This document shows, piece after piece, positions 1-64,000 of a DNA stretch of 64,000 nucleotides. The DNA comes from Clostridia bacterium. GTDB lineage: Bacteria > Bacillota > Clostridia > Christensenellales > CAG-1252. The notes under the pieces are model-generated. The model was not told where the DNA came from, did not search any database, and saw only the letters and a program-made list of their open reading frames with translations. The DNA is taken from NCBI GenBank assembly GCA_024685775.1, contig JAIKVL010000007.1, positions 15,627-79,626 on the forward strand. Direction: 5' to 3'. A program made the position numbers and the translations under genes. How positions within the stretch are numbered: the stretch's first letter is position 1; each line of letters begins with the position of its first letter.

Positions 1-2
1 CT

Positions 3-2129
3 TCGGACAAAGCACCTCGAAGCATCGCCGATGCATTGGAGAATTTTTTTGAAATCAAAGGTGGAAAAATTCAAAATTTGACCGAAACACAAAGAACAAG
101 TCTCGCTCAAAAAAACATCATATTAGCTGCTACCGGGGAAAAGGATAGCCCTGATATTGTAATAGTTGATCGAGGCGAGGGACAAACGCCCCGGAAAATG
201 CCTGATACCATATTGAGCATTAACAAGTCAAACAAGCTTAAAGTTCCGTTTGTCCAAGGAAAGTTCAATATGGGAGGAACAGGTGCTCTTTCTTTCTGTG
301 GCAATGAGAATTTTCAATTGATAATCAGTAAACGCTGCCCTGACATCAAGGAAGATGATGATACTCATGATTTGTGGGGCTTCACAATTGTTCGGAGAGA
401 GAGACCATATGCAGGAACAGGACTTCGCAGTTCAAAATTCACATATTTAGTTGGGACCGATCAAAACGTATTGAGCTTTGCAAGTGACCCGTTACCGATT
501 ATTCCTACGTCAGAAGGCAAAATGGATGACATGGAATATGGTATGTTCTGTAAAATGTTTGAATACAATTTGCCGAGCAGAATGAAAACGAACATCAACA
601 TGGGTCTATATGCACGGCTTTCTATGCTATTGCCAAATCTGGCATATCCCGTTTATTTGGACGAATGCAGGGATTACAGGGCTCATACATTACATCGTAC
701 ACTGTCTGGTTTGAATGTGCGCTTAAGTGATCAGTTTGGCCAGGAAGATAGCAGTATTGAAGAAAAAGTGCCGGTTAGTTTTGCCATTAACGGTCAAAAA
801 GTGGATGCTGTGGTCTATGTTTTTAAATCCAAAACGAGGAGTGGAACCAAACTGGATATGTCCCAATATCGAGGGACAGAGGGTGTCCTCATAACTCAAA
901 ATGGGCAAACACACGGCAATTACGATAAAAAATTCTATAACAGAACTTCCGTTGGATTGAGCTATCTGTCTGAATACCTCCTCACAATTGTTGATTGCTC
1001 CGGCATTGATGAGGCCACCCGTGAAGAGCTATTTATGAATTCGCGCGACAGAACGCGTAGTAGTAGTTTTGCAAATAAGCTTGAGTCTGATTTGGAAGAA
1101 TTTTTGAAAGAGAACGAAACACTAAAGCAAATTCAGGCTAAACGTAGAGAAGAAGCGATTAGCGATAAACTTGACGATGAAAAGCCTTTAGAGGATGTCC
1201 TCTCCAGCGTGTTTAGAAGTAGTTCTGTCCTTTCAAAGCTGTTTATTTTGGGCGAAAAGTTAAAAAATCCAATCAATTTGGGACCTGCAGCCGAAGCAGA
1301 TGCTTTCGAGGGAAAGTATAATCCCACTTTTTTCACTATCATTCGCACAAAGAAAAACACAGAAGTCCCGTTTAAACGAGGGGCACAACTGGGTCGTAAA
1401 TGTAGGATACGCTTTAAGACTGACGCGTGTAACGATTTCTTTACTCGGGAGAAATATCCCGGAACTTTTTCTCTTTCCAGGGATGGCGGTCCTTGTGAAG
1501 ATCACTTTGTAAACCTTAGAGACGGTATTGCGGCTCTAAACTTTGAACTACCTGCCGACGCAAAAGAAGGCGATGAACACACCTACATTTTTACTGTAAC
1601 TGACACAAATAATGACAATCAATTTGAGGAATCATTCGTTATCACAGTTGTTCCTGCTCAAGAAACAACTGGCGGTGGCGGTTCCAGAACTCCTCCAGAT
1701 GATGGAGAGAAAGGTAAAAACACATTCACTCCTGCCGGGATCAGTCTGCCTAATGTAATAGAAGTTACCCGCGAAGAATGGGATAATCATAACTTTGACA
1801 GAGAATCGGCACTTGATATTGTACGAGCCGAAGACGATGTGTGGGATTTCTTTGTCAATATGGAGAATATTCATCTTGAGTCTGAGATAAAACCGATTGC
1901 AAAGAACGAAGCAAAGATGAAACTTCTAAAAGCGCGTTACAAGTACAGTATGGTCCTCATCGGGCTAAGCATCTTGGGATACGATAAGAACCATCCTAAA
2001 GACAAAGCCGAGCAGAAAGGTGAAGATGACATTCAACAAACCGTTCGACTTATGACAGCGATGGTTTCTCCGGTAATTCTCCCGATGATAGCTGTTATGG
2101 GCGATGATTTGGGTGAAATAATTGACTGA
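3..2129 (+). CDS. GHKL (HATPase_c/MORC/MutL-like) ATPase family protein, 5'-truncated by window edge
   Basis: Frame is open from base 3 (SDKAPRSIADALENFF...), so the ORF-track TTG start at 36 is probably internal. G1 box DRGEG at 168 and G2-like GKFNMGGTG at 258. The N-box would lie upstream of the window. AT-richer than host genes. Confidence 0.7.
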   Translation, partial: SDKAPRSIADALENFFEIKGGKIQNLTETQRTSLAQKNIILAATGEKDSPDIVIVDRGEGQTPRKMPDTILSINKSNKLKVPFVQGKFNMGGTGALSFCGNENFQLIISKRCPDIKEDDDTHDLWGFTIVRRERPYAGTGLRSSKFTYLVGTDQNVLSFASDPLPIIPTSEGKMDDMEYGMFCKMFEYNLPSRMKTNINMGLYARLSMLLPNLAYPVYLDECRDYRAHTLHRTLSGLNVRLSDQFGQEDSSIEEKVPVSFAINGQKVDAVVYVFKSKTRSGTKLDMSQYRGTEGVLITQNGQTHGNYDKKFYNRTSVGLSYLSEYLLTIVDCSGIDEATREELFMNSRDRTRSSSFANKLESDLEEFLKENETLKQIQAKRREEAISDKLDDEKPLEDVLSSVFRSSSVLSKLFILGEKLKNPINLGPAAEADAFEGKYNPTFFTIIRTKKNTEVPFKRGAQLGRKCRIRFKTDACNDFFTREKYPGTFSLSRDGGPCEDHFVNLRDGIAALNFELPADAKEGDEHTYIFTVTDTNNDNQFEESFVITVVPAQETTGGGGSRTPPDDGEKGKNTFTPAGISLPNVIEVTREEWDNHNFDRESALDIVRAEDDVWDFFVNMENIHLESEIKPIAKNEAKMKLLKARYKYSMVLIGLSILGYDKNHPKDKAEQKGEDDIQQTVRLMTAMVSPVILPMIAVMGDDLGEIID

Positions 2130-2214
2130 AGCTGTTAGATTCAAGTTGTATTGCTTAAAAAACGCGCCCTTTGAACCCCGAGTATTCATCGTATCAGATG
2201 CCGGGTTCAGTCAC

Positions 2215-2246
2215 AAAAGGATCGCAAGATGAGCGATCCTTTTTTT
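2215..2246 (+). terminator. Rho-independent terminator after GHKL gene
   Basis: AAAAGGATCGC-aagatga-GCGATCCTTTT followed by T-run. Confidence 0.8.
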
Positions 2247-2298
2247 GTATTTTAGCTTGTCTTGATGAAGGAAGATATAAGGAAAAGAATAAAGACAT

Positions 2299-2328
2299 AA
2301 AAAACACGGCGCTGAAAGGCCGTGTTTT
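2299..2328 (-). terminator. Rho-independent terminator of trkAH (bidirectional shape)
   Basis: AAAACACGGC-gctgaaag-GCCGTGTTTT, 40 bp past the trkH stop. Confidence 0.8.
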
Positions 2329-2369
2329 AAGAACTTTGAACAGTTGTCGATTCGATCGCGTCGGCTGCG

Positions 2370-3830
2370 TTACTTGCGATAGGTCGCCGGGCTGAACAAA
2401 ACGATCAACGGGAAGATCTCCAATCTGCCGAACAGCATTTCGAGCGAAAGGACGATTTTGGAGAAAGAAGAATATCCCCCGAAGTTTGCCGCAGGACCGA
2501 CGAGGTCGAAGCCGGGACCGATGTTGCTGATGCAGGAAAGAGACGCGGAGAAATTCGTCAGGAAGTTTCCGAAGCCTTCGATAGAGACGAGCAGGGTGCA
2601 GGCGATGAGGATCGCGACCCAGGTCACGAAGAATACGCGCACGCTGTTTATAATGCCGCTTTCGACGGGTGCGCCGTCGAGCTTGACCGTTATGATTTCG
2701 CGCGGATGCACCATTTTGCGAAGATCCGCCGCGGTGGATTTAACGAGGATCAAGATCCTTGACATTTTCATACCGCCCGCCGTGGAGCCCGCCATACCGC
2801 CCATCGTCATCAGGAAAAGCAGGATGACTTTCGAAAGGGTGGGCCAAGAATTATAGTCGATCGAAGAAAAGCCCGTCGTCGAAGACAAAGAGAGGACTTG
2901 GAAGGAAGAATGACGAAGCGCTTCGCCGAAGGAACGGATCGCCGTTTCCGCGGAAAGGTAGACGTTGACCGCGATCGCAAGCATACTGACGACGACGACC
3001 GAGACGTAGACGATCGCTTCCTCGCTCTTCAAGGCTTTTAGGACGTGACCGGTCAGGAGCAGGAAGTACAGATTGAAATTCAGAGAGAATAAGAACATAA
3101 ACGTCGAAACGACGATCTCGATGTAAAGGCTGTTGTACGAAGCGATGCTCGCGTTGCGGACGCTGAATCCGCCCGTTCCCGCGTTTGCGATCGCGGTCGT
3201 GATCGCGTCGAAGATCGGCATTTTCCCGATCGCGAGGAAAGCGAATTCGATCAAGGTCAGCGCGATATAGATCCCGTACAGGATGCGCGCGGTGTGCCCC
3301 ATCTTCGAGGTAAGTTTGCCGACGGAAGGTCCGGTCGCCTCGGCGCGGAAAACGTGCATCATTCCCGAATTGCTCTTCGGAAGGACGGCGAGAATGAAGA
3401 CGAGGACGCCCATTCCTCCGATCCAGTTCGTAAAGGAGCGCCAGAAAAGGACGCTGTGCGGCAGGCTTTCGATGTCGGAAAGGACGGACGCGCCCGTCGT
3501 CGTAAAGCCCGAGATCGTCTCGAACAGGGCGTCCACGTAGTTCGGGATCGCTTTGGTCAAGACGAAAGGCATCGCGCCGACGAGGGACATCGCGAGCCAA
3601 GAAAAGGCGACGATCGCGAAGCCTTCTTTCGCATAGATATTGTTTTCCACGCCTTCGGTCTTCAAGAGGAAAGAGGGAACGGACAAAAGGAGTAAAACGG
3701 CGATCGGGATCGCGAATCCGAGGAAGGTGGATTCGCCGTAGATCGCGGCTACAATCAAAGGAAAGAGAAGCATAACGGCTTCCGCGATCAAGATCTTTCC
3801 GAGAGTTTTAACGACCGTTTTCCAGTTCAT
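2370..3830 (-). CDS. trkH: TrkH-family potassium uptake membrane subunit
   Basis: Multi-TM protein with pore-loop motifs FETISGFTTTG, NAGTGGFS, SSTTGF, SNIGPG; adjacent to trkA. Confidence 0.95.
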   Translation of the reverse strand: MNWKTVVKTLGKILIAEAVMLLFPLIVAAIYGESTFLGFAIPIAVLLLLSVPSFLLKTEGVENNIYAKEGFAIVAFSWLAMSLVGAMPFVLTKAIPNYVDALFETISGFTTTGASVLSDIESLPHSVLFWRSFTNWIGGMGVLVFILAVLPKSNSGMMHVFRAEATGPSVGKLTSKMGHTARILYGIYIALTLIEFAFLAIGKMPIFDAITTAIANAGTGGFSVRNASIASYNSLYIEIVVSTFMFLFSLNFNLYFLLLTGHVLKALKSEEAIVYVSVVVVSMLAIAVNVYLSAETAIRSFGEALRHSSFQVLSLSSTTGFSSIDYNSWPTLSKVILLFLMTMGGMAGSTAGGMKMSRILILVKSTAADLRKMVHPREIITVKLDGAPVESGIINSVRVFFVTWVAILIACTLLVSIEGFGNFLTNFSASLSCISNIGPGFDLVGPAANFGGYSSFSKIVLSLEMLFGRLEIFPLIVLFSPATYRK

Positions 3831-3832
3831 AA

Positions 3833-5185
3833 TCAGCGTAAAATCTGTTTGAGTTCGGCGACTTGCTTTACGGCGGTGACGACGAGGACTTTATCTCCGA
3901 GAAGGAGAGCCGTGTCGCCCGAGGGGAGGATGAATTCGCCGCCGCGGACGATCCCGCAGAGAAGGACGTTCGCTTTGATCTTCAATTCTTTGATGGGAAC
4001 GCCGATCTTCGGGAAATCTTCGCCGACGGTAAATTCGATGGCTTCGGCTTTGTCGTGGATGCGATAGAGCGCGTTGATGCCCGCGCCGTCTTCGACTTGG
4101 TGCGCGCGCACGAATCGGACCAAGTGATCCGCGATGACTTCGCGCGGGGAAAGGACGGTGTCCAGCCCGAGCTTCATGACCATTTTCGCAAGCGGGGTAG
4201 ACGTGATCTTCGTGACGACTTTCGCGCCGCCGAGCGAGGTCGCGTAAAGGGAGACGACGGCGTTTTCTTCGTCCACGCCCGTCAAGGTGACGATGGCGTC
4301 CGCTTCGCGAATGCCTTCTTCATCAAGGACGGCGGTATCCGTCCCGTCCGCGCAAATGACGGTGGCGTGGGACAGCGCTTCGTCCAAATAGCGGCAACGG
4401 TCCTCGTTGATTTCGAGGATCTTGACTTTGACGCCGTTTTCGAGAAGTTCTTTCGCGAGATAGTAAGAGATATTTCCGCCGCCGACGATCATGACGGATT
4501 TCGCGCGTTGCTTGAAGATCTTCATCTTTTTCGAAAAATCGAGAAGTCCCGTTTCTTCCGCGGCGACGTGGACCAGATCGCCTTCTTCGATCACGAAGTC
4601 GCCTTTGGGGATCACGACTTTTCCCGCGCGGGAGACGACGGCGAATAAGAGCGCGCCGCCCGATTTTTTCGCCGCGTCCATAACGGTCAATCCCGCGATG
4701 GGGCTGTTCGGCGCGATGCGGAATTCCGTCAGCGCGACTTTTCCGGATTCAAAAGAATCCGTCGAAATGGCGGAAGGAAACTTTAAGATCTGGGCGATCT
4801 CCATCGCCGTCCTGTGTTCGGGGTTGAAGATCATATCGACGCCGAGCTCGGACGTCAAACTTTCGAGGGATTTTAAGTACTCGGGATCGCGCGCTCTCGC
4901 GACGACGTGTTTCGCGCCCATCTTTTTCGCGAGGACGGAAGAAAGGATATTGAGCTCGTCGCGCAAGGTGCAGGCGAAAAAGCAATCGGCTTTATCGACT
5001 TCCGCTTCTTCGAGAACGCTTCTGTCGAGACAGTTGCCGACGACGCCTTTCGCGTCCGACTTATTGACGAGGTCTTCGACCGTGGCAAAATCTTCGTCCA
5101 CTACCGTTACGTCGTGATTTTCTTTAATAAGGCGGGTCGCGAGCGCTCCGCCGATCTTTCCGATACCAACGATGACGACTTTCAT
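3833..5185 (-). CDS. trkA: TrkA potassium uptake RCK subunit
   Basis: Two Rossmann motifs (IVGIGKIG, IVGGGNIS), two RCK_N/RCK_C pairs, 450 aa. Confidence 0.95.
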   Translation of the reverse strand: MKVVIVGIGKIGGALATRLIKENHDVTVVDEDFATVEDLVNKSDAKGVVGNCLDRSVLEEAEVDKADCFFACTLRDELNILSSVLAKKMGAKHVVARARDPEYLKSLESLTSELGVDMIFNPEHRTAMEIAQILKFPSAISTDSFESGKVALTEFRIAPNSPIAGLTVMDAAKKSGGALLFAVVSRAGKVVIPKGDFVIEEGDLVHVAAEETGLLDFSKKMKIFKQRAKSVMIVGGGNISYYLAKELLENGVKVKILEINEDRCRYLDEALSHATVICADGTDTAVLDEEGIREADAIVTLTGVDEENAVVSLYATSLGGAKVVTKITSTPLAKMVMKLGLDTVLSPREVIADHLVRFVRAHQVEDGAGINALYRIHDKAEAIEFTVGEDFPKIGVPIKELKIKANVLLCGIVRGGEFILPSGDTALLLGDKVLVVTAVKQVAELKQILR

Positions 5186-5194
5186 AATAGTTGT

Positions 5195-5223
5195 ATTTTA
5201 CAACAATTCCTTTTTCCTGTCAA
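5195..5223 (-). promoter_or_regulatory. sigma-A promoter of trkAH, near-leaderless
   Basis: TTGACA-17-TAAAAT on the minus strand; ATG only 9 nt past the -10 box; no SD. Confidence 0.75.
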
Positions 5224-5334
5224 TTACAGCGAAGCAATGACTTGAACGGGCGGCGAAAACTCCGTCTTTTCGCCCGTCTTCCTTAATATACGCGCGCGCG
5301 TTCGAGCGCATAAAACAAAATTTTGAAAAATCGT

Positions 5335-5363
5335 TTGACAGTTCGTGGGAATCGTGGTACGAT
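5335..5363 (+). promoter_or_regulatory. sigma-A promoter of T-box leader
   Basis: TTGACA-17-TACGAT with extended TG. Confidence 0.85.
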
Positions 5364-5388
5364 ACACTTACAACAGAATAATCATTCA

Positions 5389-5680
5389 AAGGCTGTGACG
5401 AAGTCCGTCTTGATCGAAAACTTCTTTCAGAGATCCGGTGGTTGGTGCGAACCGGTAGAAACGATCGTAGATTATCCCTTCCGAGCCGAAACCCGAAAGC
5501 TTTGTCGTGCTCCACGTCGGCGGCAGTAAAAAGAGCGAGTAGGCGTTTCCGTGACGCTGCGTTAATGCTAAGGGATTGATAGATTCCGAAAAAGAGAGGC
5601 GAATTTCGGTTCGCAATTTGAGTGGTACCGCGGGATAACACCCGTCTCAAAGCAGATGTTTTGAGGCGGGTTTTTGTTTT
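5389..5680 (+). ncRNA. T-box riboswitch, predicted Ile (AUC) specifier
   Basis: GA/K-turn (GGCTGTGACGAAG...CTTCCGAGCC), AGAGA box 5429, apical GGTGCGA loop, specifier loop GATT-ATC-C (ATC 5474-5476), T-box AGTGGTACCGCG 5621-5632, terminator CCCGTCTCAAA...TTTTGAGGCGGG plus T-run 5641-5680. Confidence 0.92.
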
Positions 5681-5775
5681 TCCTCGAAACGGACGCGCTA
5701 TCAGCGGTGCCGCAGCGCATGGATCGCTTAATAAAACGGGAAACCGATGCGCAAAACCAAAAGGAGGAAAAAAGT

Positions 5776-8043
5776 ATGACTACCAACCAAAACCGAAGGC
5801 TTTCGGAGATCGCAGAGCGCATCAAGGAGCTTCGTGAGATTTTCGGTTATTCCGAAGAGGAAATGAGCGAAAAGACCGAAGTCACGATCGCCGAGTACTC
5901 GATGTACGAGCAGGGGCAGCTCGATTTCCCGTTTACCTTTCTTCACAAATGCGCCCTTGCGTTCGGGATCTCGATCACCGATCTTCTCGAAGGTCAAAGC
6001 GCCCACCTTTCGAGCTATACCGTAACGAGAAAAGGAATGGGAATGGAGACCGCGAAAGAGCCCGGCATCGACATCCAAAATCTCGCGCCGCTTTTCCGCA
6101 GCAAGATCGCCGAACCCTATTACGTCCGCTATGAGTACGACCCCTCTCTTCAAGAGCTTCCGATCCACCTGACGAAGCATTCCGGGCAGGAATTCGACTT
6201 CGTTATGAGCGGGAAACTCAAAGTGCAGGTCGGCGAGAACGTCGAGTACCTCGAAGAGGGCGACAGCATTTATTACAACAGTTCCACTCCGCACGGAATG
6301 ATCGCCGTCGGCGGAAAGGATTGCGTCTTCCTCGCGGTCGTTCTCCCCGGCAAGGATCAGGAAGAGACCGTGATCCGCGACACGCTGAACCCGAATAAGA
6401 CGGTGTCCGAGCCGGGCGTCGCTGCCGATTTCATCACCGTAAAAGAAGATGATCGCGGCTATCCGCTGTCGATCGATTTCCATAACGACGACGCGTTCAA
6501 TTTCGCGTTCGACGTCGTGGATAAGATCGCGGATAAGGATCCGAATAAACTCGCGATGCTTCACGTCAGCCGCGATAAAGTCGAGCGCCGCCTGACCTTC
6601 CGCGATATGAAGAGGGCGTCCAACCGTTGCGTGAATTACTTCAAATCGCTCGGGATCAAGAGGGGTGATCGCGTCCTTCTCGTCCTGAAACGCCACTATC
6701 AATTCTGGTTTGCGATCCTCGCGCTTCATAAGCTCGGCGCGATCGCGATCCCCGCGACCTGCCAGCTTTTGTCTCACGATTTCGAGTATCGCTTCCAGGC
6801 GGCGGGCGTTTCCGCGATCGTCTGCACGGCGGACGGAGCCGTCGCGGAGCAAGTCGAGATCGCCGAAAAGACTTCGCCGACCTTGAAGATCAAAATGCTC
6901 GTCGGCGGCAGCCGCCCCGGTTGGCATGATTTCGACGAAGAATATCCGCTGTTCAGCACGCATTACGCGAGACCCAAGGACGCGCCCTGCGGCAACGATC
7001 CGATGCTGATGTTCTTCACTTCGGGGACGACCGGATATCCGAAGATCGCGGAGCATTCCTATAAGTACCCGCTCGGTCACTATATGACGGCGAAGTATTG
7101 GCACGGCGTCAGCGAAGGGGGATTGCATTTTACGATCTCCGACACCGGCTGGGGGAAGGCTCTTTGGGGCAAACTGTACGGGCAATGGCTTGCGGAAAGC
7201 GCGGTCTTTACTTACGATTTCGACCGCTTCGACGCGAGCGACATCCTGCCGATGTTCGCGAAGTATCATATCACGACGTTCTGCGCGCCGCCGACGATGC
7301 TCCGCATGATGATCAAACAAGACCTCTCGAAGTACGATTTTTCCTCGCTCCGTCATATGACGACGGCGGGCGAAGCTTTGAACCCCGAGGTCTACTATCA
7401 ATTCGAAAAAGCGACGGGATTGCAGACGCACGAGGGCTTCGGTCAAACCGAGCTGACATTGATGATCGCGAACCTGATCGGCGCGCCGCATAAAGTCGGT
7501 TCGATGGGTCGCCCCGTCCCCGGTTACGACGTTACGATCCTTTCTCCCGACGGGACTCCCGTTCCGGACGGCGAGACGGGCGAGATCTGCGTAAAAGTTT
7601 CGGAAAAAGTGCCGCGCGGCTTGTTCCTCGGCTACTATCTGAACGAGGAAAAGACCAAAGAAGTCTTGCACGACGGCTACTATCACACGGGCGACACCGC
7701 TTGGCGCGACGAGGACGGTTTCTACTGGTACGTCGGCAGGGTGGACGACGTCATCAAATCGTCGGGCTACCGTATCGGGCCGTTTGAGATCGAGAGCGTC
7801 ATCATGGAGCTTCCCTACGTCGTCGAATGCGGCGTTTCCGCCGCGCCGGACGAGGTCAGAGGGCAGGTCGTCAAAGCGAGCATCGTCCTGACGAAAGGCA
7901 CCGAGCCGACCGATGAACTCAAAAAGGAAATTCAGGATTACGTTAAGAAGCACACCGCTCCTTATAAGTATCCGAGGATCGTCGTCTTCCGCGACGAACT
8001 TCCCAAAACGATCAGCGGGAAAATACAAAGAAATAAACTATAA
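5776..8043 (+). CDS. XRE-HTH + cupin + acyl-CoA synthetase (AMP-binding) fusion, copy 1
   Basis: SD AAGGAGG 5761, ATG 5776 (ORF-track start 5674 lies in the terminator). N-terminal HTH and cupin (HSGQEF, YYNSSTPHGM); ANL motifs FTSGTTGYPK, YHTGD, SSGYRIGPFEIE, PKTISGK. Confidence 0.9.
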   Translation: MTTNQNRRLSEIAERIKELREIFGYSEEEMSEKTEVTIAEYSMYEQGQLDFPFTFLHKCALAFGISITDLLEGQSAHLSSYTVTRKGMGMETAKEPGIDIQNLAPLFRSKIAEPYYVRYEYDPSLQELPIHLTKHSGQEFDFVMSGKLKVQVGENVEYLEEGDSIYYNSSTPHGMIAVGGKDCVFLAVVLPGKDQEETVIRDTLNPNKTVSEPGVAADFITVKEDDRGYPLSIDFHNDDAFNFAFDVVDKIADKDPNKLAMLHVSRDKVERRLTFRDMKRASNRCVNYFKSLGIKRGDRVLLVLKRHYQFWFAILALHKLGAIAIPATCQLLSHDFEYRFQAAGVSAIVCTADGAVAEQVEIAEKTSPTLKIKMLVGGSRPGWHDFDEEYPLFSTHYARPKDAPCGNDPMLMFFTSGTTGYPKIAEHSYKYPLGHYMTAKYWHGVSEGGLHFTISDTGWGKALWGKLYGQWLAESAVFTYDFDRFDASDILPMFAKYHITTFCAPPTMLRMMIKQDLSKYDFSSLRHMTTAGEALNPEVYYQFEKATGLQTHEGFGQTELTLMIANLIGAPHKVGSMGRPVPGYDVTILSPDGTPVPDGETGEICVKVSEKVPRGLFLGYYLNEEKTKEVLHDGYYHTGDTAWRDEDGFYWYVGRVDDVIKSSGYRIGPFEIESVIMELPYVVECGVSAAPDEVRGQVVKASIVLTKGTEPTDELKKEIQDYVKKHTAPYKYPRIVVFRDELPKTISGKIQRNKL

Positions 8044-8060
8044 TTTTCCGGAGAGGTAAA

Positions 8061-10349
8061 ATGGAAAAAACAGATTTGGACGGAAAGATCAAGGAGATGG
8101 CGGAAAGGATCCGCGAGCTGAGAGAGATCGAAGGGCTTTCGGTCTCCGATATGGCGGAGAAGACCGGCGTTTCCGAAGAAGAGTACGCGAAGTGCGAAAG
8201 AGGGGAAAGCGATTTGAACTTTACCTTCATCTATCGTTGCGCGAAAGCGTTCGGCGTCAACGTTACGGATATCATCGAGGGCTATTCTCCGATGCTGAAT
8301 TCCTACACCGTAACGCGCGTCGGATCGGGGCAAAAGATCGCTCAGGCGCACGGGATGACCTACTATAACCTTGCGTATGCTTTCCAAAACAGGATCGCCG
8401 AGCCGCTTTTCGTAAAAAGCGTTTACGATGCGGATAAAGCCGCGAAGGGAGAGATCGAGCTCACTTCTCACGCCGGGCAGGAATGCGACGTCGTGATCGA
8501 CGGCGCCCTGATGGTCCAAGTCGGCAGCCATACCGAGGTCCTCTACCCCGGCGACAGCATTTATTACGACAGCGGCACGCCGCACGGCATGATCGCGGTC
8601 GGCGGCAAGGACTGCACGTTTTACGCGATCGTCCTGAATCCGAGCGGTGAGCCCATTCCCGAGCTTACGCCCGTCAAAGCGATCGTGGACGAGAACGTCC
8701 AAAAGGGCGACGATAAGGATCGCGCCTATAAAAAGTTCATCGACGTCGTCGAGAACGAGCACGGAACGCCTACTTTCATTAAGTTTAAGAACACCGAAAA
8801 CTTCAATTTCGCGTTCGATATCGTGGACGAGGTCGCGAAGCGCGAACCCAACAAGATGTGTATGCTCCACGTCTCGAAGGATATGACCGAAAGGCGCTTC
8901 ACCTTCCTCGATATGAAAAAGGCGTCCAACCGTTGCGCGAACTATTTTAAGTCGCTCGGGATCAAGAAGGGAGATCGCGTCCTTCTCGTTATGAAGCGCC
9001 ACTATCAATTCTGGTTCGCGATGCTCGGACTCAATAAGCTCGGCGCGATCGCGATCCCGGGAACCAACCAGCTTTTGGAACACGATTTCGAGTATCGCTT
9101 CAATTCGGCGGAGATCGAAACCGTGATCTGCACCGCGGACGGTGATACCGCGCACCAAGTCGATCTCGCCGCGCCCCGTTGCCCCTCTCTCAAAAACAAA
9201 CTCATCGTAAACGGGACGAGGGAAGGTTGGCGCAATTTCGACGAGGAATATCCTCTGTACAGCACCCACTTCGAGCGCACGGAGTCTTCGCCGGGCGGCG
9301 ACGACACGATGCTGATGTTCTTTACGTCGGGAACGTCGGGATATCCGAAGATCGCGAGACATAACTACAAATATGCGCTCGGTCATTTCCATACCGCGAA
9401 ATATTGGCATAACGTCGATCCGGACGGCTTGCATTTTACGATCTCCGACACCGGTTGGGCAAAGGCGATGTGGGGCAAACTGTACGGGCAATGGCTTTGC
9501 GAAGCGGCGACCTTCGTTTACGACTTCGATCGCTTCGACGCGGCGACCATTCTTCCGATGTTCGCGAAGTATCATATCACGACGTTCTGCGCGCCGCCGA
9601 CGATGCTTCGCATGATGATCAAGCAGGATATTTCGAAATACGATTTTTCTTCCGTCCGTCATATGACGACGGCGGGCGAAGCGCTGAACCCCGAGGTCTA
9701 TCGCCAATTCGAGAAAGCGACGGGGCTTCAAATCCTCGAAGGTTTCGGCCAGTCCGAAAGCACGATGATCATCGGCAACCTCGTCGGCGCGCCGCATAAG
9801 ATCGGATCGATGGGTAAGCCCGCTCCGATCTACGACGTCGCTTTGATGGATTCCGAAGGAAAGATCGTCGGCGACGGCGAGACGGGCGAGATCGTCATCA
9901 GCCTGAAAAACGGTTCGCCGATCGGTCTCTTTACCGAGTACTACCGCGATCCCGAAAAGACCAAGGAAGCGCGCCACGACGGTTATTACCACACGGGCGA
10001 TCTCGCTTGGCGCGACGAAGACGGCTTCTACTGGTACGTCGGCAGAGCGGACGACGTCATCAAGTCGTCGGGTTACCGCATCGGACCGTTCGAGATCGAA
10101 AGCGTCATTATGGAGCTTCCCTACGTCTTGGAATGCGGCGTTTCCGCCGTTCCGGACGAGGTCAGAGGGCAGATCGTCAAAGCGAGCATCGTCCTGACGA
10201 AAGGGACCGAGCCGTCCGACGAACTCGTCAAGGAGATCCAAAATTACGTCAAGCAACATACCGCGCCGTATAAATATCCGAGGGTCGTCGTCTTCCGCGA
10301 CGAACTCCCGAAGACGACGAGCGGAAAGATCCAAAGAAACAAACTTTGA
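8061..10349 (+). CDS. XRE-HTH + cupin + acyl-CoA synthetase fusion, copy 2
   Basis: Same architecture and motifs as copy 1 (HAGQEC, FTSGTSGYPK, YHTGD, PKTTSGK); tandem paralog. Confidence 0.9.
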   Translation: MEKTDLDGKIKEMAERIRELREIEGLSVSDMAEKTGVSEEEYAKCERGESDLNFTFIYRCAKAFGVNVTDIIEGYSPMLNSYTVTRVGSGQKIAQAHGMTYYNLAYAFQNRIAEPLFVKSVYDADKAAKGEIELTSHAGQECDVVIDGALMVQVGSHTEVLYPGDSIYYDSGTPHGMIAVGGKDCTFYAIVLNPSGEPIPELTPVKAIVDENVQKGDDKDRAYKKFIDVVENEHGTPTFIKFKNTENFNFAFDIVDEVAKREPNKMCMLHVSKDMTERRFTFLDMKKASNRCANYFKSLGIKKGDRVLLVMKRHYQFWFAMLGLNKLGAIAIPGTNQLLEHDFEYRFNSAEIETVICTADGDTAHQVDLAAPRCPSLKNKLIVNGTREGWRNFDEEYPLYSTHFERTESSPGGDDTMLMFFTSGTSGYPKIARHNYKYALGHFHTAKYWHNVDPDGLHFTISDTGWAKAMWGKLYGQWLCEAATFVYDFDRFDAATILPMFAKYHITTFCAPPTMLRMMIKQDISKYDFSSVRHMTTAGEALNPEVYRQFEKATGLQILEGFGQSESTMIIGNLVGAPHKIGSMGKPAPIYDVALMDSEGKIVGDGETGEIVISLKNGSPIGLFTEYYRDPEKTKEARHDGYYHTGDLAWRDEDGFYWYVGRADDVIKSSGYRIGPFEIESVIMELPYVLECGVSAVPDEVRGQIVKASIVLTKGTEPSDELVKEIQNYVKQHTAPYKYPRVVVFRDELPKTTSGKIQRNKL

Positions 10350-10369
10350 TCTCTTCGTGCGCGCGTCGG

Positions 10370-10399
10370 TTGACAAGAAAACGTAATAAGTTTTATAAT
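10370..10399 (+). promoter_or_regulatory. internal sigma-A promoter upstream of P-loop/vor/ilvE genes
   Basis: TTGACA-18-TATAAT. Confidence 0.75.
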
Positions 10400-10440
10400 A
10401 ACAAAATACGCCGAAGGCGGTGAAAAAAAAGGGGAAAACA

Positions 10441-11115
10441 ATGGTCGAAAAGCGAATCACGATGATCTTGGGGCATTACGGAAGCGGAAAAACGAATATC
10501 GCCGTAAACCTCGCGCTCGCGCTGAAAAAGGCGGGGAAAAACGTCGCGATCGCCGACCTTGATATCGTCAACCCGTACTTCCGGACGAAGGACAGCCTTT
10601 CCGTCCTCGAAGAGGCGGGCATTCGCCTGATCTCCTCCGAGTACGCGAATACCAACCTCGACATTCCCGCTCTTCCGCAAGATATGTATGCGGTGACGGA
10701 CGATAAGAGTTTGACCTGCGTCCTCGATATCGGCGGCGATGATCGCGGCGCGCTCGTCCTCGGCAGGCTTCGCCCCGGCATCGTGGAAGAGGGAAATTAC
10801 GAGATGCTCCTCGTTATCAATAAATACCGTCCGCTGACCCAAGACGCGCCTTCGACCATCGAAGTCATGGCGGAGATCGAGGCGGCGGCGAATATGCGTT
10901 TTACGGGGATCATCAATAATTCCAACCTCGGCGCGGAGACCACTGCGGAAACCGTTTCGGATTCCCTCGAATATGCGCGCGAGATCTCGAAATTGACTTC
11001 GCTCCCGATCGTTATGACGACGGTGAAAGAAGAATTGATCAAAAAGCTGGAAGGAAAAGCGGAAAACCTCTTTCCGCTGACTTTACAGAAAAACTTTATA
11101 GAGAGTAAAATTTGA
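10441..11115 (+). CDS. P-loop NTPase (MinD/CobQ-like) of unknown function preceding the oxidoreductase genes
   Basis: Walker A GHYGSGKT, then DLDIVNPYFR and LDIGGDD; ATG 10441 preferred over GTG 10420. Confidence 0.8.
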   Translation: MVEKRITMILGHYGSGKTNIAVNLALALKKAGKNVAIADLDIVNPYFRTKDSLSVLEEAGIRLISSEYANTNLDIPALPQDMYAVTDDKSLTCVLDIGGDDRGALVLGRLRPGIVEEGNYEMLLVINKYRPLTQDAPSTIEVMAEIEAAANMRFTGIINNSNLGAETTAETVSDSLEYAREISKLTSLPIVMTTVKEELIKKLEGKAENLFPLTLQKNFIESKI

Positions 11116-11130
11116 AAAAGGAGATGGCTT

Positions 11131-11337
11131 ATGGCAAAACTGACTTTCAAAACCGACTACTGTAAGGGCTGCGGACTATGCGTGGACGTTTGCCCGAAAG
11201 ACGTTCTGCGTCTTGCTCCCGACAAGATTAACAAAAAAGGGCATCATCCCGTTGAAGCCGCGAAACCCGATCAATGCGTCGGATGCGGTTCCTGCGCGAT
11301 CATGTGCCCCGATTCTATTATAAAGGTGGAAAGGTGA
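11131..11337 (+). CDS. 2x[4Fe-4S] ferredoxin-like (delta) subunit of 2-oxoacid:ferredoxin oxidoreductase
   Basis: CKGCGLCVDVCP and CVGCGSCAIMCP. Confidence 0.92.
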   Translation: MAKLTFKTDYCKGCGLCVDVCPKDVLRLAPDKINKKGHHPVEAAKPDQCVGCGSCAIMCPDSIIKVER

Positions 11338-11341
11338 TAGT

Positions 11342-12409
11342 ATGGCAGATAAAGTTTTGATGAAAGGTAACGAAGCGATCGCCGAAGCGGCGATCAAAGC
11401 AGGTTGCAGACACTATTTCGGCTATCCCATCACGCCGCAGACCGAAGTCGCGGCTTATATGGCGAAGAGAATGCCGAAGATCGGCGGGACCTTCCTCCAA
11501 GCGGAGAGCGAGATCGCCGCGATCAATATGGTGTACGGCGTGGCGAGCGCGGGATTTCGCGCGATGACCTCTTCTTCCAGCCCGGGTATCTCCCTGAAAG
11601 GCGAGGGCATCAGTTACCTCGCGGGCGCGGATCTTCCGGCTCTCGTCGTTAACGTTCAGCGCGGCGGTCCGGGGCTCGGCGGTATCCAGCCCAGCCAATC
11701 CGATTATTTCCAAGCGACGCGCGGCGGCGGCCACGGCGACTATCATATGATCGTCCTCGCGCCTTCGTCCGTTCAGGAAATGGCGGAGCTTACCGTCAAA
11801 GGGTTCGAACTCGCGGATAAGTACAGAATGACCTCGATGATCCTTGCGGACGGAACGATGGGGCAGATGATGGAGCCCGTTGATCTGAATTTCACCGTCG
11901 CTCCCGCTCCCGAAAAACCGTGGGCGACGACGGGAACCAAGATGCAGCGCAAACACAATATCGTGAACTCCCTGTCCCTCGTCCCCGAAGAGCTTGAAAA
12001 GCTCAATATCGCGCGTTTCGAGCGTTACGACCTCGTCAAGAAGAACGAGACGATGTACGAAGAGTATATGATGGACGACGCGGATATCGCGATCGCCGCG
12101 TTCGGTATCGCCGCGAGAGTCTCGAAGAACGCCGTCAAAGAGGCGAGAAAGAGAGGGATCAAGGCGGGTCTTATTCGCCCGATCACTTTGTGGCCGTTCC
12201 CCGACGCACCTTTCAAGAAGGCGGCGGAGCACGTCAAAGAGATCATCTCGGTGGAACTTTCGATGGGACAAATGATCGAGGACGTTCGCCTCGCTTCGGA
12301 ATGCAAAGTCAAAGTTTCGCTGTGTAACCGCGTCGGAGGTATGATTCCTTCGCCCGAGCAGGTTTTGGACGCGATCGTTAAAGCAAGTAAGAACGGAGGT
12401 AAGGAATAA
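11342..12409 (+). CDS. vorB: 2-oxoacid:ferredoxin oxidoreductase alpha subunit (VorB-like, 3-methyl-2-oxobutanoate dehydrogenase)
   Basis: KGNEAIAEAAI, YFGYPITPQ, QAESE, TSSSSPG, QRGGPGLG motifs. Confidence 0.88.
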   Translation: MADKVLMKGNEAIAEAAIKAGCRHYFGYPITPQTEVAAYMAKRMPKIGGTFLQAESEIAAINMVYGVASAGFRAMTSSSSPGISLKGEGISYLAGADLPALVVNVQRGGPGLGGIQPSQSDYFQATRGGGHGDYHMIVLAPSSVQEMAELTVKGFELADKYRMTSMILADGTMGQMMEPVDLNFTVAPAPEKPWATTGTKMQRKHNIVNSLSLVPEELEKLNIARFERYDLVKKNETMYEEYMMDDADIAIAAFGIAARVSKNAVKEARKRGIKAGLIRPITLWPFPDAPFKKAAEHVKEIISVELSMGQMIEDVRLASECKVKVSLCNRVGGMIPSPEQVLDAIVKASKNGGKE

Positions 12410-13164
12410 TGATAGTTTACGATAAACCGCACGCGCTTTTGGACGTGCCTCTCCATTATTGCCCCGGCTGCACGCACGGTATTGTGCATAAACTGGTGGC
12501 GGAAGTTATAGACGAACTCGGCATCGAAGGCGAAACGATCGGTATCGCTCCCGTCGGTTGCTCGGTTATGGCGTACGATTATTTCGCCTGCGATATGATC
12601 GAAGCGGCGCACGGAAGAGCGCCCGCGGTCGCGACGGGCGTCAAGAGGGCGGATCCCTCCAAAGTCGTCTTTACCTACCAAGGCGACGGTGACCTCGCTT
12701 CCATCGGTATGGCGGAAACCGTGCACGCCGCGGCGAGAAACGAGAACATCACCGTTATCTTTATCAATAACGCGATCTACGGAATGACCGGTGGTCAAAT
12801 GGCGCCGACCTCCCTCGTCGGGCAGGTCACGCAGACATCTCCTTACGGCAGAGATCCCAAACTTTGCGGTTACCCGATCAAGGTTTGCGAGCTTCTTTCC
12901 GAGCTCGAAGGTCCGGAATATTTGGAGCGCGTCACCGTAAACAGCATTCCCCATATCCGCGCCGCGAAGAAGGCGATCAAGAAAGCTTTCCAAAACCAGA
13001 TCGAAGGGAAGGGCTTCTCTTTGATCGAAGTCGTCTCTTCCTGCCCGACGAACTGGGGTATGACGCCGCAAAACGCGTTGAAGTGGATCGAAGAAAAAAT
13101 GCTTCCGTACTATCCGCTCGGCGTGTATAAAGACAGAAGCGCAAGCGAGGAGGACAAGAAATAA
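12409..13164 (+). CDS. 2-oxoacid:ferredoxin oxidoreductase beta (TPP-binding) subunit
   Basis: YCPGCTHG, GCS, TPP motif GDGD...INN, GMTGGQMAPT, CP. Confidence 0.92.
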   Translation: MIVYDKPHALLDVPLHYCPGCTHGIVHKLVAEVIDELGIEGETIGIAPVGCSVMAYDYFACDMIEAAHGRAPAVATGVKRADPSKVVFTYQGDGDLASIGMAETVHAAARNENITVIFINNAIYGMTGGQMAPTSLVGQVTQTSPYGRDPKLCGYPIKVCELLSELEGPEYLERVTVNSIPHIRAAKKAIKKAFQNQIEGKGFSLIEVVSSCPTNWGMTPQNALKWIEEKMLPYYPLGVYKDRSASEEDKK

Positions 13165-13697
13165 TGAGCACGAGACAATTTCTTTTTTCCGGTTTCGGCG
13201 GACAAGGTATCCTTTTTGCGGGAAAATTCATCGCGTATAAAGGCTTGATCGAAGATAAAGAAGTCAGCTGGCTCCCGTCCTACGGCCCCGAAATGCGCGG
13301 CGGCACGGCGAGTTGCAGCGTCATCGTTTCGGATGAACCCGTCGGTTCCCCGATCGTCAACACGCCCGACGTCCTCGTCGCGATGAACCTTCCTTCTCTC
13401 GACCGTTTCGAGAGCAAGGTCGCGCCCGGCGGCATCATCTTTTTGGATTCGTCCCTGATCGAGCGCAAAGTCGAAAGGACGGACGTTACCGTCTTCGCTC
13501 TTCCCGCCACGCAAATGGCGTCCGATAACGGATTCCCGACTTTGGCGAATATGATCATCGTCGGCAAGATCCTCAAAGAGCTCGGGGAGTACAGCGACGA
13601 AAGTTTGAAAGCCGCGCTTGCGAAAGTCATCAGCGCGAAGCACGCCGATATGATGGAAGTGAACCGTAAGGCGATCGACCTCGGCGCGAACTATTAA
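13164..13697 (+). CDS. 2-oxoacid:ferredoxin oxidoreductase gamma subunit
   Basis: SGFGGQG, PSYGPEMRGG, NMIIVG. Confidence 0.92.
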   Translation: MSTRQFLFSGFGGQGILFAGKFIAYKGLIEDKEVSWLPSYGPEMRGGTASCSVIVSDEPVGSPIVNTPDVLVAMNLPSLDRFESKVAPGGIIFLDSSLIERKVERTDVTVFALPATQMASDNGFPTLANMIIVGKILKELGEYSDESLKAALAKVISAKHADMMEVNRKAIDLGANY

Positions 13698-13707
13698 GGA
13701 GAGAATT

Positions 13708-14772
13708 ATGGAAATCAAATACGTTAAAACGCAAAATCCCAAGGCGATGCCCCCGGAGGACACGCTCGGGTTCGGGAAATATTTTACCGATCATATGCTT
13801 ATGATGGATTGGTCTTCGGATCAAGGATGGCACGATCTCCGCATCGTCCCGTTCGCGAATCTTTCGATCCATCCCGCCTGCACCGCGCTTCATTACGGCT
13901 CGGAGATCTTCGAGGGCTTGAAGGCGTACAGGAGAGCGGACGGCGAAGTCCAACTCTTCCGTCCGATGGAGAATATCCGCAGAATGAATAACTCCGCCGA
14001 AAGGCTTTGCCTCCCCGAGATCCCCGAAGATCTCGCGCTCAAAGCGCTTCTCGCGTTCGTTTCTTCCGAAAAGGCTTGGACGCCGCATAAGAAGGGAACT
14101 TCTTTGTACCTCCGCCCCTTTATGTTCGGAAACGACGAGACCCTCGGCGTGCACGCCGTCCATCACGCGACCTTCGTGATCATCGCGTCTCCGGTCGGCA
14201 GCTACTACAAAGAGGGCATCAACCCCGTCAAGATCATGATCGAATCCGAAGACGTTCGCGCGGTGCGCGGCGGCACGGGCTACGCGAAGTGCGGCGGTAA
14301 CTACGCGGCTTCCAACCGCGCCGGAAAGAAAGCCGAAGATAAGGGCTATTCGCAGGTCCTTTGGCTGGACGGCGTCGAAAGGAAGTACATCGAGGAAGTC
14401 GGCGCGATGAACGTTATGTTCAAGATTGCGGGTAAGATCGTTACCCCGAAACTCACCGGCTCGATCCTTCCGGGTATCACGAGGAAGAGCTGTATCGAAG
14501 TCTTGAAGAAGGCGGGCTATACCGTCGAGGAAAGGCTTCTCTCCGTCGAAGAGCTCGGCAACGCGCTTAAAAACGGGACGCTCGAAGAGGCGTGGGGTTG
14601 CGGAACGGCAGCCGTCGTCTCCCCGATCGGCGAACTCTGCTATAAGGACGTGAAGTACACGATCAACGGCGGAAAGATCGGCGAAGTAACGCAGAAATTA
14701 TACGACACGTTGACCGGCATCCAATGGGGTGAGATCGAAGACACCTTCGGCTGGACGACCGTCGTAAAATAA
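13708..14772 (+). CDS. ilvE: branched-chain amino acid aminotransferase
   Basis: LHYGSEIFEGLKAY, LYLRP, PLP lysine in AKCGGNY, EEVGAMN, ILPGITR. Confidence 0.95.
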   Translation: MEIKYVKTQNPKAMPPEDTLGFGKYFTDHMLMMDWSSDQGWHDLRIVPFANLSIHPACTALHYGSEIFEGLKAYRRADGEVQLFRPMENIRRMNNSAERLCLPEIPEDLALKALLAFVSSEKAWTPHKKGTSLYLRPFMFGNDETLGVHAVHHATFVIIASPVGSYYKEGINPVKIMIESEDVRAVRGGTGYAKCGGNYAASNRAGKKAEDKGYSQVLWLDGVERKYIEEVGAMNVMFKIAGKIVTPKLTGSILPGITRKSCIEVLKKAGYTVEERLLSVEELGNALKNGTLEEAWGCGTAAVVSPIGELCYKDVKYTINGGKIGEVTQKLYDTLTGIQWGEIEDTFGWTTVVK

Positions 14773-14800
14773 GGAATAATCAAAAAAAAGGAGCAAAAGT

Positions 14801-16174
14801 ATGAATCAAGTGAAAATAACGGCAAGGCTTTGCGGAAATGAGAACGAACTGACGTTCAAAGAGAAATTCGAGATCGCGCGCTTGCTGGAAAAGCTATGCG
14901 TGGACGTTATCGAATTCCCCGCTCTATCGGGAAATAAAGAAGACGCCTTGCTAATTCGTACTTGCGCGTCCTTTATCAAAAACAGCGTTCTTTCCGTCCC
15001 CGTGCTCTCCGCGGCGCAGGCGGACGAAGCGGCTGCGTGCCTTTCGGGCGCGAATAACGCCGCATTGCGCGTCGAGCTCAGCGTCTCTCCCGTCGGGATG
15101 GAATATTTCCACCACAGAAAGGCGCCGAAGATGCTCGAACTCATCAAAGAACTCGTTTCTTACGCCGCGTCCAAGGCGAAGAAAGTGTATTTCTGCGCGC
15201 TCGACGCGACGCGCGCCGAAGAAGAATTCTTGAAGAGCGCGCTTCTCGCGGCGGAAGAAGCCGGCGCGAAAGCCGTCTATCTTTCGGACGACGCGGGCGA
15301 AATGCTCCCGGACGAGTTCGCGCTTTTTGCGGAAAAATTCGGAAAGGTCGTCGGCGTTCCGATCGGCGTCGCCGTCTCGAATAAGAGCGGATTTGCGCTT
15401 TCTTCCGCGGTGCTTGCGGTCAGAAAAGGCGTTAAAGCCGTCAAAACCGTGCTTTCGGGCGACGGGATCTCTCTTCAAGCGTTCGCGAACTGCATCAAAA
15501 ACAGCGGCGCGAGAAACGGGATCGCGCTCGGCGTTACCTATACCGAACTCAATCGTATTATCGCGCGCGTAAACGGCATTTCGGACGGCGGCGAGGGCTC
15601 GGCTCCCTCCAAAGCCGAACTCGGCGACGCGCCTTTCGTCAATTTGGACGAAAACGATAATAAGGAAGCCGTCACGGAAGCGGCGGCGAAACTCGGCTAC
15701 GATCTTTCAAACGAAGATCAGACGAAAGTGTACGAGGAATTCCTGCGCGTCGCGAATAAGAAAAAGAGAGTCGGCGCGAAAGAACTCGACGCGATCATCG
15801 CTTCGGCGGCGCTTCAAGTCCCCGCGACGTACAAGCTCGTCAGCTATGTGATCAATAACGGCAACATCATTCATTCTTCCGCGCAGATCGCCTTGCAAAA
15901 GGGCAATGAGACGCTCGCGGGCATCTCGATGGGTAACGGACCGATCGACGCGGCGTTCCTTTGCTTGGAAAGCATTTTGGGGACGCATTACGAGCTCGAC
16001 GATTTCGAGATCCAGTCGGTGACCGAAGGAAAAGAGGCGATGGGCTCCGCGCTCGTCAAACTCCGCAAAGACGGGAAACTCTATTCCGGCAAGGGTATTT
16101 CGACCGATATCATCGGGGCTTCGATTCGCGCCTATCTCAGCGCGGCGAATAAGATCGCATACGAGGAGGAATAA
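14801..16174 (+). CDS. LeuA (2-isopropylmalate synthase)-like protein with degenerate catalytic domain and intact C-terminal allosteric domain
   Basis: EKFEIARLLEKLCVDVIE matches the LeuA N-terminus but DTTLRDGxQ is absent; HxHND reads AVSNK; C-terminal GNGPIDAAF...GKGISTDIIGASIRAYLSA. Confidence 0.85.
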   Translation: MNQVKITARLCGNENELTFKEKFEIARLLEKLCVDVIEFPALSGNKEDALLIRTCASFIKNSVLSVPVLSAAQADEAAACLSGANNAALRVELSVSPVGMEYFHHRKAPKMLELIKELVSYAASKAKKVYFCALDATRAEEEFLKSALLAAEEAGAKAVYLSDDAGEMLPDEFALFAEKFGKVVGVPIGVAVSNKSGFALSSAVLAVRKGVKAVKTVLSGDGISLQAFANCIKNSGARNGIALGVTYTELNRIIARVNGISDGGEGSAPSKAELGDAPFVNLDENDNKEAVTEAAAKLGYDLSNEDQTKVYEEFLRVANKKKRVGAKELDAIIASAALQVPATYKLVSYVINNGNIIHSSAQIALQKGNETLAGISMGNGPIDAAFLCLESILGTHYELDDFEIQSVTEGKEAMGSALVKLRKDGKLYSGKGISTDIIGASIRAYLSAANKIAYEEE

Positions 16175-16176
16175 CG

Positions 16177-18705
16177 ATGAAACTTTCATTTTCCACGAAG
16201 GGTTGGCATCACTCCTCCTTCGATGATTTTTGCGACTACGCCTGCGATCTCGGATTCGACGGCGTGGAACTTCATAACATCCATAATAAACTTTTTACCG
16301 ATAAAGACGGCGCGTTTCACGATTACGCCGCGGCGGCGACGCTTCGCAAACTGTACGAGAAGAAATTGTCGCTTCCCTGCATCGACGCGATCTGTGACGT
16401 TGCGACGGTAAACGGAAGGGAAGAAGCGATCGAAGAGATCGGGAAATGCGCGGAGATCGCGCAGAATCTTCATATCCCCTACGTCCGCGTTCGCGCCGAA
16501 GCGCACGAGGATGAGGCGCAAGCGGACGAGCGCGTTCGCTCGTTGATCGCGGAAGTCCTTCCGATCGCCGAAAAAGCGGGCGTGACCATCGTTATGGAAA
16601 CCGCGGGATTGTACGTCAGCAGCGCGCGTCTTCGCGATCTTTTGCAAAGCTTTGCCTGTGATTCTTTCGCCGCGCTTTGGAATTTCTCCGCCGCTTACTT
16701 CGGTTCGGGCGAGGCTCCCGAAAAAGTCATCGAGAACCTCGGCGCCTACGTTAAGCACGTTCACTTGAACGACGCGAAAAAGACCCGAGACGGCGCGATC
16801 GAGTACTCTCTCCTCGGAGAGGGCGATCTCCCCGTCAAGGATATGATGGCGGCGCTTTCTTCCGTCAATTACGACGGATTTATTTCCCTCGTCTGGCATC
16901 CGGATTGGTGCGGCGAACTCAAAGACATCGAGATCATTTTCGCGCAATTCGTCGGCTTTATGAAGCAATTCGGCGACACGGCGAAAGGAGAGAAGTCTTT
17001 ATACTGGAATCGCAGACATACCGGTAAATTCGTCTGGAAGAAGGAAATCTTGATCGACGAGACTTTCCCCGCCGTCCTCGACAGAATGTGCGAAGAGTTC
17101 CCCGATCAGTACGCATTTAAGTACACGACCCTCGATTACACGAGGACCTACGTCGAGTTCCGCAGAGACGTGGACGAATTCGCCCGCACCTTGATCGCGC
17201 TCGGCGTCAAAGCCGGATCGCACGTCGCCGTTTGGGCGTCCAACGTCCCACAATGGTATATCGCGTTTTGGGCGACCGTTAAAATCGGCGCCGTCCTCGT
17301 GACGGTCAACACGGCGTACAAGATCGCCGAGGTCGAATACCTTTTGAAGCAGTCCGACACGCACACGTTGATCATGACCGAAGGTTCGAAAGATTGTCAT
17401 TACGGCAAGATCATCGCGCAGCTTTGCCCCGAGCTTTCGGAAAAGAAACCTTCCGATCCGTTGCACGCAAAGCGTCTTCCTTTCCTCAGAAACGTCATTA
17501 CCGTCGGCTATCGTCAGCCCGGTTGCTTAACTTGGAGTCAAGCGATCAAACTCTCCGAAAAGGTCAAGCAGGAAGAGGTCTTGCGTATGGCGGCGGCGGT
17601 CAATAAACACGACGTCTGCAATATGCAGTACACGTCCGGAACGACGGGCTTCCCGAAGGGCGTCATGCTGACGCACTACAATATCGTAAATAACGGCAAG
17701 TCGATCGGCGACCGTATGGATCTTTCGACGGCGGACAGAATGATGATCCAAGTCCCGATGTTCCATTGCTTCGGAATGGTCCTCGCGATGACCGCGACGA
17801 TGACGCACGGCGGCACGCTTTTGCCCCTGCCGTACTTCTCGCCGAAACCCGCGCTCGCTTGCATCAATAACGAGCATATCACTGCGTTCCACGGCGTCCC
17901 GACGATGTTTATCGCGCTTCTCGAACACCCCGATTTCCCGAAGACGGACTTCTCGTATATGAGGACGGGCATTATGGCGGGTTCGCCTTGCCCGATTTCC
18001 GCGATGCAACAGGTCGTCGAGAAAATGAATATGAAAGAGATCACGATCGTCTACGGGCAGACCGAGGCTTCCCCGGGTTGCACGATGAGTTCGACGGACG
18101 ATCCGATCGAGATCCGCGTCGGGACGGTCGGCAGACCGCTTCCCGAAATCGAGTGCCGCATCGTAAATCCCGAGACGGGCGAAGATTGCCCCGACGAAGT
18201 TACGGGCGAATTCTTGGCGCGCGGCTATAACATTATGAAGGGATACTATAAGATGCCGAAAGCGACCGCGCAGGCGATCGATAAGGACGGCTGGCTCCAC
18301 ACGGGCGACCTCGCTTGCAGGACGAAAGAAGGGAACTTCCGCATTACGGGCAGGCTCAAAGATATGATCATTCGCGGCGGCGAAAACATCTATCCGAAAG
18401 AGATCGAGGAATTCATTTACACCCATCCGAAGGTCTCGGACGTTCAAGTCATCGGCGTCCCGGACGAGTCCTACGGCGAAGAGATCATGGCGTGTATCAT
18501 CCTGAAAGAGGGTGAGACGATGACCGCGGACGAGATGAAAGCCTATATCGGCGCGAATATGGCGCGCCATAAGGTCCCGAAGTACGTCGATTTCGTTACG
18601 TCCTTCCCGATGAACGCCGCGGGCAAGATCTTGAAGTATAAAATGCGCGAGGACGCGATCGCGAAACTCGGGCTTCAAAAAGCGAACAGCATCGAAACGG
18701 CTTGA
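16177..18705 (+). CDS. xylose isomerase-like (AP_endonuc_2) TIM barrel fused to acyl-CoA synthetase
   Basis: N-terminal GFDGVEL...VMET...HVHLND...GEG; C-terminal YTSGTTGFPKG, HTGDL, GRLKDMIIRGGENIYP, AGKILK. Confidence 0.88.
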   Translation: MKLSFSTKGWHHSSFDDFCDYACDLGFDGVELHNIHNKLFTDKDGAFHDYAAAATLRKLYEKKLSLPCIDAICDVATVNGREEAIEEIGKCAEIAQNLHIPYVRVRAEAHEDEAQADERVRSLIAEVLPIAEKAGVTIVMETAGLYVSSARLRDLLQSFACDSFAALWNFSAAYFGSGEAPEKVIENLGAYVKHVHLNDAKKTRDGAIEYSLLGEGDLPVKDMMAALSSVNYDGFISLVWHPDWCGELKDIEIIFAQFVGFMKQFGDTAKGEKSLYWNRRHTGKFVWKKEILIDETFPAVLDRMCEEFPDQYAFKYTTLDYTRTYVEFRRDVDEFARTLIALGVKAGSHVAVWASNVPQWYIAFWATVKIGAVLVTVNTAYKIAEVEYLLKQSDTHTLIMTEGSKDCHYGKIIAQLCPELSEKKPSDPLHAKRLPFLRNVITVGYRQPGCLTWSQAIKLSEKVKQEEVLRMAAAVNKHDVCNMQYTSGTTGFPKGVMLTHYNIVNNGKSIGDRMDLSTADRMMIQVPMFHCFGMVLAMTATMTHGGTLLPLPYFSPKPALACINNEHITAFHGVPTMFIALLEHPDFPKTDFSYMRTGIMAGSPCPISAMQQVVEKMNMKEITIVYGQTEASPGCTMSSTDDPIEIRVGTVGRPLPEIECRIVNPETGEDCPDEVTGEFLARGYNIMKGYYKMPKATAQAIDKDGWLHTGDLACRTKEGNFRITGRLKDMIIRGGENIYPKEIEEFIYTHPKVSDVQVIGVPDESYGEEIMACIILKEGETMTADEMKAYIGANMARHKVPKYVDFVTSFPMNAAGKILKYKMREDAIAKLGLQKANSIETA

Positions 18706-18724
18706 TCGTTTAAAGGAAAATGCT

Positions 18725-18758
18725 TTGCCGCTCTCTTTTCGGAGTGCGGCAACTTTTT
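18725..18758 (+). terminator. probable terminator after the TIM-ACS gene
   Basis: TTGCCGC...GCGGCAA stem then CTTTTT. Confidence 0.6.
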
Positions 18759-18778
18759 AAGAAGGAAAACGTTAGACT

Positions 18779-20059
18779 ATGGGGATCATCATCCTTTCCG
18801 TTTGCACGGTCGCGCTGTTTATTCTCTCGGTGCTTTTGAAGCCCGAGATCAAAATCGGAAAAATCAAGTTCGATAGCTTTTTTCTGTTCCCGCTCGTCGG
18901 CGCGATTCTTTGTCTGTCGCTCGGATATCTCCCGCTTTCCGATCTTATGTCCGCGCTGTTTTCGAAAGGGGAGATGAACCCTTTGAAGATCCTCGTTTTG
19001 TTCTTCTCGATGACCGTTATGAGCCTGTATTTGGACGAAGCGGGGTTTTTCCGTTACCTCGCGGCGAAGAGCGCGGGGTCGTCCGGGAAGCTCGGGTTTT
19101 TCATCCGAATCTACGCGCTCGTCTCCATTCTGACGATCTTTACTTCGAACGACGTCGTGATCTTGACCTTTACTCCGTTTATTTGCGCCTACGCGAAACG
19201 GCTTCGAATTTCGCCGTTCCCGTATCTTATGATGGAATTCGTCGCGGCGAACACTTGGAGTATGCTTTTCATCGTCGGCAATCCGACGAATATTTATATC
19301 GCCGCCTCGCTCGGCACGGATTTTTTCCATTACTTGAAGATTATGTTTCTCCCCGCGATCGCCGCGGGCGGCGTTTCTTTTCTCGCGCTGTTGCTTTTGT
19401 TCAAAAACGAATTGAAGGAGCGCGCCGAACTCGCGCCGATCGAAGAGAAGATCGAACTCGATAAACCCCTCGTCGCGCTCTCTTTGTCCGCTCTCGGGTT
19501 ATGCGTTCTCGCGCTCGTCGTCAGCTCCTTCCTGCCAAACGTTCAAATGTGGTATATTTCGCTCGGATTCGCGCTGCTCTTGACGGTGGTCGTCGCCGTC
19601 GTCCGCCTCGCAAGAAAGGAAAAAGCGAAGTATTTGTTCGCCGCGTATAAAAGGCTTCCGTATGCGATCGCGCCTTTTCTCGTGTCGATGTTTATCCTCG
19701 TCCTTGCGCTGAAAGAGCAAGGAGTAACGGCTAGAATCGCTTCTTTGATCCCGAATGAAGGGGAGATCTTTTCCTACGGCGGCATCTCCTATCTCGCCGC
19801 GAACCTTTTGAATAACATCCCGATGAGCGTCCTTTTCGCGGAGATCTGCCCGACTGCGGGCGCGAAGTTCGCCGCGATCGTTTCTTCGAATCTCGGCGCG
19901 CTCCTAACCCCCGTCGGCGCGCTCGCCGGCATTATGTTTACCAAGATCACCGCGACATACGGCGAAGAGATCAAGGTTTATAAATTCGTCCTTTGCGGCG
20001 CGGCGGTCTCCGTTCCCGCGCTTGCGGCGTCGCTCGGCGCGCTTCTCGTGACGCTGTAA
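18779..20059 (+). CDS. ArsB/NhaD (ion transporter superfamily) anion permease
   Basis: About 11-12 hydrophobic segments; SNDVVIL, VGNPTNI, NNIP, NLGALLTPVGALAGI. Confidence 0.85.
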   Translation: MGIIILSVCTVALFILSVLLKPEIKIGKIKFDSFFLFPLVGAILCLSLGYLPLSDLMSALFSKGEMNPLKILVLFFSMTVMSLYLDEAGFFRYLAAKSAGSSGKLGFFIRIYALVSILTIFTSNDVVILTFTPFICAYAKRLRISPFPYLMMEFVAANTWSMLFIVGNPTNIYIAASLGTDFFHYLKIMFLPAIAAGGVSFLALLLLFKNELKERAELAPIEEKIELDKPLVALSLSALGLCVLALVVSSFLPNVQMWYISLGFALLLTVVVAVVRLARKEKAKYLFAAYKRLPYAIAPFLVSMFILVLALKEQGVTARIASLIPNEGEIFSYGGISYLAANLLNNIPMSVLFAEICPTAGAKFAAIVSSNLGALLTPVGALAGIMFTKITATYGEEIKVYKFVLCGAAVSVPALAASLGALLVTL

Positions 20060-20109
20060 TCGTCGACTATTACCATTATCTCCGACATCTTCCCAAACGA
20101 ACCGCTGTT

Positions 20110-20135
20110 TTTCCGACTTTGTCGGAAATTTTTTT
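20110..20135 (+). terminator. Rho-independent terminator
   Basis: TTTCCGAC-ttt-GTCGGAAA plus T7. Confidence 0.65.
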
Positions 20136-20171
20136 CTGTGAAATTTTTTGAAAAAATATGTAAAAAAAGGA

Positions 20172-20200
20172 TTGACAAGCAATACTATGCATTGTACAAT
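20172..20200 (+). promoter_or_regulatory. sigma-A promoter of ABC exporter
   Basis: TTGACA-17-TACAAT. Confidence 0.8.
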
Positions 20201-20261
20201 ATGACGCATAAGGCAGTATGACGAGGCCGCCGAAGTGCGACCTTGGAAGAAGGAAAGGAAA

Positions 20262-22625
20262 ATGTTTTGGAGAGTGCTGAAAAAAGACTTAAAACGTAAA
20301 AAGACGATGAACGTGATCTTGCTTCTGTTCGTGATCTTATCCGCGACGTTCGCTTCGGCGTCGCTGAATAATATCATGGCGGTAACGGGCGGAGTGGAAT
20401 CCTTTTTCGACGTCGCGAACGTTCCCGACTTGTATCTTTCGATCCCCGAATCGTCCGATATGGATCAAAGGGTAAAAGAGATCCCCGGCGTCCGCGAAGT
20501 TAAGGTCGAGCATTACGTTATGATCATGAGTTCCAAGCACTTCGCTTTGAACGGAAATGCGCTCGACAACTTCATCAATCCGGCGTTAATGCTGTCCGAC
20601 GCGGAAATGGGAATCAACTATTTCGATGAGAACGATCGCTTGATTCGCGAGGTGGGGAAGGGCGGCTTTTACGCCACCGCGCCTTTTACGCAAAACAGAA
20701 AAGCGGAAAAAGGCGAACGCTACGAAGTGACGCTCGGCGATAAAACGATCTCTCTGACCTACCTCGGCAGATTCAAAGGCGCGCTTTTCAGCAACGAGGA
20801 AACTTCCTCTCCTTATTTGATCGTAAACCACGAGGACTTCGCCGAGTTTGCGACCGCGGGCGGCGCGACTTTCGGCGAATTGATGGTAAAAAGCGCCTAC
20901 GTTTACACGAGCGATCCCGAAGCGGTCATGGAATTCGTCAAAGAGGACGAGAGAATTTCCTTTGCGACGAGAAAGGAAATGAAGAGTCTGTATCTTTACG
21001 ATATGCTCGCGGCGTATATCCTGATGGCGATCAGCATTCTTCTGATGCTAACGGCGTTTTTCGTCCTTCGCTTTACGATTGGGTTCACGATGAGCGAGGA
21101 ATTCCGCGAGATCGGCGTAATGAAAGCGGTCGGGATCAAAAACGGAAGCATTCGCGGGCTTTACTTGATCAAATATCTCGCGCTTGCCCTCGTCGGAACG
21201 ATCATCGGATATTTCCTGTCGCTTCCGCTCGGAAAGATGATGATGCGGACGGTTACGGAAAATATGGTGGCGGGCGGCGCGAACAGCCGCGCGATCGGGC
21301 TTGTCGGCGCGGGCGCGGTCGTCCTCGTAATCCTGCTGTTCTGCTATGCTTGCACGCGTAAAGTCAACAAACTCTCCCCGATCGACGCGGTCAGAAGCGG
21401 CGAAACGGGCGAGAAATTTCGCAAGAAACGTCACTTGCGTCTCGGGCGTTCGAAGCTTCCGGAAAGCTGTTTTATGGCGGTAAACGATATCGTTTGCGCG
21501 CCGAAGCGATTCTCGGTCATAACGATCATTTTCGTCCTCTGTATGCTGATGATGACCCTTTTGTCGAATTTCGCGGCTACGCTGAGAAGCGACAAGATCT
21601 ATCGCTTTTTCGGGGTCCCGGAAAGCGACGTCACGATCAGCGACGTGGAATATTTCCAAAGCATTTTTTCCGATCCGAGTTCTTACCGTGAAGTCCTCGC
21701 GGACACCGAAAAACTGCTGGAAGAAAAGGATCTTCGCGGAACCTGCACGATGAGCTTCGGCGCGGCGTACGAGACGACCTTTAACGGGAAAAAATCTTCG
21801 ATCCTCTATTGGGTGACGAAAGGCGAGACGAAGGATCCCTTCCGCTGCGATAAAGGAAGAGCTCCGGCGCGCGCGGACGAGATCGCGATGACTTCCTTTG
21901 CCCTAAAAGAGCTCGGCGCGTCGATCGGCGATAAAGTGACGGCGACTCTCGGAAATCGGGTCTTCGAATTTACGATCACGGGGACTTTCTCGACCTTCCA
22001 AGGCGCGGGCTACGCGGCGACGCTATGGCGCGATTTCGAGCTCACGAGCGATATGCAGGCGTATTCCTCATTCGGCGTCCAGATCCTGTTTGACGGCGAC
22101 CCGAGCCGAAAAACCGTCGAACGGAATATTCGCATTCTGCGCGAGGCGATCGGCAGCGATAAGGTCTGCACGACCGCGGATATGATCAAAACCATGACGG
22201 GCGTTTCCGACACCTTGAACCTCATAAAGAAAATGATGATGATCCTGACCGCGATCGTAGGCGGGATGATCGTCGTCTTAATGGAGCGTAGCTTTATATC
22301 CAAAGAAAAGAGCGAGATCGCGCTTTTGAAAGCGGTCGGGGGCGGAAACGGCAGTATCGTCCTCAGGCACACGCTGCGCTTCGTAATCGTCGCCCTCGTG
22401 GCGATCGCGCTGTCCCTCGCGGTTTTGATGCCGCTCGGCGATCTAATGATGGATGCGATCTGTTCGCTCATCGGCGACGTCTCGGGGCTTAAATGCGATT
22501 TCGTCCCGCTCGAAATCTTCGCGGTCTGTCCCGCGATCCTCCTCGGAGTTTCCGCGCTCGGGGCGTTCCTGACCGCGCTTTACACCAAAACGATCAAAGC
22601 ATCCGATACGGCGAGTATCGAATAG
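20262..22625 (+). CDS. FtsX/MacB-like ABC exporter permease (two repeats)
   Basis: EEFREIGVMKAVG and EKSEIALLKAVG FtsX motifs; SD AAGGAAAGGA; ATG 20262. Confidence 0.88.
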   Translation: MFWRVLKKDLKRKKTMNVILLLFVILSATFASASLNNIMAVTGGVESFFDVANVPDLYLSIPESSDMDQRVKEIPGVREVKVEHYVMIMSSKHFALNGNALDNFINPALMLSDAEMGINYFDENDRLIREVGKGGFYATAPFTQNRKAEKGERYEVTLGDKTISLTYLGRFKGALFSNEETSSPYLIVNHEDFAEFATAGGATFGELMVKSAYVYTSDPEAVMEFVKEDERISFATRKEMKSLYLYDMLAAYILMAISILLMLTAFFVLRFTIGFTMSEEFREIGVMKAVGIKNGSIRGLYLIKYLALALVGTIIGYFLSLPLGKMMMRTVTENMVAGGANSRAIGLVGAGAVVLVILLFCYACTRKVNKLSPIDAVRSGETGEKFRKKRHLRLGRSKLPESCFMAVNDIVCAPKRFSVITIIFVLCMLMMTLLSNFAATLRSDKIYRFFGVPESDVTISDVEYFQSIFSDPSSYREVLADTEKLLEEKDLRGTCTMSFGAAYETTFNGKKSSILYWVTKGETKDPFRCDKGRAPARADEIAMTSFALKELGASIGDKVTATLGNRVFEFTITGTFSTFQGAGYAATLWRDFELTSDMQAYSSFGVQILFDGDPSRKTVERNIRILREAIGSDKVCTTADMIKTMTGVSDTLNLIKKMMMILTAIVGGMIVVLMERSFISKEKSEIALLKAVGGGNGSIVLRHTLRFVIVALVAIALSLAVLMPLGDLMMDAICSLIGDVSGLKCDFVPLEIFAVCPAILLGVSALGAFLTALYTKTIKASDTASIE

Positions 22626-22636
22626 GAGAAAAGAAT

Positions 22637-23407
22637 ATGAATACCGTTTTACAATCCAAGGCACTTTGCAAATCTTACGTTTCCGATCATCACGCGCACG
22701 ACGTCCTGAAAAACGTCGACCTGACGATCCGAGAGGGCGAAATGGTCGCGATCATGGGGCCGTCAGGCTCGGGGAAAAGCACCTTGCTTTACTGCGTCTC
22801 GGGAATGGACAGACCTTCGTCGGGTTCGGTCGTCTTCAACGGACGCGAGATCGACAAACTCAAAGATAAGGAACTCGCGGTCGTTCGACTGGACGAAATG
22901 GGCTTTATTTTTCAGCAAATGTATATGATGAAAAATCTGTCCGTTCTCGATAATATCATCCTGCCCGCCGTTAAATCCAAAAAAGGAAAAGAAAGCCGCA
23001 AGGCGATCGAAGCGCGCGGCAAAGAATTGATGAAAAAACTCGGGATCGAGGACGTGTGGGATAAAGACATAAACGAAGTTTCCGGCGGTCAGCTCCAACG
23101 CGCGTGTATTTGTCGCAGTTTGATCAATAACCCGAAACTGATCTTCGCGGACGAACCGACGGGCGCTTTGAATCGCGCGAATTCGGACGAGGTGATGCGC
23201 GAACTGCTCGCGATCAACGCCGGCGGAACGACGATCCTTTTGGTTACGCACGATCCGAAGGTCGCCGCCAAGTGCGGTCGCGTCCTCTATATCGTGGACG
23301 GCGAGATCGTCGGCGAAATAGAGCCGGGTCGTTTCGAAGGGGGAGAGGAAGCGCTCCGCGAGCGCGAAAAATCCTTAAACGATTGGTTGATGGAGCGGGG
23401 CTGGTAA
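22637..23407 (+). CDS. ABC transporter ATP-binding subunit (LolD/MacB-like)
   Basis: GPSGSGKS, VSGGQLQR, IFADEPTG, VTHD; start MNTVLQ after SD AGGAG. Confidence 0.93.
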   Translation: MNTVLQSKALCKSYVSDHHAHDVLKNVDLTIREGEMVAIMGPSGSGKSTLLYCVSGMDRPSSGSVVFNGREIDKLKDKELAVVRLDEMGFIFQQMYMMKNLSVLDNIILPAVKSKKGKESRKAIEARGKELMKKLGIEDVWDKDINEVSGGQLQRACICRSLINNPKLIFADEPTGALNRANSDEVMRELLAINAGGTTILLVTHDPKVAAKCGRVLYIVDGEIVGEIEPGRFEGGEEALREREKSLNDWLMERGW

Positions 23408-23430
23408 AACCCGTTTTCGATAGGCGTTCG

Positions 23431-23473
23431 AAGAGAGGCGAGAGCGGAGTTTTCCCTTTGCGCCTCTCTTTTT
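23431..23473 (+). terminator. probable terminator after ABC ATPase
   Basis: AAGAGAGGCG...CGCCTCTCTT plus TTT. Confidence 0.6.
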
Positions 23474-23511
23474 GATAGACCTTTTTCGGGAAAGCGGTAT
23501 ATAATAAAAAT

Positions 23512-24858
23512 ATGATCGATTTGACAGCGGGAAAGCCCTATAAAGTTCTGTTGAGGTATATCTTGCCTCTCTTTTTGAGCATCGTCTTTCAGCAGGTCTA
23601 TAACATTGCGGACAGCGTCGTGGCGGGGCAATATATCGGCGAAGAAGCGCTCGCCGCGGTCGGCAACAGCTACGAAATCACTCTCGTCCTTTTGGCGTTC
23701 GCGTTCGGTTGCAATATGGGATCTTCGATCGTAACGGCGAAGAATTTCGGCGCGAAAAACTATACCGAAATGAAAAGCGCGATCCGAACTTCGCTTCTTT
23801 CGACCCTCGTCGTGACCCTCTCTTTGATGCTTGCGGGGTTTTTATCCGCGCGCCCGCTTCTCCTCGCTTTGAACACGCCCTCGGAGATCCTCGGCGACAG
23901 CCTCGCTTATCTTTATATCTACCTCGCGGGGCTTTTATTTCTCTTTTTCTATAACGTTTCGACGGGGATCTTCGCCGCGCTCGGCGATTCGATCACGCCT
24001 TTCATCTTCCTCGTCATCTCCTCGATTGCGAACGTCTTTATGGATATCCTGTTCGTCGCCGCGTTCAAAATGGGCGTTCGAGGGGTCGCATGGGCGACTT
24101 TTATCTGTCAAGGCGCAAGTTCGATCGCCGCGTTCTCCGTCCTTGTCTATCAGCTTCGCAAGGTGAAGACGCCCGAAAAACCGAAGTTTTTTTCCAAAGC
24201 GGCGCTCAAAGATTTCCTGCTCGTCGGGATTCCGAGCACGTTGCAGCAAAGTTTCGTCTCGGTCGGAAATATCGTCCTGCAAGGCTTGATCAATTCTTTC
24301 GGCACGCCGACGATCGCGGGTTACTCCGCGGCGGTCAAATTCAATAATTTCGCCGTTACGAGTATGCACCAAGTCGGAAACGGCGTCTCGAATTACACCG
24401 CGCAAAATCTCGCCGCGAAAAAACCGGAGCGAATAAAAAGCGGCTTCCGTTGGGGCTTTTTGATCGCGTCTTCGATCGGGCTTTTGTTCTTCTTCGGTTA
24501 TTTCTTTTTCAATCGGCAATTGATGCTTCTGTTCTTGAAGAAAAAGAGCGCGGAAGCGATCGGCGTCGGTCACGATTTCCTTTCGATCGTCTCCCCGTTT
24601 TACGCGATCATCGCGGTAAAGCTCGTCGCGGACGGCGTCCTGCGCGGCGCGGAAAAAATGGCGCGCTTTATGGTCAGCACCTTTACCGATCTCGCGCTCC
24701 GCGTCGGCTTGGCGTTCGCGCTTTCCTCGACCGCGCTCGGAGCCAAAGGCATCTGGTGGGCGTGGCCGATCGGATGGGGCGTCGCCCTCGTTATGTCCTA
24801 CGTTTTCTATCTTACGGTCGTTCACAAATCGTCGAAAAAAGGCGAATTGTCCGTTTAA
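23512..24858 (+). CDS. MATE family efflux transporter
   Basis: QQVYNIADSVVAGQYIG, ALGDSITP, LRGAEKM; 12 TM. Confidence 0.93.
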   Translation: MIDLTAGKPYKVLLRYILPLFLSIVFQQVYNIADSVVAGQYIGEEALAAVGNSYEITLVLLAFAFGCNMGSSIVTAKNFGAKNYTEMKSAIRTSLLSTLVVTLSLMLAGFLSARPLLLALNTPSEILGDSLAYLYIYLAGLLFLFFYNVSTGIFAALGDSITPFIFLVISSIANVFMDILFVAAFKMGVRGVAWATFICQGASSIAAFSVLVYQLRKVKTPEKPKFFSKAALKDFLLVGIPSTLQQSFVSVGNIVLQGLINSFGTPTIAGYSAAVKFNNFAVTSMHQVGNGVSNYTAQNLAAKKPERIKSGFRWGFLIASSIGLLFFFGYFFFNRQLMLLFLKKKSAEAIGVGHDFLSIVSPFYAIIAVKLVADGVLRGAEKMARFMVSTFTDLALRVGLAFALSSTALGAKGIWWAWPIGWGVALVMSYVFYLTVVHKSSKKGELSV

Positions 24859-24904
24859 TAAAAAGAATCAATAGTTGAAAACAATTAAAGAAATCGAATG
24901 TTTG

Positions 24905-25120
24905 TCAGATTGTTTCGGAAATGCCTAAAAAGTAGTCAGCCGAAACGCCGAACGCAAGAGACATTTTTTTCAATATGTCATATCCCGGTTTTGCTTTTCC
25001 TTTGAGCCATTCGCTGACTTGACTTTGTTTGACGCCGATTTTCAGCGCAAAAGCCGTTTGCGTCAACTCTTTTTGAAGAAGGAACTCTTCCAATATGTCT
25101 TTGAACTCCAATTCTTCCAT
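24905..25120 (-). CDS. XRE-family HTH transcriptional regulator
   Basis: LTQTAFALKIGVKQSQVSEWLKGKAKPGYDIL...VSADYFLG; AT-rich. Confidence 0.9.
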   Translation of the reverse strand: MEELEFKDILEEFLLQKELTQTAFALKIGVKQSQVSEWLKGKAKPGYDILKKMSLAFGVSADYFLGISETI

Positions 25121-25130
25121 ATCGTTATTG

Positions 25131-25182
25131 TATAGAAAAATCTATGGCAATGCTTGACATATAGAATATTCTATACTAATAT
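25131..25182. promoter_or_regulatory. divergent control region with two palindromic operators overlapping a promoter
   Basis: Perfect 16-bp palindrome TATAGAATATTCTATA 25160-25175 inside TTGACA(25154)-17-TAATAT; second copy TATAGAAAAATCTATG 25131-25146 (13/16). Confidence 0.75.
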
Positions 25183-25210
25183 ATAGCGGATCAAACGTGG
25201 AGAGGGCACA

Positions 25211-25708
25211 TTGAACGTTTTTCGAGTTTCGTTTATAGGACATAGAGAAGTGGAACGATTTTCGGATGTAGAAGAGCAAGTATCGAAACTTGTAGGAGAG
25301 CTGATCCGAACGAAAGAATTCGTCGAATTCTATATCGGCAGAAACGGAGAATTCGATCTGCAAGTCGCTTCAATCATTAAAAGAGAGCAACGGAACTATG
25401 GCTATGATAACAGTTCGTTGGTTTTGGTACTTCCGTATCCGATTTCCAATCTTGATGATATGGAATCGTACTATGATGAAGTTTGGTATCCTTCCGAATT
25501 ACAAAATGTTCATTATAAAGCGGCGATCGGAAAGAGAAACGAATGGTTTGTTAAGAATTCGGATGTACTTGTCGCTTATGTTGAAAAAGAAGAGGGAGGT
25601 GCATATCTTTGCGCGAAAAAGGCGTTGAAAGACGGCGTCGAGGTTAAGTGGATCGGGAAGGTTTCAGAATGCGACAAGTTGTTTTCGGAAACGATAAAGC
25701 AAATTTGA
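25211..25708 (+). CDS. SLOG-superfamily (YpsA/DUF1273-like) protein
   Basis: SFIGHR, FYIGRNGEFD, LVLPY, RNEWFVKNSDVLVAY...GGAY; TTG start with SD GGAGAGG. Confidence 0.75.
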   Translation: MNVFRVSFIGHREVERFSDVEEQVSKLVGELIRTKEFVEFYIGRNGEFDLQVASIIKREQRNYGYDNSSLVLVLPYPISNLDDMESYYDEVWYPSELQNVHYKAAIGKRNEWFVKNSDVLVAYVEKEEGGAYLCAKKALKDGVEVKWIGKVSECDKLFSETIKQI

Positions 25709-25745
25709 TAAAGGTGTCGAAACAAAAATGTATGATTGACAAAAG

Positions 25746-25776
25746 AAAAAACGGCGAACTGATTCGCCGTTTTTTT
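25746..25776. terminator. bidirectional terminator between SLOG gene and asd
   Basis: AAAAAACGGCGAA-ctga-TTCGCCGTTTTTT. Confidence 0.85.
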
Positions 25777-25798
25777 ATCGTTCGTTAAACGTTTTTGC

Positions 25799-26803
25799 TT
25801 ACTTGACCAGCCCTCTTTCGAGAAGGAGTTGCGCGATTTGGACGGCGTTGGTCGCCGCGCCTTTGCGGATGTTATCCGCGACGACGAAGAGGTTGCAACC
25901 GCTTTCGACGCTGAAATCGAGGCGGATACGCCCGATATAGACTTCGTCGTGATTTTCGGCGTAGATCGGCATCGGATATTTGCCGTTCTTATCGTCGTCC
26001 ACCAAAATGACGTTCGGGAAAGAGGCGAGCGCTTCTTTGATCCCTTCCAAGGTGCAGGGCTTTTCGAATTCGAGGTTGATGCTTTCGCTGTGACCGTGGA
26101 AGACGGGGACGCGAACCGTCGTCGCCGTGACGCGAAGGTCGGGTCTGCCGAGGATCTTCCTCGTCTCGTTGATCATCTTTTCCTCTTCCTTGGTGTAGCC
26201 GTTATCGAGGAAGACGTCGATCTGCGGAATGACGTTCGCGAAGATCGGGTAGGGGAACTTCTTGGGAGCGATGCCTTCCGCGCCGTCCTTCAAATCGTTG
26301 TAACCTTGGACGCCCGCGCCGCTGACCGCTTGATAGGTCGAATAGACGACGCGCTTGATTCTGTACTTATCGTCGAGGGGTTTCAAAGCGAGCATCGCTT
26401 GGATCGTGGAGCAGTTCGGGTTCGCGATGATGCCGTGATTCCAAGTAACGTCGTCCGGGTTGACCTCGGGGACGACGAGAGGAACGTCTTTATCCATTCT
26501 CCACTGGCTGCTGTTATCGACGACGATCGCGCCTTGCGCGGCGAAGATCGGAGCGAAGGTCTTGCTGACCGAACCGCCCGCGCTGAACAGGGCGATATCG
26601 ACGTCGACCTTTTTGACGTTCTCTTCCGTCAATTCGATGACGGTGTGATCCTTGCCCATAAAGTTGATGACTTTACCCGCGCTCTTCGCGCTTGCGAAAA
26701 GGTAGTAGTTTTCAACGGGGAGCTTGCGCTCGGTGAGCACTTCCAAAAATTTGTTACCGACCATACCGGTCGCGCCTACGACGGCAAGATTGATTTTTCT
26801 CAT
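25799..26803 (-). CDS. asd: aspartate-semialdehyde dehydrogenase
   Basis: VVGATGMVG, DNSS, ANPNCST catalytic Cys, YQAVSGAG, RVPVFHGHS, DNIRKGAATN; start MRKIN after SD GGAGG. Confidence 0.97.
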   Translation of the reverse strand: MRKINLAVVGATGMVGNKFLEVLTERKLPVENYYLFASAKSAGKVINFMGKDHTVIELTEENVKKVDVDIALFSAGGSVSKTFAPIFAAQGAIVVDNSSQWRMDKDVPLVVPEVNPDDVTWNHGIIANPNCSTIQAMLALKPLDDKYRIKRVVYSTYQAVSGAGVQGYNDLKDGAEGIAPKKFPYPIFANVIPQIDVFLDNGYTKEEEKMINETRKILGRPDLRVTATTVRVPVFHGHSESINLEFEKPCTLEGIKEALASFPNVILVDDDKNGKYPMPIYAENHDEVYIGRIRLDFSVESGCNLFVVADNIRKGAATNAVQIAQLLLERGLVK

Positions 26804-26940
26804 ATTTCCTCCGAAATTCGTAGCGTTTTCCGCGCTATTCTCAATAAATGCTATCAAAAAAACTTTTCTTTGTCAAAGAATTGACTTATATTTACTTTGA
26901 TATTTTGAAAAATTAGTGTAAAATAGCGATAGGAGTTACT

Positions 26941-28041
26941 ATGAGCAGAGTCGATTTGTTGATGAAATTATCCCTTGAAAAAGACCAGCGCACGAACAGC
27001 GGCGAGGTCAACCAACATTCCGTTCGCCACGCGACGAGCGTCTTTTCCGAAAACCTTCGCCGCATCTTTTTGACGAACTTGATCTACGTCCTCATCTTTG
27101 CGCTCCCGTTCTTGTTCCTTGCGTTTATCGCGCCCGCCCTCGTCAAAAATTGGGTTTTCGCCCGCGGGGATTACAACTTCGTCGGGCAGATCGGGATCGG
27201 CTATCCCGGCGTCGTCAACACGATGGCGGAAGGCTATAAAGTTCTGTTCGGTCATTATTTCAAGATCTACATTCCGATCCTTTCCGCTTCGATCGTTTTG
27301 ATGTTCGTCGGTCTTTCGGGATTGTTCCACTGCTTGCGCGGTTATATGTGGGGCGAGAACGTTCGCCCGGTCAAGAGCTTTTTCCGCGGCGTCAAAAAGC
27401 TTTGGAAGCCTTTCTTGATCACGGGCGTTTCCTTCGGCGCGTTTATGTGCGGCGTCCTGTACGGCGCGGTGTGGCATATCTCCCTTTTGAAGCAGGGCGC
27501 GGCGAACGGCGGGACGTGGGTCCTTTTTATCGGCGTCATTCTTCTTACTTGGCTTGCGGTCTCCGTCTTGGTCTATTTGCTTCCGATGTTCGCCTGCTAT
27601 CGCTATAAGTACGCGGACGCTTTGAAAAACAGCTTGATCATCGCCCTCGTAAATTGGCTGCCCTCGCTCTTTACCGCGGCGTTTACGATCGGCGTTTTCT
27701 GCCTTTCCCTTGCGAACGTCGCGTTTAATTACATCGTCCTCATTCTTTTGTTCCTGGTCGGATTCGGCTTCCTCGGCGGGATCTGGACGAGTTCGGCGCA
27801 AAAAGCCTTCGCGAACTTTATCGCTCCGCAATACGAGAGCGCGAATTCGGGCGGCAAACTCAGAGTCGAAGCGCGCCGCGGCGTAAACCCCTATAAGGCG
27901 AAGAAAGCCAAGGATAAGGCGAACGCGGACACCGCGATCGGAAAGGCGAGCCAAATGAGAGTGCAATCTTCCGAAGGCGCGGAAGCTCCCAAGAAAAAGA
28001 AAACCCAAACGAAGTACGTTTCGTACAAAAGGAAAAAATAA
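26941..28041 (+). CDS. integral membrane protein (YesL/DUF624-like) with basic C-terminal tail
   Basis: About 6 hydrophobic segments; VKSFFRGVKKLWK; SD AGGAG. Confidence 0.7.
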   Translation: MSRVDLLMKLSLEKDQRTNSGEVNQHSVRHATSVFSENLRRIFLTNLIYVLIFALPFLFLAFIAPALVKNWVFARGDYNFVGQIGIGYPGVVNTMAEGYKVLFGHYFKIYIPILSASIVLMFVGLSGLFHCLRGYMWGENVRPVKSFFRGVKKLWKPFLITGVSFGAFMCGVLYGAVWHISLLKQGAANGGTWVLFIGVILLTWLAVSVLVYLLPMFACYRYKYADALKNSLIIALVNWLPSLFTAAFTIGVFCLSLANVAFNYIVLILLFLVGFGFLGGIWTSSAQKAFANFIAPQYESANSGGKLRVEARRGVNPYKAKKAKDKANADTAIGKASQMRVQSSEGAEAPKKKKTQTKYVSYKRKK

Positions 28042-28043
28042 TC

Positions 28044-28928
28044 ATGGATTCGATCAATAAGGCGCTCGTTTTCGGCGGGCAGGTCAAGGTCGTCGCGTTC
28101 AAGACGACCGATCTTGTTAACACGGCGATCTCCCTTCACTCTTTGACGCCCCTTGCGGCGGAAGCGCTCGGCAAAGTTCTGACGATGGGCGCGTATCTTT
28201 CCAACGAACTCAAAGGCGAAAAAGAGAAACTCAGCGTCCATATCACCGATAAAGGACTTCTCGGTTCGATCATCGTCGCGGCGGACGCGGGCGGTTTCGT
28301 TCGCGGTTACGTCGAGCATAAAGACGCGTCTCTTCCCCCTCTCGGAAACGGAAAGCAGAATTTGTTCGAGGGGATCGGCAGCGACGGATTTATCACCGTC
28401 ATCAAAGATCTCGGGCTCAAAGATCCCTACGTCGGAAAGACCGAGCTCGTTCGCGGCAATCTCGAAGAGGATTTCGCTTGGTATTTTACCCGCTCCGAAG
28501 GCTCTCCGACCGCGCTTGCCTTGAACGTAACGATCGGCGCGGACGGGAAGTGCGAATCCGCGGGCGGCGTCCTCGTCCAACCGATGCCGAATTGCCCGGA
28601 GCATATCCTCGTCGTCGTCGAAGACATCGTCTCGCAGTTCGCGGATATCGGCGAAGTTCTGAAAGTCAAAGACCCCGCCGAAATTTTGAAAGACTATTTC
28701 GGGCATTTCGAGATCGAGTATTTCCCCTCGACCCATCCCGAGTATCGTTGCAAGTGCAGTCGGGAGCAAATGTCGAACGCTGTCATCGCGCTCGGAAGAG
28801 CGGACTCCGTCAACCTTTTGATGGAGCGCGGCGAGATCGAAGTCCTGTGTCATTTTTGCGGCACGAAGTACATATTCAACAAACAAGACGTAATCGATAT
28901 ATGGAGGCGCTATGATAATAAACTTTGA
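28044..28928 (+). CDS. hslO: Hsp33 redox-regulated chaperone
   Basis: LGKVLTMG, RSEG, AGGVLVQPMP, C-terminal CKCS...CHFC zinc centre. Confidence 0.93.
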   Translation: MDSINKALVFGGQVKVVAFKTTDLVNTAISLHSLTPLAAEALGKVLTMGAYLSNELKGEKEKLSVHITDKGLLGSIIVAADAGGFVRGYVEHKDASLPPLGNGKQNLFEGIGSDGFITVIKDLGLKDPYVGKTELVRGNLEEDFAWYFTRSEGSPTALALNVTIGADGKCESAGGVLVQPMPNCPEHILVVVEDIVSQFADIGEVLKVKDPAEILKDYFGHFEIEYFPSTHPEYRCKCSREQMSNAVIALGRADSVNLLMERGEIEVLCHFCGTKYIFNKQDVIDIWRRYDNKL

Positions 28929-30549
28929 CCAAACTCCCGAAAGCTATTTTCGTCTTTCCGAGAATGCGCTCGGAAAAGGGGAGTTGATCAAAGCTTTGCA
29001 GTATTGCGAAAAGGCGCTCGAAGGCAAGAGAACGGCGGAATATCGCCTGACGCTTGCCGAGATTTTTCTCAAAATGAGAAGAAACAGGGAGGCGATGGAC
29101 GCCGCGCTTTCCGTCCTTGCGCAGGGGTCGGAGCATAAAGCCGAAGTGTTTGACTTAATGGCGAAAGCGACGACCGCCGACGGAAAACTGTACGATTCCC
29201 TTTTTTACGTTATGGGCAAAGCCGAGCTCGAAGGCGACGACGACACGCTGGACGCGATGGACGAAGTCGTGGACGATTTGATGGGCTCGTTTTCCGAACC
29301 GAAAAATCGGTTGTTCCTCGTCGGGAAAGAAGAAAAGAAAAACTATGCGCGCGAGATGGATAAAGCGACGTTCTTCTTCTCCGCCGAGCAGTTCGAAAGA
29401 GCGAAAGAAACCGCTCTCGGGATCCCCGAAGGCTCCGATCTGTATGAAGACGCGCAGAATATCGTTTTGCGCTCCGAGACCCGTATGGGCGATCTCTCTT
29501 CCGCTTACGAGACCGCGAAAAAAGCGGTCGAACGCGATCCGAAGAACGGCTTCGCGTTGTACGTCCTCATCGAGCGTTGCGGCGACAAGAGCTTCGTTCC
29601 CAATCTCTTAAACGTCGGGACCGCGCCTCCCGATCTTTATTTCTCCATCGAGGCGGCGGATTTCGCGAAGGAAAGCGAGATCGCGACCGAGCTTGCCGAT
29701 CGCCTGCTCAAAAGCGTGCCGTATTCGCCCGAAGCTCATTTCGTGGCGGCGGGAGCGTATCTGAACGCAGGAGACAAGAAGCGTTCGCTCGACATTTTGA
29801 AGACGCTTTTTTCCTTTTATAAGAGATATCCCGCCTCGCTGATCCTCAAAAAATGGTCGCGCTTTTCCGAAGTCGAGCTGATGCTCGGGGGACCGCTCCC
29901 GGATCGAGTGATCGACGCTCTCTGTTCCTACGTCAAAAAATTCACGAAACGCGCCGATCTCTTTACGAACGAGTTTTTATCCGACAAAGATTTTCGCGCG
30001 TCCGTTCGTCTTTTGCTTGAAGACGGAGGGACGGACGCCGCGTACAGAGCATGCGCGATCCTCGGCGACAGCGACTCTCCGAAACTCAGGAAATTTTTAG
30101 AAGATCGCTTGATCAGCACCTTCGTGGATCAAAACGTCAAGCGCGAAATTCTCTCGAAACTTTTGCTGAAAAAGCATAAAGGGAAAATCTGTCTCGTGCC
30201 GAGCGCCGTCCTCGTCAAGCTCGATTGTCGTAAGCCCGCGCATTACGAAGAATATCCCGAGCCGTTGAAGGTCGCTTATGCGGAAGTTTTGTCTTTCATA
30301 ACCTGCGTTTTCGATTTCCGTTGCGTGAAAGAACTTTCCGCGTTGACGGAAGAACTCTTCGAGCGCGATCTCGCGACCGAAAAGGATCCCGCGGTCATTG
30401 CCGCCGCGCTCGCCCGCGTGATCGTCTCCGAAAACGAGATGCCCTTCGCGAAGCGTCCCGGAATGGCGGAAAACATCGTTCGCGACTTTTTCGAACTCGG
30501 CAAAACGCAATACGCCCGAATGCTTAGGCTCGTCTCGAAACTTGTTTGA
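28912..30549 (+). CDS. tetratricopeptide-repeat protein
   Basis: Repeated helical TPR-like patterns (ALQYCEKAL, AYETAKKAVERDPKN, PEAHFVAAGAY). Confidence 0.7.
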   Translation: MIINFDQTPESYFRLSENALGKGELIKALQYCEKALEGKRTAEYRLTLAEIFLKMRRNREAMDAALSVLAQGSEHKAEVFDLMAKATTADGKLYDSLFYVMGKAELEGDDDTLDAMDEVVDDLMGSFSEPKNRLFLVGKEEKKNYAREMDKATFFFSAEQFERAKETALGIPEGSDLYEDAQNIVLRSETRMGDLSSAYETAKKAVERDPKNGFALYVLIERCGDKSFVPNLLNVGTAPPDLYFSIEAADFAKESEIATELADRLLKSVPYSPEAHFVAAGAYLNAGDKKRSLDILKTLFSFYKRYPASLILKKWSRFSEVELMLGGPLPDRVIDALCSYVKKFTKRADLFTNEFLSDKDFRASVRLLLEDGGTDAAYRACAILGDSDSPKLRKFLEDRLISTFVDQNVKREILSKLLLKKHKGKICLVPSAVLVKLDCRKPAHYEEYPEPLKVAYAEVLSFITCVFDFRCVKELSALTEELFERDLATEKDPAVIAAALARVIVSENEMPFAKRPGMAENIVRDFFELGKTQYARMLRLVSKLV

Positions 30550-30711
30550 GATCGTTTGCGTTTGATTCCCCGTCGGCGGTTTTGTCGGGAAGAGCCGGCA
30601 AAGGATCGTTTTTTATAGAACAGCCCCCGCGTCGCGCCGTCGTCACGGGGATTTTTTTATGCGGGAAGAAAAACCCGTTTTGTCCGCTCCCTTTTTTGCA
30701 TATCATTTTTT

Positions 30712-31695
30712 ATGAAAAGTTTTTTTCGGGCGATGAAGACGGCGTGTCTGTTCGTCGGATCGGTCGTCGGGGCGGGATTCGCCACGGGACGGGAGATTGC
30801 ATTGTTTTTCGGCGGCGGTTCGGCTTGGAACGTCGGGATCGCGGCGGCGTTTATGGGCGCGGCGGCTTTTTTGTTTCTCGAAACGGGGGCAAAGGGATCG
30901 GCGATCGATCCGCGCGTTCGAACGGGTGCGGACGCCCTCGTCGCGGTCTCGTCTTTCGTCGTATACGCGGCGATGATCGCTTCCGCGGAAAGCGTCCTTT
31001 TCGGTCTTTTCGGGAAAAAGGGGCTTTCGCTTTTCGTCGCGTTTTTTTGCGCGATCCTTTCCCCGAAAGGCGTGGGGTGGGTCTCGCGATTGAATTTTCT
31101 TGCCGTTCCCGCGCTCGCTGTGATCGTGATCTTCGTCGGCGCGAAGACTCCGTTTTCGGCGCGTTTCGATTCGATCCGTCCTTTTTCCTCGGTGGCGTAC
31201 GGAGCGATGAATATGCTTTTTTCGGGCGCGCTTATGGCGGAAGAGGGGAGAAGTCTTTCGAAAAGAGAACGGTGCGTCGCGGCGGCTTTGTGCGGCGGCT
31301 TGATCTTCGCGCTGCTCCTTTTTATGTTTCGCGCCGCTTCTTTTTCTCCTCGGAGCGAGATGCCTTTTCTCGTCGCGGCGGAAAGGGCGGGGATCGGGGC
31401 GGTCGCGCCCGTCGCGCTCCTTCTTGCGATCGTAACGACGATGATCGGTTGCGATTATCTCGTAACGGGGAAATTGAATGAAACTCTCGGCGATCCCGTC
31501 CTTTCTTCCGCGCTCGTCCTGCTGTCGGGCTTTCTGCTGTCGCTCGTCGGGTTCGCTCCGATCGTTCGGACGGCGTATCCCGTCGTGTCGTATCTCGGGA
31601 TCGCGTTCACTTTCGCCGCCGCGGTCTTTCTCCCCGCCTTTCGGAGCGGTGGCTCTTTTCGCTTTCCGAAAAAGCAACTGAAAGGAAAGGGTTGA
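30712..31695 (+). CDS. YkvI-like membrane protein
   Basis: FVGSVVGAGFATGREIALFF N-terminal signature; multi-TM. Confidence 0.8.
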   Translation: MKSFFRAMKTACLFVGSVVGAGFATGREIALFFGGGSAWNVGIAAAFMGAAAFLFLETGAKGSAIDPRVRTGADALVAVSSFVVYAAMIASAESVLFGLFGKKGLSLFVAFFCAILSPKGVGWVSRLNFLAVPALAVIVIFVGAKTPFSARFDSIRPFSSVAYGAMNMLFSGALMAEEGRSLSKRERCVAAALCGGLIFALLLFMFRAASFSPRSEMPFLVAAERAGIGAVAPVALLLAIVTTMIGCDYLVTGKLNETLGDPVLSSALVLLSGFLLSLVGFAPIVRTAYPVVSYLGIAFTFAAAVFLPAFRSGGSFRFPKKQLKGKG

Positions 31696-31727
31696 GTTTT
31701 TCTCCGATAAGGTTTATAATACGAAAT

Positions 31728-32549
31728 ATGAAGTACGTCAAACTGACTTGGGATTACATAAAGGAGAAGCATTTCCGCATTCTCGCGCTTACGTGCGTCG
31801 TTCCCGCCGTCGCGCTTGCTCTTTTGAAAAGTTTTTCCACGACGGCGAGTTATTTCGTAAATTTCAGCCGCGAAACGAGCGATTCTTTCGCCCAAATTTT
31901 CAGGCTCAGCACCCGCTTCGGTTGGCAAAGCGTTTTGCGCGGCGTCGCGAGCATCGTGATCATCGCGCTCTTTTCCTCGTATCTGGTCGGCGTCGTCATC
32001 CGTCATATGCGGACGGGGCGGCCGGATCTTTCCCACGCGTTCACCCGCATAAACGAGAATTTTCTCGCCGTGATCCGTCTCGTCCTCTTAACGGGCGTGT
32101 TGATCCTTTTGTTCGGGCTTTTGAATTCGACGTTCGTCTTCCTTTGGAGCAAAGTCGCGAGAAACGTGATTTGGCTCGTCTTCCTTTTAAGTTTTCTGAC
32201 GATGGCGGGGCTGTTCTTCATCCTGATCGGCGCCTTTTCGTATACCGCGCTGTGGGTTCCCGCGATGGTCGTCACGGGGCAACCCGCGCTTCCTTCTCTC
32301 GCGACTTCGATCCGAGAGACCAAAGATCACGGTTTCGCGTCCTTTTTCGTGGGAGTTTTGCTCCCGTTGATCCCGGGATTCGCGATCGAATTCCTGACGA
32401 GTTTCGTCGGGAATCCCGTCTTGACCGTGATCGGTGATTTCGTATTTTATTTCGTGGTGCTTGCGTATTATCCCGTCTTTTCCGCCGTCGCGTATTACGA
32501 CGTAAACGGATTGGATCGTGAAGATCTGCTGCGCGCGAATCGGATGTAG
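31728..32549 (+). CDS. integral membrane protein, unknown function
   Basis: Multi-TM ORF in host codon style; ATG 31728 lies 7 nt after TTGAGT-17-TATAAT. Confidence 0.7.
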   Translation: MKYVKLTWDYIKEKHFRILALTCVVPAVALALLKSFSTTASYFVNFSRETSDSFAQIFRLSTRFGWQSVLRGVASIVIIALFSSYLVGVVIRHMRTGRPDLSHAFTRINENFLAVIRLVLLTGVLILLFGLLNSTFVFLWSKVARNVIWLVFLLSFLTMAGLFFILIGAFSYTALWVPAMVVTGQPALPSLATSIRETKDHGFASFFVGVLLPLIPGFAIEFLTSFVGNPVLTVIGDFVFYFVVLAYYPVFSAVAYYDVNGLDREDLLRANRM

Positions 32550-32557
32550 GAGGCTTT

Positions 32558-33460
32558 ATGGCGATCAAACACACGACCGGGATCTTTATCTCGAAATTCG
32601 GCTTGGTATATAAGATCATAGTTTATTTTTTGATCGTCGTCCTGATCGTCGGGGCGATCTCGTTTTCGGTCGCGCATCCCGCGCTCAAAAGTCTCTTTGA
32701 AAAGGTCGGCGACACGGGTTTCGTCCAACACGCGAAAAGCGGCATCGGAAAGCTTGTCCGCGGAAACAGCGATTTTTTAGTCGAATTTCAAGCCGCCTAC
32801 GATTCTTTCGAGGAACTTGCTTCGACTTTGAGAAACGAAAAAGCGGAGTGGGCGAAGTTGACCGTTACGTTCTTCGTCTCCTTTGCCGTCATAACCTATT
32901 TGCTTGCGTTGAGCTTCTTGCCGTTTTCGGATATTCTCCGAAATTTTATGAGCAGTAAATCGGAGTACGGTTTTATGAGCAACCTCGTCGCAAACGGCGG
33001 GCGCGCCGCGCTGTACGCGCTGTTCTACACGCTCGTCGTCTTTACTTCTCAGATCGCGATCACCGCGCTTTCCGTCTTCGTCTTTTTGAAACTCGTGCCG
33101 AAGATCGGCGTGCTCGCGCTGACCGTCGGCTATTTGATTTTGACCCTGCTTTCGGGCTTGAAATCGACGATCTTCTCGGGCTGGCTCCCCGCGACCGTGA
33201 CGGAAAACGTCTGCGTTTTCAAAGGCTTCGTCGTCGGGATCCGCGCGATCGGAAAGAAGTTTTTGCGTTCGTTCTGGACGTTCGTCTTTTTGAGTTGGAT
33301 CATGACCTATTTGATCCTTTCGTTCGGCATTCTGACGTTCGGCGTCGGGTTCATTATCGCGGTCCCGTCCCTTTTCATTATGTATCGGATCGTTGAGCTC
33401 GTCCTCTATTTCGACGTTTGCGGTTACCGCTATTACGTCGACGAGCAAACTGTCCGTTGA
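32558..33460 (+). CDS. integral membrane protein, unknown function
   Basis: Multi-TM ORF, SD AGGAGG. Confidence 0.7.
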   Translation: MAIKHTTGIFISKFGLVYKIIVYFLIVVLIVGAISFSVAHPALKSLFEKVGDTGFVQHAKSGIGKLVRGNSDFLVEFQAAYDSFEELASTLRNEKAEWAKLTVTFFVSFAVITYLLALSFLPFSDILRNFMSSKSEYGFMSNLVANGGRAALYALFYTLVVFTSQIAITALSVFVFLKLVPKIGVLALTVGYLILTLLSGLKSTIFSGWLPATVTENVCVFKGFVVGIRAIGKKFLRSFWTFVFLSWIMTYLILSFGILTFGVGFIIAVPSLFIMYRIVELVLYFDVCGYRYYVDEQTVR

Positions 33461-33484
33461 TCCGTCTTTCGGTCGAAAAGATTG

Positions 33485-33523
33485 AATCCCGCGTGATTCC
33501 TTCCGGGTGCGCGGGATTTTTTT
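33485..33523 (+). terminator. Rho-independent terminator
   Basis: AATCCCGCG...CGCGGGATT plus T-run. Confidence 0.7.
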
Positions 33524-33573
33524 ACGGGGAGCGACCCTGTTTTTTCCTTGCGGAAAAACGGCGGGCGCGCATA

Positions 33574-33603
33574 TTGACAAAATTTTCGCCAATATGTTAT
33601 TAT
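33574..33603 (+). promoter_or_regulatory. sigma-A promoter of amidase lipoprotein gene
   Basis: TTGACA-18-TATTAT with extended TG. Confidence 0.7.
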
Positions 33604-33662
33604 ATATAATTATAAAACGCACATCCCGCGCGAGGCGCCGATATTCGATCAAGGAGAATACC

Positions 33663-36600
33663 ATGAAAAAAGTTCGCTTTTTATTCGTACTGATTTTTCT
33701 GTTTTTTTGTACGGCGATTTTGATTTCTTGCGGCGGGATCACTTTTTTCAAGAACACAAATACGAAACCCGAAGAGAAAACCCTCGATTTTACGACGGTG
33801 TACGCGATGGCGGAAGACGCGGGCTACACGGGAACGATGGAAGAGCTCGTCGCTCTTTTCAAAGGAGACAGCGCGTATCAAATCGCGGTCGCGAACGGGT
33901 ACAGCGGCAGTGAGCTCGACTGGCTTGCTTCTCTTTCCGGCGCCGCGGGTAAGGACGGGAAGACTCCCGCGATCGGCGCGAATAAGCATTGGTACGTCGG
34001 CGGCGTGGATACCGGCATTTGCGCCGAAGGGAAAGACGGCGTCTCTCCGACAATCGAGATCAATGCGGACGGCTACTGGGTCATCAACGGAATCGCGACG
34101 AATAAAAGAGCGGTCGGGATCGCGGGCGAAGACGGAAAGGACGGCGTAACGCCGACGATCGAGATCAACGAAGAAGGCTATTGGGTCATTAACGGCGTCG
34201 TGTCGAACGTCAAAGCGGCGGGCGAAAAGGGCGCGGACGGCTTGATGCCCGAGATCACGATCAATGCGGAAGGTTACTGGGTCGTCAACGGCGTCGCCAC
34301 CGATAAAAAAGCGGTCGGGACCGCGACGGGCGAGACGATCGTCCCGACGATCGGCGACAATCATCATTGGTACATAGAAGGCGTGGACACCGGCGTCCTC
34401 GCGGAAGGCGTAAACGGATCGAACGGCGCGGATGGCGCAAACGGTAAGTCCGCTTACGAACTCGCCGTGGAGAACGGCTACGTCGGAACCGTCCAAGAAT
34501 GGCTTGCGTCTTTGGTCGGCGCGGCGGGCGAGAACGGAATCGACGGGACGAACGGTAAAGACGGAAAAGACGGAAAAGACGGCGTAACGCCGACGATCGA
34601 AATCAACGAGCAAGGTTACTGGGTCATTAACGGCGTGGTGACGAACGTCAAAGCCGCCGGCGTGGACGGTAAAGACGGCAAGGACGGTAAAGACGGCAAG
34701 GATGGAACGAACGGGATCAACGGTAGCGACGGCGCGAACGGAAAATCCGCGTATGAACTTGCCGTGGAGAACGGATACACGGGTACCGTTCAAGAATGGC
34801 TCGCGTCTTTGGTGGGTGAAGCGGGCGTAAACGGATCGAACGGCGCGAACGGTGCGGACGGAAAATCCGCGTATGAAATCGCGCGCGATCACGGGTACAC
34901 GGGTACCGAAGCGCAATGGCTTGCCTCTTTGGTCGGAGCAACGGGCGCGACGGGCGCGGCGGGGCAAAACGGAATTAACGGAAGTAACGGCGCGGATGGA
35001 AAGTCGGCGTATGAACTCGCCGTGGAAAACGGCTTTAACGGCTCGCTCTCCGAGTGGCTGGACAGCTTGATCGGCGCAGACGGCAAAGACGGACAGGACG
35101 GCAAAGACGGAACGAACGGAATAAACGGCAGCAACGGCGCGAACGGCAAATCCGCTTACGAACTCGCGGTCGAAAACGGCTTTAACGGGTCTCTTACCGA
35201 ATGGCTTGCGTCCTTGGTCGGTGCGACGGGCGCGGCGGGGCAGAACGGCAAAGACGGAAAGGATGGAAAAGACGGGGTCGACGGTACGAACGGAACCGAC
35301 GGCGCGGACGGGAAGTCCGCTTACGAAATCGCGTGCGATCACGGGTACACGGGAACCGTTCAGGAATGGCTTGCTTCCTTGGTCGGCGCGACGGGCGCCG
35401 CAGGGCAGAACGGACAAAACGGGACGAACGGCGCGAACGGAAAGTCCGCGTATGAACTCGCACTGGATCACGGCTATACCGGAACCGAAGCGCAATGGCT
35501 CGCTTCCTTGGTCGGAGCCGCGGGTCAAGACGGAAAAGACGGCAAGGACGGTAAGGACGGCGTAACGCCGACCGTCGAGATCAACGCGCAAGGCTATTGG
35601 GTCATCAACGGCATTCAGACGGCTGTCAAAGCGGTCGGAACGAACGGAACGAACGGGACGAACGGCGTGAACGGACAAGACGGGAAAGACGGAAAAGACG
35701 GCGTCTCGATCGTCAGCGTCGAATGGAATGAAAACAAAGAACTTTTGATCACCTTATCCAGCGGAACGGTTCTGAACATCGGGCAGATTCCCGCCGCGGA
35801 AGGCGACGTCCTCGATTATTATCCCTTGGATAACGGAACGTGGGGCGTAAAAGCGGGCAAAGGCTATTACCTTTCGAGCGTCGTGATCCCCGCGTCTTAC
35901 GAAGGCAAGGCGGTCACGAAGATTCTGCCTTCCGCTTTCGAAGGCGACCGCAATCTCGAAACGATTTCGATTCCTTCTTCGATCGTCGAGATCGGTGAAA
36001 AGGCGTTCTTCGGTTGCGAGAACCTCGCTTCTCTTTCGATCCCCGCGAGCGTAACGCGGATCGACGATTGGGCGTTCCGCGATTGCATGGGACTCGAATC
36101 CATCGAAGTGGCGGCGGGTAATTCGACCTTTGCGGTAAACGAAGGAAAACTTATCAACGGCTTGACGAATAAACTCGTCGCTTGCGTCGTCGGTTCGGTC
36201 TATTATTCGCTCGTGATCGATAATTACGTCGGCGTCGGCGAAGAAAAGACGGTTTCCGTCATTTCCGATTATCTGACTGCGAACGACTTTACCTATTCCG
36301 TTTCCGACGAAAGGATAATCTCTTTCCTCGGGAACTCGTATCAAGGATTGAAGGAAGGCACCGTGACGATCTACGTTACCTTCAACGGCGAGACCGAAAC
36401 CAAAGAGGTCACCGTCAAGGAAGTCCGTTATTTGTCCTTTGATTTGGACGGCGGCTCGGCGGTCGATCTCCCCGATAGAGTCTATGCGGGGACGACGGTC
36501 GATCTCCCCGTCGGCACGAAAGACGGCTATCAGTTCGCGGGTTGGTTCGTCTCGTCCTCTTTTGCGGGCGATCCCGTGACCACGCTTTCGGATCAAAATG

Positions 36601-38657
36601 CGAACGTTACTTCGTTGTACGCCCGCTTCGATAAGCTCTACACCGTTACTTTCCGCTATACGCGCGGCGGTAATCCCTATTTTGCGACCGTCGAATCGAC
36701 GTATATCGGCGGGTACACGCTTTTGCATCCGACCTATGATTCCGCCGTCGAATATTTCAGCGGCTGGTTCCTGGACGAAGATTTCGTGGACGAAGTAACG
36801 GAGATCCCCGAAGGTTTCGGCACGGATCTCGAACTTTACGGTGCGTTCGTCAGCGCGACTTCTCAGATCACTCTGACCTTCGTCGCGACGGGCGGGACGA
36901 TCTCGGGTGACAGCGTCGTCGAATGCCTGCCCGGCTATGATTCGTATCCGACCGCGACGCACCCGCACTTCGAATTCGGCGGCTGGTATCAAGACAGTAA
37001 CTGCACGATCCCCGCTTCGCCGCGCGCATTCAGGACGCAGACGCTTTACGCCTATTTCTACGAGGTAACGGCGGTCGATTCGATCTCGATCGATTTCCCC
37101 GAAGCGGAAGTCGTCCTCGGCGGAACGGCGACTCTTCCCTACACGCTGTATCCCTCTACGGTCACCGTCCGAGCCGTAACCTTCGAATCGAGTAATCCGA
37201 GCGTCTTGACCATCGACGAGAACGGCGTTATGACGGCGCACGCCGTCGGTTTCGCGACCGTTACCGTGACTTCGCTTTCGTCCTCCGGCGCGTCCGCGAG
37301 CCTTGAAATCGAAGTCTTTACCGAACCGAACACGATCTCCGCGGCGTACGACACCGATTCCTTCGTTATGGTCGGGAACACGATCACGCTCAGCGCGAAC
37401 GCGCACGTTCGCCGCGTCGACGATCCGACCCTGACTTGGACGAGTTTGGATCCCGCGATCGCGGCGGTTTCTTCGGACGGCGTCGTAACGGGCATTTCGG
37501 ACGGGTACGTCCTGATTCGTGTCAGCACGGAGGAAAAGCCGAGCTTACATTTCGACATCGGCGTAACGGTCTATGCGGCGGATAACCCGCTCCGCTCGAT
37601 CATCGAGTCTAACCACAGCGTCGTTGGAAGCGTAAAGAACCTCGGCATCGGAGCAGGCACTCCCGCGTATTACGTCGACTTGTACGAAAGCATCAACGGC
37701 GCACTTTTCAATAATACCTACGAGATCCTCCGCACCTACGAGACCAAGGCGAATAACAATACGCAAAACCACGGCGCGGCGAGATCCTCTACCGAATTCA
37801 TCACCGTCCACTATACGGGCAATATGGCGTCGAGCGCGGGTGCGAAGAACAATTCGAGCGCGCTTGCGAACTCCACGAGCGCGAGCATCCATTACGTCGT
37901 CGGTAACGATGGAATCTATCATAACCTGAACGACAGCAAGATCGCCTATCACGCAGGCGACGGATCGAGAACGGTTGCTTGGTCGGCTACGGGCGTGTAC
38001 GTTCAGGAAGGGGATCCCGAGTGTCCGGTTTGGGGCGTCTCCGGGACGAAGTTTACGATCAACGGCAGGACGACGACCGTTTCGCTTCCCTCCGACGTTC
38101 CTTCCGCGAAGAGGTCGGCGGCGTACTTCAACGATATGGGCTTTGGTTATAAGATCGTAAACGGGCAATACTATATGAACGCGACTTGGTGGTGTACCTC
38201 GCAAGTCTCGGCGGGTCGTATCGTTAACCACGGCGGTAACCGCAATTCGATCGGTATCGAGACCGCCGTCAATAAGGGCAGCGATCTCTGGCTGACTTGG
38301 CATTACACCGCGCAACTCGTCGCGAGACTGATGATTACCTACAATCTTCCGATCGAGCGCGTCGTCGGTCACCACTTCTTTACCGCGAAGGATTGCCCGC
38401 AACCGCTCCTTGAAAACGAGCTTGAACTTTGGTGGAGATTCATTGAGTGCGTCAAGACGGAATACGCGATCTTGACCGAGCTCGAAGGCGCAACCGTGTC
38501 GATGGCGCTCGTCGGCGAGTACGAGAACGTTACCGAGAACGGTCGCGTGACCGCGGGAACGAGTACGGACGAGTTTATTACCTACGACGTGACGGTGACG
38601 ACCGCGGGCGGCGTCTCCACGACGGTTCGACTGACTTCTCTTCTGAAAGCGGAATAA
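33663..38657 (+). CDS. 1664-aa lipoprotein: collagen-like stalk, BspA LRR, InlB-B repeats, Ig-like domains, C-terminal N-acetylmuramoyl-L-alanine amidase (Amidase_2)
   Basis: SD AAGGAG, lipobox LISC; G-X-Y and GKSAYELA repeats; LRR IGEKAFFGCENLASLSIP; FDLDGG...FAGW; Big_2 VTFESSNPSV; amidase ITVHYT, HAGD, SIGIE, GHH, KDCP. Confidence 0.88.
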   Translation: MKKVRFLFVLIFLFFCTAILISCGGITFFKNTNTKPEEKTLDFTTVYAMAEDAGYTGTMEELVALFKGDSAYQIAVANGYSGSELDWLASLSGAAGKDGKTPAIGANKHWYVGGVDTGICAEGKDGVSPTIEINADGYWVINGIATNKRAVGIAGEDGKDGVTPTIEINEEGYWVINGVVSNVKAAGEKGADGLMPEITINAEGYWVVNGVATDKKAVGTATGETIVPTIGDNHHWYIEGVDTGVLAEGVNGSNGADGANGKSAYELAVENGYVGTVQEWLASLVGAAGENGIDGTNGKDGKDGKDGVTPTIEINEQGYWVINGVVTNVKAAGVDGKDGKDGKDGKDGTNGINGSDGANGKSAYELAVENGYTGTVQEWLASLVGEAGVNGSNGANGADGKSAYEIARDHGYTGTEAQWLASLVGATGATGAAGQNGINGSNGADGKSAYELAVENGFNGSLSEWLDSLIGADGKDGQDGKDGTNGINGSNGANGKSAYELAVENGFNGSLTEWLASLVGATGAAGQNGKDGKDGKDGVDGTNGTDGADGKSAYEIACDHGYTGTVQEWLASLVGATGAAGQNGQNGTNGANGKSAYELALDHGYTGTEAQWLASLVGAAGQDGKDGKDGKDGVTPTVEINAQGYWVINGIQTAVKAVGTNGTNGTNGVNGQDGKDGKDGVSIVSVEWNENKELLITLSSGTVLNIGQIPAAEGDVLDYYPLDNGTWGVKAGKGYYLSSVVIPASYEGKAVTKILPSAFEGDRNLETISIPSSIVEIGEKAFFGCENLASLSIPASVTRIDDWAFRDCMGLESIEVAAGNSTFAVNEGKLINGLTNKLVACVVGSVYYSLVIDNYVGVGEEKTVSVISDYLTANDFTYSVSDERIISFLGNSYQGLKEGTVTIYVTFNGETETKEVTVKEVRYLSFDLDGGSAVDLPDRVYAGTTVDLPVGTKDGYQFAGWFVSSSFAGDPVTTLSDQNANVTSLYARFDKLYTVTFRYTRGGNPYFATVESTYIGGYTLLHPTYDSAVEYFSGWFLDEDFVDEVTEIPEGFGTDLELYGAFVSATSQITLTFVATGGTISGDSVVECLPGYDSYPTATHPHFEFGGWYQDSNCTIPASPRAFRTQTLYAYFYEVTAVDSISIDFPEAEVVLGGTATLPYTLYPSTVTVRAVTFESSNPSVLTIDENGVMTAHAVGFATVTVTSLSSSGASASLEIEVFTEPNTISAAYDTDSFVMVGNTITLSANAHVRRVDDPTLTWTSLDPAIAAVSSDGVVTGISDGYVLIRVSTEEKPSLHFDIGVTVYAADNPLRSIIESNHSVVGSVKNLGIGAGTPAYYVDLYESINGALFNNTYEILRTYETKANNNTQNHGAARSSTEFITVHYTGNMASSAGAKNNSSALANSTSASIHYVVGNDGIYHNLNDSKIAYHAGDGSRTVAWSATGVYVQEGDPECPVWGVSGTKFTINGRTTTVSLPSDVPSAKRSAAYFNDMGFGYKIVNGQYYMNATWWCTSQVSAGRIVNHGGNRNSIGIETAVNKGSDLWLTWHYTAQLVARLMITYNLPIERVVGHHFFTAKDCPQPLLENELELWWRFIECVKTEYAILTELEGATVSMALVGEYENVTENGRVTAGTSTDEFITYDVTVTTAGGVSTTVRLTSLLKAE
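33790..35720 (+). repeat. coding repeats: 8 G(K/D)SAY...WL.SL.G units and 7 P.I..N..W...G..T units interleaved with Gly-X-Y triplets
   Basis: Counted in the translation; imperfect DNA repeats in frame. Confidence 0.9.
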
Positions 38658-38738
38658 CCCTCGGAAACGCGCGGCGATCCGCCGCGCGCTACGATTTGAT
38701 TTTTTACTTTCGATATGCATCTCGGAAAGGAGAAACCT

Positions 38739-39497
38739 ATGAAAAGACGGATAACGATCTTTTTGATTGTCGCGACGGTTTTCGCTCTTGCGAGCGGGTT
38801 GTTTTCCTGCGACAAGAATAAAAGCGAACTCTCGGATCCCGAATTTCAAGCTCCTTCGCTCGTCGCGACCTACGGGCAGACGCTTTCCGACCTCGATCTT
38901 CCTGAAGGTTTCGTTTGGCAGGATCTCGAATCGACTTCGGTCGGAGAGATCGGAGAGCATACCTTCCTCGCTTCCTATCATCCGAAAGATCTCGCGAAGT
39001 ATAAGATCGTGAGCGGCGTCCGAATCCTCGTGACGGTCGAAAAACGCCCGACGGACGTAGAGCCGCCGGATCCGATCCTCGCCGTCTACGGCGATACCCT
39101 TCAAGATCTTGCGCTCCCCGAGGGCTTTTCTTGGCAAGAAGATCCGAGCACTTCGGTCGGAAGCGTCGGGGATGCCGTCTTTTACGCGACCTATACTCCC
39201 GAAGATCCCGCGCATAACGAGATCGTTCGCGATTTGGCGGTCACGGTTCTCGTGGGAAAAGCGACTTACGACCTGTCGGGCGTCGTCTTCGACAGTAAAG
39301 CGGTCGTCTACACGGGCGAACCGATCTTCCTCTCGATCCGCGGGACGCTTCCCGAAGGCGTGACGGTTTCTTATGAAAACAACGGGCAAACGGAAGTCGG
39401 CGCGTACGTCGTTAAAGCGGTTTTTAAGGGGGACGAGGCGAACTATAATGCGATCGAGGATTTGACGGCGAATTTGGTCATCACGCGCGGAGAATAA
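38739..39497 (+). CDS. lipoprotein with two Ig-like repeats and an MBG domain
   Basis: Lipobox LFSC; twice YGxTLxDLxLPEGFxWQ...SVG; YTGEPI...LPEGVTVSYENNGQTEVGAY...ANY. Confidence 0.8.
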   Translation: MKRRITIFLIVATVFALASGLFSCDKNKSELSDPEFQAPSLVATYGQTLSDLDLPEGFVWQDLESTSVGEIGEHTFLASYHPKDLAKYKIVSGVRILVTVEKRPTDVEPPDPILAVYGDTLQDLALPEGFSWQEDPSTSVGSVGDAVFYATYTPEDPAHNEIVRDLAVTVLVGKATYDLSGVVFDSKAVVYTGEPIFLSIRGTLPEGVTVSYENNGQTEVGAYVVKAVFKGDEANYNAIEDLTANLVITRGE

Positions 39498-39556
39498 GAG
39501 GAAAGAGCGGTTTATCTTCCGTCGAGTTCCGCGTCGCTTCGCCGAATCACGAGAAT

Positions 39557-39598
39557 AAAAAAGGGTTTTACCGAAAGAAAGGTAAAGCCCTTTTTTTT
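39557..39598. terminator. bidirectional terminator between convergent surface-protein genes
   Basis: AAAAAAGGGTTTTACC-gaaagaaa-GGTAAAGCCCTTTTTT. Confidence 0.85.
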
Positions 39599-39707
39599 GT
39601 ATTCGTTCATCGCGCGGATCTCCGCAAGCCCGTTTTCGCGCTTCGTTTACGCGATCCGAAGATCGGATGCGCGGCGCTAGCGAAGCGGGGCAGGTCGCAT
39701 CCTCGCT

Positions 39708-42700
39708 TTATTTGACGATGAGGATGATGAAGCGATGCCCCGTCGCGCTTCCGTAGGTCAGCGTCTCGCGGATGAAGTAGACCCTGCCGCTGTAACCCGC
39801 GCTATTCAGCGAGGAAGAGACTTTGCTCGAAGCGGTGTCCAAAGAGGCGCAATAGGATGATTCGATAAAGAAATCGAAGGTGAACGTCACCGTGGACGCG
39901 CTTTGAATTTGCGGCAAAACGACCGCGATCAGGTCGCCGAATTCGGCGTCGCTCGAAATTACGAGGTCGTTGGAAGAGGACGCGGGCGCCGTCCCGTAAT
40001 GGACGAACGAGAAGGGATTGGATTGCGTGATCGCCGCGCAACTCGATTCCGCATAGTTATCGGCGGTATAGCCGAGAGGATCGGTCTTCGTCGCGTCGCT
40101 GATCAGGAAGCTTTCGAGGTTCAGGATCTCGCAATTAGAAGAATCGGTCGGGATCACCGATTCGAGGTTTGCGTGCGTCGTGTCCAAAACGAACCATTTC
40201 TTAACGCCGCTTCCGTCGTCAATCCAAACGCGGTTCCAAGCGTGTTCGTCTCCGATGACGCGGATGCATTTGATGTCTTCGAGACCCGCGAGGATCGAAA
40301 CGGCTTTTGCGATGCCGTCGCAGATCGCTTTCTTATAGATAAAGACGCCTTCGACAGACCACGCCGTGCAATGCGCCCATTCGAAAGAAGCTTGATCCGA
40401 AGCGTCGGAAGCCCCGTAATCGTAGCCGACTTCCTCGACCATCCATTGCAGGATCGCATACAACTTTTGAACGTCGGTCATTTGATCGGTTATGATCGAG
40501 CGATTGATCTCTTTCGCGATATTCAGCATCGCTTCCGCGGCGGATCCCGAAACGGGGATGGGTTTATAGCCGTGGGAGAAGGCGTAAAAGAGTTGATCCG
40601 AGGTCGTTACCGAGACCGTGTTCGAACGGGATAGATAGGGGAAATCGTTAAACGAGCCGCTTCTCGCCGCTCCGACGGGGGCGATCCTCAAAAAGTCTTG
40701 TTGCGGGTAAATACGGGAATCGTAATCGTCGGGAGTTATGGTGTTTACTTTGCTGAACGAGAAGTCGGCGTTGTCGGCGCAGTTTACGCGGAAATAGCGG
40801 ATCGTCGAGCCCGAAGTCATCGTGTAAAAATTCGGTACCCACGTCTGCGCGGTCATAAGCGCCATTGCGGATTCCAAGATCGATGAATAGTTCGAAGTCG
40901 TCGCGCCGGGATAGGAGAAGTATTTGTTCGTCGTGATCATATTGAAGACCATATAATCGAGGAACATCGCGAGTTCTTTTATAGATCCGATCTCGATCAA
41001 GGTCGAGGAATTGTTGCCGCGCGAAGAGAATTCCGTGGTGTAATCCAAGAGTTCGTCTCGCTGGCAGGCTTTGCAGGTATAGGCTTCGTAGACGTGGCTT
41101 CCGAGCGCGCCGCCCGCCGAAGAGGAGAACGCGTCGCTGCAACGGGAACAAGCGTAATTATCCTGCGCATATTCGATGCAGGTCGCGGGAGTCGTGCTCG
41201 TCAAGACGTAATCGTGACCGAGCGCGGGAGTCGCCGCATAGGTCGAATAATCGCAGAGCGAGCAGGTCTGATAAGCGGCGTAGCCCGGAGACGTGCAAGT
41301 GGCGGGTTGCGCGCTATGCGAGACCAGCTGATGCGGGGAGGTCGGGCAGGAGGAGATGGCGAGATCTCCCGTCTGGTTACTTCCGTTGTTGCTGAAAATA
41401 ATCTGCGTCGCTCTCTTGTCCACGTCGATGAAATACCACCCCGTGTGGGTCGAGTCCGCGGTCATCGCCGTTCCCGGCCAGCCGCCGAGATAAGGCGTGT
41501 TTCCGTCTCCCCAAGCATAGGCGTAAACCGAGCCCCATCCGTTTTCGTTATGATAATAGACCGTATTGGTCGTGGATTCCGCGGGGTAATCCGCCGTCCA
41601 AACTCCGTCCTTATAATAGGGCGAGGAGAAGGAGATCGTCAGATCGTCCGTTTGCTGGCTTTGGTTTGAACCGTTCGAGAAGATGATCTTTTCGGCTTTG
41701 GTGTTGACCGAGACGGAGAACCAATTTTCGTGCTCGCCGACCGCGGTCATCGCCGTTCCCGCCCAGTCGCCGAGATATTTGGTCTCGTTTCCCGAAGTCC
41801 CGCTCCAAGCATAGGCTTTGACCGAATTCCAACCGTTCGAGTTATAGTAGTAGATCGTCTCGAAAGTGTCGACGCCCGCGGGCGCGCTCATCGAAGCAAC
41901 GCTGAGTATGCGAGAGCTTCCGATCGACGACGGGGTAAACGCCGCGGACTCTTGCAGGACGGTCGAGACGTTCGTCTCGTCGCAGCGCAGGAGCTTGAAG
42001 GACGAGACCGTCTTCGAGAGATTGCGGACGCTATCCCAGTTTATGGTATACGTGCGACCGTCCGTCTCCGTCTTGACGAAAGCACCCGCATCCGTCGTTA
42101 CGGACGAAGAATCGGTATAGTCGATCGCAAGCCTAAGGACCGAGCCGCTTTCCGTATAGCCGCCCCAAAGGATCTTGAAGGTCAGCGCGTAATACGGAGT
42201 GCGTTCGTTCGCGGAGATCTCCGTAAGATCGCTTTCCGACAAGGTCAGTTTATGCGTAAAGCCCAAGGGCAGGCTCGACGTCTTGTTGAACATATACGTT
42301 CCCGCGGCGTTCATTCGGACGATGACGACCGAGGAGACCGCTTTTTGAGCGTCCGTCGAGTAGGTGTAGGTGTTCGCCTTGGTGCGGGTCATTGCCGCGC
42401 CGGGGTAGGGGGCGTTCGTCGAATTATCCGAATAGGTGACGAAGATATTCGCGCGGCAGTTATCCGCTTCGAACCAAGTCACCGCCGAGGTGTCGAGCGT
42501 CAAAGCTCCCGTCCAAGCGTCCATCGAGGGGATCGAGATGGTGCGCGTCGTGCCGATGCTGTCGCGGTCGGTAGACTCGTTCCAGACGATATCGTTATTC
42601 GCAGGGTCGCAGCGCAGAAGTTTGAACTTGGAAACGGTCTTGTTCGGGTCAAGGGTCGCGTTCCAATCGATCGTGTAGGTCTCGCTGTCCGTTTCGGTCT

Positions 42701-45700
42701 TTACGAGCGCGGAAGCGGGTGTCGTAACTTCCGTTCCGTCGGTATACAGAATGTTGACGCGCGGGACGGCGCCGTTATCGGCAAAATTCGCCCAAGTGAT
42801 CTTGAAGGTCAAAGCATAGTAGGGCGTGCGTTTCGTCGAAGCGATGTCGGAGAGCGCGCTTGAAGCAAGGGCGATCGTGTGATTCGCGGGGATATTCGCC
42901 GCCGCGATCGCCGCCGTCTGGTTATACATATAGGTGCCCGCGTTATTCATACGGACGATCTGCACGGAAGAGATCGTCTTCGTCAGATCCGTTTGGACGG
43001 TATAGACGTTCGCCGCGGCGCGGGTCATCGCCGCGCCGGGGTAGGGAGCGTTCGTCGATTCGTCCGAATAAGTAATAACGATATGCGCGCGGCAATCATT
43101 GTCTTCGAACCAAGTCACCGCGGACGTGTTGACGGTCAGCAATCCTTCCCAAGGATAATCTTCCGTCCAAGCGCCGTTTTTATAGTAAGGAGTCGAGAAA
43201 TCAAGGGTCAGATCGTTCGTCTTGTTATTCTGATTCGAACCGTTCGAGAAGATGACGTTTACGGCTTTGGTGTTGACCGAGACGGAGAACCATTTCTCGT
43301 GTCCGCTGACTGCGGTCATCGCCGTTCCGGGGAAGGCTTCGAGGTAATTTACCGTGTTTGCGCCCGATCCGCTCCAAGCGTAGGCTTTGACGGAAGGCCA
43401 ATTGTTTTCGTTATAGTAGTAGATCGTCTCGAAGGTGTCGGGAACGACGGTCGAGGTCATCGAAGAAACGGCGATGACGCGCGACGCGCCGATATCGCTC
43501 GGCGTAAAGGAGTCGGATTCGTGGAGGACCGTGTCGGGAGCGGACGAACTGCAACGGAGAAGTTTGAAGGAAGAGATCGTCTTATTCGCGTCGATCGCAT
43601 TATTCCAGTGGATCGTGTAGACGTTCGCGTCGGCTTCGGTCTTTACGAGGGATCCCGCGGCGGTCGTTACGGACGAGCTGTCTCCGTAAAGGATCTGCAC
43701 GCGGAGGACCGAGCCGCTTTGGACGTACTCGCTCCAAGTGACGTTGAAGGTCAAGGCGCAAGACGGAGTGCGTTCGTTCGTGGGGATCTCCGTAAGGTCG
43801 GTTTCCGCGAGGACGTATTTATGAGAGAATCGATAAGGCAGGTTCGAGGTCTTATTATAGAGATAGGTTCCCGCGTTGTTCGTGCGGATGAACGCGATCG
43901 AGGAGACCGCCTTCGCGGGATCCGTCGAGTAGGAGTATGTATTTGCGGAAGATCTCGTCATCGCTTCGCCTGGGTAAGCGGCGTTCGTCGTGTTGTCCGA
44001 ATAGGTGACGAAGATATGTGCGCGGCAGTTATCCGTCTCGAACCAAGACACGGAGGAAGTATTCAGCGTTAGGGCGCCCGTCCAAGCGCTCATCGAAGAG
44101 ACGGTAGTTATGCGCGACTCGGGAAGATTGCGTTCGGACGATTCGTTCCAAACGATATCGTTGTTCGTCGGGTCGCAGCGCAGGAGCTTTACTTTGGAGA
44201 CCGTCTTGTTCGGATCGACGATCGCGTCAAAGTTCATCGTGTAGGTCTCGCTGCTCGTTTCGGTCTTGGAGAGAGCGGAAGCGGGCGTCGTGAGCTCCGT
44301 TCCGTCGGTGTATTGAATATTGACGCGTGGGACGGCGCCGTCTGCGGAGAACGTCTGATCCCAAGTTACCTTGAAGGTCAAAGCATAGTAGGGCGTGCGG
44401 TTCGACGTCGAAATGTTGGAGAGCGCGTTCGAAGCGAGCGTGATCGTGTGATCCGCGGGGATGTTCGCCGCCGCGATCGCCGTCTGGTTGTACATATAGG
44501 TGCCCGCGTTGTTCATTCGGACGATCTGCACGGAAGAGATCGTCTTGGTTTCGTCCGTGAGATAGGTGTAAACGCCCGCGGAGACTCTCGTCATCGCCGC
44601 GCCGGGGTAGGGAGCGTTCGTCGATTCGTCCGAATAGGTGACGGTGATAAAGGCGCGGCAGTCGTCGTCTTCAAACCAGGTGATTTGGGAAGTATTTACC
44701 GTGAGCGTTCCGTCCCACGGGAAGTCCGCCGTCCAAACGCCGTACTTATAGTAAGGCGTGGCGAAATCGAGGGTCAGATCGCTCGTCTTGTCGGTTTGAT
44801 CCGAGCCGTTCGAGAAGATAATGCTTTCGGCTTTGGTGTTGACCGAAGCGGAGAACCAACCGCTATGCCCGCTGACGGCGGTCATCGCCGTTCCGGGGAA
44901 GGCTTCGAGGTAATCTACCGTGCTTGCGTCCGATCCGCTCCAAGCGTAGGCTTTGACGGTCGACCAACCGTTCGAGTTATAATAGTAAATCGTCTCGAAC
45001 GTGTCGGGGATGACGGGTTCCGCCATCGAATCGACGGTAATGCGGCGCGAGGACGTGATATTCGCCGTCGTAAAGGATGAAGATTCTTGCAAGACGGTAT
45101 CGGGATCCGTCGCGTCGCAGCGCAGAAGTTTGAAGGACGAGATCGTCTTGTTCGCGTCGATCGCGTTATTCCAATGGATCGTGTAAGTATTCGAGTCGGC
45201 TTCGGTCTTTACGAGCGCGTTTGCGGCGGTCGTCACGGAAGTTTCGTCCGAATAGAAGATTCTGACTCGGAGGACGGAACCGCTCTCGGAGTACTCGCTC
45301 CAAGTGACGTTAAAGGTCAAGGCGTAATAGGGCGTGCGGTTGCTTGCCGCCATATCGTTGAATTTGCTTGATGTCAGGCTCAACGTGTGCGTTTCGGGGA
45401 TCGAGGTGATGTTGCCCGTCTTGTGGTACATATAGGTGCCCGCATTGTTCATTTGAACGACGACGACTTTGGAAATCGTCTTCGCGGTGTCGGTTTGGAC
45501 GGTGTAAACGCCCGCCGCCGTCCTTGTCATCGCGACCCCGGGGTAGAGGGCGTTCGTCGAATCGTCCGAATAGGTGACGGTGATAAAGGCGCGGCAGTCG
45601 TCGTCTTCGAACCAAGTGATCTTGGTAAGGTCGACGGTAAAGACGCCGTCCCACGGGAGATCCGCCGTCCAAACGCCGTTCTTATGGTAAGGCGTCGTGA

Positions 45701-47981
45701 AATCGAGGGTCAGGTCGCTCGTCTTGTCGGTTTGATCCGAGCCGTTCGAGAAGATAACGTTTTCGGCTTTGGTATTGACCGAAATGCTCCACCATCCGTC
45801 GTGTCCGCTGACGGCGGTCATCGTCGTTCCGGGGAAGGCTTCGAGGTAATCTACCGTGTTTGCGCCCGATCCGCTCCAAGCGTAGGCTTTGACGGACGAC
45901 CAGCCGTTCGAGTTATAGTAGTAGATCGTCTCGAAAGTGTCGGGCGCGATGGGCGCGGACATCGAAGAGACGGTGAGAATGCGAGACGCGCCGATATTGC
46001 TCGTCGTAAAGGATTGGGATTCGTGGAGCACCGTGTCGGGATCTGTCGAATCGCAGCGCAGGAGCTTAAAGGACGAGATCGTCTTGTTCGCGTCGATCGC
46101 GTTATTCCAATGGATCGTGTAGGTGTTGCTGCTCGTTTCGGTCTTTGCGAAAGCACCCGCCGCCGTCGTTACGGAAGTTTCGTCGGAGTAAAGGATCTTC
46201 GCGCGGAGGACCGAGCCGCTCTGGGCGTACTCGCTCCAAGTGACGTTGAATGTCAAAGCGTAAGACGGGGTGCGTTCGTTCGCCGCGATCTCCGCAAGAT
46301 CGGTTTCCGCGAAAGTGAATTTATGCGAGAAACGGTAAGGCAGACTCTCGGTCTTGTTGTAAAGATAGGTACCTGCGTTGTTCGTGCGGATAAACACGAT
46401 CGAGGAGACTGCTTTCGAGGAATCCGTCGAATAGGTGTAGTTGTTCGCGGAAGATCTCGTCATCGCGACTCCGGGGTAGGCGGCGTTCGTCGAATTATCC
46501 GAATAGGTGACGAAGATATTCGCGCGGCAGTTATCCGTCTCGAACCAAGACACGGAGGAAGTATTCAGCGTTAGGGCGCCCGTCCAAGCGCTCATCGAAG
46601 AGACGGTAGTTATGCGCGACTCGGGAAGATTGCGCTCGGACGATTCGTTCCAAACGATATCGTTGTTCGTCGGATCACAGCGCAAGAGTTTGATCTTGGA
46701 GACCGTCTTGTTCGGATCGACGATCGCGTCAAAGTTCATCGTGTAGGTCTCGCTGTCCGCCTCGGTCTTAACGAGAGCGGAAGCCGCCGTCGTGAGTTCC
46801 GTTCCGTCCGCATAGAGAACGGTCGCGCGCGGAACTGCGCCGTCCGCCGCGAAGTCCGCCCAGGTTACCTTGAAGGTCAAAGCGTAGTAGGGCGTGCGAT
46901 TGGAAACGGAGATCGTGCTGAACGCGCTTTCCGCGAGGGAGAGTTTGTGGCTGAACACGGCGGGCAAATTGCCGGTCTTGTTATACATATAGGTGCCCGC
47001 GCCGTTCATTCGGATGATGACGATCGAGGAGACCGCCTTCGCGGGATTCATCGAATAGGTGTAAGTATTCGCCTTGGTGCGCGTCATCGCCTCGCCGGGG
47101 TAGGCGGCGTTCGTCGTGCTGTCCGAATAGGTGACGAAGATGTTCGCGCGGCAGTTATCCGTCTCGAACCAAGAGACCGCGGAAGTGTCGAGCGTCAAGG
47201 CTCCCGACCAATCGTTCATCGTAGAGATCGTGGTATAGCGCGAGTTGGCGAGAGAGGTGCGATCCGGAGATTCGTTCCAGATGATATCGGGATTCGCGGG
47301 GTCGCAGCGGAGCAGGCGGAAGGACTTCATCGTCTTATTCGGATCGATGATGGCGTTCCAATTCATCGTGTAGGTGTTCGAATCGGTTTCCGTCTTGACG
47401 AGCTCCGAAGTCGAGGTCGTGTACTCCGAATTGTCGGTGTAAAGGATATTGACGCGAGGGACCGCGTTTCCTTCGCTGAAATTCGCCCAAGTAATTTTAA
47501 ACGTGTACGCGTAGTAGGGCGTGCGGCTGTTTACTCCGATGTTCGTGAGGTTGCCCGCCGCGAGCGCGATCGTGTGATCCGCGGGGATGTTCGCCGCGGC
47601 GATCGTCGCTTTGTTATACATATAGGTGCCCGCGTTATTCATTCGGACGATCTGCACGGAAGAAATCGTCTTATCGGGATCCGTCTGCGTGGTGTATGTG
47701 TTCGCGGCGGAGCGCGTCATCGCGACTCCGGGGTAGGGCGCGTTCGTCGATTCGTCCGAATAGGTGACGGTGATAAAGGCGCGGCAATCGCTATCTTCGA
47801 ACCAAGTAACGGCGGAAGTGTCGAGAGCGAGTGTTCCGTCCCACTTTTCAACGGCGGAGATCGAAACGGAAATCGGCGACGGCGCGGTCGAGAAGACGGC
47901 GTACGCTGCGCCGATCAGCGCGCAGCAAATTAAAAGCGCGGCAAGAAATAATACGGATTTGGTTAAAGTTCTGTTTCCCAT
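39708..47981 (-). CDS. 2757-aa secreted repeat protein: 8 novel A-B module pairs, 5 CBM26-like starch-binding modules, Cys-rich ATC repeats, C-terminal transglutaminase-like domain
   Basis: SD AAAGGAG, signal peptide ending AAYA; C modules YYN.NGW..V.AYAW...PG..M...W....IFSNG...T.DL; TGase ICDGIA, HAWNRV, VLDTT. Confidence 0.88.
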   Translation of the reverse strand: MGNRTLTKSVLFLAALLICCALIGAAYAVFSTAPSPISVSISAVEKWDGTLALDTSAVTWFEDSDCRAFITVTYSDESTNAPYPGVAMTRSAANTYTTQTDPDKTISSVQIVRMNNAGTYMYNKATIAAANIPADHTIALAAGNLTNIGVNSRTPYYAYTFKITWANFSEGNAVPRVNILYTDNSEYTTSTSELVKTETDSNTYTMNWNAIIDPNKTMKSFRLLRCDPANPDIIWNESPDRTSLANSRYTTISTMNDWSGALTLDTSAVSWFETDNCRANIFVTYSDSTTNAAYPGEAMTRTKANTYTYSMNPAKAVSSIVIIRMNGAGTYMYNKTGNLPAVFSHKLSLAESAFSTISVSNRTPYYALTFKVTWADFAADGAVPRATVLYADGTELTTAASALVKTEADSETYTMNFDAIVDPNKTVSKIKLLRCDPTNNDIVWNESSERNLPESRITTVSSMSAWTGALTLNTSSVSWFETDNCRANIFVTYSDNSTNAAYPGVAMTRSSANNYTYSTDSSKAVSSIVFIRTNNAGTYLYNKTESLPYRFSHKFTFAETDLAEIAANERTPSYALTFNVTWSEYAQSGSVLRAKILYSDETSVTTAAGAFAKTETSSNTYTIHWNNAIDANKTISSFKLLRCDSTDPDTVLHESQSFTTSNIGASRILTVSSMSAPIAPDTFETIYYYNSNGWSSVKAYAWSGSGANTVDYLEAFPGTTMTAVSGHDGWWSISVNTKAENVIFSNGSDQTDKTSDLTLDFTTPYHKNGVWTADLPWDGVFTVDLTKITWFEDDDCRAFITVTYSDDSTNALYPGVAMTRTAAGVYTVQTDTAKTISKVVVVQMNNAGTYMYHKTGNITSIPETHTLSLTSSKFNDMAASNRTPYYALTFNVTWSEYSESGSVLRVRIFYSDETSVTTAANALVKTEADSNTYTIHWNNAIDANKTISSFKLLRCDATDPDTVLQESSSFTTANITSSRRITVDSMAEPVIPDTFETIYYYNSNGWSTVKAYAWSGSDASTVDYLEAFPGTAMTAVSGHSGWFSASVNTKAESIIFSNGSDQTDKTSDLTLDFATPYYKYGVWTADFPWDGTLTVNTSQITWFEDDDCRAFITVTYSDESTNAPYPGAAMTRVSAGVYTYLTDETKTISSVQIVRMNNAGTYMYNQTAIAAANIPADHTITLASNALSNISTSNRTPYYALTFKVTWDQTFSADGAVPRVNIQYTDGTELTTPASALSKTETSSETYTMNFDAIVDPNKTVSKVKLLRCDPTNNDIVWNESSERNLPESRITTVSSMSAWTGALTLNTSSVSWFETDNCRAHIFVTYSDNTTNAAYPGEAMTRSSANTYSYSTDPAKAVSSIAFIRTNNAGTYLYNKTSNLPYRFSHKYVLAETDLTEIPTNERTPSCALTFNVTWSEYVQSGSVLRVQILYGDSSSVTTAAGSLVKTEADANVYTIHWNNAIDANKTISSFKLLRCSSSAPDTVLHESDSFTPSDIGASRVIAVSSMTSTVVPDTFETIYYYNENNWPSVKAYAWSGSGANTVNYLEAFPGTAMTAVSGHEKWFSVSVNTKAVNVIFSNGSNQNNKTNDLTLDFSTPYYKNGAWTEDYPWEGLLTVNTSAVTWFEDNDCRAHIVITYSDESTNAPYPGAAMTRAAANVYTVQTDLTKTISSVQIVRMNNAGTYMYNQTAAIAAANIPANHTIALASSALSDIASTKRTPYYALTFKITWANFADNGAVPRVNILYTDGTEVTTPASALVKTETDSETYTIDWNATLDPNKTVSKFKLLRCDPANNDIVWNESTDRDSIGTTRTISIPSMDAWTGALTLDTSAVTWFEADNCRANIFVTYSDNSTNAPYPGAAMTRTKANTYTYSTDAQKAVSSVVIVRMNAAGTYMFNKTSSLPLGFTHKLTLSESDLTEISANERTPYYALTFKILWGGYTESGSVLRLAIDYTDSSSVTTDAGAFVKTETDGRTYTINWDSVRNLSKTVSSFKLLRCDETNVSTVLQESAAFTPSSIGSSRILSVASMSAPAGVDTFETIYYYNSNGWNSVKAYAWSGTSGNETKYLGDWAGTAMTAVGEHENWFSVSVNTKAEKIIFSNGSNQSQQTDDLTISFSSPYYKDGVWTADYPAESTTNTVYYHNENGWGSVYAYAWGDGNTPYLGGWPGTAMTADSTHTGWYFIDVDKRATQIIFSNNGSNQTGDLAISSCPTSPHQLVSHSAQPATCTSPGYAAYQTCSLCDYSTYAATPALGHDYVLTSTTPATCIEYAQDNYACSRCSDAFSSSAGGALGSHVYEAYTCKACQRDELLDYTTEFSSRGNNSSTLIEIGSIKELAMFLDYMVFNMITTNKYFSYPGATTSNYSSILESAMALMTAQTWVPNFYTMTSGSTIRYFRVNCADNADFSFSKVNTITPDDYDSRIYPQQDFLRIAPVGAARSGSFNDFPYLSRSNTVSVTTSDQLFYAFSHGYKPIPVSGSAAEAMLNIAKEINRSIITDQMTDVQKLYAILQWMVEEVGYDYGASDASDQASFEWAHCTAWSVEGVFIYKKAICDGIAKAVSILAGLEDIKCIRVIGDEHAWNRVWIDDGSGVKKWFVLDTTHANLESVIPTDSSNCEILNLESFLISDATKTDPLGYTADNYAESSCAAITQSNPFSFVHYGTAPASSSNDLVISSDAEFGDLIAVVLPQIQSASTVTFTFDFFIESSYCASLDTASSKVSSSLNSAGYSGRVYFIRETLTYGSATGHRFIILIVK
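41340..47843 (-). repeat. coding tandem array (AB)3-C-(AB)-C-(AB)2-C-(AB)2-C-C
   Basis: Module boundaries read from the translation; includes a 152-bp repeat with one mismatch at 44020-44171 and 46522-46673. Confidence 0.9.
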
Positions 47982-48291
47982 GGGGCTCCTTTCTTCGGGG
48001 TTGATTCGACTCTCTTACGGTTGATTTTCGATCGGATCTTGTGTGACCGATACGCATGCGGCGAAGCAAGGAGAAGGAAAACCCTTCGGTCTGCGAAAAA
48101 TCGCCGCCGTCCGCGGAAAAACGCGGAGCTTATATTATTTTACAACTTATACTGTATAAATTGCAATAGTAAGGCGAAAATGCATATATTTTATTCATTT
48201 TGTATAAAACGGCTGAATAATCGTTCCGCTTTGCGCGGCTCGTCGCAAAACGGGATGAGTGGCGAAAGGCTTTTCGGGAGCGGGGAAGAAT

Positions 48292-48323
48292 AAAAAAACG
48301 CGGGACTTTTCATCCCGCGCTTT
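48292..48323 (-). terminator. terminator of diguanylate cyclase gene
   Basis: Minus strand CGCGGGA-tgaaaag-TCCCGCG plus T7. Confidence 0.8.
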
Positions 48324-48329
48324 ATGCGA

Positions 48330-49712
48330 TCAATTCTTTTTCGAATCCTTGTCTTTTTCGTGCGTCTGCCGTTTTTGCTCGTACATCCGCTTATCGGCGA
48401 CGCGCATCAGCTTCTTGAAGCTGTTTTCGTCCGATTCGGTCGCGTAAGCGTAGCCGACGGAAACGCTGATATGCTCGCGCTCGATCGCGAAATTGAAATG
48501 GTCCACGCGCGTCTTGATCTCTTCTTCGGAGCAATCGCGAAGGATCGCCGCGAATTCGTCGCCGCCGATGCGGTAGCAGTTGCCCGCGTTTCCTTTGCTG
48601 AAACACTCGCAAATGCAGGAGCCGGTGGTTTGGATGAGCTTATCGCCCGCGAGGTGACCTTGCGTGTCGTTTACGCGTTTCAAATAGTTTACGTCGAAAA
48701 GGATGACCGCCATCGGTCCGCCGCTTTCGTTTCTTTCGAGAAGGTTACATTCCAAGCTGTAACGGTTGGGCATCCCGGTCAACGCGTCGGTTTCGGCGGC
48801 GGAGCGCAGGATGGTTTCGAGTTTATTTCTGCGGAACAAAAGTTCGTTATACGCGCCCGCCATTAAGCGAAGCTCGCGGATCCCGCCTTGTTTTTTGAGG
48901 TTTTGGTCGGAAGCGATCAAGTTGCTGTATCTGCGGAGCGGCATAATGAGCCAATGGAAGAAGAAGATGAACGTAACGACCGAGATCGCGATGATCGCGA
49001 TGATGACCGACCAAAGGGCGACGCGCAGTTTTTGGATGCGCTCTTCGCTCTCGACGGCGGATTTTGTGAATTCGTCCTGAATGGTCTTATTGCAATTCGT
49101 TGCGTTTTGGTTCAATAAAACCTTGGCGGAGCTGTAATTCGTATCGAGAATCAGCTGTTTCGCCGTCTCGATGCGTTGCGCGGGCGTCATCGCCTCTTCC
49201 TCTTCGGTCAGGGGGACGGAGGGGATCGCGGTCAGCGCGGGGATCGGGGGGAGCGCGTAGACGGAGCGCATCAAAGATAAAGCGTGGATTTGAAGGTCGA
49301 TCAGCTCCTGCGCTTTTGCCGCCGCGTCGTTTAGAAAAGTCTGAACGGCGGAACTGACGTTATGCTGTTTGAATTGTTCGACGAAATAGGGGCCTCTGTG
49401 TTCCTCAATGGTAAGTTCGCCGCTGTATGCGATCAAATATCCGAAATTCAAGGTTCCGTCTTCGCTAACCGGCATCGAGATAAAAGCGGTCATCGTTTCG
49501 GAGAGTTTGCTCGCGCCCGCCTGCAATTCCGTGACTTGGTTTTGGTACGCGATCGATTGATTCATCGAATCGGTCAGTCGGTTCGTGGCGTGGTTAACGT
49601 CGTAAACGAGGGCGACGATCGTGCCGTACAAAATCGTGAGGATGACGATAAGAGGAACGACGAACGAGTTCGCTGCGAAACCATCGGGTTTGGTTGTTCT
49701 CTTGTCTTTCAT
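48330..49712 (-). CDS. membrane-bound diguanylate cyclase (GGDEF)
   Basis: Two TM segments flanking an extracellular domain; ETDALTGMPNR, FDVNYLKRVNDTQGHLAGD, YRIGGDEF. Confidence 0.93.
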   Translation of the reverse strand: MKDKRTTKPDGFAANSFVVPLIVILTILYGTIVALVYDVNHATNRLTDSMNQSIAYQNQVTELQAGASKLSETMTAFISMPVSEDGTLNFGYLIAYSGELTIEEHRGPYFVEQFKQHNVSSAVQTFLNDAAAKAQELIDLQIHALSLMRSVYALPPIPALTAIPSVPLTEEEEAMTPAQRIETAKQLILDTNYSSAKVLLNQNATNCNKTIQDEFTKSAVESEERIQKLRVALWSVIIAIIAISVVTFIFFFHWLIMPLRRYSNLIASDQNLKKQGGIRELRLMAGAYNELLFRRNKLETILRSAAETDALTGMPNRYSLECNLLERNESGGPMAVILFDVNYLKRVNDTQGHLAGDKLIQTTGSCICECFSKGNAGNCYRIGGDEFAAILRDCSEEEIKTRVDHFNFAIEREHISVSVGYAYATESDENSFKKLMRVADKRMYEQKRQTHEKDKDSKKN

Positions 49713-49751
49713 AATACTTCCTTTGAAACAAATTTGCAGCTATAAATATAT

Positions 49752-49780
49752 TTTATACCACACTCGGGCGCATATGTCAA
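49752..49780 (-). promoter_or_regulatory. sigma-A promoter of diguanylate cyclase
   Basis: TTGACA-17-TATAAA with extended TG, minus strand. Confidence 0.8.
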
Positions 49781-50117
49781 GTTTTTCGTTTTTTTTCGAC
49801 GCGGATCGGCGCCGGTTCGTGTAACGGAATCGTTACGTTTTGATTGAGAAATTCGATTTTCTCTTATTTTTCCGAAAATCCTTCCTTGGTGTGGATCCGC
49901 TTCGCGCTCGGAAGAGAATCGTTACTCGGCGAGCGGGAATATCTCCGAAAATTTTTTTTTCGGATCGTCGTTTTTTTATAAAAACGGGATAGTGCGCGGG
50001 CGTGCGGGTGAAAATATATTCAAAGAAATGAACTGCTCGGTTGACGGGTCGAGCGCAAATGTTGTAATATAAATGCGTACGTCAGAAAAATATAAAAAAA
50101 GAAAAGTGGAGTTGCTT

Positions 50118-51320
50118 GTGAGAATAGCTGTGGTTGGAATGGGATACGTCGGGATGTCGAATGCGGTTTTGCTCTCGCAGAAAAACGACGTGATTTGCGT
50201 CGACGTCTCGAAGGAAAGGATCGATATGATCAACGGCAAAAAGTCGCCGATCGTCGATCGCGAGATCTCGGATTATTTGGAGAATGAGAAGCTGTCCTTG
50301 AAGGGGACGATGGATAAAAACGAAGCGTATAAAGACGCGGAGTTTATCATTATCTCGACGCCGACGGATTATGACACGGAAAAAAAATATTTTAACACCT
50401 CTTCGGTCGAGTCCGTTATTCAGGACATTTTGAACGTGAATCAAAAAGCGACCATCGTCGTCAAGTCGACGATCCCCGTCGGACACACGGAGTATTTGAG
50501 AGAAAAATTCAATACGTCGAACATTTTGTTTTCCCCCGAGTTTTTGAGGGAAGGAAAAGCTTTGTACGATAACTTATATCCTTCGAGGATCATCGTCGGT
50601 TGCGATATGAAAGATCCGGCGGCAAGGGAGAAAGCGAAGACGTTTGCGAATTTGCTTTTGAGCTGCACGATCAAAAAAGACGCGCCCGTTTTGATCACGA
50701 ACACGACGGAAGCGGAAGCGGTCAAGCTTTTCGCAAACACCTATTTGGCGCTTCGGGTCGCCTTTTTCAACGAACTCGACACGTTCGCGGAAGAGAAAGG
50801 ACTCAGCGCGAAGGACATCGTTTCCGGCGTTTGCTTGGATCCGAGGATCGGCATGCAGTACAACAATCCTTCTTTCGGTTACGGCGGGTATTGCCTCCCG
50901 AAGGACACGAAACAGCTTCTCGCAAACTATGACGGGATCCCGCAGAGTTTGATCCAAGCGGTCGTGCAAGCCAATCGGACGAGGAAAGATTATATCGCCG
51001 ACAGGGTGATCTCTCTCGCAATCGCGACGGGAAAAAAAGACCCGATCATCGGCATTTACCGCCTGACAATGAAAATGGATTCCGACAATTACAGAAAAAG
51101 TTCGATTCAAGGCATCATCCGCAGGATCAAGGAGCACGGGTTCACCGTCGTGATCTACGAGCCGACGTATAAGGGCGATGAGTTTTTCGGAGATAAGATC
51201 GTCTCCGATTTGGAAGAGTTTAAGAAGTCTGCGGATATTATCGTCGCGAACCGATTCGGAGACGAGCTTGCGGACGTCGAACAAAAAGTCTTTACGAGAG
51301 ATCTTTTTTTGAAGAACTGA
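50118..51320 (+). CDS. ugd: UDP-glucose 6-dehydrogenase
   Basis: GTG start after GGAG; VVGMGYVG, VKSTIP, FSPEFLREG, EAEAVKLFAN, GYGGYCLPKD. Confidence 0.95.
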   Translation: MRIAVVGMGYVGMSNAVLLSQKNDVICVDVSKERIDMINGKKSPIVDREISDYLENEKLSLKGTMDKNEAYKDAEFIIISTPTDYDTEKKYFNTSSVESVIQDILNVNQKATIVVKSTIPVGHTEYLREKFNTSNILFSPEFLREGKALYDNLYPSRIIVGCDMKDPAAREKAKTFANLLLSCTIKKDAPVLITNTTEAEAVKLFANTYLALRVAFFNELDTFAEEKGLSAKDIVSGVCLDPRIGMQYNNPSFGYGGYCLPKDTKQLLANYDGIPQSLIQAVVQANRTRKDYIADRVISLAIATGKKDPIIGIYRLTMKMDSDNYRKSSIQGIIRRIKEHGFTVVIYEPTYKGDEFFGDKIVSDLEEFKKSADIIVANRFGDELADVEQKVFTRDLFLKN

Positions 51321-51338
51321 TTCAAAGGAAGTGGTTTT

Positions 51339-54300
51339 ATGAAGATCGATTTTGAAAATGAACCTTTGGTTTCGGTTCTCGTATTCGGGAAAAAATCACA
51401 GAAACTGAACGACAACGAGAGGTCTGTTTTAAATAACCAGACGTATAAAAACCTGCAAACCGTTATCGTTCCCGACGAAGGCAAAACGATAGAAGGAATT
51501 ATTGAAGCGCTTTCCCTTGTGAAAGGTGAATACGTTTGTTTTTGGGATATCAATAATTTGCTTTCCAAAGATTTCATTCGCGCGTTGGTCGTCGCTGCGA
51601 ACGATTCCGGCGCGGACTTCGTTCTTTCCGACGTCAGTAGAGTAGAAGACGAAAAATATATGGAGTATAACCTCGATCCGTTGCGCCGAGCGGATCTCTC
51701 TAAAAAAGGGAATGAAATCATCAATTTTTTTGTGGAGTACTGGTTTCGCTTTTGGGGCGTGTACGACGTTTGGAATAAACTGATTCGGTCCTCGCTTATC
51801 GCTCCGATTTCGGATTGTCTGAATACGTATTCGACTTATAAGAATAACGACGAGGGTTTTCAGACGATTTCCAGATACGTTTTGTCCTTTTCCATTTGGA
51901 ATTCGGCAACCTATCTTATAAACGAGCATAACGTCTACGCCTATTGCCGTAGGGCGCCTCGGATGACTTCCGCGCCGCTTAAAACGATCAGGCAATTCAA
52001 AAAGTTGTATGAGATTCTTTTCTGCGCGCTGAGAATGAACGACGTGGATGATCGGGGGTTAAGGATATACTTGGGGCGTTTCGTCGCTTCGGAATTTTCT
52101 CTTGATTTGAGGAATAATGCGATCTATAACGAGTTGAAGTATTTTTCTGCGGAGCCGACCTGTCTTCAAAAATCCGATCAATATTTTTACAGCGCGGAAA
52201 CCAAGATTCCGAATATTTTTCACGTTGAGGAACGTTTGAAATTGGCGATCGCCGACCCGAAGACCAAAGTCGTCAGTTTCGATATGTTCGACACGTTGGT
52301 TTATCGTCCGCTGTTTTATACGATCGACGTTTTCAGTTTGTTGAATAAAGATTTTAACGATAGGATCAAATCCACTTCCGTCGTTGACTTCGCCTATTTG
52401 AGACAGACTGCGGAGAAAGTCGCGCGAGAGAATGCGAGAAAGAAAAAAATCGAAGAAATAACGATCTACGATATTTATAGGACGCTCCACAGACTTTACG
52501 GGATCGAAGAAGAGGTTTGTACTTATATGCTGAATCGCGAGTTGGAAACGGAACTTTCCGTTTGCAAGGCGAAGCCGAGCATGAAGAAAATCTTCGATTT
52601 GGCGAATTATTATAAGAAAACGATCCTTATTTCCACGGATATGTATCTTCCCGCAGAAACGATCCATAAGATCCTTGCGGCGAACGGGTACGAGAATTAC
52701 AGACTGTATCTTTCCTCCGAGCTGAAAAAGACCAAAGGCAGCGGCGCGATGTTCAAGAAAATCATTGAAGATTTCAAAGCGGAAAATTGCTTGCCTTCGG
52801 AGATTATCCATATCGGGGATAATTATTCTTCCGACTTTAAAAACGCGCAGGAAAAAGGACTGGTCGCATTTCATATCAATAGTTCCGTGAACGTCTTTAA
52901 GGGGGGAAATCTTACTTGTTACGGCGGCGAGAGCTATAAGAATTTGTACACAAAGAATACGTTCTTTGCGAAAAATCAATGGCAGATCGACCATTACTTG
53001 GGTTTGAGAATGTTCTGCGGGTTGGTCGCCAATAAATGCTTCGATTATCCCGCAATCTCTATGAACGGCGATTCCGATTTTGATGCGAATCCTAATTACG
53101 TCGGATACTATTGTCTCGGCGGTCTGCTCTTGGGCTTAACGAGATGGCTTTTGGATGAGACGAAGAACAAGGGCGTTTCGACGATCCATTTCGTCGCCCG
53201 AGACGGATGGCTTCTCAAACGCTTCTACGATATATATACCGCAAATATGCCCGACGCGCCGAAATCGAATTATCTTTATATTTCGAGAAAGTCGCTTTTT
53301 ACGTTGGACATAAACGGAGTAGACGACTTGTTAGCGGTGTTGAATAATAAGTTGTCCGCAAACGCAAGTTCGCCGAGAAAGATTCTCGACCTTTTGAAAC
53401 CGATCATTAAGAAAGATCAGTTCAAGCGCTTGCAACTCGAAGTAATGCGCGATTACGATTACGAAGCGCCTTTCGAGAAGAATATCAATTACACGTATTT
53501 CATCACGGCTTTTATTCGCAAGAACAAAAACTGCTTTGATTTCGTAACGGATAAGGAACGCGCGCGTGCATATTTCGGTGAGATCATTAAAGAGGGAGAC
53601 GTCCTCTTTGACGCAGGTTACACCGGGCGAAGCGAATCGACGATTTCTTCTCTTCTCGGGTTTCCCGTCAATGCGTTTTATCTTCATTCGAACGGAGACG
53701 TCTTGGATCAGAGAGAACAGCGCTTCGGTTTCGAGACGAAATGTTTCTATCCTTGGCGCCCGAATAATACGGGAATTATTCGCGAACACGTCTTGATGGA
53801 ATATGCTCCTTCGGTAATAGGCTACGATTTTGACGCCGAAGGAAATAAAGTCGTTTTCGGTGAATTCCAAGAGGACGTTTGCGTGAAATGGTTTACCGAG
53901 AGATTGCAGTCCGCCGCGTTGGATTTTTGCCGGGACTTTTTGGATGCTTTCGGAAACTATTTGGATCGTTTTTACGTCAGCAATTATACGCTGTCGATGC
54001 CGATGGAATACTTCCTCCATATGGCGAAGCCGTTTGATCGGAAAATCTTCGAAGCGCTGTCTTTCGAGGATGATATCGGCGTGGGCGGGACGACCAATGC
54101 GACGGATTTTTGGCAAAGCAAAATATCCGAGTTGAACGCCAATCTTATGTCTGCAAAGAAGGGCGCGGCTCCCTCGTCTTCGGATAAACAGAAGGGGACG
54201 TTTGAACTCGTCGACAATAACGTTTTGAAACGGATTACGGACGGGTTGAAACTTCCGCCGCAACCGCTTGTTAAAGTAAAGGAAAAGAGAAAGAATAAGA

Positions 54301-56390
54301 TTTTGCTTTATTCGAATGAGCTGAGCTGGTCGGGCGCGCCGAGAAGCCTTCTCAGGATTTGCAAAGTTCTTCTTCGTTACGGTTATGACGTGGAAGTATG
54401 GTCTTTATATGACGGCGACCTTAGGAAAGAATACGAGAAATTAAAAGTTCCCGTTAAGATTTGCGATTACAATAACGCGGATTATGCCTATGCTTTTGAT
54501 ACTTTCGATTTGTGTATCGTAAACGCTGCCGTTTCCTATAAGTTCTATTACATCATTCAACAGTATCTTCCCACGGTTTGGTATATTCGCGAAGCGACGA
54601 ATTTGCAGGATCTTTGTATCGGAAATAAGGGAATGGCGGAAGTTTTGCAAAGTTCGTTGGATATGGTGTGTGTCAGCGAATACGCAAAGTCCTACATTGT
54701 GAAATCCTACAACGAGAACGTGCAAGTCGTGCCGAACTGCGTCGAAGATAAAGCGAATCTCGATTACGTCAAGCCTAAAACGAAAGAAGTCGTTTTCCTG
54801 ACGTTGGGCACGATCGAACCGCGCAAAGGGTACGACATCATTATTGAAGCGATGGAGACCCTCCCCGAAGAGTATAAAGGATCGGTCAAGTTTGTGTTCG
54901 CAGGGCGCGTCTTGGATTTTTGCAAGGACTGGGCTCTGAACGTTATCGAAAGATCAAAGGAATTGCCGAATGTCGAATATTTGGGTGAGGTCACGGAGGA
55001 AGAAAAACTCCACGAACTCTATCGAAATAGCGACGTGGTCGTCGTCGCTTCGAGAGATGAATCCTGTTCGTTGGTGGCTCTTGAAGGCACGATGCACGGT
55101 AAACCCTTGATCGTTACGGAGAATACCGGCGCGAAGTATATGGTGACCGACGAAAACGGTTATATTATTAAGACGGCGGATGCGCAGGCGCTTCAAGAGA
55201 GTATGCTCTCTTTCGTAAGCAAATCCGAGAGCGAATTGACTTCGATGGGAAAAGCGTCTCGCGAGAGATACGAGCAACTCGCCAATATGGAAGTCTACGA
55301 CAAGAATATTCTCGCAATGGTCGAGAATAAGATCAAAGTCGAACATAAGACTCTTGAAAAGCCGCAAACCGATAAACCGATCATTCCGATCATTCTTGCG
55401 ACGAATTCCGGATATGCGCCGTATGCGGGCGTTACGATTCAATCCGTTTTGGAAAACGGTAGCAAAGATTACTTCTATGATTTTTATATCTTTTATACGG
55501 AACTCGGCGAAGAAACACTCAGAAAACTGAACGTCGTTAACGATAATTATCGCATTACGACTTTTAACATTTCTTCGTATCTGAATAACGATATGCATTT
55601 GAAGACTTGCGCGCATTACACGACGGAGACCTACTATCGTTTCTTCTGCCCGAAGATCCTTCCGTTCTATGATAAGGTTATCTACTTGGATTGTGATTTG
55701 ATCGTTTTGGATGATATCAGCAAAATGTTCGAAATCGATCTCGGCGGGAAGGCGATCGGCGCTGTTCATAATTATATGAATCAATTCGTCGTTGGGTACG
55801 TCAAGAAAATGAATTTGGATCCGGAAGCCTACTTCAATGCGGGCGTCTTGGTTATTGATACCAAGAAATTTGCCGAGAATAAGGTCAGAGAGCGCGCGTT
55901 CCGCACTTTGGCGCAACACCCCGAGTTTATTATGCTGGATCAGGACGCGTTGAATATCGTTTGTAAAGACGACGTCGTCTTTATTCCGAACCGTTGGAAC
56001 GTCCAATGGCATCATTTCGAGGCGAAATGTGACGTCGTAATCGATAAACAGCGTTGCTTGGATGCTTATGCGGCGCCTGCCATTTTGCATTTTACAGGGA
56101 AAAACAAGCCTTGGAATGATGCGAAAATCCCCAAAGCCTTCCTGTTCTGGGAGATCGCGCAAAAGACGGACTTCTTGTTTGAGATTCTGAAAAAGATGCA
56201 GACCAACGTCTATGTTTTAAATGGCGGCGATAAAGGAAGAGTGTCGCAAGGGTCGAGCGCGGGAAATAAGACGAAAAAAGGTTTTCGTTATTACGTTCGC
56301 AGATTCAATAAACTTGCGAAAACGTACGGTCTTTTCTTCGCGATCAAGAAGACGATTTTATTCTTAAAAAAGAGGAGAAACCGGGAATGA
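51339..56390 (+). CDS. 1683-aa multidomain glycan synthase: degenerate GT2 - HAD phosphatase - phosphoribosyltransferase-like - GT4 - GT8
   Basis: SFDMFDTL 52281 and HIGDN 52809 (HAD); FVARDG 53190 and LFDAGYTGRS 53610 (PRT-like); EPRKG and EX7E ESCSLVALE 55059 (GT4); YYRF, LDCD, FNAGV, DQDALN, HFTGKNKPW (GT8). Confidence 0.85.
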   Translation: MKIDFENEPLVSVLVFGKKSQKLNDNERSVLNNQTYKNLQTVIVPDEGKTIEGIIEALSLVKGEYVCFWDINNLLSKDFIRALVVAANDSGADFVLSDVSRVEDEKYMEYNLDPLRRADLSKKGNEIINFFVEYWFRFWGVYDVWNKLIRSSLIAPISDCLNTYSTYKNNDEGFQTISRYVLSFSIWNSATYLINEHNVYAYCRRAPRMTSAPLKTIRQFKKLYEILFCALRMNDVDDRGLRIYLGRFVASEFSLDLRNNAIYNELKYFSAEPTCLQKSDQYFYSAETKIPNIFHVEERLKLAIADPKTKVVSFDMFDTLVYRPLFYTIDVFSLLNKDFNDRIKSTSVVDFAYLRQTAEKVARENARKKKIEEITIYDIYRTLHRLYGIEEEVCTYMLNRELETELSVCKAKPSMKKIFDLANYYKKTILISTDMYLPAETIHKILAANGYENYRLYLSSELKKTKGSGAMFKKIIEDFKAENCLPSEIIHIGDNYSSDFKNAQEKGLVAFHINSSVNVFKGGNLTCYGGESYKNLYTKNTFFAKNQWQIDHYLGLRMFCGLVANKCFDYPAISMNGDSDFDANPNYVGYYCLGGLLLGLTRWLLDETKNKGVSTIHFVARDGWLLKRFYDIYTANMPDAPKSNYLYISRKSLFTLDINGVDDLLAVLNNKLSANASSPRKILDLLKPIIKKDQFKRLQLEVMRDYDYEAPFEKNINYTYFITAFIRKNKNCFDFVTDKERARAYFGEIIKEGDVLFDAGYTGRSESTISSLLGFPVNAFYLHSNGDVLDQREQRFGFETKCFYPWRPNNTGIIREHVLMEYAPSVIGYDFDAEGNKVVFGEFQEDVCVKWFTERLQSAALDFCRDFLDAFGNYLDRFYVSNYTLSMPMEYFLHMAKPFDRKIFEALSFEDDIGVGGTTNATDFWQSKISELNANLMSAKKGAAPSSSDKQKGTFELVDNNVLKRITDGLKLPPQPLVKVKEKRKNKILLYSNELSWSGAPRSLLRICKVLLRYGYDVEVWSLYDGDLRKEYEKLKVPVKICDYNNADYAYAFDTFDLCIVNAAVSYKFYYIIQQYLPTVWYIREATNLQDLCIGNKGMAEVLQSSLDMVCVSEYAKSYIVKSYNENVQVVPNCVEDKANLDYVKPKTKEVVFLTLGTIEPRKGYDIIIEAMETLPEEYKGSVKFVFAGRVLDFCKDWALNVIERSKELPNVEYLGEVTEEEKLHELYRNSDVVVVASRDESCSLVALEGTMHGKPLIVTENTGAKYMVTDENGYIIKTADAQALQESMLSFVSKSESELTSMGKASRERYEQLANMEVYDKNILAMVENKIKVEHKTLEKPQTDKPIIPIILATNSGYAPYAGVTIQSVLENGSKDYFYDFYIFYTELGEETLRKLNVVNDNYRITTFNISSYLNNDMHLKTCAHYTTETYYRFFCPKILPFYDKVIYLDCDLIVLDDISKMFEIDLGGKAIGAVHNYMNQFVVGYVKKMNLDPEAYFNAGVLVIDTKKFAENKVRERAFRTLAQHPEFIMLDQDALNIVCKDDVVFIPNRWNVQWHHFEAKCDVVIDKQRCLDAYAAPAILHFTGKNKPWNDAKIPKAFLFWEIAQKTDFLFEILKKMQTNVYVLNGGDKGRVSQGSSAGNKTKKGFRYYVRRFNKLAKTYGLFFAIKKTILFLKKRRNRE

Positions 56391-57745
56391 ATCAGTTCTT
56401 CTGCGATAAGATGAATAACATTCAGATCACCGATTGGGTCAAAAAGGAACTTGGCGCAAATCGTTTTAAGATGTTTGATCATAATGTGAGTTATTTGAAT
56501 GATTCGGGATTGACCGTTGATGTTGAACACATTTCGAACTTTCCGCAAGGTCGCTTTAAACTCAATTTCAAGGGGAAATCTTTTGATGTTTTTTTTAATT
56601 TTAAACCTCAAAAACCACTTTACGTTTTTTTGAACGGTTGGTTGATGGATACTTATCCCGAGTTTAAGCGTTGGTATTGGTATACGTTTATCGAAGGCAG
56701 CGTATTGAATATCGCCGATCCGATGCTTAGGGATTACAATGATCTTCGTTTGGGATGGTACTATGGTTCAAAGTCTTTTGATTACAGGCGTTGTATCGCC
56801 GAGATGGTGACGCTGATTGCAACGCAACTGAAAATAAAAAAGAAAGATATCATTTTATACGGTTCGTCGGGCGGCGGTGCCGCTTGTTTTGAGATCGCTT
56901 CTTTGATCCCGGGGTCGACCTGCGTCGCAATCAATGCACAGTTGTATTTGGAATCGTTTTCTTATTATGATCGGTTTAAGTCCATTACGCAACTGGATCC
57001 TCTTCACGATCCTTTGAAAAGGAATAATATTGAGCATTGGATAAAGCTCAATAATAAAACCCGTTACATTTTGGTGGAAAACGTTTTATCGGAGAATGAC
57101 CGAGACAACATAATGCGGCTGAGCCAATCGTTAAACTTCCCAATTCGATATGGCATATCAAAAGAGAAGAATATCATCGTGTGGTGTTATTCAGCGGAAG
57201 CGGATGACCCGCATAATGCGCAGGAAGACTGCTATGTGCATTTTCAAATAATGCAATTGCTCAATCTGTTCGACAAGCCCGGCGATTTTGACTCGTATAA
57301 ATCGCTGTATATGCTTTTCTCGGAAATGTGGTATAACAAATGGAAAGACTTGCTGCTTTCCAACGAACAAAATGAATCGATTATTGATTTGAATTCAAAT
57401 CAAACCGAACCCGTTTACGAAAAAAAGCAATTTATTTTGGTAGCGACGGATTCGAGTTATAATGCGTTCGTTTTTCCGAATTCGTTAGAGGAATCCACGC
57501 GTTATTTGATTCGTATTCAGGGTGCGAAATTGAGCGGAGCGGAAAACTATGTCATTGCAATTAAAGACCGAAGAAAGAATGACCTTATTTGGTCGTGCGA
57601 GTTGAAAGACGGGGATTCCGTTACCGAGTTTATCACCGGATCGCGGGTGAAGTGTCTTGAATTAAAGATATACGCAGGGGTTCCTTGGAAGACGAATAAC
57701 GTTGGACTTTCGATCGAAAATTTGTCGATCGAAAAGTTCGTTTAA
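56387..57745 (+). CDS. alpha/beta-hydrolase-fold protein of polysaccharide locus with C-terminal beta-rich domain
   Basis: Nucleophile elbow ILYGSSGGGAA, AINAQ, later H; start overlaps the upstream stop (ATGA); AT-rich. Confidence 0.65.
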   Translation: MNQFFCDKMNNIQITDWVKKELGANRFKMFDHNVSYLNDSGLTVDVEHISNFPQGRFKLNFKGKSFDVFFNFKPQKPLYVFLNGWLMDTYPEFKRWYWYTFIEGSVLNIADPMLRDYNDLRLGWYYGSKSFDYRRCIAEMVTLIATQLKIKKKDIILYGSSGGGAACFEIASLIPGSTCVAINAQLYLESFSYYDRFKSITQLDPLHDPLKRNNIEHWIKLNNKTRYILVENVLSENDRDNIMRLSQSLNFPIRYGISKEKNIIVWCYSAEADDPHNAQEDCYVHFQIMQLLNLFDKPGDFDSYKSLYMLFSEMWYNKWKDLLLSNEQNESIIDLNSNQTEPVYEKKQFILVATDSSYNAFVFPNSLEESTRYLIRIQGAKLSGAENYVIAIKDRRKNDLIWSCELKDGDSVTEFITGSRVKCLELKIYAGVPWKTNNVGLSIENLSIEKFV

Positions 57746-57842
57746 TCAATTATCTCAAATTCTCTTTGTAGACAAAATAAAAAAGTCCTCGGTTTTATAA
57801 ATCAATCGGAGTAAGTGTGATTTGAAAACGAGGACTTGTTTT

Positions 57843-58589
57843 TTAAAGCATTTCTTTTAATTGTTGGGCAAGATTTCTATAATAATCATCCGTATAGTGA
57901 ACGGGGAATAATCCCAATTTGTGATTGGCATTTCCGATGGGCTCGTCTTTCGATAAAAGCACTTTTGCTTTCGGTAATGCTTTTATAAAAAGATTTGTAA
58001 CCTTGTGAGTAAGTTCGCGATCCTTTGTATATTCGTCCAAATGATCGAACGTCTTGAATACATTGTTTTCGTCAACGTATTGCTGTGCATATAAAAAATC
58101 ATTGATAATGATATTTTCTTCGTCGTATTTTCCCCGAATAATTGCGATGAAGCGTTGGACTAAATTTTCCCATTCTTCATCGGATATGGTTTGCGGAGAT
58201 TTTATGGTATAATCAATGATTTTTTGACTCTTAAGAGCGTTAAGGGTCGGTTTCGTTGTTAAACTGTTACAAATGCAATACTTTTCTAAACCATTAATGC
58301 ACAAAATGTTTGATCTGCAATCGTAAGTATCGATCATTAAGTATTTGGCTTTGAAGTTTTCTTGAAAATATGGTACGGCTTGCTTGTAAAAATTCAATTT
58401 TGCCATTCTGCGAGTAAAATTGGACGTTGCCAGTATTTGATCGTCTTCGATAGGCCAAGGCTCTCCGAAGAGAGTTTGGATTGGATTCTGCAAAATATGA
58501 TAACCGACCTTGAAATCGGTTGTAAAGTTGAAGATTTCTCTTGATACGCAGGCACCCCAAATATCTATAACCGGCTTATTCTCATTCAT
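57843..58589 (-). CDS. DUF6270-like (SGNH-like) protein
   Basis: IDIWGACVSREIF N-terminal motif, YLMID, HKLGLFPVHYTDDYY C-terminal motif; AT-rich. Confidence 0.65.
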   Translation of the reverse strand: MNENKPVIDIWGACVSREIFNFTTDFKVGYHILQNPIQTLFGEPWPIEDDQILATSNFTRRMAKLNFYKQAVPYFQENFKAKYLMIDTYDCRSNILCINGLEKYCICNSLTTKPTLNALKSQKIIDYTIKSPQTISDEEWENLVQRFIAIIRGKYDEENIIINDFLYAQQYVDENNVFKTFDHLDEYTKDRELTHKVTNLFIKALPKAKVLLSKDEPIGNANHKLGLFPVHYTDDYYRNLAQQLKEML

Positions 58590-58849
58590 AACTTTATCCT
58601 CTCTCTTAGTGTAACACTAACAATTATATAATAGTATTTATAACCCAAACCGTCAAGGAGAAAATTGCTCTCGACGGATATGTGTGAGAGGAGCAAAGCG
58701 CCGAAAGAATCGTACGAGCCTCTTTTAGAAGGAATTACCGTTGTTGATTTTGTTATACTATAAAAATTGAAATTGCTATTGACCTCATAAGAATTTCGAT
58801 GATAAACTATAAATAATATTGATTCCTGCTTTTTTAAGTAGAAAATCAA

Positions 58850-58924
58850 AATGCCGACTTGTCCTGTAAAACTATCAACGTGGAGCTTTCGATCGAAAAA
58901 TTGACGATCGAGAAATATGTATAA
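58850..58924 (+). pseudogene. relic 3' end of a homologue of the 452-aa hydrolase gene
   Basis: 58877-58924 encodes NVELSIEKLTIEKYV* versus NVGLSIENLSIEKFV* at 57698-57745; 38/48 nt identical, same stop position. Confidence 0.75.
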
Positions 58925-58925
58925 A

Positions 58926-59939
58926 ATGTCAGAAGTATCCGTTTCCGTAATCGTACCTTTCTATGATAATTCCGAGTTTTTGAAGCCGTGCTTGAAGAGC
59001 ATTCAACGGCAGACTTTGAAAAATTTGGAAGTCATTTTGGTGAGCGACGGCGCTGATCCCAAACTTTTGGGGTCGGTTCGATCCTTTTTGTCGGATGATC
59101 GTTTCGTCTTGTTGGAAGAGTCTCACAAAGGAGTCTCTGCCGCGCGGAATTTAGGTATCGAGCGCGCGCACGGGAAATATATTGCTTTTATGGATTCGGA
59201 CGATTTTTATCCGAATAAACGGACGTTGCAGCGGCTTTTCGAGACTGCCGAAAGAGAGAATGCTCGGATTTGCGGTGGTTCGCTTGCCGAATGCAGGGAC
59301 GGTTTGTTGGTGCAATCGTTCGGAGAAGATTCGTTCGGGTTCCTTTTCCGCGAAGAAGGTTGGCGCGATTATTCCGATTATCAATTCGATTTGGGGTTCT
59401 ATCGCTTTATCTATGATCGAAACCTGTTGATCGATAACGCGATCGTTTTTCCGCCCTATATCCGCTATCAAGATCCTCTCTTTTTTATAAAAGCGATGCG
59501 CGAAGCTAAGTCGTTTTACGCCGTTCCCGACGTTACCTATTGCTATCGAGTCGGGCATCAATCGAGACTTTACGAATGGAGCGAAGATAAGTGGTCCGAT
59601 TATTGCAAAGCGATTTTGCAAGAAATGAATCTTGCGAAAGAATTTGGTTATGACGGATTGCTTGAAGTCGCTTGGAAGAGATGCCTTTTCGCTGCGTCAA
59701 TTTTGTCTATGACTCCGTTTTCGAGCCGATATTCGGAATCGTTGAATGCTGCGCTTGTTGAAAAAAAAGACGGCTTCACCGAGAAAGATTTGTTGGTGGA
59801 AGAGCGACGCGTGCTCGGTCGGGAATTGAAGAAAGCGCAGGATGAGATCGACTCGATTCGAAGTTCTCGGACGTACAGATTAGGGCGTCTTCTTACTTTT
59901 TTACCTCGTTTGTTAAAGGAAAAAAAACATCGGGAATAA
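58926..59939 (+). CDS. GT2 glycosyltransferase
   Basis: VSVIVPFYD, CLKSIQRQTL, GVSAARNLG, YIAFMDSDD, YQD; C-terminal coiled coil SSRTYRLG; alternative ATG 58917. Confidence 0.92.
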   Translation: MSEVSVSVIVPFYDNSEFLKPCLKSIQRQTLKNLEVILVSDGADPKLLGSVRSFLSDDRFVLLEESHKGVSAARNLGIERAHGKYIAFMDSDDFYPNKRTLQRLFETAERENARICGGSLAECRDGLLVQSFGEDSFGFLFREEGWRDYSDYQFDLGFYRFIYDRNLLIDNAIVFPPYIRYQDPLFFIKAMREAKSFYAVPDVTYCYRVGHQSRLYEWSEDKWSDYCKAILQEMNLAKEFGYDGLLEVAWKRCLFAASILSMTPFSSRYSESLNAALVEKKDGFTEKDLLVEERRVLGRELKKAQDEIDSIRSSRTYRLGRLLTFLPRLLKEKKHRE

Positions 59940-59984
59940 TTCGGATGCTTTTAGAAAAAGGCTTGTCATAATCTCGGGTCGGAA

Positions 59985-60299
59985 ATGCAAATGACGGATT
60001 TTCAGAGGCGGGTTTTGGAATTTCTTTTGACCGTTCCGAAAGGGGAGGTCGTGACGTATGGGCAGATCGCCCGCGCGCTCGGGAAGCCGAAGGCGGCAAG
60101 GGCGGTCGGGAACGCGCTGCATCGGAATCCGGACGGCGAAAAGTACCCCTGTTATAAGGTCGTTCGCGCGGACGGATCGCTTTCTCCCGCCTATGCTTTC
60201 GGCGGGGTCGCCGCGCAGCGAGAACGCCTTCTTTCGGAAGGGATCGCCGTTCAAGGCGATCGGGTGGATCTTTCGAAAACCCCGCGCCGTCTCTCTTGA
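59985..60299 (+). CDS. MGMT/Ogt DNA-binding-domain-only protein
   Basis: VPKGEVVTYGQIA, ARAVGNAL, PCYKVV, QRERLLSEG. Confidence 0.88.
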   Translation: MQMTDFQRRVLEFLLTVPKGEVVTYGQIARALGKPKAARAVGNALHRNPDGEKYPCYKVVRADGSLSPAYAFGGVAAQRERLLSEGIAVQGDRVDLSKTPRRLS

Positions 60300-60473
60300 A
60301 AACGCCCCTCGTTTCTCCGCACGGTTCGTTTTTTCTTGCGGCGGGGCGCTTCGACGAAAAGGAAGAATTTACGGCGAAAGAACCGCTTTCCCCGTTCGCT
60401 CGAAGAAGGAATGCGGGTCGGAAAAATTTTCGGGAAATATCTTGAAAATCCGATTTTTTTGCCTTCCAAAAAC

Positions 60474-60502
60474 TTGACAGGATTTTTTTATTTTATTAAA
60501 AT
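60474..60502 (+). promoter_or_regulatory. sigma-A promoter of rplM-rpsI
   Basis: TTGACA-17-TAAAAT. Confidence 0.85.
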
Positions 60503-60527
60503 AATATAGCTTATGCGTGGAAAAGGC

Positions 60528-60575
60528 AAAATTAGCCCCTTTGACCCGCCCTCGCGGAGTAAATATTATCGGAGG
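60528..60575 (+). ncRNA. possible L13 ribosomal protein leader
   Basis: 80-nt leader containing ATTAGCCCC, as in Firmicute rplM leaders; structure not verified. Confidence 0.35.
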
Positions 60576-60582
60576 AAAATCC

Positions 60583-61011
60583 ATGAAGACTTTTATGGCA
60601 AAGCCTGAAACGGTGGAAAGAAAGTGGTACGTCGTGGACGCGACCAATATGGTTCTCGGTCGTCTTGCGTCGAACGTCGCTGCGGTTCTCCGCGGCAAGA
60701 ATAAGCCCATCTTTACCCCGAACGTCGACACAGGCGATTACGTTATCATCATCAACGCGGATAAAGTCCGCTTGACCGGCAAAAAGCTCGAACAAAAGTA
60801 CTACCGTTATCACACCGGCTATATCGGCGGTTTGAAGGAGATCCAATACAAAGAATTGATGGCGAAGAAACCCGTCCTTGCGGTCGAACTCGCGATCAAA
60901 GGTATGCTCCCGAAAAACTCGATCGGCAGACAGATGTTCAGAAAGCTCAAAGTGTATAGCGGCGGCGAGCATCCCCATGCGGCGCAACAGCCTGCCGAAC
61001 TCAAATTCTAA
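60583..61011 (+). CDS. rplM: 50S ribosomal protein L13
   Basis: RKWYVVDA...LGRLAS...[21 protein letters not shown]; SD GGAGG. Confidence 0.99.
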
Positions 61012-61024
61012 GTGAGGTGAAAGT

Positions 61025-61444
61025 ATGGCAACGAAGAAAGCGTTAAAGAAAAAATTGCAATATTGGGGAACCGGCCGCAGAAAGAAGGCGATCGCTCGCG
61101 TTCGCTTGATCCCCCAAGGCAGCGGCAACATCGTCATCAATAAGCGCACGATCGACGAGTACTTCGGCGGTCTCGAAGTTATGAAGCTCGTCGTCCGTCA
61201 ACCCCTTGAACTGACGTCCACGCTCGAAAAGTTCGACGTCGCGGTCAACGTCCTCGGCGGCGGCCCCAGCGGTCAAGCCGGTGCGATCCGCCACGGCATC
61301 GCTCGCGCGCTCGTCATCGCGGACCCCGAACTCAAATCCCAAATCAAGTCCGCGGGCTTCCTGACCCGTGACCCGAGAATGAAGGAGAGAAAGAAGTACG
61401 GTCTTAAAAAGGCTCGTAAGGCTCCGCAATTCAGCAAGCGTTAA
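61025..61444 (+). CDS. rpsI: 30S ribosomal protein S9
   Basis: [45 protein letters not shown]. Confidence 0.99.
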
Positions 61445-61459
61445 TCGTTTTACGCAATC

Positions 61460-61494
61460 AAAAATTCCCGAAGTCATCCTTCGGGAATTTTTTT
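61460..61494. terminator. bidirectional terminator after rpsI
   Basis: AAAAATTCCCGAAG-tcatc-CTTCGGGAATTTTT. Confidence 0.9.
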
Positions 61495-61513
61495 ATCCGA
61501 ATTTTGTTTGCGG

Positions 61514-62419
61514 TCACTCCTCGCAGAGAATGTTTTGGATCTTGCCGCCGTCGAAGGTGAAGTCGTAGGTGATAGAGACGGTGCGGTCGGGGAGCCTTTT
61601 TTGGACGGCGATCGCGGTTTCGGACGAGGTAAAGAGGGGGTCGCGGATTTTGTCGAACGCGCCGAAATATCGCTTGATCTCTTCGGCGTTCGCGATCTCT
61701 GGGGAGAGGTAAGAGAGAATATCCTCTTCGTCGCCTGCAAGGGCGGCTTCGAGAAGCAGCCGACCCGCGTTCCTCTCGCCGAAAACGGGGGACGCGCCGC
61801 GCTCGAACGTGCGCTCCGTTAACGCGAAGGACGCGCCTTGCCAAAAGTAGCGCGAAATTCGGGTGCGATCCCGCGCGTCGAAAAGCCTCTCCTTGATCGT
61901 GACGTCGTTCCCTTTGGTCTCGATCTCGCCCGCGCCTTCGAGAAGGAGCTTCGCTCCCTCGCGGGTCAATGCGAACAGCGCGATATAATCACCGATCTCG
62001 GTTTTCGCCCGAAGGTCGAGGATCGCCGCGCTTTGCCCCGAGAGGATCTCGGCGCGCGCGTTCGTCAGATCGCGGCTTGGAAAAAACTCCGTTCGCGCGC
62101 TGCTTTCGATCGCGATCGATCCGTTCGCTCCCTCTCGGATCTCCACGCGGATGGGTTGCCCGTAGGTCGAAAGCTCGATGACTTTCGGAGATGCGATCCT
62201 TCGGACGGGCGGTCGGATCTCGACTCCTTTTTTCCAATAGATCGCCCGAAACGCCCCTTTTTCGAATCGGATTTCGCCGCCGATTTCCTCGATCGGGGCG
62301 CATCCCGCGCCGCTTCGCGCGATATAGGAAAGCAACTTTTTCTCGTTTTCGATCTTGAATCCCCGCCGAACGGGAAACCCGTCGATAAAAAACTGCCCGT
62401 CGAAAACCAGAACTTCCAT
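61514..62419 (-). CDS. hypothetical protein
   Basis: 301-aa ORF in host codon style with SD-like AAAGGCGG; ends at the shared terminator; C-terminus looks like a small alpha/beta (NTF2-like) domain. Confidence 0.7.
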   Translation of the reverse strand: MEVLVFDGQFFIDGFPVRRGFKIENEKKLLSYIARSGAGCAPIEEIGGEIRFEKGAFRAIYWKKGVEIRPPVRRIASPKVIELSTYGQPIRVEIREGANGSIAIESSARTEFFPSRDLTNARAEILSGQSAAILDLRAKTEIGDYIALFALTREGAKLLLEGAGEIETKGNDVTIKERLFDARDRTRISRYFWQGASFALTERTFERGASPVFGERNAGRLLLEAALAGDEEDILSYLSPEIANAEEIKRYFGAFDKIRDPLFTSSETAIAVQKRLPDRTVSITYDFTFDGGKIQNILCEE

Positions 62420-62498
62420 ACGATTACCGCCTTTCTTTTTTTTCTATAATGTATTCTTTTTTATTTCAAAATAGTCGCGCGCGGAGTATAATAAGACT

Positions 62499-63884
62499 AT
62501 GTTGCGCTTCAAAAAGTTCGAAAAAGAAGACATAAAGAAGGTCAAGCCTTTTATGGGCGGGAGTTCGCCCATTTGCATGAAAGCGGTCGGCGTGGAATAT
62601 ATGTGGTCGGATTATCTCTCGACCGAGGTCGCCTATTACGAGGGCGGAGTCGTCCTGAAAGAGAGCCTTTTCGGAGCGGAACGCTTTTCCCTGCCGCGCG
62701 GCGAGCACCGAGAAGAGGGCGTCCGATTGATCGAAGAATACATCCGCGAAACGGGCGGGGATCTCTGCTTCCATTCGGTGGACGACGAAGAACTTTCCTA
62801 CCTCTTTTCCCGCTATCCCGCGGTCGAGATCCAAAGCCACCGCGACTATGCGGACTATCTCTATAACGCCGCCGATCTCGCCGAGTACAAAGGCAAAAAG
62901 TATCACGGGCAAAAGAATCATTTCAATAAATTCACGCGCGAATATCCGGACTACGAATTTACCCCTTTCGGCGAAAAGGACTTGCCCGACGTGTTCGCCT
63001 TTTTGAAAAAGCACGAAGCACTCGCGCCGAGAAGCGAGGGGGAGAGGATCGAATATCGCTGCTGCGAGCGGTTGCTTTCCGCGTTTCGCGAGCTTGATCT
63101 TCTGACGGGGATGATCCGCGTCAAAGGGGAGATCGCCGCAATCAGCGTGGGAGAGATCCTCGGCGAGACTTTGATCATTCATATCGAAAAAGCGCTCCCC
63201 GATTACGAGGGCATCTATCCGACGATCTGCTCTTTGTTCGCGCGTCGGTACGCGTCGGGGCTGAAATACGTGAACCGAGAAGACGATTCGGGCGATCCGG
63301 GGCTTCGGACGAGCAAGACGCAATATCATCCGATCGCGCTTTTGGATAAAAGGCAGGCGTTCTGCCGCTTTTCCCGCGCGTTTTCTCTCCCCGCGATCTT
63401 TACGAATCGCCTCGCGATCGATTCGTTCGCTTCTTCCGATATGCCGTTTTACGCCGCGCTTGCGACGGACGACGAACGCAACCGCTATTGGGGTTACGAT
63501 TACAAAGCGGATCTCGACGGCAACGAACCGACGCCCGCCTATTTCGAAAAGATCCTGCTCTCCGACGAAGGGCGGGGCGTTTGCTATTCTTTCAAGATCG
63601 CGCTTCTCTCGGGAGAGCCGATCGGGGAAGCCGTCGTCTATAACTTTCGTGCGGACGGTTCCGCCGAGCTCGGGCTTCGCATCGCCGCGGCGTACGCGGG
63701 AAAGGGCTACGGGCGCGAAGCGTTTAAGGCAGTCGCTGACGAGGCTTTGAAAATTCTTCCCGCTCTTCACGCGCGCTGTTTCAAAGAGAATAAGCAAAGC
63801 GAAAAAATGATCCTTGCCGCAGGGTTTCGCTCCGTTCGAAAGGATGAGAAAATGCGGTACTTCCGCTTGCTTCGCAAGCAGTGA
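62499..63884 (+). CDS. DUF2156 (aminoacyl-tRNA-dependent transferase-like) domain fused to RimJ/RimL-type GNAT
   Basis: DYLYNAADLAEYKGKKY..QKNHFNKF, IHIEKA, YVNREDDSGDPGLRTSKTQYHP; C-terminal ELGLRI...GKGYGREA...N..S.KMI..AGF. Confidence 0.85.
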   Translation: MLRFKKFEKEDIKKVKPFMGGSSPICMKAVGVEYMWSDYLSTEVAYYEGGVVLKESLFGAERFSLPRGEHREEGVRLIEEYIRETGGDLCFHSVDDEELSYLFSRYPAVEIQSHRDYADYLYNAADLAEYKGKKYHGQKNHFNKFTREYPDYEFTPFGEKDLPDVFAFLKKHEALAPRSEGERIEYRCCERLLSAFRELDLLTGMIRVKGEIAAISVGEILGETLIIHIEKALPDYEGIYPTICSLFARRYASGLKYVNREDDSGDPGLRTSKTQYHPIALLDKRQAFCRFSRAFSLPAIFTNRLAIDSFASSDMPFYAALATDDERNRYWGYDYKADLDGNEPTPAYFEKILLSDEGRGVCYSFKIALLSGEPIGEAVVYNFRADGSAELGLRIAAAYAGKGYGREAFKAVADEALKILPALHARCFKENKQSEKMILAAGFRSVRKDEKMRYFRLLRKQ

Positions 63885-63915
63885 ATTGCGGCGGTTGCCG
63901 CGGGAAACGAAAACG

Positions 63916-63944
63916 AAAAAAGCGCGGGGATCCGCGCTTTTTTT
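63916..63944 (+). terminator. Rho-independent terminator
   Basis: AAAAAAGCGCGG-gat-CCGCGCTTTTTTTT. Confidence 0.9.
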
Positions 63945-64000
63945 ATAAGTTTTTTTTCGAGACACGCGCGAGCGTTACGCGATGGTGATCCCTTTCAAGA

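Follow-up and report, generated by a model that had tools for sequence, protein, structure and literature searches.

A T-box-headed gene cluster in an uncultured Clostridia bacterium is a candidate operon for making isoleucine, valine, and leucine from branched-chain fatty acids

Introduction

The need of cellulolytic and other rumen Clostridia for isobutyrate, 2-methylbutyrate, and isovalerate has been known for sixty years, and these isoacids are in use as feed additives. To our knowledge, the pathway leading from branched acids to branched-chain amino acids (BCAAs) has been known since the 1960s only through labelling experiments. The VOR enzyme of Methanothermobacter is anabolic. In Bacillus subtilis, the ilv-leu operon carries a T-box with a Leu specifier.

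Reductive carboxylation of branched-chain fatty acids to BCAAs in rumen bacteria and methanogens goes back to the labelling work of Allison and co-workers in 1962-1971, which is listed in PMC7356843. Methanobrevibacter ruminantium has a requirement for 2-methylbutyrate (PMC2812497). Two acyl-CoA synthetases are relevant to the activation of such acids. MacsMa of Methanosarcina acetivorans (structure 3ETC) prefers 2-methylbutyrate (PMC10455477), whereas MbcS of Staphylococcus aureus acts selectively on 2-methylbutyrate and isobutyrate and has a KM of >500 µM for isovalerate (PMC10026030). The bacterial genes behind the rumen isoacid need are not described in the literature that we searched, nor did that search return any description of the cluster reported here or of T-box control of a 2-oxoacid:ferredoxin oxidoreductase (OFOR).

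Here, we analyze a stretch of 64,000 nucleotides (the window) from the genome of an uncultured rumen/gut Clostridia bacterium. We conclude that it probably contains an operon, induced by starvation, that salvages branched acids released by other microbes, using 2-methylbutyrate for isoleucine, isobutyrate for valine, and isovalerate for leucine, with the activities and the flux being inferred.

Results

The operon consists of 10 genes on the + strand, headed by a promoter and a T-box leader and separated by intergenic gaps of 0 to 70 nt. The gene order is ACS1, ACS2, P-loop NTPase, OFOR delta-alpha-beta-gamma, IlvE, LeuA-like, and TIM-ACS. A first-pass annotation of this DNA had described a T-box, three synthetases, a four-subunit Vor-type OFOR, and IlvE, all co-oriented, and each of these was recovered at the coordinates it had given. 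Two members of the cluster had not been included, namely, the P-loop NTPase (10441-11115) and the LeuA-like protein (14801-16174). The position at which the annotated region began, 5335, proved to be the -35 box of the promoter. A gene for a CitMHS/ArsB-like permease (18779-20059) was considered as an additional member and was rejected, as it is not conserved beside the cluster in relatives and has no metatranscriptome coverage.

Contigs from a sheep gut metatranscriptome cover most of the 517-nt bins between 5517 and 18958, and the flanks are almost empty. One contig (5612-5836) crosses the T-box terminator into ACS1, and another crosses the junction between IlvE and the LeuA-like gene. These data show that the operon is transcribed in vivo, with the qualifications that the contigs are assembled, that they may contain DNA, and that the source strain differs by 1-2%.

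That the window has no ilvB/C/D and no functional leuA had previously been noted, and a search of the genome had been suggested. We found that the absence extends to the whole 1.7-Mb genome (97% complete), which has no ilvB/ilvI/H, ilvC, ilvD, leuB, leuC, leuD, or functional leuA. Two candidate leucine genes were rejected: a second LeuA-like gene encodes a citrate/homocitrate-synthase-like protein, and a LeuB-like gene encodes an NADP isocitrate dehydrogenase. No importer of the BrnQ type or the LivHM/LivHMJK type was found in the genome in a search that did not include the APC and BcaP-type families. We then compared 23 cluster carriers with the 178 other genomes among 201 genomes of the order. 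A true ilvD is present in 1/23 carriers versus 82/178 others (Fisher p = 6e-5), and canonical LeuA is present in 1/23 versus 56/178 (p = 0.006). The survey of cluster conservation that had also been suggested revealed that the same set of genes recurs in other genera and families. It persists even where the order is shuffled, as in one genome (G045), and in these relatives it is split into three T-box units.

A sigma-70-type promoter (TTGACA-17 nt-TACGAT, with a TG-extended -10) lies at 5335-5363 on the + strand, with its two hexamers conserved across four genomes from this genus. Upstream conservation in the genus is limited to these hexamers and the start of the leader, and no inverted repeat to which the HTH domains of ACS1 and ACS2 might bind as an operator was found at 5230-5400; autoregulation by these domains at the operon promoter is therefore unsupported. 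The T-box leader (5386-5652, + strand) matches Rfam RF00230 with 97.2 bits (gathering threshold, 93), over model positions 1-219 of 219. Using Infernal alignments and a Stem I covariance model (R1) to set the position of the specifier codon, we read it as AUC (Ile) at 5474-5476. This codon ends one base before the closing stem, a position at which the matched leaders hold AUC, GUA, or CUC, preceded by variable bases. A Tyr reading (UAU, overlapping AUC) was rejected since the base before AUC varies in relatives (G, C, or U) and AUC is constant. The UGGU bulge is at 5623-5626. An intrinsic terminator, a 14-bp stem followed by a T run, occupies 5640-5681 on the + strand (stem, 5640-5671). Its 5' arm is shared with the antiterminator, the 3' half of which it overlaps, and the two structures are mutually exclusive. 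For the start of ACS1, a TTG at 5674 was rejected in favor of the ATG at 5776. Only three T-boxes are found genome-wide (those of trpB, thrS, and this operon). Read-through on uncharged tRNA-Ile is an inference with only indirect support, namely, the presence of a tRNA-Ile(GAU) gene in the genome and the single metatranscriptome contig that crosses the terminator.

In relatives, the arms of the putative pathway have leaders of their own. The Stem I model gave 104 matches over 87 sources, which we sorted by downstream gene. The T-boxes of ACS1 orthologues all carry AUC (14/14). Those before ACS2 (with Vor and IlvE) carry GUA in 17 cases, GUC in 1, and AUC in 3, the last being distant single-copy genes. 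Those before the LeuA-like and TIM-ACS genes are all Leu (65/65), with 64 CUC and 1 CUG. As read from these leader sequences, each synthetase has a specifier that matches one BCAA, and the specifiers point to the biosynthetic direction.

Each of the three AMP-forming acyl-CoA synthetases contains PF00501 and PF13193 (Pfam), and all are encoded on the + strand. ACS1 (755 aa, 5776-8043) and ACS2 (762 aa, 8061-10349) have the architecture XRE-HTH plus cupin plus synthetase (Pfam, NCBIfam), with an ANL-superfamily core of the MbcS/MacsMa type (PF00501 E = 1e-59 to 1e-61, plus PF13193). The best solved structure for ACS2 is that of MacsMa, with 624 bits. MbcS is the top NCBIfam family for both proteins, which miss its equivalog cutoff (420-441 versus 850 bits) and are regarded as relatives rather than as MbcS. 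In a tree of the synthetases, ACS1 falls among rows labelled AUC, and ACS2 falls inside a clade with 100/99 support that includes 15 of the 17 rows labelled GUA and none labelled AUC. AUC-labelled synthetases are thus absent from this Val clade, and GUA-labelled ones are absent from among the Ile-type rows. On the basis of the orthologue specifiers and the tree, we propose that ACS1 is a 2-methylbutyrate-CoA ligase of the Ile arm and that ACS2 is an isobutyrate-CoA ligase of the Val arm, both activities being putative.

Rumen bacteria also incorporate branched acids into lipids, and the ligases might mainly supply branched acyl-CoA primers for membrane lipids, with the link to amino acids being secondary. 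Such a role would suit the best family match of ACS1 and ACS2, as MbcS feeds FabH (PMC10026030). However, control by the charging of tRNA-Ile, tRNA-Val, and tRNA-Leu, each ligase having its own specifier, suits a role in protein synthesis rather than in lipid supply; the ligases are also cotranscribed with an OFOR and the only branched-chain aminotransferase (BCAT), and the cluster is anticorrelated with ilvD. We consider a primarily lipid-directed operon very unlikely, although lipid priming could be a side benefit of an operon that serves amino acid synthesis.

The third synthetase, TIM-ACS (842 aa, 16177-18705, + strand), joins a xylose-isomerase-like TIM barrel to a synthetase domain from a clade different from that of ACS1 and ACS2. 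We propose that it is an isovalerate-CoA ligase for the Leu arm, a substrate that is inferred; use of a different ligase clade in this arm would make sense because of the KM of MbcS for isovalerate. A model of the TIM domain (pLDDT 86) resembles generic sugar isomerase, epimerase, and dehydratase barrels (TM about 0.75), and the fold search gave no specific function. TIM-ACS follows the LeuA-like gene (14801-16174, + strand), whose 457-aa product is a pseudoenzyme with a degenerate catalytic barrel and an intact leucine-binding regulatory domain. In an alignment of four orthologues with Escherichia coli LeuA, the DTTLRDGEQ, HxH, and ERAGN motifs and the catalytic-His subdomain are all lost, and the best LeuA family score is 224 bits against a cutoff of 532. 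The LeuA_dimer domain (PF08502) is matched with 101 bits against 24.9, over profile positions 3-130 of 131. Used as a marker, the LeuA-like gene identified at least 572 loci in species-representative genomes. The 80 loci examined are all from metagenome-assembled genomes of uncultured gut or rumen Clostridia, and TIM-ACS is directly downstream in 78 of them, the other two being cut by contig ends. We propose that the LeuA-like protein is a Leu sensor for the third synthetase.

In this operon, the sole specifier is Ile, and the gaps between ACS1 and ACS2 (17 nt) and between IlvE and the LeuA-like gene (28 nt) are too short for extra leaders. Because the three arms are all under one Ile T-box in this genus, it remains unexplained how Val and Leu would exert control. 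The operon might then make only isoleucine here, with ACS2, the LeuA-like protein, and TIM-ACS acting on other substrates or losing function, and the failure to find tRNA-Leu(GAG) in this genome would agree with that. Yet none of the 10 frames is disrupted, their identity within the genus is 70-99%, ACS2 and TIM-ACS group with orthologues under Val and Leu T-boxes, and the distal genes are also covered by metatranscriptome contigs. Moreover, the genome is without Val and Leu routes, and no BrnQ- or LivHM-type importer was found in it. An operon restricted to isoleucine is thus very unlikely, and we retain the reading in which all three BCAAs are made.

Downstream of the first two ligases, all four subunits of a VorB-type OFOR are encoded together on the + strand. 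The delta subunit (11131-11337; NCBIfam OGOR_delta, PorD_KorD) is a 68-aa ferredoxin with two [4Fe-4S] motifs (CxxCxxCxxxCP twice). The alpha subunit (11342-12409) is of the VorB type (NF005507, 539 bits versus a cutoff of 399), with solved relatives 1YD7, 8YS5, and 6N2N. It is followed by the TPP-binding beta subunit (12409-13164; PF02775 E = 3e-23, with NCBIfam beta-subunit families) and the gamma subunit (13164-13697; PF01558 E = 2e-37). IlvE (13708-14772, + strand) is a BCAA aminotransferase by two equivalogs (PRK13357, 482 bits versus a cutoff of 307; TIGR01123, 396 versus 250) and is the only BCAT of the genome, with a single tblastn match. The gene that always adjoins that of the delta subunit (10441-11115, + strand) encodes a 224-aa P-loop NTPase of the SIMIBI class without conserved Cys. 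Its AF2 model (pLDDT 86) has no close structure, the best folds being SRP/FtsY and ATPase-type HypB with a TM of only about 0.55, and no sequence match was found beyond the P-loop. We infer that it is a maturation or assembly factor for the OFOR.

The specificity of the OFOR for branched 2-oxoacids and its carboxylating direction are inferred only from context, that is, from the T-box, the ligases, IlvE, and the absence of ilvD. The module of P-loop NTPase and Vor is also found, with no T-box, in ilvD-containing genomes (none of the five stand-alone modules examined in such genomes has one), and OFORs are reversible; therefore, the OFOR itself is not diagnostic of direction. These same features leave room for a catabolic operon, in which IlvE and the OFOR would oxidize BCAAs to acyl-CoAs in a Stickland-type process and the ligases would run in reverse or scavenge CoA esters. 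VorB-type OFORs are indeed named after the oxidative reaction, and the module stands alone in genomes with the normal biosynthetic pathway. A T-box, however, is on when the cognate tRNA is uncharged and the amino acid is scarce, which is the wrong signal for degradation. AMP-forming ligases conserve no ATP, and no phosphotransacylase/kinase pair beyond one Pta-AckA was seen in the genome. In addition, because ilvD and leuA are mostly absent from carriers, these organisms would be degrading amino acids that they cannot make. We give the catabolic reading scarcely any credence.

The biosynthetic direction, which the first-pass annotation had favored, is instead supported by the separate T-box specifiers, the near-exclusion of ilvD and canonical leuA, and the location of the sole BCAT in the operon. 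The AMP-forming ligases with their kinship to MacsMa and MbcS and the lack of a detectable BrnQ/LivHM importer lend further support. Each step of the route that had been suggested, from acid to acyl-CoA to 2-oxoacid to amino acid, has a fitting gene. This support is genomic only, because measurements of activity, substrate range, and flux are lacking for the cluster proteins.

Discussion

In the mechanism that we propose, transcription would begin at the promoter at 5335-5363 and would get past the T-box terminator (5640-5671) only when uncharged tRNA-Ile(GAU) is paired with both the AUC specifier and the UGGU bulge. The three ligases made after such read-through, which are ATP-dependent and AMP-forming, would convert branched acids to acyl-CoAs, with ACS1 acting on 2-methylbutyrate, ACS2 on isobutyrate, and TIM-ACS on isovalerate. 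The delta-alpha-beta-gamma OFOR would combine each acyl-CoA with CO2 and reduced ferredoxin to form the 2-oxoacid, and IlvE would transaminate this to the amino acid. PFOR, which is present in the genome, is the likely source of reduced ferredoxin. We infer that the HTH-cupin, LeuA-like, and TIM modules are ligand sensors that provide a second brake on the ATP-consuming first steps.

A more speculative extension joins these elements, and we regard it as possible but doubtful as a whole. Each arm would be gated twice, at the RNA level by a T-box that reads tRNA charging and at the protein level by a ligand sensor attached to the ligase. The HTH-cupin module would have this role in the Ile and Val ligases. 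In the Leu arm, the role would fall to the TIM barrel and to a LeuA pseudoenzyme, a remnant of the lost de novo pathway reused as a leucine sensor. The NTPase would be a dedicated maturation or activation factor of the VorB-type OFOR, and the three RNA gates would have collapsed to one Ile gate in this genus. If true, the single Ile gate leaves the protein sensors as the only Val- and Leu-specific control in the genus, and the P-loop NTPase is a previously unrecognized factor of VorB-type oxidoreductases.

The cluster is a concrete, testable candidate gene set for the pathway, and its T-box specifiers give a built-in substrate assignment for each ligase. Its presence can serve as a genomic marker to predict which uncultured organisms rely on branched acids from cross-feeding. 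The proposed CO2-fixing route to amino acids would need a handful of enzymes in place of eight or more biosynthetic ones. The pseudo-LeuA, the sensor-enzyme fusions, and the OFOR-linked NTPase raise new questions at the protein level.

The cluster genome has the proposed chemistry and the habitat in common with the reductive carboxylation described in rumen bacteria and methanogens, and the normal pathway has likewise been lost. That work, however, concerns physiology and enzyme activity and includes no bacterial gene cluster, whereas here a single operon combines dedicated ligases, a tRNA-sensing leader, and extra sensor-like domains. Its OFOR alpha subunit is of the short KorA/VorB type, in contrast to the archaeal VorA type. 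The catalytic domains of ACS1 and ACS2 have their closest relatives in MacsMa and MbcS, reference enzymes that prefer 2-methylbutyrate and/or isobutyrate. Unlike these, ACS1 and ACS2 have an extra N-terminal XRE-HTH plus cupin module of about 240 aa, and they are proposed to supply an OFOR and a BCAT instead of FabH. The LeuA-like protein resembles LeuA in overall length and in keeping the C-terminal LeuA_dimer regulatory domain, but its barrel is without any metal-binding or catalytic motif, and its gene occurs in genomes without leuBCD, always directly upstream of TIM-ACS. As in other Firmicutes T-box operons, the leader is of the transcription-attenuating kind and combines a specifier codon and a UGGN bulge with alternative terminator and antiterminator structures; induction by uncharged tRNA would also be shared. 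It differs from the T-box of the B. subtilis ilv-leu operon in that its target genes are acyl-CoA ligases, an OFOR, and a BCAT and not ilv/leu, and in relatives, again unlike in B. subtilis, a single pathway is split among three leaders, whose different specifiers define an Ile, a Val, and a Leu arm.

Layout and transcription of the operon

The first-pass annotation had described a T-box-headed cluster of three acyl-CoA synthetases, a Vor-type 2-oxoacid:ferredoxin oxidoreductase (OFOR), and IlvE. Profile matches and coordinates confirmed that the cluster and its T-box are present in the window (C13:15627-79626), which belongs to a 1.71-Mb genome in 38 contigs (97% complete, 0.2% contaminated). 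Every gene within 5335-18705 is on the + strand, with intergenic gaps of 0 to 70 nt. Inspection of the upstream region, also on the + strand, identified a TG-extended sigma-70-type promoter (TTGACA-17-TACGAT, 5335-5363), followed by the T-box leader (5386-5652; 97.2 bits, gathering score 93) and its terminator (5640-5671). The first two genes, ACS1 (5776-8043) and ACS2 (8061-10349), share one architecture, in which an XRE-type helix-turn-helix (HTH) and a cupin domain precede an AMP-forming acyl-CoA synthetase. They are followed by a SIMIBI-class P-loop NTPase (10441-11115); the OFOR subunits delta (11131-11337; a 68-aa ferredoxin with two clusters), alpha (11342-12409; NF005507 VorB, 539 bits against a cut-off of 399), beta (12409-13164; TPP binding), and gamma (13164-13697; PF01558); the aminotransferase IlvE (13708-14772; 482 bits against a cut-off of 307); a 457-aa LeuA-like protein (14801-16174); and TIM-ACS (16177-18705), a fusion of a xylose-isomerase-like TIM barrel with an acyl-CoA synthetase from a clade other than that of ACS1 and ACS2. 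All members listed in the original inventory are therefore accounted for, but that inventory had left out the NTPase and the LeuA-like gene. Public collections already hold all ten operon proteins with the same starts, under generic names ("AMP-binding protein," "2-oxoglutarate oxidoreductase").

An ArsB/CitMHS-like permease (18779-20059) follows the operon with no intervening terminator; a terminator lies beyond it at 20110-20128. The next gene is a 796-aa ORF (20235-22625) with no NCBIfam match. In relatives, neither is conserved beside the cluster.

Logan contigs from a sheep gut metatranscriptome, 98 to 99% identical to the window, covered most 517-nt bins across 5517-18958, with a single contig within 1-5600 and almost none within 18959-26000. 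One contig (5612-5836) spans the antiterminator/terminator into ACS1, and another (14498-14998, zero mismatches) bridges IlvE and the LeuA-like gene. The contigs are assemblies and derive from a related strain; they demonstrate the presence of RNA and not its regulation. A contig of depth 42 from metatranscriptome X13 joins window position 5634 to 8253, connecting the 3' end of the T-box to the inside of ACS2, with a shorter side of 23 nt. Its source is probably a relative in which a separate leader precedes ACS2, rather than a deletion in this genome.

The canonical branched-chain pathway is absent

The first-pass annotation had seen no ilvB/C/D or functional leuA in the window, and a search of all contigs extended this absence to the whole genome. 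With tblastn, E. coli IlvI, IlvH, IlvC, IlvD, IlvM, LeuC, and LeuD had no match in the genome, nor did the IlvD model TIGR00110, which matched 14 of 14 control genomes. Two candidates were rejected: a weak LeuB-like match is an NADP isocitrate dehydrogenase, and a second LeuA-like match is a citrate/homocitrate-synthase-like protein without the LeuA regulatory domain. The genome is unable to make branched-chain amino acids by the usual route. The operon's IlvE is its only one, and no homologs of BrnQ, LivH, LivM, LivJ, or LivK were found in it. It encodes one Pta-AckA pair and a PFOR that shares 47% identity with E. coli YdbK.

The same exclusion was apparent in an even sample of the order (201 genomes), in which a LeuA-like ortholog of at least 420 bits defined 23 carriers from 10 families. 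True IlvD, scoring over the cut-off, occurred in 1 of the 23 carriers versus 82 of the 178 others (Fisher p = 6e-5), and canonical LeuA (about 510 aa) in 1/23 versus 56/178 (Fisher p = 0.006). These counts are uncorrected for phylogeny; the carriers, however, are spread over many families. The sole sampled genome with both the cluster and true IlvD/LeuA, G116 (loci L129 and L130, on C5 and C6), has two NTPase-Vor modules, and its ACS1-like gene lies behind a CUC (Leu) T-box, not an AUC one.

T-box specifiers differ among the three ligase genes of relatives

In the Infernal alignment of the operon's leader, AUC-C (5474-5477) occupies the four positions that precede the closing stem of Stem I. 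An overlapping UAU was rejected as the specifier because relatives conserve AUC and not UAU. The UGGU bulge is compatible with a tRNA having A73, and the genome encodes tRNA-Ile(GAU).

Different genera and families within the order have retained the gene set; genomes G008, G016, and G006 have all of it, and in G045 its order is shuffled (LeuA-like-TIM-ACS / ACS1 / ACS2-IlvE-NTPase-Vor). The first-pass annotation had proposed a survey of gut and rumen genomes; scanning species-representative genomes with the LeuA-like alignment returned at least 572 LeuA-like loci. The best 80 of these are all from uncultured Clostridia living in the rumen or hindgut of goat, buffalo, deer, yak, sheep, and cattle, with NCBI titles that include Acutalibacteraceae, Ruminococcus sp., Oscillospiraceae, and "Christensenella sp. 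UBA1252." Their usual layout is [T-box] ACS1 [T-box] ACS2-NTPase-delta-alpha-beta-gamma-IlvE [T-box] LeuA-like-TIM-ACS.

Rfam alignments of the leaders in G045 and G030 placed AUC before ACS1, GUA before ACS2, and CUC before the LeuA-like gene. We then built a Stem I covariance model from ten leaders and sorted the specifiers of its 104 matches (87 sources) by downstream gene. All 14 leaders before ACS1 carried AUC. Those before ACS2 carried GUA (17), GUC (1), or AUC (3), the last being distant single-copy HTH-cupin-ACS genes. Before LeuA-like-TIM-ACS we found CUC in 64 cases and CUG in 1, and both leaders of NTPase-first operons had CUC. Nine additional leaders from more distant genomes obey the same rule. 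A maximum-likelihood tree of the catalytic domains groups 15 of 17 GUA-labeled sequences in one clade with the window's ACS2 (100/99 support); the other two are on separate branches outside it, still within the wider ACS1/ACS2 group, and the AUC-labeled sequences, including the window's ACS1, are the paraphyletic remainder. The specifiers and the tree together indicate that each ligase is induced by starvation for one amino acid, Ile, Val, or Leu. For the window's own ACS2 and TIM-ACS, the putative Val and Leu assignments are carried over by orthology.

In the window's genus, a single Ile T-box is in charge of all three arms, which leaves Val/Leu balancing unexplained, and the operon promoter showed no operator-like palindrome. 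The genome's only other T-boxes precede a trpB-like gene and thrS; the former (C6:5092-5340, - strand) has a UGG specifier and a 480-aa type 2 TrpB-like product downstream. Among 44 tRNA genes (aragorn, all contigs), tRNA-Leu anticodons were CAA, CAG, UAA, and UAG; tRNA-Leu(GAG), the partner for the relatives' CUC specifier, was not found. The genus has lost the Leu T-box, and the gap in the tRNA set may be connected with that; alternatively, the gene may lie in the missing 3% of the genome.

Several other arrangements were observed. In another genus of the same family, L024 (G016:C10:68500-88400) holds the complete ten-gene cluster in unchanged order, with no T-box found by Rfam (E <= 0.001) or the Stem I model; control of this cluster must therefore differ. 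In more distant genomes, at L032 (G032:C1:296000-315900) and L128 (G198:C11:311000-327000), the fusions are split or recombined, with HTH-cupin and ligase as separate adjoining genes. The TIM barrel of G032 is its own gene downstream of the Leu-gated ligase, and the single string in G198, TIM-ACS-NTPase-Vor-HTH-cupin/ACS, includes neither LeuA-like nor IlvE. In G045, a weak Rfam match to Gut-1 sRNA (L026:9636-9707, - strand; 41.4 bits, under the gathering score of 50) falls in the interval from TIM-ACS to the Ile T-box.

Ligase relatives and accessory proteins

Among solved structures, Methanosarcina acetivorans Macs (3ETC, 624 bits) is the best relative of ACS2; that enzyme prefers 2-methylbutyrate as its substrate (PMC10455477). 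MbcS is the best NCBIfam family for both ACS1 and ACS2, although both score under its cut-off; MbcS has a KM below 10 uM for 2-methylbutyrate and isobutyrate and above 500 uM for isovalerate (PMC10026030). The TIM-ACS ligase belongs to a different, PRK12583/FadD-like clade, which fits the poor isovalerate KM of MbcS if this is the Leu arm. All three ligases are of the AMP-forming type, suited to activation and not to ATP-yielding breakdown.

Aligned with E. coli LeuA, four LeuA-like orthologs lack DTTLRDGEQ, the HxH metal ligands, ERAGN, and the catalytic-His subdomain and retain the regulatory domain. TIM-ACS lies directly downstream of this gene in 78 of 80 loci; the remaining two stop at a contig edge. 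The TIM domain is strongly conserved, with a mean column identity of 70% among 31 sequences, and its model is a confident sugar isomerase/epimerase-type barrel with no specific match. We infer that the HTH-cupin, LeuA-like, and TIM modules are sensors. The NTPase has the Walker A motif GHYGSGKT and no conserved Cys, and sequence and fold searches found no close structure. Of the 201 genomes, 84 have it alongside delta-alpha-beta-gamma, and some of these have ilvD and a module without a T-box; we therefore assign the NTPase to the oxidoreductase rather than to the salvage logic.

Relation to known branched-acid routes

The T-box specifiers, the exclusion of the canonical pathway, and the ligase relatives support the biosynthetic direction proposed in the first-pass annotation, with the activities and the carboxylating direction inferred. 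On this genomic support, we consider it likely that the operon makes Ile, Val, and Leu from branched acids. Full-text literature searches found no bacterial gene cluster for this route, no OFOR or acyl-CoA ligase under T-box control, and no pseudo-LeuA. The route itself is classical. Rumen bacteria carboxylate and aminate isovalerate, 2-methylbutyrate, and isobutyrate to Leu, Ile, and Val (papers from 1962-1971, listed in PMC7356843), and methanogens use the same route from branched acid to amino acid (PMC2812497, PMC10658910).

Follow-up and report, generated by a model that had tools for sequence, protein, structure and literature searches.

The stretch of DNA analysed here, which is 64,000 nucleotides long and which we call the window, carries a T-box leader preceded by a putative promoter. 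The leader is followed on the same strand by genes for two paralogous acyl-CoA synthetases (ACS1 and ACS2), a P-loop NTPase, a 2-oxoacid:ferredoxin oxidoreductase (VorDABC), a branched-chain amino acid aminotransferase (IlvE), a LeuA-like protein and a third ligase fused to a TIM barrel (Table 1). The Rfam model RF00230, whose gathering score is 93, matches the leader with 97.2 bits (E 4e-20), and the alignment spans the full covariance model (positions 1-219). A search of the 64-kb window with Rfam gave no match besides this one. An earlier, sequence-only reading had stated that all T-box landmarks are present, and both the landmarks and their coordinates proved right, given the full-length match, the promoter and the terminator. 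The RNA is an ordinary member of the T-box family, and we claim no novelty for the mechanism of the riboswitch. It is the regulon, rather than the RNA, that is unusual and informative.

Table 1. Features of the leader and of the gene cluster that follows it, in window coordinates
Feature	Position (strand)	Description	Basis
Promoter of leader	5335..5363 (+)	TTGACA 5335-5340, 17-nt spacer, TG-extended -10 TACGAT 5358-5363; sigma-70-like	
T-box leader	5386..5652 (+)	Stem I, Stem II, IIA/B, Stem III, antiterminator	RF00230
Stem I	5391..5487 (+)	K-turn UGUGAC/CGA	Sequence reading, Rfam alignment, folding
Specifier	5474..5476 (+)	AUC (Ile), then C5477	Rfam register, conservation
Antiterminator	5617..5651 (+)	Helix A1 5617-5622/5646-5651; helix A2 5630-5634/5641-5645	
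Intrinsic terminator	5640..5681 (+)	14-pair hairpin 5640-5671, then TTTTTGTTTTT; U-tract 5672-5681	
ACS1	5776..8043 (+)	HTH(XRE)-cupin-AMP-forming acyl-CoA synthetase; first gene predicted to be T-box-gated	Pfam HTH_19, Cupin_2, AMP-binding, AMP-binding_C
ACS2	8061..10349 (+)	HTH-cupin-acyl-CoA synthetase, ACS1 paralogue; starts 17 nt after ACS1	
Internal promoter (predicted)	10370..10399 (+)	TTGACA-18-TATAAT, in ACS2/P-loop gap	12/12 consensus matches
P-loop NTPase	10441..11115 (+)	CbiA/ParA/MinD-like; conserved cluster member	
VorD	11131..11337 (+)	Subunit of four-subunit 2-oxoacid:ferredoxin oxidoreductase	
VorA	11342..12409 (+)	As above	
VorB	12409..13164 (+)	As above	
VorC	13164..13697 (+)	As above	
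IlvE	13708..14772 (+)	Branched-chain amino acid aminotransferase	
LeuA-like protein	14801..16174 (+)	Pseudoenzyme; starts 28 nt after IlvE	
Third ligase	16177..18705 (+)	TIM-barrel-acyl-CoA synthetase fusion; TIM barrel xylose-isomerase-like	
Terminator-like hairpin	18725..18758 (+)	TTGCCGC/GCGGCAA then CTTTTT; 14-nt loop	Read from sequence

The leader and the genes downstream of it

The promoter assigned to the leader has 10 of the 12 consensus bases in addition to its TG extension, and the same promoter lies approximately 280 nt 5' of the T-box motif in same-genus loci. Within Stem I, the specifier loop is closed by a helix of GAAG (5400-5403) with CUUC (5478-5481), the AG bulge reads AGAGA (5429-5433) and the distal loop reads GGUUGGUGCGA (5440-5450). 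Compensatory changes were found in 12 of its 18 pairs when 38 orthologous Stem I sequences were compared with RNAalifold. The antiterminator encloses the 7-nt T-box bulge UGGUACC (5623-5629), which begins with UGGU (5623-5626), and there is a G5630-U5645 wobble at the base of its helix A2. Its 3' arm (5641-5651) doubles as the 5' arm of the terminator, with a common segment at 5640-5651, and the two structures are mutually exclusive. The terminator is the more stable of the two (-22.2 kcal/mol versus -10.8 kcal/mol for the antiterminator), and termination is therefore the default state.

Metatranscriptome assemblies from rumen and gut contain contigs that cover positions 5386-5792 (with 2 differences), 5449-5771 and 5612-5836, where it should be kept in mind that these are assembled contigs that carry no strand or end information and may include DNA. 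The contigs extend from leader sequence past the terminator to ACS1. In four runs, positions 5000-5367 have no coverage at all; coverage begins at 5386. This pattern fits a transcription start just after the -10 box, together with read-through in the animal.

By a wide margin, the best PDB match of ACS1 is 3ETC (601 bits), i.e., MacsMa of Methanosarcina acetivorans, an enzyme that favours 2-methylbutyrate as its substrate (PMC10455477). The best NCBIfam family for both ACS1 and ACS2 is MbcS, at 420-441 bits against an equivalog cut-off of 850. MbcS, known from Staphylococcus aureus, activates 2-methylbutyrate and isobutyrate and feeds FabH with the resulting acyl-CoAs (PMC10026030). In their ligase domains, ACS1 and ACS2 are thus close relatives of MacsMa and MbcS, but the proteins of the window carry an additional N-terminal module consisting of an XRE-type HTH and a cupin domain, and their substrates are predicted.

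Among the remaining genes, the P-loop NTPase gene likely starts at ATG 10441, with the ribosome-binding site AAGGGG in front of it. The alpha subunit of Vor matches the NCBIfam family named "VorB" (NF005507) with 539 bits (cut-off 399). The beta, gamma and delta subunits are also present, the Pfam matches comprise POR_N, PFOR_II, TPP_enzyme_C and POR, and the delta subunit has two CxxCxxCxxxCP motifs. IlvE scores above the cut-offs of both NF009897 (481.7 bits; cut-off 307) and TIGR01123 (395.6 bits; cut-off 250). The LeuA-like protein, on the other hand, scores under every cut-off. The operon probably ends at the terminator-like hairpin that follows the third ligase gene, which our terminator scanner overlooked because of its 14-nt loop. 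Further downstream, a gene for a CitMHS/ArsB-type permease (18779-20059) was considered as a conserved acid importer and rejected, as no homologue occurs in approximately 110 related loci.

The gene content of the rest of the genome is also relevant. In this 1.7-Mb genome, which is 97% complete, we did not find ilvB (the large subunit of acetolactate synthase), ilvC, ilvD, leuB or BrnQ, all searches that succeeded in positive-control genomes. The genome has three T-box matches. The other two precede a TrpB2-like gene, with specifier UGG, and thrS; among these three genome-wide matches, none belongs to ileS.

The specifier and its tRNA

On its 3' side, the specifier loop has the sequence GAUUAUCC (5470-5477). 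The Rfam register places the codon on the three positions before the last base of this loop, which gives AUC (5474-5476). We calibrated this register on the genome's own Trp T-box, where it yields UGG followed by G, with the bulge UGGC. The T-box database TBDB gives priority to the frame in which the codon lies one base before the helix, a frame that AUC occupies, and lists AUC as the preferred Ile specifier (PMC7778990). The sequence-only reading had placed the codon ATC at these same positions, one base before the closing stem, and both the sequence and the Rfam alignment bear it out.

The genome encodes a tRNA-Ile(GAU) (C13:89305-89381) whose anticodon pairs perfectly with AUC and whose A73-CCA end matches the bulge UGGU. 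It had been proposed that this bulge would pair with an ACCA end having A73, as in tRNA-Ile, and the presence of A73 in the genome's own tRNA-Ile(GAU) agrees with the proposal. A73 occurs in every tRNA-Ile, tRNA-Val, tRNA-Leu and tRNA-Tyr gene of the genome; the corresponding base is G73 in the four CCA-ending tRNA-Ser genes and C73 in tRNA-His.

The decisive test was one of conservation, for which ACS1, the first downstream protein, served to retrieve 80 orthologous loci in Oscillospirales MAGs of rumen and gut. A T-box motif is present at most 400 nt upstream in 73 of these loci. In every one of the 67 leaders that could be parsed, ATC lies one base before the closing helix, while the bases that precede it vary (CCC, CCT, CTT, TCG and others). 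The ATC columns are invariant and unpaired in the RNAalifold alignment of 38 Stem I sequences, and ATC is retained even next to orthologues with just 48-56% protein identity. Closer to the window, ATC and UGGU are both retained in 11 readable leaders of the same genus; in a twelfth, the specifier region is masked. As to whether an alignment might assign another specifier, e.g., in the UCC or AUU register, the Rfam frame and the conservation give AUC. The AUU register (5471-5473), which would also be an Ile codon, was rejected, as it is not conserved in the orthologous leaders.

One feature of the specifier loop, on which the sequence-only reading had not remarked, departs from expectation. A conserved purine normally stacks after the T-box specifier (PMC7583486), whereas the window has C5477 there. 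The base after the specifier is A in 33 of the 67 orthologous leaders, C in 32 and G in 2. Because half of the leader family has C at this position, it is evidently tolerated, and C5477 is a deviation in one stacking base that leaves the architecture unaffected. Taken together, codon frame, tRNA match and conservation support the prediction that the leader is specific for isoleucine.

Sensors of the cluster in relatives and in this genus

The cluster is conserved in approximately 80 Oscillospirales loci, which share the synteny of the ligase genes with VorDABC and IlvE, and the MAGs that contain it come from the gut of goat, sheep and cattle. Most of these relatives have three T-boxes: an Ile T-box before ACS1, a Val T-box before ACS2, Vor and IlvE, and a Leu T-box before the pair formed by the LeuA-like protein and the third ligase. 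The Val T-box lies between ACS1 and ACS2 and has its own promoter. Its specifier is a Val codon in 61 of 61 cases (GUA in 54, GUC in 7), and the next base is usually a purine; for one example, the Rfam score is 80 bits. The Leu T-box has 24 cases of CUC and 6 of CUG, and Rfam gave 105-117 bits for four of them. These Val and Leu specifiers were counted on alignment columns, as the automatic stem-matching parser was too noisy. In examples of such three-T-box clusters (L024, L047 and L056), the genes are orthologous to those of the window from ACS1 through the TIM-barrel ligase, and the Ile T-box before ACS1 is also the same.

The specifiers can be compared to the phylogeny of the ligases. We used a tree of 133 ligase sequences, 70 of which are preceded by an Ile T-box and 50 by a Val T-box. 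On this tree, specifier and clade partition perfectly, as one change suffices to separate the ligases labelled Ile from those labelled Val. The window's ACS1 falls in the clade of ligases preceded by Ile T-boxes, and its ACS2 falls in a 53-member clade with 100% support that contains all 50 ligases preceded by Val T-boxes. There are exceptions to the pairing: in one locus (L072), ACS1 and ACS2 follow the Leu-T-box module and have no Ile T-box, and in the compact cluster of a related genus (G016), no T-box was found upstream down to an E-value of 0.1. Judging from these comparisons, the pairing of T-box and ligase is strong but not absolute, and an arrangement with one T-box per ligase, for Ile, Val and Leu, is probably the ancestral design.

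The window's genus differs from the three-T-box clusters in having neither Val nor Leu T-box, and in having gained a consensus promoter after ACS2. In the window, the single Rfam match in 64 kb means that no remnant of a second or third T-box was found. Because the gaps between ACS1 and ACS2 and between IlvE and the LeuA-like gene measure only 17 and 28 nt, they are too short for a T-box. The two ligase genes are likewise adjacent, leaving no space for a T-box, in those same-genus genomes that have both of them whole on one contig, and the loci G008 and G001 share the combination of a single T-box with an internal promoter. Each of the four same-genus loci that we examined (G001, G008, G010 and G011) has this promoter. 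In this genus, the gap between ACS2 and the P-loop gene is widened to 53-111 nt, versus mostly 2-35 nt in the relatives with a Val T-box; in the latter, no such promoter was found in this gap. The comparison indicates that the Val and Leu T-boxes were lost in this genus and that the Ile T-box was retained. The module of Vor, IlvE and the Leu genes can be reached by read-through, and probably also receives T-box-independent transcription from the predicted internal promoter. Given this promoter, control by the T-box may be limited to little more than the two ligases.

Proposed function and alternative explanations

We consider it likely that the leader is a class-I, transcription-terminating T-box that responds to tRNA-Ile(GAU) and gates the ligases of a cluster for converting branched acids to branched-chain amino acids. 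In this model, transcription would start a few bases after the -10 box of the leader promoter. With charged tRNA-Ile, the terminator would form, and transcription would halt ahead of ACS1. With uncharged tRNA-Ile, the anticodon would pair with AUC and the free ACCA end with UGGU, and both contacts would stabilise the antiterminator, such that RNA polymerase could enter ACS1 and ACS2. Read-through would be expected to continue into the rest of the cluster, as there is no terminator in between. Following the loss of the Val and Leu T-boxes in this genus, the Ile T-box would gate both of the HTH-cupin ligases.

As for the pathway, the cluster most likely serves to make isoleucine, valine and leucine out of branched short-chain acids. 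An AMP-forming ligase would turn a branched short-chain fatty acid of the rumen into its acyl-CoA, VorDABC would reductively carboxylate the acyl-CoA to a 2-oxoacid using reduced ferredoxin, and IlvE would transaminate the 2-oxoacid to the amino acid. The acids tentatively assigned are 2-methylbutyrate for ACS1, isobutyrate for ACS2 and isovalerate for the TIM-fused ligase, as predicted from homology and from the partition of specifiers and clades. Because T-box specifiers and ligase clades partition in the same way, the specifiers label the three ligase families Ile, Val and Leu, and this labelling is the strongest argument here for the three predicted substrates. It had previously been suggested that at least one of the ligases uses 2-methylbutyrate; this suggestion is strengthened by the homology to MacsMa, by the Val and Leu T-boxes on the other ligases and by the partition in the tree, although it is still a prediction. 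More generally, we infer the response to tRNA-Ile, the substrates of the ligases, the direction of Vor and the activity of the internal promoter.

T-boxes normally raise the supply of an amino acid when the cognate tRNA is uncharged. With this in mind, the suggestion that the target of the leader is atypical holds only in part: the gene content is indeed unusual, but control is still exerted over amino-acid supply, in view of Vor, IlvE and the missing ilvBCD and leuB.

Several alternative explanations must be considered, two of which concern the RNA itself. The T-box might sense another tRNA through a different register, namely UCC or more generally UCN (Ser), UAU (Tyr) or CAU (His). The triplet that abuts the closing stem is UCC in the window and UCA, UCC or UCG in relatives, which are all Ser codons, and UAU overlaps AUC in the window, with tRNA-Tyr having the requisite A73. 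However, the Ser and His registers were rejected because the discriminators of the four CCA-ending tRNA-Ser genes (G73) and of tRNA-His (C73) mismatch UGGU, and the Tyr register was rejected because UAU is not conserved among the orthologous leaders, most of which have CAU at that position. A Ser register would moreover leave the invariant A of AUC unexplained, the frame used by Rfam and TBDB sets the codon one base before the helix, and the presence of IlvE and Vor downstream also argues against another tRNA. We regard a different register as extremely improbable. It could also be supposed that the Ile T-box is a decaying relic that has ceased to regulate and is being lost, as happened to the Val and Leu sensors. 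Of the three T-boxes of the relatives, the window lacks two, the related genus G016 has none in its cluster, and C replaces the conserved purine. Nonetheless, the leader passes the Rfam cut-off and all of its motifs are intact, the 11 same-genus leaders that could be read retain both the specifier and UGGU, and half of the family has C in place of the purine. In addition, a terminator this strong would block the ligases if there were no antitermination, yet transcripts cross it. A relic is thus very unlikely.

The other two explanations accept an Ile T-box and differ on what the cluster does. The main role of the ligases might be to provide branched acyl-CoA primers for the synthesis of membrane fatty acids, a role that MbcS has in S. 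aureus, with low charging of tRNA-Ile standing for a shortage of 2-methylbutyryl-CoA. MbcS is the top NCBIfam family of ACS1 and ACS2, and it feeds FabH. On the other hand, the scores are far under the equivalog cut-off, synteny ties the ligases to VorDABC and IlvE in approximately 80 loci, the separate Val and Leu T-boxes of the relatives fit amino-acid supply, and a genome that lacks ilvBCD and leuB needs another source of branched-chain amino acids. We judge primer supply unlikely as the main role. Branched fatty-acid priming is compatible with the ligases when these are considered alone, and it may coexist with the biosynthetic role. Alternatively, the cluster might be catabolic: IlvE and Vor would oxidise branched-chain amino acids, yielding acyl-CoAs, and the T-box would only tune the flux. 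Vor-type enzymes are reversible, and are oxidative in amino-acid fermenters; IlvE is reversible as well. However, a T-box is on when the amino acid is scarce, which is opposite to what catabolism would require, ligases of the AMP-forming type drive the reaction from acid to acyl-CoA and conserve no energy in reverse, and the canonical branched-chain pathway and BrnQ were not found in the genome. We see catabolism as highly improbable, and the biosynthetic reading is the one that we retain.

Relative to known Ile T-boxes, such as those of ileS in Firmicutes, the leader is alike in its AUC specifier, in the match of UGGU to A73, in Stems I, II and III and in the antiterminator-terminator architecture, but it gates acyl-CoA synthetases and has a pyrimidine after the specifier. 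The ilv-leu operon of Bacillus subtilis has a transcriptional Leu T-box (CUC) over branched-chain amino-acid biosynthesis. The T-box presented here is also transcriptional and is also predicted to control genes for the biosynthesis of these amino acids. However, it has an Ile specifier, and the predicted route proceeds by acid activation, reductive carboxylation and transamination, with no ilvBCD or leuABCD.

Classical physiology established that rumen bacteria form Ile, Val and Leu by reductive carboxylation of 2-methylbutyrate, isobutyrate and isovalerate, respectively, and a need for these three acids has long been recognised in anaerobes of the rumen and gut. This reductive carboxylation of branched acids in the rumen is mentioned in PMC7356843. 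The chemistry predicted for the cluster is the same, as is the habitat; but while the classical work was physiological and did not name genes, here both the genes and their control by tRNA are predicted, and from sequence alone. Within the searchable literature, which is incomplete, we found no paper that ties a T-box to 2-methylbutyrate, ferredoxin oxidoreductase or acyl-CoA synthetase genes, and no relevant paper on BCVFA together with ferredoxin oxidoreductase. Genes of this kind are also not mentioned in Wels 2008.

Through the specifiers, each of the three ligase families becomes associated with a single amino acid, and thereby with a predicted acid substrate. In this way, the old rumen physiology is converted into gene-level, amino-acid-labelled candidates for work on enzymes, labelling and regulation, with relevance to the supplementation of branched-chain volatile fatty acids in ruminant nutrition. 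To this picture the window adds a derived regulatory state, consisting of a single Ile sensor and a new promoter. One possible interpretation, which we put forward tentatively and with rather less than even confidence, is that this is a streamlined design, in which the charging of tRNA-Ile alone would serve as a proxy for branched-chain amino-acid status and would gate the activation of both 2-methylbutyrate and isobutyrate, while the new promoter would free Vor, IlvE and the Leu module from control by tRNA. Together with the locus that kept the Leu T-box (L072) and the one that has none (G016), this genus may then represent a natural series in the rewiring of one pathway.

Ligases, LeuA-like protein and cluster layouts

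An XRE-type helix-turn-helix and a cupin form the N-terminus of both T-box-gated ligases, ACS1 and ACS2, and this module may constitute a second layer of regulation, or of ligand sensing, at the protein level. The third ligase, fused to a TIM barrel, is the constant partner of the LeuA-like protein. The latter retains the allosteric LeuA_dimer domain; it is devoid of the DTTLRDGEQ-type motif at its N-terminus, and it scores under all NCBIfam cut-offs. In relatives, a Leu T-box lies upstream of the LeuA-like gene. Because this T-box precedes the TIM-fused ligase as well, we propose that the latter is the isovalerate ligase.

The order of genes varies among loci. At the related locus L072, a Leu T-box heads a block made up of the LeuA-like gene, the TIM-fused ligase, ACS1 and ACS2; a Val T-box comes next, ahead of IlvE, the P-loop gene and Vor. 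The cluster of G016, a related genus, has no T-box whatever. Almost every related locus conserves the P-loop gene in the interval separating ACS2 from VorD; the encoded protein may take part in the maturation or carriage of iron-sulfur clusters for Vor. The permease following the operon has its own terminator (20110-20128), and related loci showed no CitMHS/ArsB-family permease in the vicinity of the cluster.

Features of the cluster, a variant locus and other T-boxes (window coordinates unless a contig is named)
Feature	Position	Remarks
HTH + cupin, ACS1	5776-6480	XRE-type; N-terminal
HTH + cupin, ACS2	8061-8800	XRE-type; N-terminal
Promoter TTGACA-18-TATAAT	10370-10399	ACS2/P-loop gap; perfect match to consensus
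P-loop protein	10441-11115	CbiA/ParA/MinD-like; between ACS2 and VorD
LeuA-like protein	14801-16174	LeuA_dimer domain
Xylose-isomerase-like TIM barrel + AMP-forming ligase fusion	16177-18705	PRK12583-like, 682 bits, under cut-off
Anion permease	18779-20059	CitMHS/ArsB family; directly 3' of operon
Variant cluster L116	G016:C10:69500-88500	genes all contiguous; no T-box
Trp T-box (second of genome)	C6:5092-5340 (-)	L001; UGG specifier, UGGC bulge
Short T-box before thrS-infC-rplT	C35:34856-35012 (-)	L003; 50.8 bits

Internal consensus promoter and a joined metatranscriptome contig

The promoter in the ACS2/P-loop gap is present in all four same-genus loci examined and absent from the Val-T-box-bearing relatives compared, which suggests that it replaced the lost T-box module. 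In the metatranscriptome run X1, a contig of 693 nt (depth 42) joins window position 5634 to 8253; the first of these lies in conserved T-box sequence, the second at the beginning of ACS2. Splicing in the window's organism is a disfavoured explanation; the contig most likely derives from a relative whose T-box lies immediately before ACS2.

Other T-boxes of the genome

The bulge of the C35 T-box, UGGA, fits U73 of tRNA-Thr, and a tRNA-Gly/Cys/Leu gene cluster ends about a dozen bases before this T-box begins. Downstream of the Trp T-box lies a gene for a TrpB2-like PALP enzyme of 478 aa, which would be another T-box-controlled precursor-salvage gene.

Follow-up and report, generated by a model that had tools for sequence, protein, structure and literature searches.

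Organization of the gene cluster

The window analyzed in this work, a continuous stretch of 64,000 nucleotides from a Clostridia bacterium, contains a gene cluster that is headed by a T-box leader. As listed in Table 1, the cluster contains genes for three acyl-CoA ligases, a P-loop NTPase, the four subunits of a 2-oxoisovalerate:ferredoxin oxidoreductase (Vor), a branched-chain amino acid aminotransferase (IlvE), a permease and, between the genes for IlvE and ligase 3, a protein that resembles 2-isopropylmalate synthase (LeuA) but has lost the active site of that enzyme. We refer to this dead LeuA copy at 14801-16174 as pLeuA.

Table 1. Features of the cluster, in coordinates of the window
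Feature	Position	Strand	Description and evidence
T-box leader heading the cluster	5386..5652	+	Rfam RF00230, 97.2 bits (gathering score 93)
Ligase 1	5674..8043	+	HTH (XRE)-cupin-AMP-binding fusion; HTH_19, Cupin_2, AMP-binding, AMP-binding_C (Pfam)
Ligase 2	8061..10349	+	Second HTH-cupin-AMP-binding fusion (Pfam)
Putative sigma-70-type promoter	10370..10399	+	TTGACA, 18 nt, TATAAT; 12/12 consensus matches, by pattern match only
P-loop NTPase	10420..11115	+	CbiA/ParA/NUBPL type (Pfam); just upstream of vor
2-Oxoisovalerate:ferredoxin oxidoreductase, four subunits	11131..13697	+	POR_N, PFOR_II, TPP_enzyme_C, POR (Pfam)
VorD	11131-11337	+	68-aa open reading frame, two CxxCxxCxxxCP motifs
VorB	11342-12409	+	NF005507, 539 bits (cut-off 399)
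Vor TPP subunit	12409-13164	+	
Vor gamma subunit	13164-13697	+	
IlvE, branched-chain amino acid aminotransferase	13708..14772	+	NF009897, 481.7 bits (cut-off 307)
pLeuA residues 1-260	14801..15580	+	DRE-TIM-type barrel, metal ligands and catalytic residues lost; PF00682, Foldseek
pLeuA residues 261-285	15581..15655	+	Variable low-confidence linker in place of accessory subdomain I
pLeuA residues 286-457 and stop codon	15656..16174	+	Accessory subdomain II helices and PF08502 regulatory domain
Ligase 3, N-terminal domain	16177..17031	+	Xylose-isomerase-like TIM barrel, incomplete metal site; PF01261, 88 bits
Ligase 3, acyl-CoA synthetase core	17032..18705	+	ANL type; PF00501, 313 bits; PF13193; NF009233, 682 bits
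CitMHS/ArsB-type permease	18779..20059	+	PF03600, 118 bits

The leader at the head of the cluster has an AUC (Ile) specifier at 5474-5476, and a terminator-like site, the terminator hairpin, is located at 5640-5671. T-boxes turn genes on when the tRNA is uncharged. Leaders before ligase 1 homologues carried the AUC (Ile) specifier in 11 of 11 cases, those before the ligase 2 homologue in Oscillospirales carried GUA or GUC (Val) in 28 of 28, and in 58 loci, also from Oscillospirales, a T-box directly upstream of the pLeuA gene carried a Leu specifier without exception (CUC in 56, CUG in 2); two of these last leaders were confirmed by Rfam, at 132 and 126 bits. By these specifiers, which assign each ligase to one amino acid, ligase 1 would be a 2-methylbutyrate-CoA ligase of the Ile branch, ligase 2 an isobutyrate-CoA ligase of the Val branch, and ligase 3 an isovalerate-CoA ligase of the Leu branch. 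The presence of Leu T-boxes on the pLeuA-ligase pair, and of Ile or Val T-boxes on the other ligases, indicates that the pathway is anabolic and that the pair is its leucine unit. The catabolic direction, from leucine to isovalerate, was also considered as the main role of the cluster and was rejected on account of the T-box control and the AMP-forming ligases. In the lineage of the window no Leu T-box was found before pLeuA, and here the gene starts 28 nt past ilvE, within the cluster headed by the Ile T-box.

The putative promoter listed in Table 1 precedes the genes for the P-loop NTPase, Vor, IlvE, pLeuA and ligase 3. The P-loop NTPase gene lies upstream of Vor in most of the loci that carry Vor. 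Between ligase 3 and the permease there is no terminator-like site, the first one after the permease being at 20110-20128, and a permease homologue is also found to the 3' side of the ligase at locus L018; the permease may be a carboxylate importer.

Gene model and fold of pLeuA

An initial annotation of this DNA had described an intact frame of 457 codons that retained a C-terminal allosteric domain and was followed 3 bp later by the next gene. Each of these statements was borne out. The frame at 14801-16174 on the forward strand is open throughout and has a GGAG ribosome-binding site 9 nt to the 5' side of its ATG; the allosteric domain matches the Pfam model LeuA_dimer (PF08502) at residues 325-452 with 101.3 bits and has Gly-rich loops in common with true LeuAs; and ligase 3 starts at 16177, 2 nt past the stop codon. 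The N-terminal part of the protein matches HMGL-like (PF00682) at residues 15-222, with 85.9 bits. For every one of the NCBIfam models of LeuA, CimA and homocitrate synthase, however, pLeuA scored far under the cut-off, the best being the LeuA model NF002086 (224.1 bits, cut-off 532); with TIGR00973, also a LeuA model, the score was 199.9 bits against a cut-off of 598.7.

In Foldseek searches with the predicted structure, the top matches of pLeuA were the LeuA of Mycobacterium tuberculosis (MtLeuA; 3HPZ, 3FIG and 1SR9), and the pLeuA barrel superposed on the LeuA barrels 3EWB, 3RMJ and 3EEG at 1.8-2.2 A. By fold, that is, a TIM barrel followed by a C-terminal PF08502 domain, pLeuA belongs with LeuA. 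It has the same fold and domain order as short-form LeuA (EC 2.3.3.13; TIGR00973/NF002086; 3EWB, 3RMJ) and as the long-form MtLeuA (1SR9, 3FIG), namely a DRE-TIM barrel, the helices of subdomain II, and a PF08502 domain of two beta-beta-beta-alpha units, both of which are seen in the predicted structure of pLeuA. In a full-length comparison pLeuA shares 27-31% identity with the true LeuAs of related genomes, and it forms a clade separate from LeuA. The linker at residues 261-285 is the least conserved block of pLeuA in the family alignment, and in the predicted structure pLDDT is 40 at residues 264-277.

Loss of the active site

Unlike LeuA, pLeuA has neither the Asp, His and His metal ligands nor the substrate Arg and the catalytic Glu; the GERAGN loop and accessory subdomain I are missing as well. 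This reading comes from an alignment with 8 true LeuAs from related genomes, which confirmed, one by one, the losses claimed in the initial annotation for all three DRE-TIM signatures. DTTLRDGEQ is replaced by ITARLCGNEN, in which the metal-ligand Asp of LRDG has no aligned counterpart (the region reads RLCG) and the position of the substrate Arg is occupied by Gly or Cys, varying with the alignment. FSxEDAxR reads FCALDATR, with Leu in place of the catalytic Glu; VHCHNDLG reads VAVSNKSG, the HCH of the metal site having become AVS; and NGxGERAGN reads SG-----DG, a deletion of 5 residues. A further loss, which had escaped the initial annotation, is that of the entire accessory subdomain I (~30 aa, HESGIHQHG...). 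Of the 6 catalytic or metal residues that were scored, none is left in the window pLeuA.

Not one of 106 divergent family representatives keeps both His ligands, and 105 of the 106 keep at most 2 of the 6 residues. The GERAGN loop is deleted in 105, and the catalytic His of subdomain I in 94, of 107 aligned sequences, a set that includes one true LeuA (P0263). The former metal-ligand positions are hypervariable in the family (at the first His, for instance, E, Q, S, C, R, A, D and K all occur), and the window pLeuA also lacks the first Asp that is otherwise conserved in the family (A8). Loss of the active site is a trait of the pLeuA family and not a chance event. From these residues, pLeuA is predicted to be without activity in the Claisen condensation of 2-oxoisovalerate with acetyl-CoA, and the protein itself is probably non-catalytic.

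Distribution, selection and leucine synthesis in carrier genomes

Members of the pLeuA family are encoded in at least 501 GTDB species genomes of rumen and gut Clostridia. The family is monophyletic, with a support of 100/100, and clustering at 50% identity splits it into more than 100 groups, each of 450-480 aa. Some short "fusion" proteins were also seen, in which PF08502 stands next to fragments of MFS, DctM, MBOAT, response regulator and other proteins; these partners are unrelated partial domains, so the proteins look like chimeras of assembly or gene calling, and they were left out.

A comparison of dN/dS by domain, which had been proposed with the initial annotation, showed both domains of pLeuA to be under purifying selection (NG86; barrel 0.12, regulatory domain 0.06, compared with 0.08 for IlvE and 0.04 for the ligase 3 core), and the gene is therefore not decaying. 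Neither the neutral decay nor the frameshifts in relatives that the same annotation had allowed for were observed: dN/dS for pLeuA, taken as a test against neutral decay, was 0.10, and the frame was intact in 78 of 81 loci (448-462 aa), the other 3 copies holding N or ending at a contig end. Contigs from bovine gut metatranscriptomes cover the pLeuA gene and the ilvE/pLeuA junction.

A true LeuA was found in 0 of 46 carrier genomes and in none of the window's genus, and scores above the cut-offs for leuB and ilvD were limited to 4 of 47 carrier genomes; the window's own genome, which is 97% complete, has no match to either. The other HMGL-family genes of that genome code for the alpha subunit of oxaloacetate decarboxylase and for a nifV/homocitrate-synthase-like protein that has no regulatory domain.

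Pairing of pLeuA with ligase 3

Ligase 3 is a protein of 842 aa whose synthetase core has motifs A3, A5, A7 and A8 and the A10 Lys. Its N-terminal barrel, compared with PDB homologues, has NFSA in place of DxxH and Val in place of the last Glu, and the metal site is likewise incomplete in most of 65 ligase 3 homologues. In the window the ligase 3 ATG is preceded by a Shine-Dalgarno sequence, GAGGAGG, that lies within the last pLeuA codons. A ligase gene was located directly to the 3' side of pLeuA in 80 of 80 fetched loci as well as in the window, and in all 81 the distance from pLeuA stop to ligase start was -4 to +6 nt, with a Shine-Dalgarno sequence in the last pLeuA codons.

The pairing persists at 33-35% identity (L097, L099); one distant homologue, P0245 at L098, has no adjoining ligase. 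At three loci, L035, L036 and L042, the pair is kept and the fetched flanks have no match to Vor or IlvE, on which ground Vor and IlvE were rejected as partners of pLeuA. No natural fusion of pLeuA to the ligase was present among the best 150 pLeuA representatives (the full-length ones being 450-480 aa) or among the best 120 ligase homologues (832-843 aa). We also observed that pLeuA and the ligase barrel diverge in step, with a partial r of ~0.53 when the ligase core and IlvE are controlled for; as a sign of partnership this correlation is only suggestive, and a shared history of linkage or horizontal transfer could explain it.

The regulatory domain

In the pLeuA family, conservation is 93-100% in two Gly-rich loops, G378-x-G-P-x-D-A and G430-x-G-x-S-T-D. 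Both are common to the family and to true LeuAs, and they stand directly before the two helices of the regulatory domain. In MtLeuA, the carboxylate of leucine lies at the dimer interface, where the N-termini of two helices flank it (PMC11057210). About one-third of the conserved positions in the regulatory region, including E398, D400, D401, F402 and R422, are specific to the pLeuA family, so the ligand or the interface may have changed. Subdomain I of MtLeuA holds His379 and Tyr410, which are required for transmission of the leucine signal (PMC9860122); since this region is deleted in pLeuA, signal transmission would have to differ.

When the C-terminal 175 aa of pLeuA were searched against PDB sequences, the only match was a weak one to subdomain II. 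The isolated PF08502 domain is able to function as a stand-alone amino-acid sensor, and that of CimA binds Ile (PMC13381585). Compared by BLASTP with the C-terminal part of the CimA-like paralogues from related genomes, the pLeuA regulatory domain gave no match, and trees likewise placed it with LeuA rather than with these paralogues. The ancestry in LeuA, together with the Leu T-box, suggests that the pocket is specific for leucine.

Interpretation and alternatives

pLeuA is best explained as a non-catalytic descendant of 2-isopropylmalate synthase. Since the tail that binds leucine in LeuA has been kept and its gene is constantly coupled to that of an acyl-CoA ligase, it is probably a leucine-sensing subunit in a rumen and gut route from isovalerate to leucine. 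The initial annotation had proposed a repurposed leucine sensor, possibly a subunit of the adjacent synthetase, and the selection on the gene, the coupling at 81 of 81 loci, the Leu T-box at 58 of 58 and the lack of a true LeuA support this proposal. In its specific form, to which we give moderate confidence, pLeuA would be the leucine-binding regulatory subunit of an isovalerate-CoA ligase that feeds Vor and IlvE for the synthesis of leucine; the binding of leucine, the complex with the ligase, its inhibition and isovalerate as its substrate are what we infer from the arrangement described above.

Some of the same observations would suit a pLeuA that serves the ligase as an indispensable subunit, structural or activating (scaffold, chaperone, or bridge to Vor through which isovaleryl-CoA is channelled), free of leucine-dependent regulation and with its regulatory domain retained as a dimerization module only. 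The Pfam description gives PF08502 as the dimerization domain of LeuA too, translational coupling at all 81 loci is what a stoichiometric subunit of any kind would show, selection acts on the barrel too (dN/dS 0.12), and transcriptional control by leucine is already present in most lineages. Yet the strongest conservation falls on the Gly-rich ligand loops of true LeuA and not on surface positions alone, and the regulatory domain is the most constrained part of the protein (0.06). In addition, the pair has no Leu T-box in the window's lineage, so that without allostery there would be no Leu-specific control there, and we regard a purely structural subunit as unlikely. Neofunctionalization, with the old barrel cavity put to use in metal-independent catalysis or in binding or processing an intermediate of the pathway (isovalerate, isovaleryl-CoA or 2-oxoisocaproate, for example), seems to us quite unlikely. 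It would account for the nearly invariant second-shell residues on the old active-site face (the first D of DTTL, S96, Y102, D135, R138 and D163), for E101 and K107, barrel positions that are invariant in the pLeuA family only, and again for the barrel dN/dS of 0.12; however, 17 of the 22 conserved barrel positions are merely inherited from LeuA, no new cluster of conserved His, Cys or Lys has arisen, and the former ligand positions vary freely, even the first Asp being lost in the window pLeuA (A8).

That pLeuA senses another effector (Ile, Val or 2-oxoisocaproate), or activates the ligase instead of inhibiting it, we consider very unlikely. The Ile-binding PF08502 domain of CimA (PMC13381585), the family-specific substitutions in the regulatory domain and a PDB entry of MtLeuA with ketoisocaproate (3HPS) are in keeping with such a change, but both BLASTP and trees group the regulatory domain with LeuA and apart from the CimA-like paralogues, and the T-boxes are of Leu type on the pair (58 of 58) and of Ile or Val type on the other ligases. 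To the reading of pLeuA as a functionless pseudogene, a decaying remnant of leuA, we give practically no credence. Every catalytic residue has indeed been lost and the remaining leucine pathway is absent; against this, 78 of 81 frames are intact at a dN/dS of 0.10, more than 100 divergent clusters are constant in length, neither gene order nor translational coupling varies, and transcripts were detected. Selection, cluster lengths and coupling refute it.

For the regulatory subunit that we favor, the following sequence of events is proposed. The pLeuA barrel would have been retained as a scaffold, together with the leucine-binding, dimerizing regulatory domain. Translated in step with ligase 3 immediately downstream, pLeuA would dock on that protein, most likely through the two dead barrels. 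Ligase 3 would convert isovalerate to isovaleryl-CoA, from which Vor would form 2-oxoisocaproate by reductive carboxylation, and IlvE would complete the route by transamination to leucine. When plentiful, leucine would bind at the dimer interface of the pLeuA regulatory domain and stiffen the complex as in true LeuA, and the leucine-bound form would slow the first committed step, which consumes ATP. In organisms without de novo leucine synthesis, the allosteric module of the old committed enzyme would in this way have been moved onto the new one. A wider scheme, which we advance more tentatively and place slightly short of an even proposition, is a three-branch salvage in rumen and gut Clostridia that have lost the capacity to make branched-chain amino acids de novo: isovalerate, 2-methylbutyrate and isobutyrate would each have a dedicated CoA ligase, gated through a Leu, Ile or Val T-box, respectively, by the charging of the cognate tRNA, and a sensor module of its own, with pLeuA docked barrel to barrel on the dead sugar-isomerase-like domain of its ligase for feedback by leucine.

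Comparison with known systems

HisZ is a catalytically inactive paralogue of histidyl-tRNA synthetase that serves as the regulatory subunit of HisG, the short-form ATP phosphoribosyltransferase. The likeness is that of a dead paralogue of an amino-acid enzyme giving a committed enzyme end-product sensitivity in trans, the complex and the feedback being, for pLeuA, what we propose; HisZ and pLeuA differ in fold and in partner enzyme. Another likeness is to IlvH/IlvN, the small subunit of acetohydroxyacid synthase, whose ACT domain binds valine and which is also a separate branched-chain amino acid-binding regulator of a first enzyme; this subunit, which has been used as a stand-alone sensor (PMC13381585), differs from pLeuA in its ACT fold, in having no enzyme ancestry, and in its partner, a TPP enzyme where pLeuA would have an ANL ligase. 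The regulatory (LA, PF08502) domain of CimA is of the same domain family as that of pLeuA and has been described as an isolated amino-acid recognition module (PMC13381585), but its ligand is Ile and it belongs to an active enzyme. The regulatory domain of pLeuA is nearer to that of LeuA than to that of CimA. LeuA itself differs from pLeuA in its genomic setting as well, for pLeuA adjoins an acyl-CoA ligase and not leuBCD, in genomes without the leucine pathway.

It has been known for decades that cellulolytic rumen bacteria depend on isobutyrate, isovalerate and 2-methylbutyrate, which cattle receive as feed supplements. Classical labelling physiology established that rumen bacteria carry out reductive carboxylation of branched-chain volatile fatty acids. 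That process and the route proposed here are alike in their order of steps (acid to acyl-CoA to 2-oxoacid to amino acid), and it shares with the pLeuA cluster the setting of rumen and hindgut Clostridia. A characterized branched-chain acid ligase, of the short-chain type, is MbcS of Staphylococcus aureus (PMC10026030). For the rumen route, the searchable literature describes no dedicated ligases, sensor modules or T-box wiring and leaves undefined the genes and control logic that lead from the three acids to Val, Leu and Ile; a literature search for the pLeuA family or the pathway genes returned nothing relevant.

The cluster supplies candidate genes for every step from the branched-chain acids to Val, Leu and Ile, and pLeuA offers a directly testable model in which end-product feedback is kept after a pathway has been swapped. 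If true, this would be the first description of an allosteric regulatory subunit in an acyl-CoA ligase of the ANL family, and a documented case of an allosteric module that outlived its own pathway; pLeuA would also add a new class of pseudoenzyme and a portable leucine-binding module for biosensors. Members of the family are common in metagenome-assembled genomes from rumen and hindgut, where they are annotated as "hypothetical protein".

Active-site loss in pLeuA

We aligned pLeuA, the catalytically dead LeuA copy, with eight true LeuAs (2-isopropylmalate synthases) from related genomes, and observed that DTTLRDGEQ is replaced by ITARLCGNEN, the Glu of EDAxR by Leu and HCHND by AVSNK. The GERAGN loop carries a 5-residue deletion, and accessory subdomain I (HESGIHQHG..., ~30 aa), which in the long-form M. 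tuberculosis LeuA bears His379 and Tyr410 (PMC9860122), is entirely absent. None of the 6 metal/catalytic residues scored is kept. The gene is preceded by a GGAG ribosome-binding site, 9 nt 5' of its ATG, and its frame is open throughout, encoding an HMGL-like barrel (residues 15-222; Pfam, 85.9 bits) followed by PF08502, the allosteric/dimerisation domain of LeuA (residues 325-452; Pfam, 101.3 bits). The initial annotation had described the loss of all DRE-TIM signatures, an intact 457-aa frame and a preserved C-terminal LeuA domain, all of which are borne out by these observations. With curated NCBIfam models of isopropylmalate, citramalate and homocitrate synthases, pLeuA scored far under every cut-off (at best, 224 vs 532 bits).

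The AlphaFold2 model of pLeuA (mean pLDDT 81) comprises an eight-stranded barrel and two beta-beta-beta-alpha units, with a disordered linker at residues 264-277 (pLDDT 40). Its top Foldseek matches in the PDB are full-length M. tuberculosis LeuA (3HPZ, 3HPS, 3FIG, 1SR9), and the barrel superposes on those of Listeria, Neisseria and Cytophaga LeuA at 1.8-2.2 Å. By structure, pLeuA is a homologue of LeuA, yet by every catalytic criterion it falls outside that enzyme family. The co-oriented gene cluster in which it lies, at 5386-20059, is summarized in the table.

Features of the pLeuA gene cluster in the window
Feature	Coordinates	Remarks
T-box leader heading the cluster	5386-5652	Ile specifier AUC; own terminator; Rfam, 97 bits
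Ligase 1, HTH-cupin-acyl-CoA ligase fusion	5674-8043	
Ligase 2, HTH-cupin-acyl-CoA ligase fusion	8061-10349	
Predicted promoter, TTGACA-18-TATAAT	10370-10399	perfect sigma-70 consensus; after ligase 2, before the P-loop/Vor genes
P-loop NTPase	10420-11115	CbiA/ParA/NUBPL-like
VorD, VorB, VorA, VorC	11131-13697	2-oxoisovalerate:ferredoxin oxidoreductase
IlvE	13708-14772	branched-chain aminotransferase
pLeuA	14801-16174	+ strand; open frame, 457 aa
Ligase 3	16177-18705	842-aa fusion of xylose-isomerase-like TIM barrel and ANL acyl-CoA ligase
Ligase 3 N-terminal barrel	16177-17031	
CitMHS/ArsB-type permease	18779-20059	

Conservation and selection

A search of 5.8 billion proteins returned thousands of matches to pLeuA. 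The best 120 are 55-86% identical to it and 455-462 aa long, save for a 325-aa fragment and a pair extended at the N-terminus (488 and 507 aa); where any name is given, they are annotated 'hypothetical protein'. An exhaustive cluster-representative search yielded, among the matches listed, >100 further clusters of 450-480 aa, with identity down to 33%. In trees the family is monophyletic (support 100/100) and separate from LeuA and the CimA-like paralogues, and its regulatory domain matches that of LeuA and none in the CimA-like proteins. Literature searches found no description of this family, of the ligase fusions or of their T-box wiring.

The positions of the lost ligands are hypervariable across 106 family representatives: both His ligands are kept in none, and 105 keep no more than 2 of the 6 metal/catalytic residues. 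Conservation is highest in the regulatory domain. Pairwise Nei-Gojobori dN/dS (pairs with dS of 0.05-1.2) was 0.12 for the pLeuA barrel and 0.06 for subdomain II and also for the regulatory domain, with 0.08 for IlvE and 0.04 for the ligase 3 core. The values of 0.06-0.12 across pLeuA therefore exclude a neutrally decaying leuA, an outcome that the initial annotation had proposed to check by dN/dS for each domain.

Six metagenomic proteins (P0234, P0238, P0240, P0247, P0257, P0261) carry a near-identical PF08502 joined to partial domains of unrelated kinds (MFS, response regulator, MBOAT, 7TMR-HDED, Laminin_G_3, DctM). These probably arose as chimeras, by assembly or gene calling, where pLeuA genes have their conserved 3' end.

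Genomic association with ligase 3

The core of ligase 3 has intact A3, A5, A7, A8 and A10 features. In its N-terminal barrel the metal site is incomplete (DxxH to NFSA, last Glu to Val), as it is in most of 65 homologues; thus, two degenerate barrels are encoded side by side. The ligase barrel is under purifying selection (dN/dS 0.08) despite the partial loss of this site.

In the window, 2 nt separate the pLeuA stop codon from the ligase 3 ATG, and GAGGAGG lies within the last pLeuA codons. The barrel-ligase fusion follows pLeuA directly in 80/80 fetched loci; across 81 loci, the ligase start lies -4 to +6 nt from the pLeuA stop, and each locus has a Shine-Dalgarno site inside the last pLeuA codons. 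The pairing is kept in loci L035, L036 and L042, whose fetched flanks hold no Vor or IlvE match, and also at 33-35% pLeuA identity, in L097 and L099; there, the barrel of the ligase is equally diverged (32-34% identity) and the ligase core still 64-67% identical. Between pLeuA and the ligase barrel, distance matrices show a correlation of r = 0.71-0.72 (partial r ~0.53, controlling for ligase core and IlvE). This co-divergence is only suggestive of association, as linkage and a common history of transfer could also produce it. One distant homologue (P0245, locus L098, 1287-2693; 35% identity) has no ligase alongside; it adjoins RhuM-, HTH- and DUF3990-type genes, in what looks like a mobile-element context.

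T-box specifiers and control of the leucine unit

The window contains a single T-box, whereas Oscillospirales loci have three, one ahead of each ligase unit. We read specifiers by aligning homologous leaders to two Rfam-confirmed anchors (L029, 132 bits; L040, 126 bits), both of which have CUC followed by A. The T-box located 75-135 nt 5' of pLeuA specifies Leu in 58/58 loci (CUC in 56, CUG in 2), that before the first HTH-cupin ligase specifies Ile (AUC, 11/11) and that before the second specifies Val (GUA or GUC, 28/28). T-boxes switch on expression in response to uncharged cognate tRNA; therefore, the ligase/Vor/IlvE cluster is anabolic, and the pLeuA-ligase 3 pair is its leucine unit. From this assignment we infer that the ligase 3 substrate is isovalerate, which would be activated by the ligase, reductively carboxylated by Vor to 2-oxoisocaproate and transaminated by IlvE. 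An acyl-CoA ligase cluster is an unusual T-box target.

In Christensenellales-type loci, including the window, pLeuA lies 19-40 nt after ilvE without a T-box of its own. In the window, the predicted sigma-70 promoter precedes the P-loop/Vor/IlvE/pLeuA/ligase block, which suggests that the downstream half of the cluster may escape the Ile T-box. If this promoter is real, the leucine unit in the window is without leucine-specific transcriptional control, and the only brake specific to leucine would be one that senses it at the protein level. Bovine gut metatranscriptome contigs match the cluster nearly exactly, one piece spanning the ilvE/pLeuA junction (14609-14849) and another lying inside pLeuA (15649-15941); these matches are consistent with expression, and also with DNA carry-over.

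Distribution and loss of de novo leucine synthesis

When each GTDB species was represented by a single genome, at least 501 of the genomes scanned encoded a pLeuA relative; these carriers are MAGs from rumen and hindgut, with the labels Christensenella sp., Acutalibacteraceae, Oscillospiraceae and Ruminococcus. True LeuA was absent from all genomes of the window's genus searched and present in 11/41 genomes of a set of relatives, where the pLeuA match pattern occurred in 0/11. In a search that covered the short form (TIGR00973 type), LeuA was found at E <= 1e-60 in 0/46 carrier genomes, and leuB and ilvD exceeded cut-off in only 4/47. Those four (G069, G076, G080, G085) are without TIGR00973-type LeuA, and G076 and G080 have leuB/ilvD in several copies; they may contain long-form LeuA (TIGR00970) or be contaminated or mixed bins.

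The window's own genome (1.7 Mb, 97% complete) gave no match at all to leuB or ilvD, and its one PF08502 domain is that of pLeuA. Its other HMGL-family genes encode an oxaloacetate decarboxylase alpha subunit and a nifV/homocitrate-synthase-like protein without regulatory domain. The latter (L001, contig C17, 1093-2490; 465 aa; a weak match, 150 bits) occurs throughout the genus and might conceivably be a Re-citrate synthase.

A putative leucine sensor

In true LeuA, the leucine pocket is hydrophobic and lies at the dimer interface of the regulatory domains, the leucine carboxylate being placed between two helix N-termini (PMC11057210); once leucine is bound, the accessory and regulatory domains become rigid over the partner barrel (PMC9860122). 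An isolated PF08502 domain is able to work as a stand-alone amino-acid sensor (PMC13381585). The two Gly-rich loops, one before each of pLeuA helices 381-393 and 437-456, show 93-100% conservation and also occur in LeuA. On these grounds we propose a mechanism in which pLeuA would dimerise via PF08502, bind leucine at that domain, dock on ligase 3, probably on the dead barrel of the ligase, and lower ligase activity when leucine is abundant. Residues E398, D400, D401, F402 and R422, which are invariant and family-specific in the regulatory domain, are candidates for the new interface.

Alternatively, pLeuA could be a ligand-binding or neofunctionalised barrel. Its barrel has 22 conserved positions, of which 17 are inherited from LeuA and are second-shell and structural residues (e.g. 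D135-A-x-R138, D163); the family-specific ones are few (notably F19, E101, K107), and the 22 include no new catalytic constellation. Possibly, pLeuA is a purely structural subunit, or a sensor of a different effector. As a leucine sensor, pLeuA would be functionally alike to HisZ, the dead paralogue of HisRS by which HisG is regulated, and to IlvH, the valine-binding subunit of AHAS.

Other genes of the cluster

Ligases 1 and 2 are tandem fusions of XRE-type HTH, cupin and AMP-forming acyl-CoA ligase, conserved 5' of vor in most loci; their HTH-cupin module may be what corresponds to pLeuA in the Ile or Val branch, or may provide DNA binding for the ligases. The P-loop NTPase, conserved immediately 5' of vorD in nearly all Vor-carrying loci, may help Vor to mature or deliver Fe-S to it. 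No terminator-like site lies between ligase 3 and the permease, which among fetched loci recurs only in those of the closest relatives (L018) and may be a carboxylate importer.

Follow-up and report, generated by a model that had tools for sequence, protein, structure and literature searches.

The xylose-isomerase-like barrel of the protein described here also occurs in AsbF, an enzyme of petrobactin synthesis in Bacillus anthracis (3-dehydroshikimate dehydratase, PDB 3dx5). Its product is adenylated by the ANL enzyme AsbC, so that a barrel of this kind working with a ligase has a precedent. A second relative, the isomerase Art22 (PDB 8z1i and 9koj), consists of about 280 residues with no fused partner and retains both the metal-site Asp and the last Glu; our search of the literature found no paper on its reaction. 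The control that we propose is modelled on bacterial 2-isopropylmalate synthase, LeuA, in which leucine bound at the LeuA_dimer domain governs the activity of a TIM barrel, and we know of no case in which a LeuA-type domain exerts such control in trans on an ANL ligase. Among the ligases, MbcS of Staphylococcus aureus (NF047394) is an ANL enzyme for isobutyrate, isovalerate and 2-methylbutyrate (PMC10026030). The reaction of MbcS is of the kind that we propose for the ligase at this locus, which shares its operon with two MbcS-like ligases.

Branched short-chain acids released by other microbes serve rumen and gut anaerobes as starting material for leucine, valine and isoleucine. Dairy cattle receive the same 'isoacids' in their feed, and the carboxylation route from isovalerate to leucine has been known from rumen bacteria since the 1960s. 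In the literature we found no gene assignment for the isoacid-activating step, and no relevant paper on a barrel-ligase fusion or on T-box control of acyl-CoA ligases.

Domain architecture and catalytic site of the fusion

The window, a stretch of 64,000 nucleotides from a Clostridia bacterium, was described in the first-pass annotation as encoding a degenerate, sugar-isomerase-like TIM barrel fused to an acyl-CoA synthetase. Pfam finds both domains in the gene, with the ligase complete, and the features of the fusion are as follows.

16177-18705, + strand: whole barrel-ligase fusion gene, open for 842 aa, with its stop codon at 18703-18705
16177-16971, + strand: aa 1-265, N-terminal xylose-isomerase-like (beta/alpha)8 barrel with an eroded site (Pfam PF01261, AlphaFold2, Foldseek)
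16597-16599, + strand: codon of E141, the first canonical metal-binding Glu, kept and invariant in all groups
16681-16692, + strand: codons of N169-F-S-A172, in place of the family's D-x-H-H; neither the Asp nor the DxxH His remains (alignments)
16762-16764, + strand: codon of H196, the canonical His of the HxKD motif, kept (alignments)
16891-16893, + strand: codon of V239, at the position of the family's last catalytic and metal-binding Glu (SLEW; alignments)
16972-17076, + strand: aa 266-300, conserved linker with N278, T282, G283, W287 and K289 (low model confidence)
17077-18702, + strand: aa 301-842, ANL acyl-CoA synthetase (Pfam, core motifs)

The Pfam matches are to AP_endonuc_2 (PF01261) at aa 20-241 (9e-25, 88.2 bits against a cut-off of 31.1), AMP-binding at aa 302-691 (4e-93, 312.9 bits) and AMP-binding_C at aa 742-817 (65.2 bits). 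The set of ANL core motifs is complete in the 842-aa protein and invariant across 54 homologues; it comprises the P-loop TSGTTGFPKG (486-495), GQTE (627-630), HTGD (708-711), the hinge RLKDMIIRGGEN (726-737, RxKDxIxxGGxN) and the catalytic Lys in AGK (815-817). By these motifs the ligase is intact. Its best NCBIfam match is PRK12583, 'fatty acid CoA ligase family protein' (NF009233), at 681.7 bits, below the cut-off of 832. Identity to the XRE-cupin-fused, MbcS-like ligase of the same operon (8061-10349) is 25%, and because of this low value we agree with the earlier assignment of the ligase to a different ANL subfamily from the XRE fusions; it also differs from MbcS in carrying the extra N-terminal barrel.

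AlphaFold2 models the barrel as eight strand-helix units with a pLDDT of 93, while the full-length model has a pTM of 0.59 and does not fix the arrangement of the domains. A Foldseek search, which had been suggested as a check, returned the xylose-isomerase-like fold with a probability of 1.0 and TM scores of 0.72-0.78 to the top matches Art22, AsbF, IolI and UlaE, and the ESM Atlas labels for the barrel are 'sugar phosphate isomerase/epimerase' and '3-dehydroshikimate dehydratase family'. Art22 is the best match both for the single sequence (E = 3e-8) and in Foldseek (E = 3e-15, 23% identity, TM 0.75), and is matched by the family profile at 3e-22; it differs in standing alone and in keeping the two metal-site residues that are replaced in the fused barrel of the window. 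Of the solved structures, AsbF is the one that the family profile matches best (E = 7.5e-25 across the entire domain); it also ranks high in Foldseek, and its pattern R-E-D..H-H.K-E is common to the intact members of the family. The window's own barrel, in contrast, matches AsbF only weakly (E = 0.25) and lacks three of the catalytic positions. AsbF is a separate protein in a siderophore context, whereas the barrel of the window is fused to a ligase in a leucine and branched-chain context; an asb cluster or asb-type siderophore context is absent here, the neighbours being genes of branched-chain metabolism. We rejected an identity as an AsbF-type 3-dehydroshikimate dehydratase on the grounds of the eroded site and the non-asb gene context.

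The motifs on which the barrel had been called degenerate lie at 139-142 (VMET), 169-172 (NFSA), 194-196 (HVH) and 236-240 (ISLVW), and the alignments agree that the first Glu and HVH are kept and that NFSA and ISLVW stand in place of DxxH and the last Glu. In alignments to Art22 and AsbF, the D..H motif is matched by N169 and A172, and the last Glu (that of SLEW in AsbF) by V239. The canonical set of Glu, Asp-x-x-His, His and Glu has lost three of its five residues (D169N, H172A and E239V), and the metal site thus appears to be incomplete, as first proposed. E141 is invariant in 117 close full-length homologues, of which 116 have V239; position 169 is Asn in 90, the remainder having mostly His or Gln. 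By this conservation the eroded state is neither chance nor a sequencing slip. Other residues at the strand ends are strongly conserved in this clade, namely H33, N34, D70, R104, H194 and D199, together with E141 and H196, a pattern that could equally belong to a remodelled pocket with activity.

The LeuA-like neighbor and the leucine context

The fusion lies directly downstream of a second gene with an inactive TIM barrel, within an operon that has a single T-box in the window.

5386-5652, + strand: T-box at the head of the operon, the only one of the operon in the window, with specifier AUC (Ile) (T-box search)
14801-16174, + strand: dead LeuA-like partner gene, an HMGL-like barrel without RDGxQ and HxH, plus a LeuA_dimer regulatory domain
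16163-16169, + strand: Shine-Dalgarno sequence GAGGAGG in the final codons of the LeuA-like gene and 7 nt ahead of the fusion ATG at 16177

The partner scores far under every isopropylmalate synthase cut-off, while its LeuA_dimer domain is found by Pfam at 5e-29, and the RDGxQ and HxH metal motifs are absent from 63/63 LeuA-like partners. The description of the neighbor as another dead TIM barrel is borne out by these results. Its stop codon is at 16172-16174, which leaves 2 nt between the two genes, and with the Shine-Dalgarno sequence within its last codons, so close to the fusion ATG, the two genes are translationally coupled. A LeuA-like gene lies directly upstream in all 35 close relatives with enough upstream DNA, at a distance of 2-12 nt, and in the wider set of 140 fusions used for the survey of erosion every eroded barrel has a LeuA-like neighbor; the two genes therefore do co-occur. 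The arrangement shares with LeuA the leucine-responsive domain, but differs in that the LeuA-like barrel is dead, and that the ligase that would be controlled is on a separate polypeptide with its own barrel of an unrelated family.

The operon also encodes two MbcS-like ligases, VorB, TPP and gamma subunits, and IlvE. VorB (539 bits) and IlvE (482 bits) are both over their cut-offs, and the arrangement is kept in relatives. In sampled Clostridia, 68 T-boxes immediately precede the fusion or the LeuA-like/fusion pair, and every one of them reads a leucine codon (65 CUC, two CUG and one CUU). The Leu T-box that precedes the pair in relatives is absent from this window, and no leuA, leuB or leuC was found above the NCBIfam cut-offs in the organism's own genome, which is 97% complete. 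The window represents an unusual evolutionary state of the family: the genome apparently has no classical leucine pathway and no Leu T-box, a dead LeuA lies ahead of the fusion and the barrel is eroded. Upstream of fusions without a T-box we find ArgB/ArgC, DapA/DapB, EPSP-synthase family, FakA-like, Iso_dh, AraC regulator and GGDEF genes, a variety which indicates that the operon is not conserved beyond the LeuA-like-linked clade.

Distribution and erosion of the barrel

The barrel is matched at E <= 1e-10 in 211 of the 399 sampled Clostridia genomes and, among the matches listed, nearly all fall within open frames about 820-880 aa long. Fusions of this barrel to a ligase make up a very widespread family of the Clostridia, in which the barrel is normally intact. 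Its presence in around half of the sampled genomes, and its leucine T-boxes, make the family a strong candidate for the step that activates isoacids. Stand-alone barrels of about 270 aa are 28-33% identical and are found beside VanZ, glycosyltransferase, 6-phosphogluconate dehydrogenase, amidohydrolase and transposase genes, contexts that give no hint of the ancestral reaction; the distant fused forms P0199 and P0192 are located at contig starts.

Among the 140 fusions, the pentad reads EDHHE in 73/73 without a LeuA-like neighbor, which cover many families. With a LeuA-like neighbor it reads EDHHE in three, EDYHE in 16, ENAHV in 29 and ENGRA, ENGRS or ENARA in 12, and there are six single variants. 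Decay of the barrel is confined to the lineage that carries the dead LeuA, where it takes several different forms. The first-pass annotation had seen two neighboring dead barrels; this holds for the present lineage but not as the design of the family, since the barrel is intact in every fusion without the neighbor and in several with it. The pairing of dead barrels is thus derived and belongs to some sublineages. Erosion might have followed solely from losing the classical leucine pathway; we rejected this, as 38 genomes with neither a real LeuA nor a LeuA-like neighbor retain the intact pentad.

The main LeuA-like-linked clade, with 65 sequences, is monophyletic in the trees of the barrel, the ligase and the whole protein (support 0.84-0.95). 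Loop deletions differ among its eroded barrels, and H172 is replaced by Tyr, Ala or Gly; these differences suggest that erosion arose in several separate events. Relative to the ligase, the barrel evolves 1.9 times as fast in fusions without a LeuA-like neighbor, and 2.6-3.6 times as fast in those with one. Estimates of dN/dS are 0.04-0.11 for the barrel and 0.02-0.04 for the ligase in most pairs, values that are rough because dS is saturated in most pairs. By these rates the eroded barrel is still under purifying selection, and the constraint is relaxed but real.

Possible roles of the eroded barrel

We propose that the fusion is a ligase linked to leucine, which probably activates isovalerate, and that its pseudo-enzyme barrel is kept for a non-catalytic and perhaps LeuA-coupled regulatory role, and give this reading a probability of roughly 0.55. 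The ligase would activate isovalerate, or a close branched short-chain acid, to the CoA thioester; carboxylation of the thioester by the co-encoded Vor-type 2-oxoacid:ferredoxin oxidoreductase would give 2-oxoisocaproate, and IlvE would transaminate this to leucine. In the eroded lineage, a LeuA copy that is dead but keeps its leucine-binding domain has been inserted directly upstream. The barrel, presumably without its ancestral catalysis, would have been retained as a structural or regulatory domain, most likely as a platform on which the dead-LeuA leucine sensor could control the ligase. In this genus, where the Leu T-box has been lost, allosteric feedback may replace transcriptional control by leucine. 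More specifically, the dead LeuA and the eroded barrel next to it may together be an allosteric module through which an isovalerate-CoA ligase senses leucine; we put this two-pseudo-enzyme proposal forward tentatively, with the odds against it. A search for a three-way fusion of the LeuA-like protein, the barrel and the ligase found none, which is weak evidence. If the two-pseudo-enzyme proposal is correct, the isovalerate-to-leucine route would gain a gene-level identity, along with a new type of feedback in which a pseudo-enzyme acts in trans on an ANL ligase; should the dead domains cooperate, nature would offer in them a clear case of enzymes reused as a regulatory module.

The eroded barrel may instead have been remodelled, its pocket rebuilt after the arrival of the LeuA-like protein with H33, D70, E141, H194, H196 and D199, so that it binds a metal or ligand and catalyzes or senses something else. 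H33, D70 and H194 take the place of R33, S70 and Y194 in fusions without a LeuA-like neighbor and show conservation of at least 95% in both the EDxHE and the ENAHV group, which are linked to the LeuA-like gene; in the model they lie in beta strands 2, 3 and 7, with H33 at the C-terminal end of its strand. Strong purifying selection on the barrel is also consistent with a rebuilt pocket. However, the sister group ENGRx has lost R104 and H196 along with H33, D70 and H194, yet keeps the barrel, which means that no single new site is common to the clade, and the patterns of substitution vary between sublineages. We consider such remodelling to be unlikely. We give similarly little credence to the barrel as a mere scaffold for folding, solubility or oligomerization of the ligase, unrelated to the LeuA-like protein and found beside it by coincidence of one shared ancestor. 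The ancestral reaction, which could for example have produced the acid used by the ligase (compare AsbF and AsbC), may no longer be needed where the rumen or gut is rich in free isovalerate. This is consistent with the eroded group holding all of the named ruminant and gut metagenome-assembled genomes, and with AsbF being the solved structure nearest to the family profile. Because the LeuA-like-linked sequences fall in a single clade, erosion and the dead LeuA coincide in what is nearly one event, and shared ancestry alone could produce the link. Set against this are the several independent erosions inside the clade and none in the 73 fusions outside it, the 38 genomes without leuA included, and the tight translational coupling of the two genes in every relative examined. 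If the two dead domains do not cooperate, the contrast between intact and eroded barrels is a ready-made experiment on the job of the intact barrel.

The ligase could also stand outside leucine synthesis, its operon context being incidental, and make branched acyl-CoA primers for membrane fatty acids in the manner of MbcS or act in fatty acid degradation, as would be consistent with the generic 'fatty acid CoA ligase' families that are its best NCBIfam matches, all below cut-off. We regard this as highly improbable in view of the leucine specificity of every directly upstream T-box, the presence of Vor and IlvE in the operon, the low identity to the operon's MbcS-like ligases and the LeuA regulatory domain that the upstream partner retains.

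An intact ligase fused to an eroded barrel

The barrel-ligase fusion lies directly downstream of a LeuA-like gene:
14801-16174, +, LeuA-like gene, HMGL-like barrel and LeuA_dimer domain (Pfam)
16177-18705, +, barrel-ligase fusion gene, open frame of 842 codons

Pfam assigns residues 20-241 of the fusion to a xylose-isomerase-like TIM barrel (PF01261, 9e-25), residues 302-691 to an AMP-binding domain (4e-93) and residues 742-817 to AMP-binding_C. All ANL core motifs are present in the ligase half and are invariant across 54 homologues. PRK12583 is the best-scoring NCBIfam family, with 682 bits, short of its cut-off of 832. Identity to the XRE-cupin-fused, MbcS-like ligase at 8061-10349 is 25%, so this is a third ligase from a different subfamily, as the first-pass annotation had proposed. 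The AlphaFold2 model of residues 1-285 is confident (pLDDT 93), and Foldseek matches the barrel with probability 1.0 to Art22, AsbF, IolI, UlaE and ketose 3-epimerases.

Five positions of the catalytic site (E141, D169, H172, H196 and E239) were set by alignment to Art22, AsbF and 140 relatives; an intact site therefore reads EDHHE, and the window protein reads ENAHV. Valine occupies position 239 in 116 of 117 close full-length homologues, and asparagine occupies position 169 in 90, the remainder having mostly histidine or glutamine there. This recurrence marks the substitutions as a fixed feature and not an error, and upholds the earlier suspicion of an incomplete metal site. The ligase is thus intact, and the barrel eroded but conserved. 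By profile, the nearest solved relative of the barrel family is AsbF (7.5e-25), whose product is adenylated by an ANL enzyme; it is therefore conceivable, by analogy, that intact barrels of the family make or sense the acid substrate of the fused ligase. The gene neighbourhoods of stand-alone barrels, and of fusions without a T-box, gave no clue to what the intact barrel catalyses or binds.

The LeuA-like gene has dN/dS values of 0.05-0.15 and the barrel 0.04-0.11, against 0.02-0.04 in most pairs for the ligase. Most pairs have saturated dS; for the barrel, 0.04 and 0.06 are obtained from the best two. Barrel divergence relative to the ligase is 1.9-fold without a LeuA-like neighbour, compared with 2.6- to 3.6-fold in the groups that have one, which is relaxation and not release from constraint. 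Barrel loss was seen in none of the relatives examined, and the evidence says that the eroded barrel is still needed.

Distribution of erosion and of the LeuA-like partner

The barrel was found in 211 of 399 scored Clostridia genomes and, among the matches listed, nearly always in open frames of 820-880 residues. Ligase halves across the family are 70-85% identical to that of the window, and barrels only 36-58%. We typed 140 fusion proteins by the five site positions and by the presence of a LeuA-like gene directly upstream. All 73 fusions without this neighbour have EDHHE; those with it have EDHHE (3), EDYHE (16), ENAHV (29), ENGRA, ENGRS or ENARA (12, here the ENGRx group) or one of six single variants, and one further ENAHV sequence lies on a contig without upstream DNA. 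Catalytic-site decay is confined to the lineage with the dead-LeuA partner, a new observation. The pair of adjacent dead barrels noticed at first pass therefore holds for some sublineages, the window's included, and not for the family; the window gene belongs to a widespread enzyme family but is an unusual, derived form of it, its barrel very probably a derived pseudo-enzyme.

Trees of the barrel, the ligase and the whole protein each recover the main LeuA-like-linked clade of 65 sequences as monophyletic (support 0.84-0.95). Within this clade H172 is replaced by Y, A or G in separate groups that also differ in loop deletions, which indicates that erosion arose repeatedly; in the ENGRx group R104 and H196 are gone as well. 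R33, S70 and Y194 have given way to new H33, D70 and H194 in the EDxHE and ENAHV groups of this clade. A pocket remodelled in this manner might still be active, a reading we consider unlikely. In one transitional genus (L088/G075, L117/G293 and L031/G389; locus/genome) a distant LeuA-like gene of ~35% identity lies upstream of the fusion. Its barrels group with those without a neighbour and are intact or nearly so (EDHHE, DNHHE), and its two genomes with typed fusion loci, G075 and G389, also encode a real LeuA; this genus should be useful for dating the duplication. In the genome labelled Christensenella sp. UBA3770 (L048, 9386-10126) the fusion frame ends after 311 residues and the barrel match at residue 249, possibly through a frameshift, an assembly error or pseudogene formation.

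The first-pass description of the upstream neighbour as a dead TIM-barrel protein was confirmed: it scores far under every isopropylmalate synthase cut-off, and the RDGxQ and HxH metal motifs are absent from all 63 partners examined (the window's and 62 others). The fusion ATG lies 2 nt after the LeuA-like stop codon, with GAGGAGG within the last LeuA-like codons; translation of the fusion is coupled to that of a dead LeuA whose regulatory domain persists. The expected co-occurrence was found, at spacings of 2-12 nt, in all 35 close relatives that have sufficient upstream DNA; these are metagenome-assembled genomes of ruminant and gut origin, under the labels Christensenella sp. UBA, Oscillospiraceae, Acutalibacteraceae and Ruminococcus.

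Leucine T-boxes and the classical pathway

T-boxes were sought with Rfam and then with an nhmmer model. Directly before the fusion or the LeuA-like/fusion pair, 68 of 68 carry a leucine codon (65 CUC, 2 CUG, 1 CUU), linking the barrel-ligase family to leucine control. The interval from IlvE to the LeuA-like gene leaves no room for a leader in the window or in its closest relatives. Oscillospiraceae relatives have an additional valine T-box (GUA) before the second XRE-cupin ligase, and at most of these loci a leucine T-box also precedes the LeuA-like/fusion pair; the window's lineage is without both and has only the isoleucine T-box left.
5386-5652, sole T-box of the window, specifier AUC (Ile), head of the operon
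L001 1301-1556, valine T-box (GUA)
L045, L046, L047, L053, L054, L058, L062, L064 and L071, valine T-box (GUA), at about 1230-2270

In two ENGRx loci (L134, 4561-4699; L145, 4537-4696) an isoleucine-type T-box (AUC) begins shortly after the fusion, which places a further T-box-controlled gene behind it. At L094 (2825-3904, -), which has no LeuA-like neighbour, the gene immediately preceding the fusion is an Iso_dh (LeuB-like) one, and no T-box separates the two, another link to leucine genes.

No leuA, leuB or leuC scored over the NCBIfam cut-offs in the window's genome (97% complete). Four other genes there, all short of those cut-offs, are more suggestive of glutamate-branch or carboxylase functions than of a leucine pathway:
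contig C17, 69921-70940, HMGL-like
contig C29, 2945-3298, HMGL-like
contig C20, 22202-23311, Iso_dh
contig C38, 43062-44360, aconitase in a 750-residue frame

A real LeuA is present in 2 of 38 LeuA-like-linked genomes, compared with 33 of 71 without the neighbour. That erosion simply follows loss of the classical pathway was rejected, because 38 genomes lacking both real LeuA and the neighbour keep the intact pentad; erosion thus tracks the dead-LeuA partner better than leuA loss.

Operon context and proposed role

About half of the close relatives have contigs that extend upstream sufficiently to show it, and these retain the full operon: two XRE-cupin ligases, a P-loop protein, 2-oxoacid:ferredoxin oxidoreductase (Vor) subunits, the branched-chain aminotransferase IlvE, the LeuA-like gene and the fusion. 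With Vor and IlvE encoded beside it, we propose that the ligase would form isovaleryl-CoA, which Vor would carboxylate to 2-oxoisocaproate for transamination by IlvE to leucine. The barrel would no longer be catalytic; its most plausible role would be as the point of contact for the dead LeuA in signalling leucine to the ligase. We give the whole, an isovalerate-to-leucine ligase with a non-catalytic barrel contacting the dead LeuA, a probability of about 0.55. The route from isovalerate to leucine is probable, if only somewhat more so than the whole; that barrel and dead LeuA form a module is tentative.

The association of erosion with the partner is suggestive and not statistically secure, since the genomes are interrelated and the partner has essentially a single origin. 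The barrel may be a mere scaffold whose erosion only coincided with the partner's arrival, which we doubt. A role unrelated to leucine is very improbable beside the uniform leucine specifiers of the family.

Two more genes of the window were noted:
10420-11115, +, CbiA/ParA/NUBPL-like P-loop protein, 231 residues, between the two XRE-cupin ligases and the Vor genes
18779-20059, +, CitMHS/ArsB-family anion permease, 73 nt downstream of the fusion

The permease, a possible branched-acid transporter, has a counterpart behind the fusion in a single relative, L037 (73% identity); none was detected in the remaining close relatives with contigs running beyond the fusion gene. The P-loop protein holds its position in all full-operon relatives, at 53-89% identity, and might help to mature the oxidoreductase, as an Fe-S or nickel-type factor.
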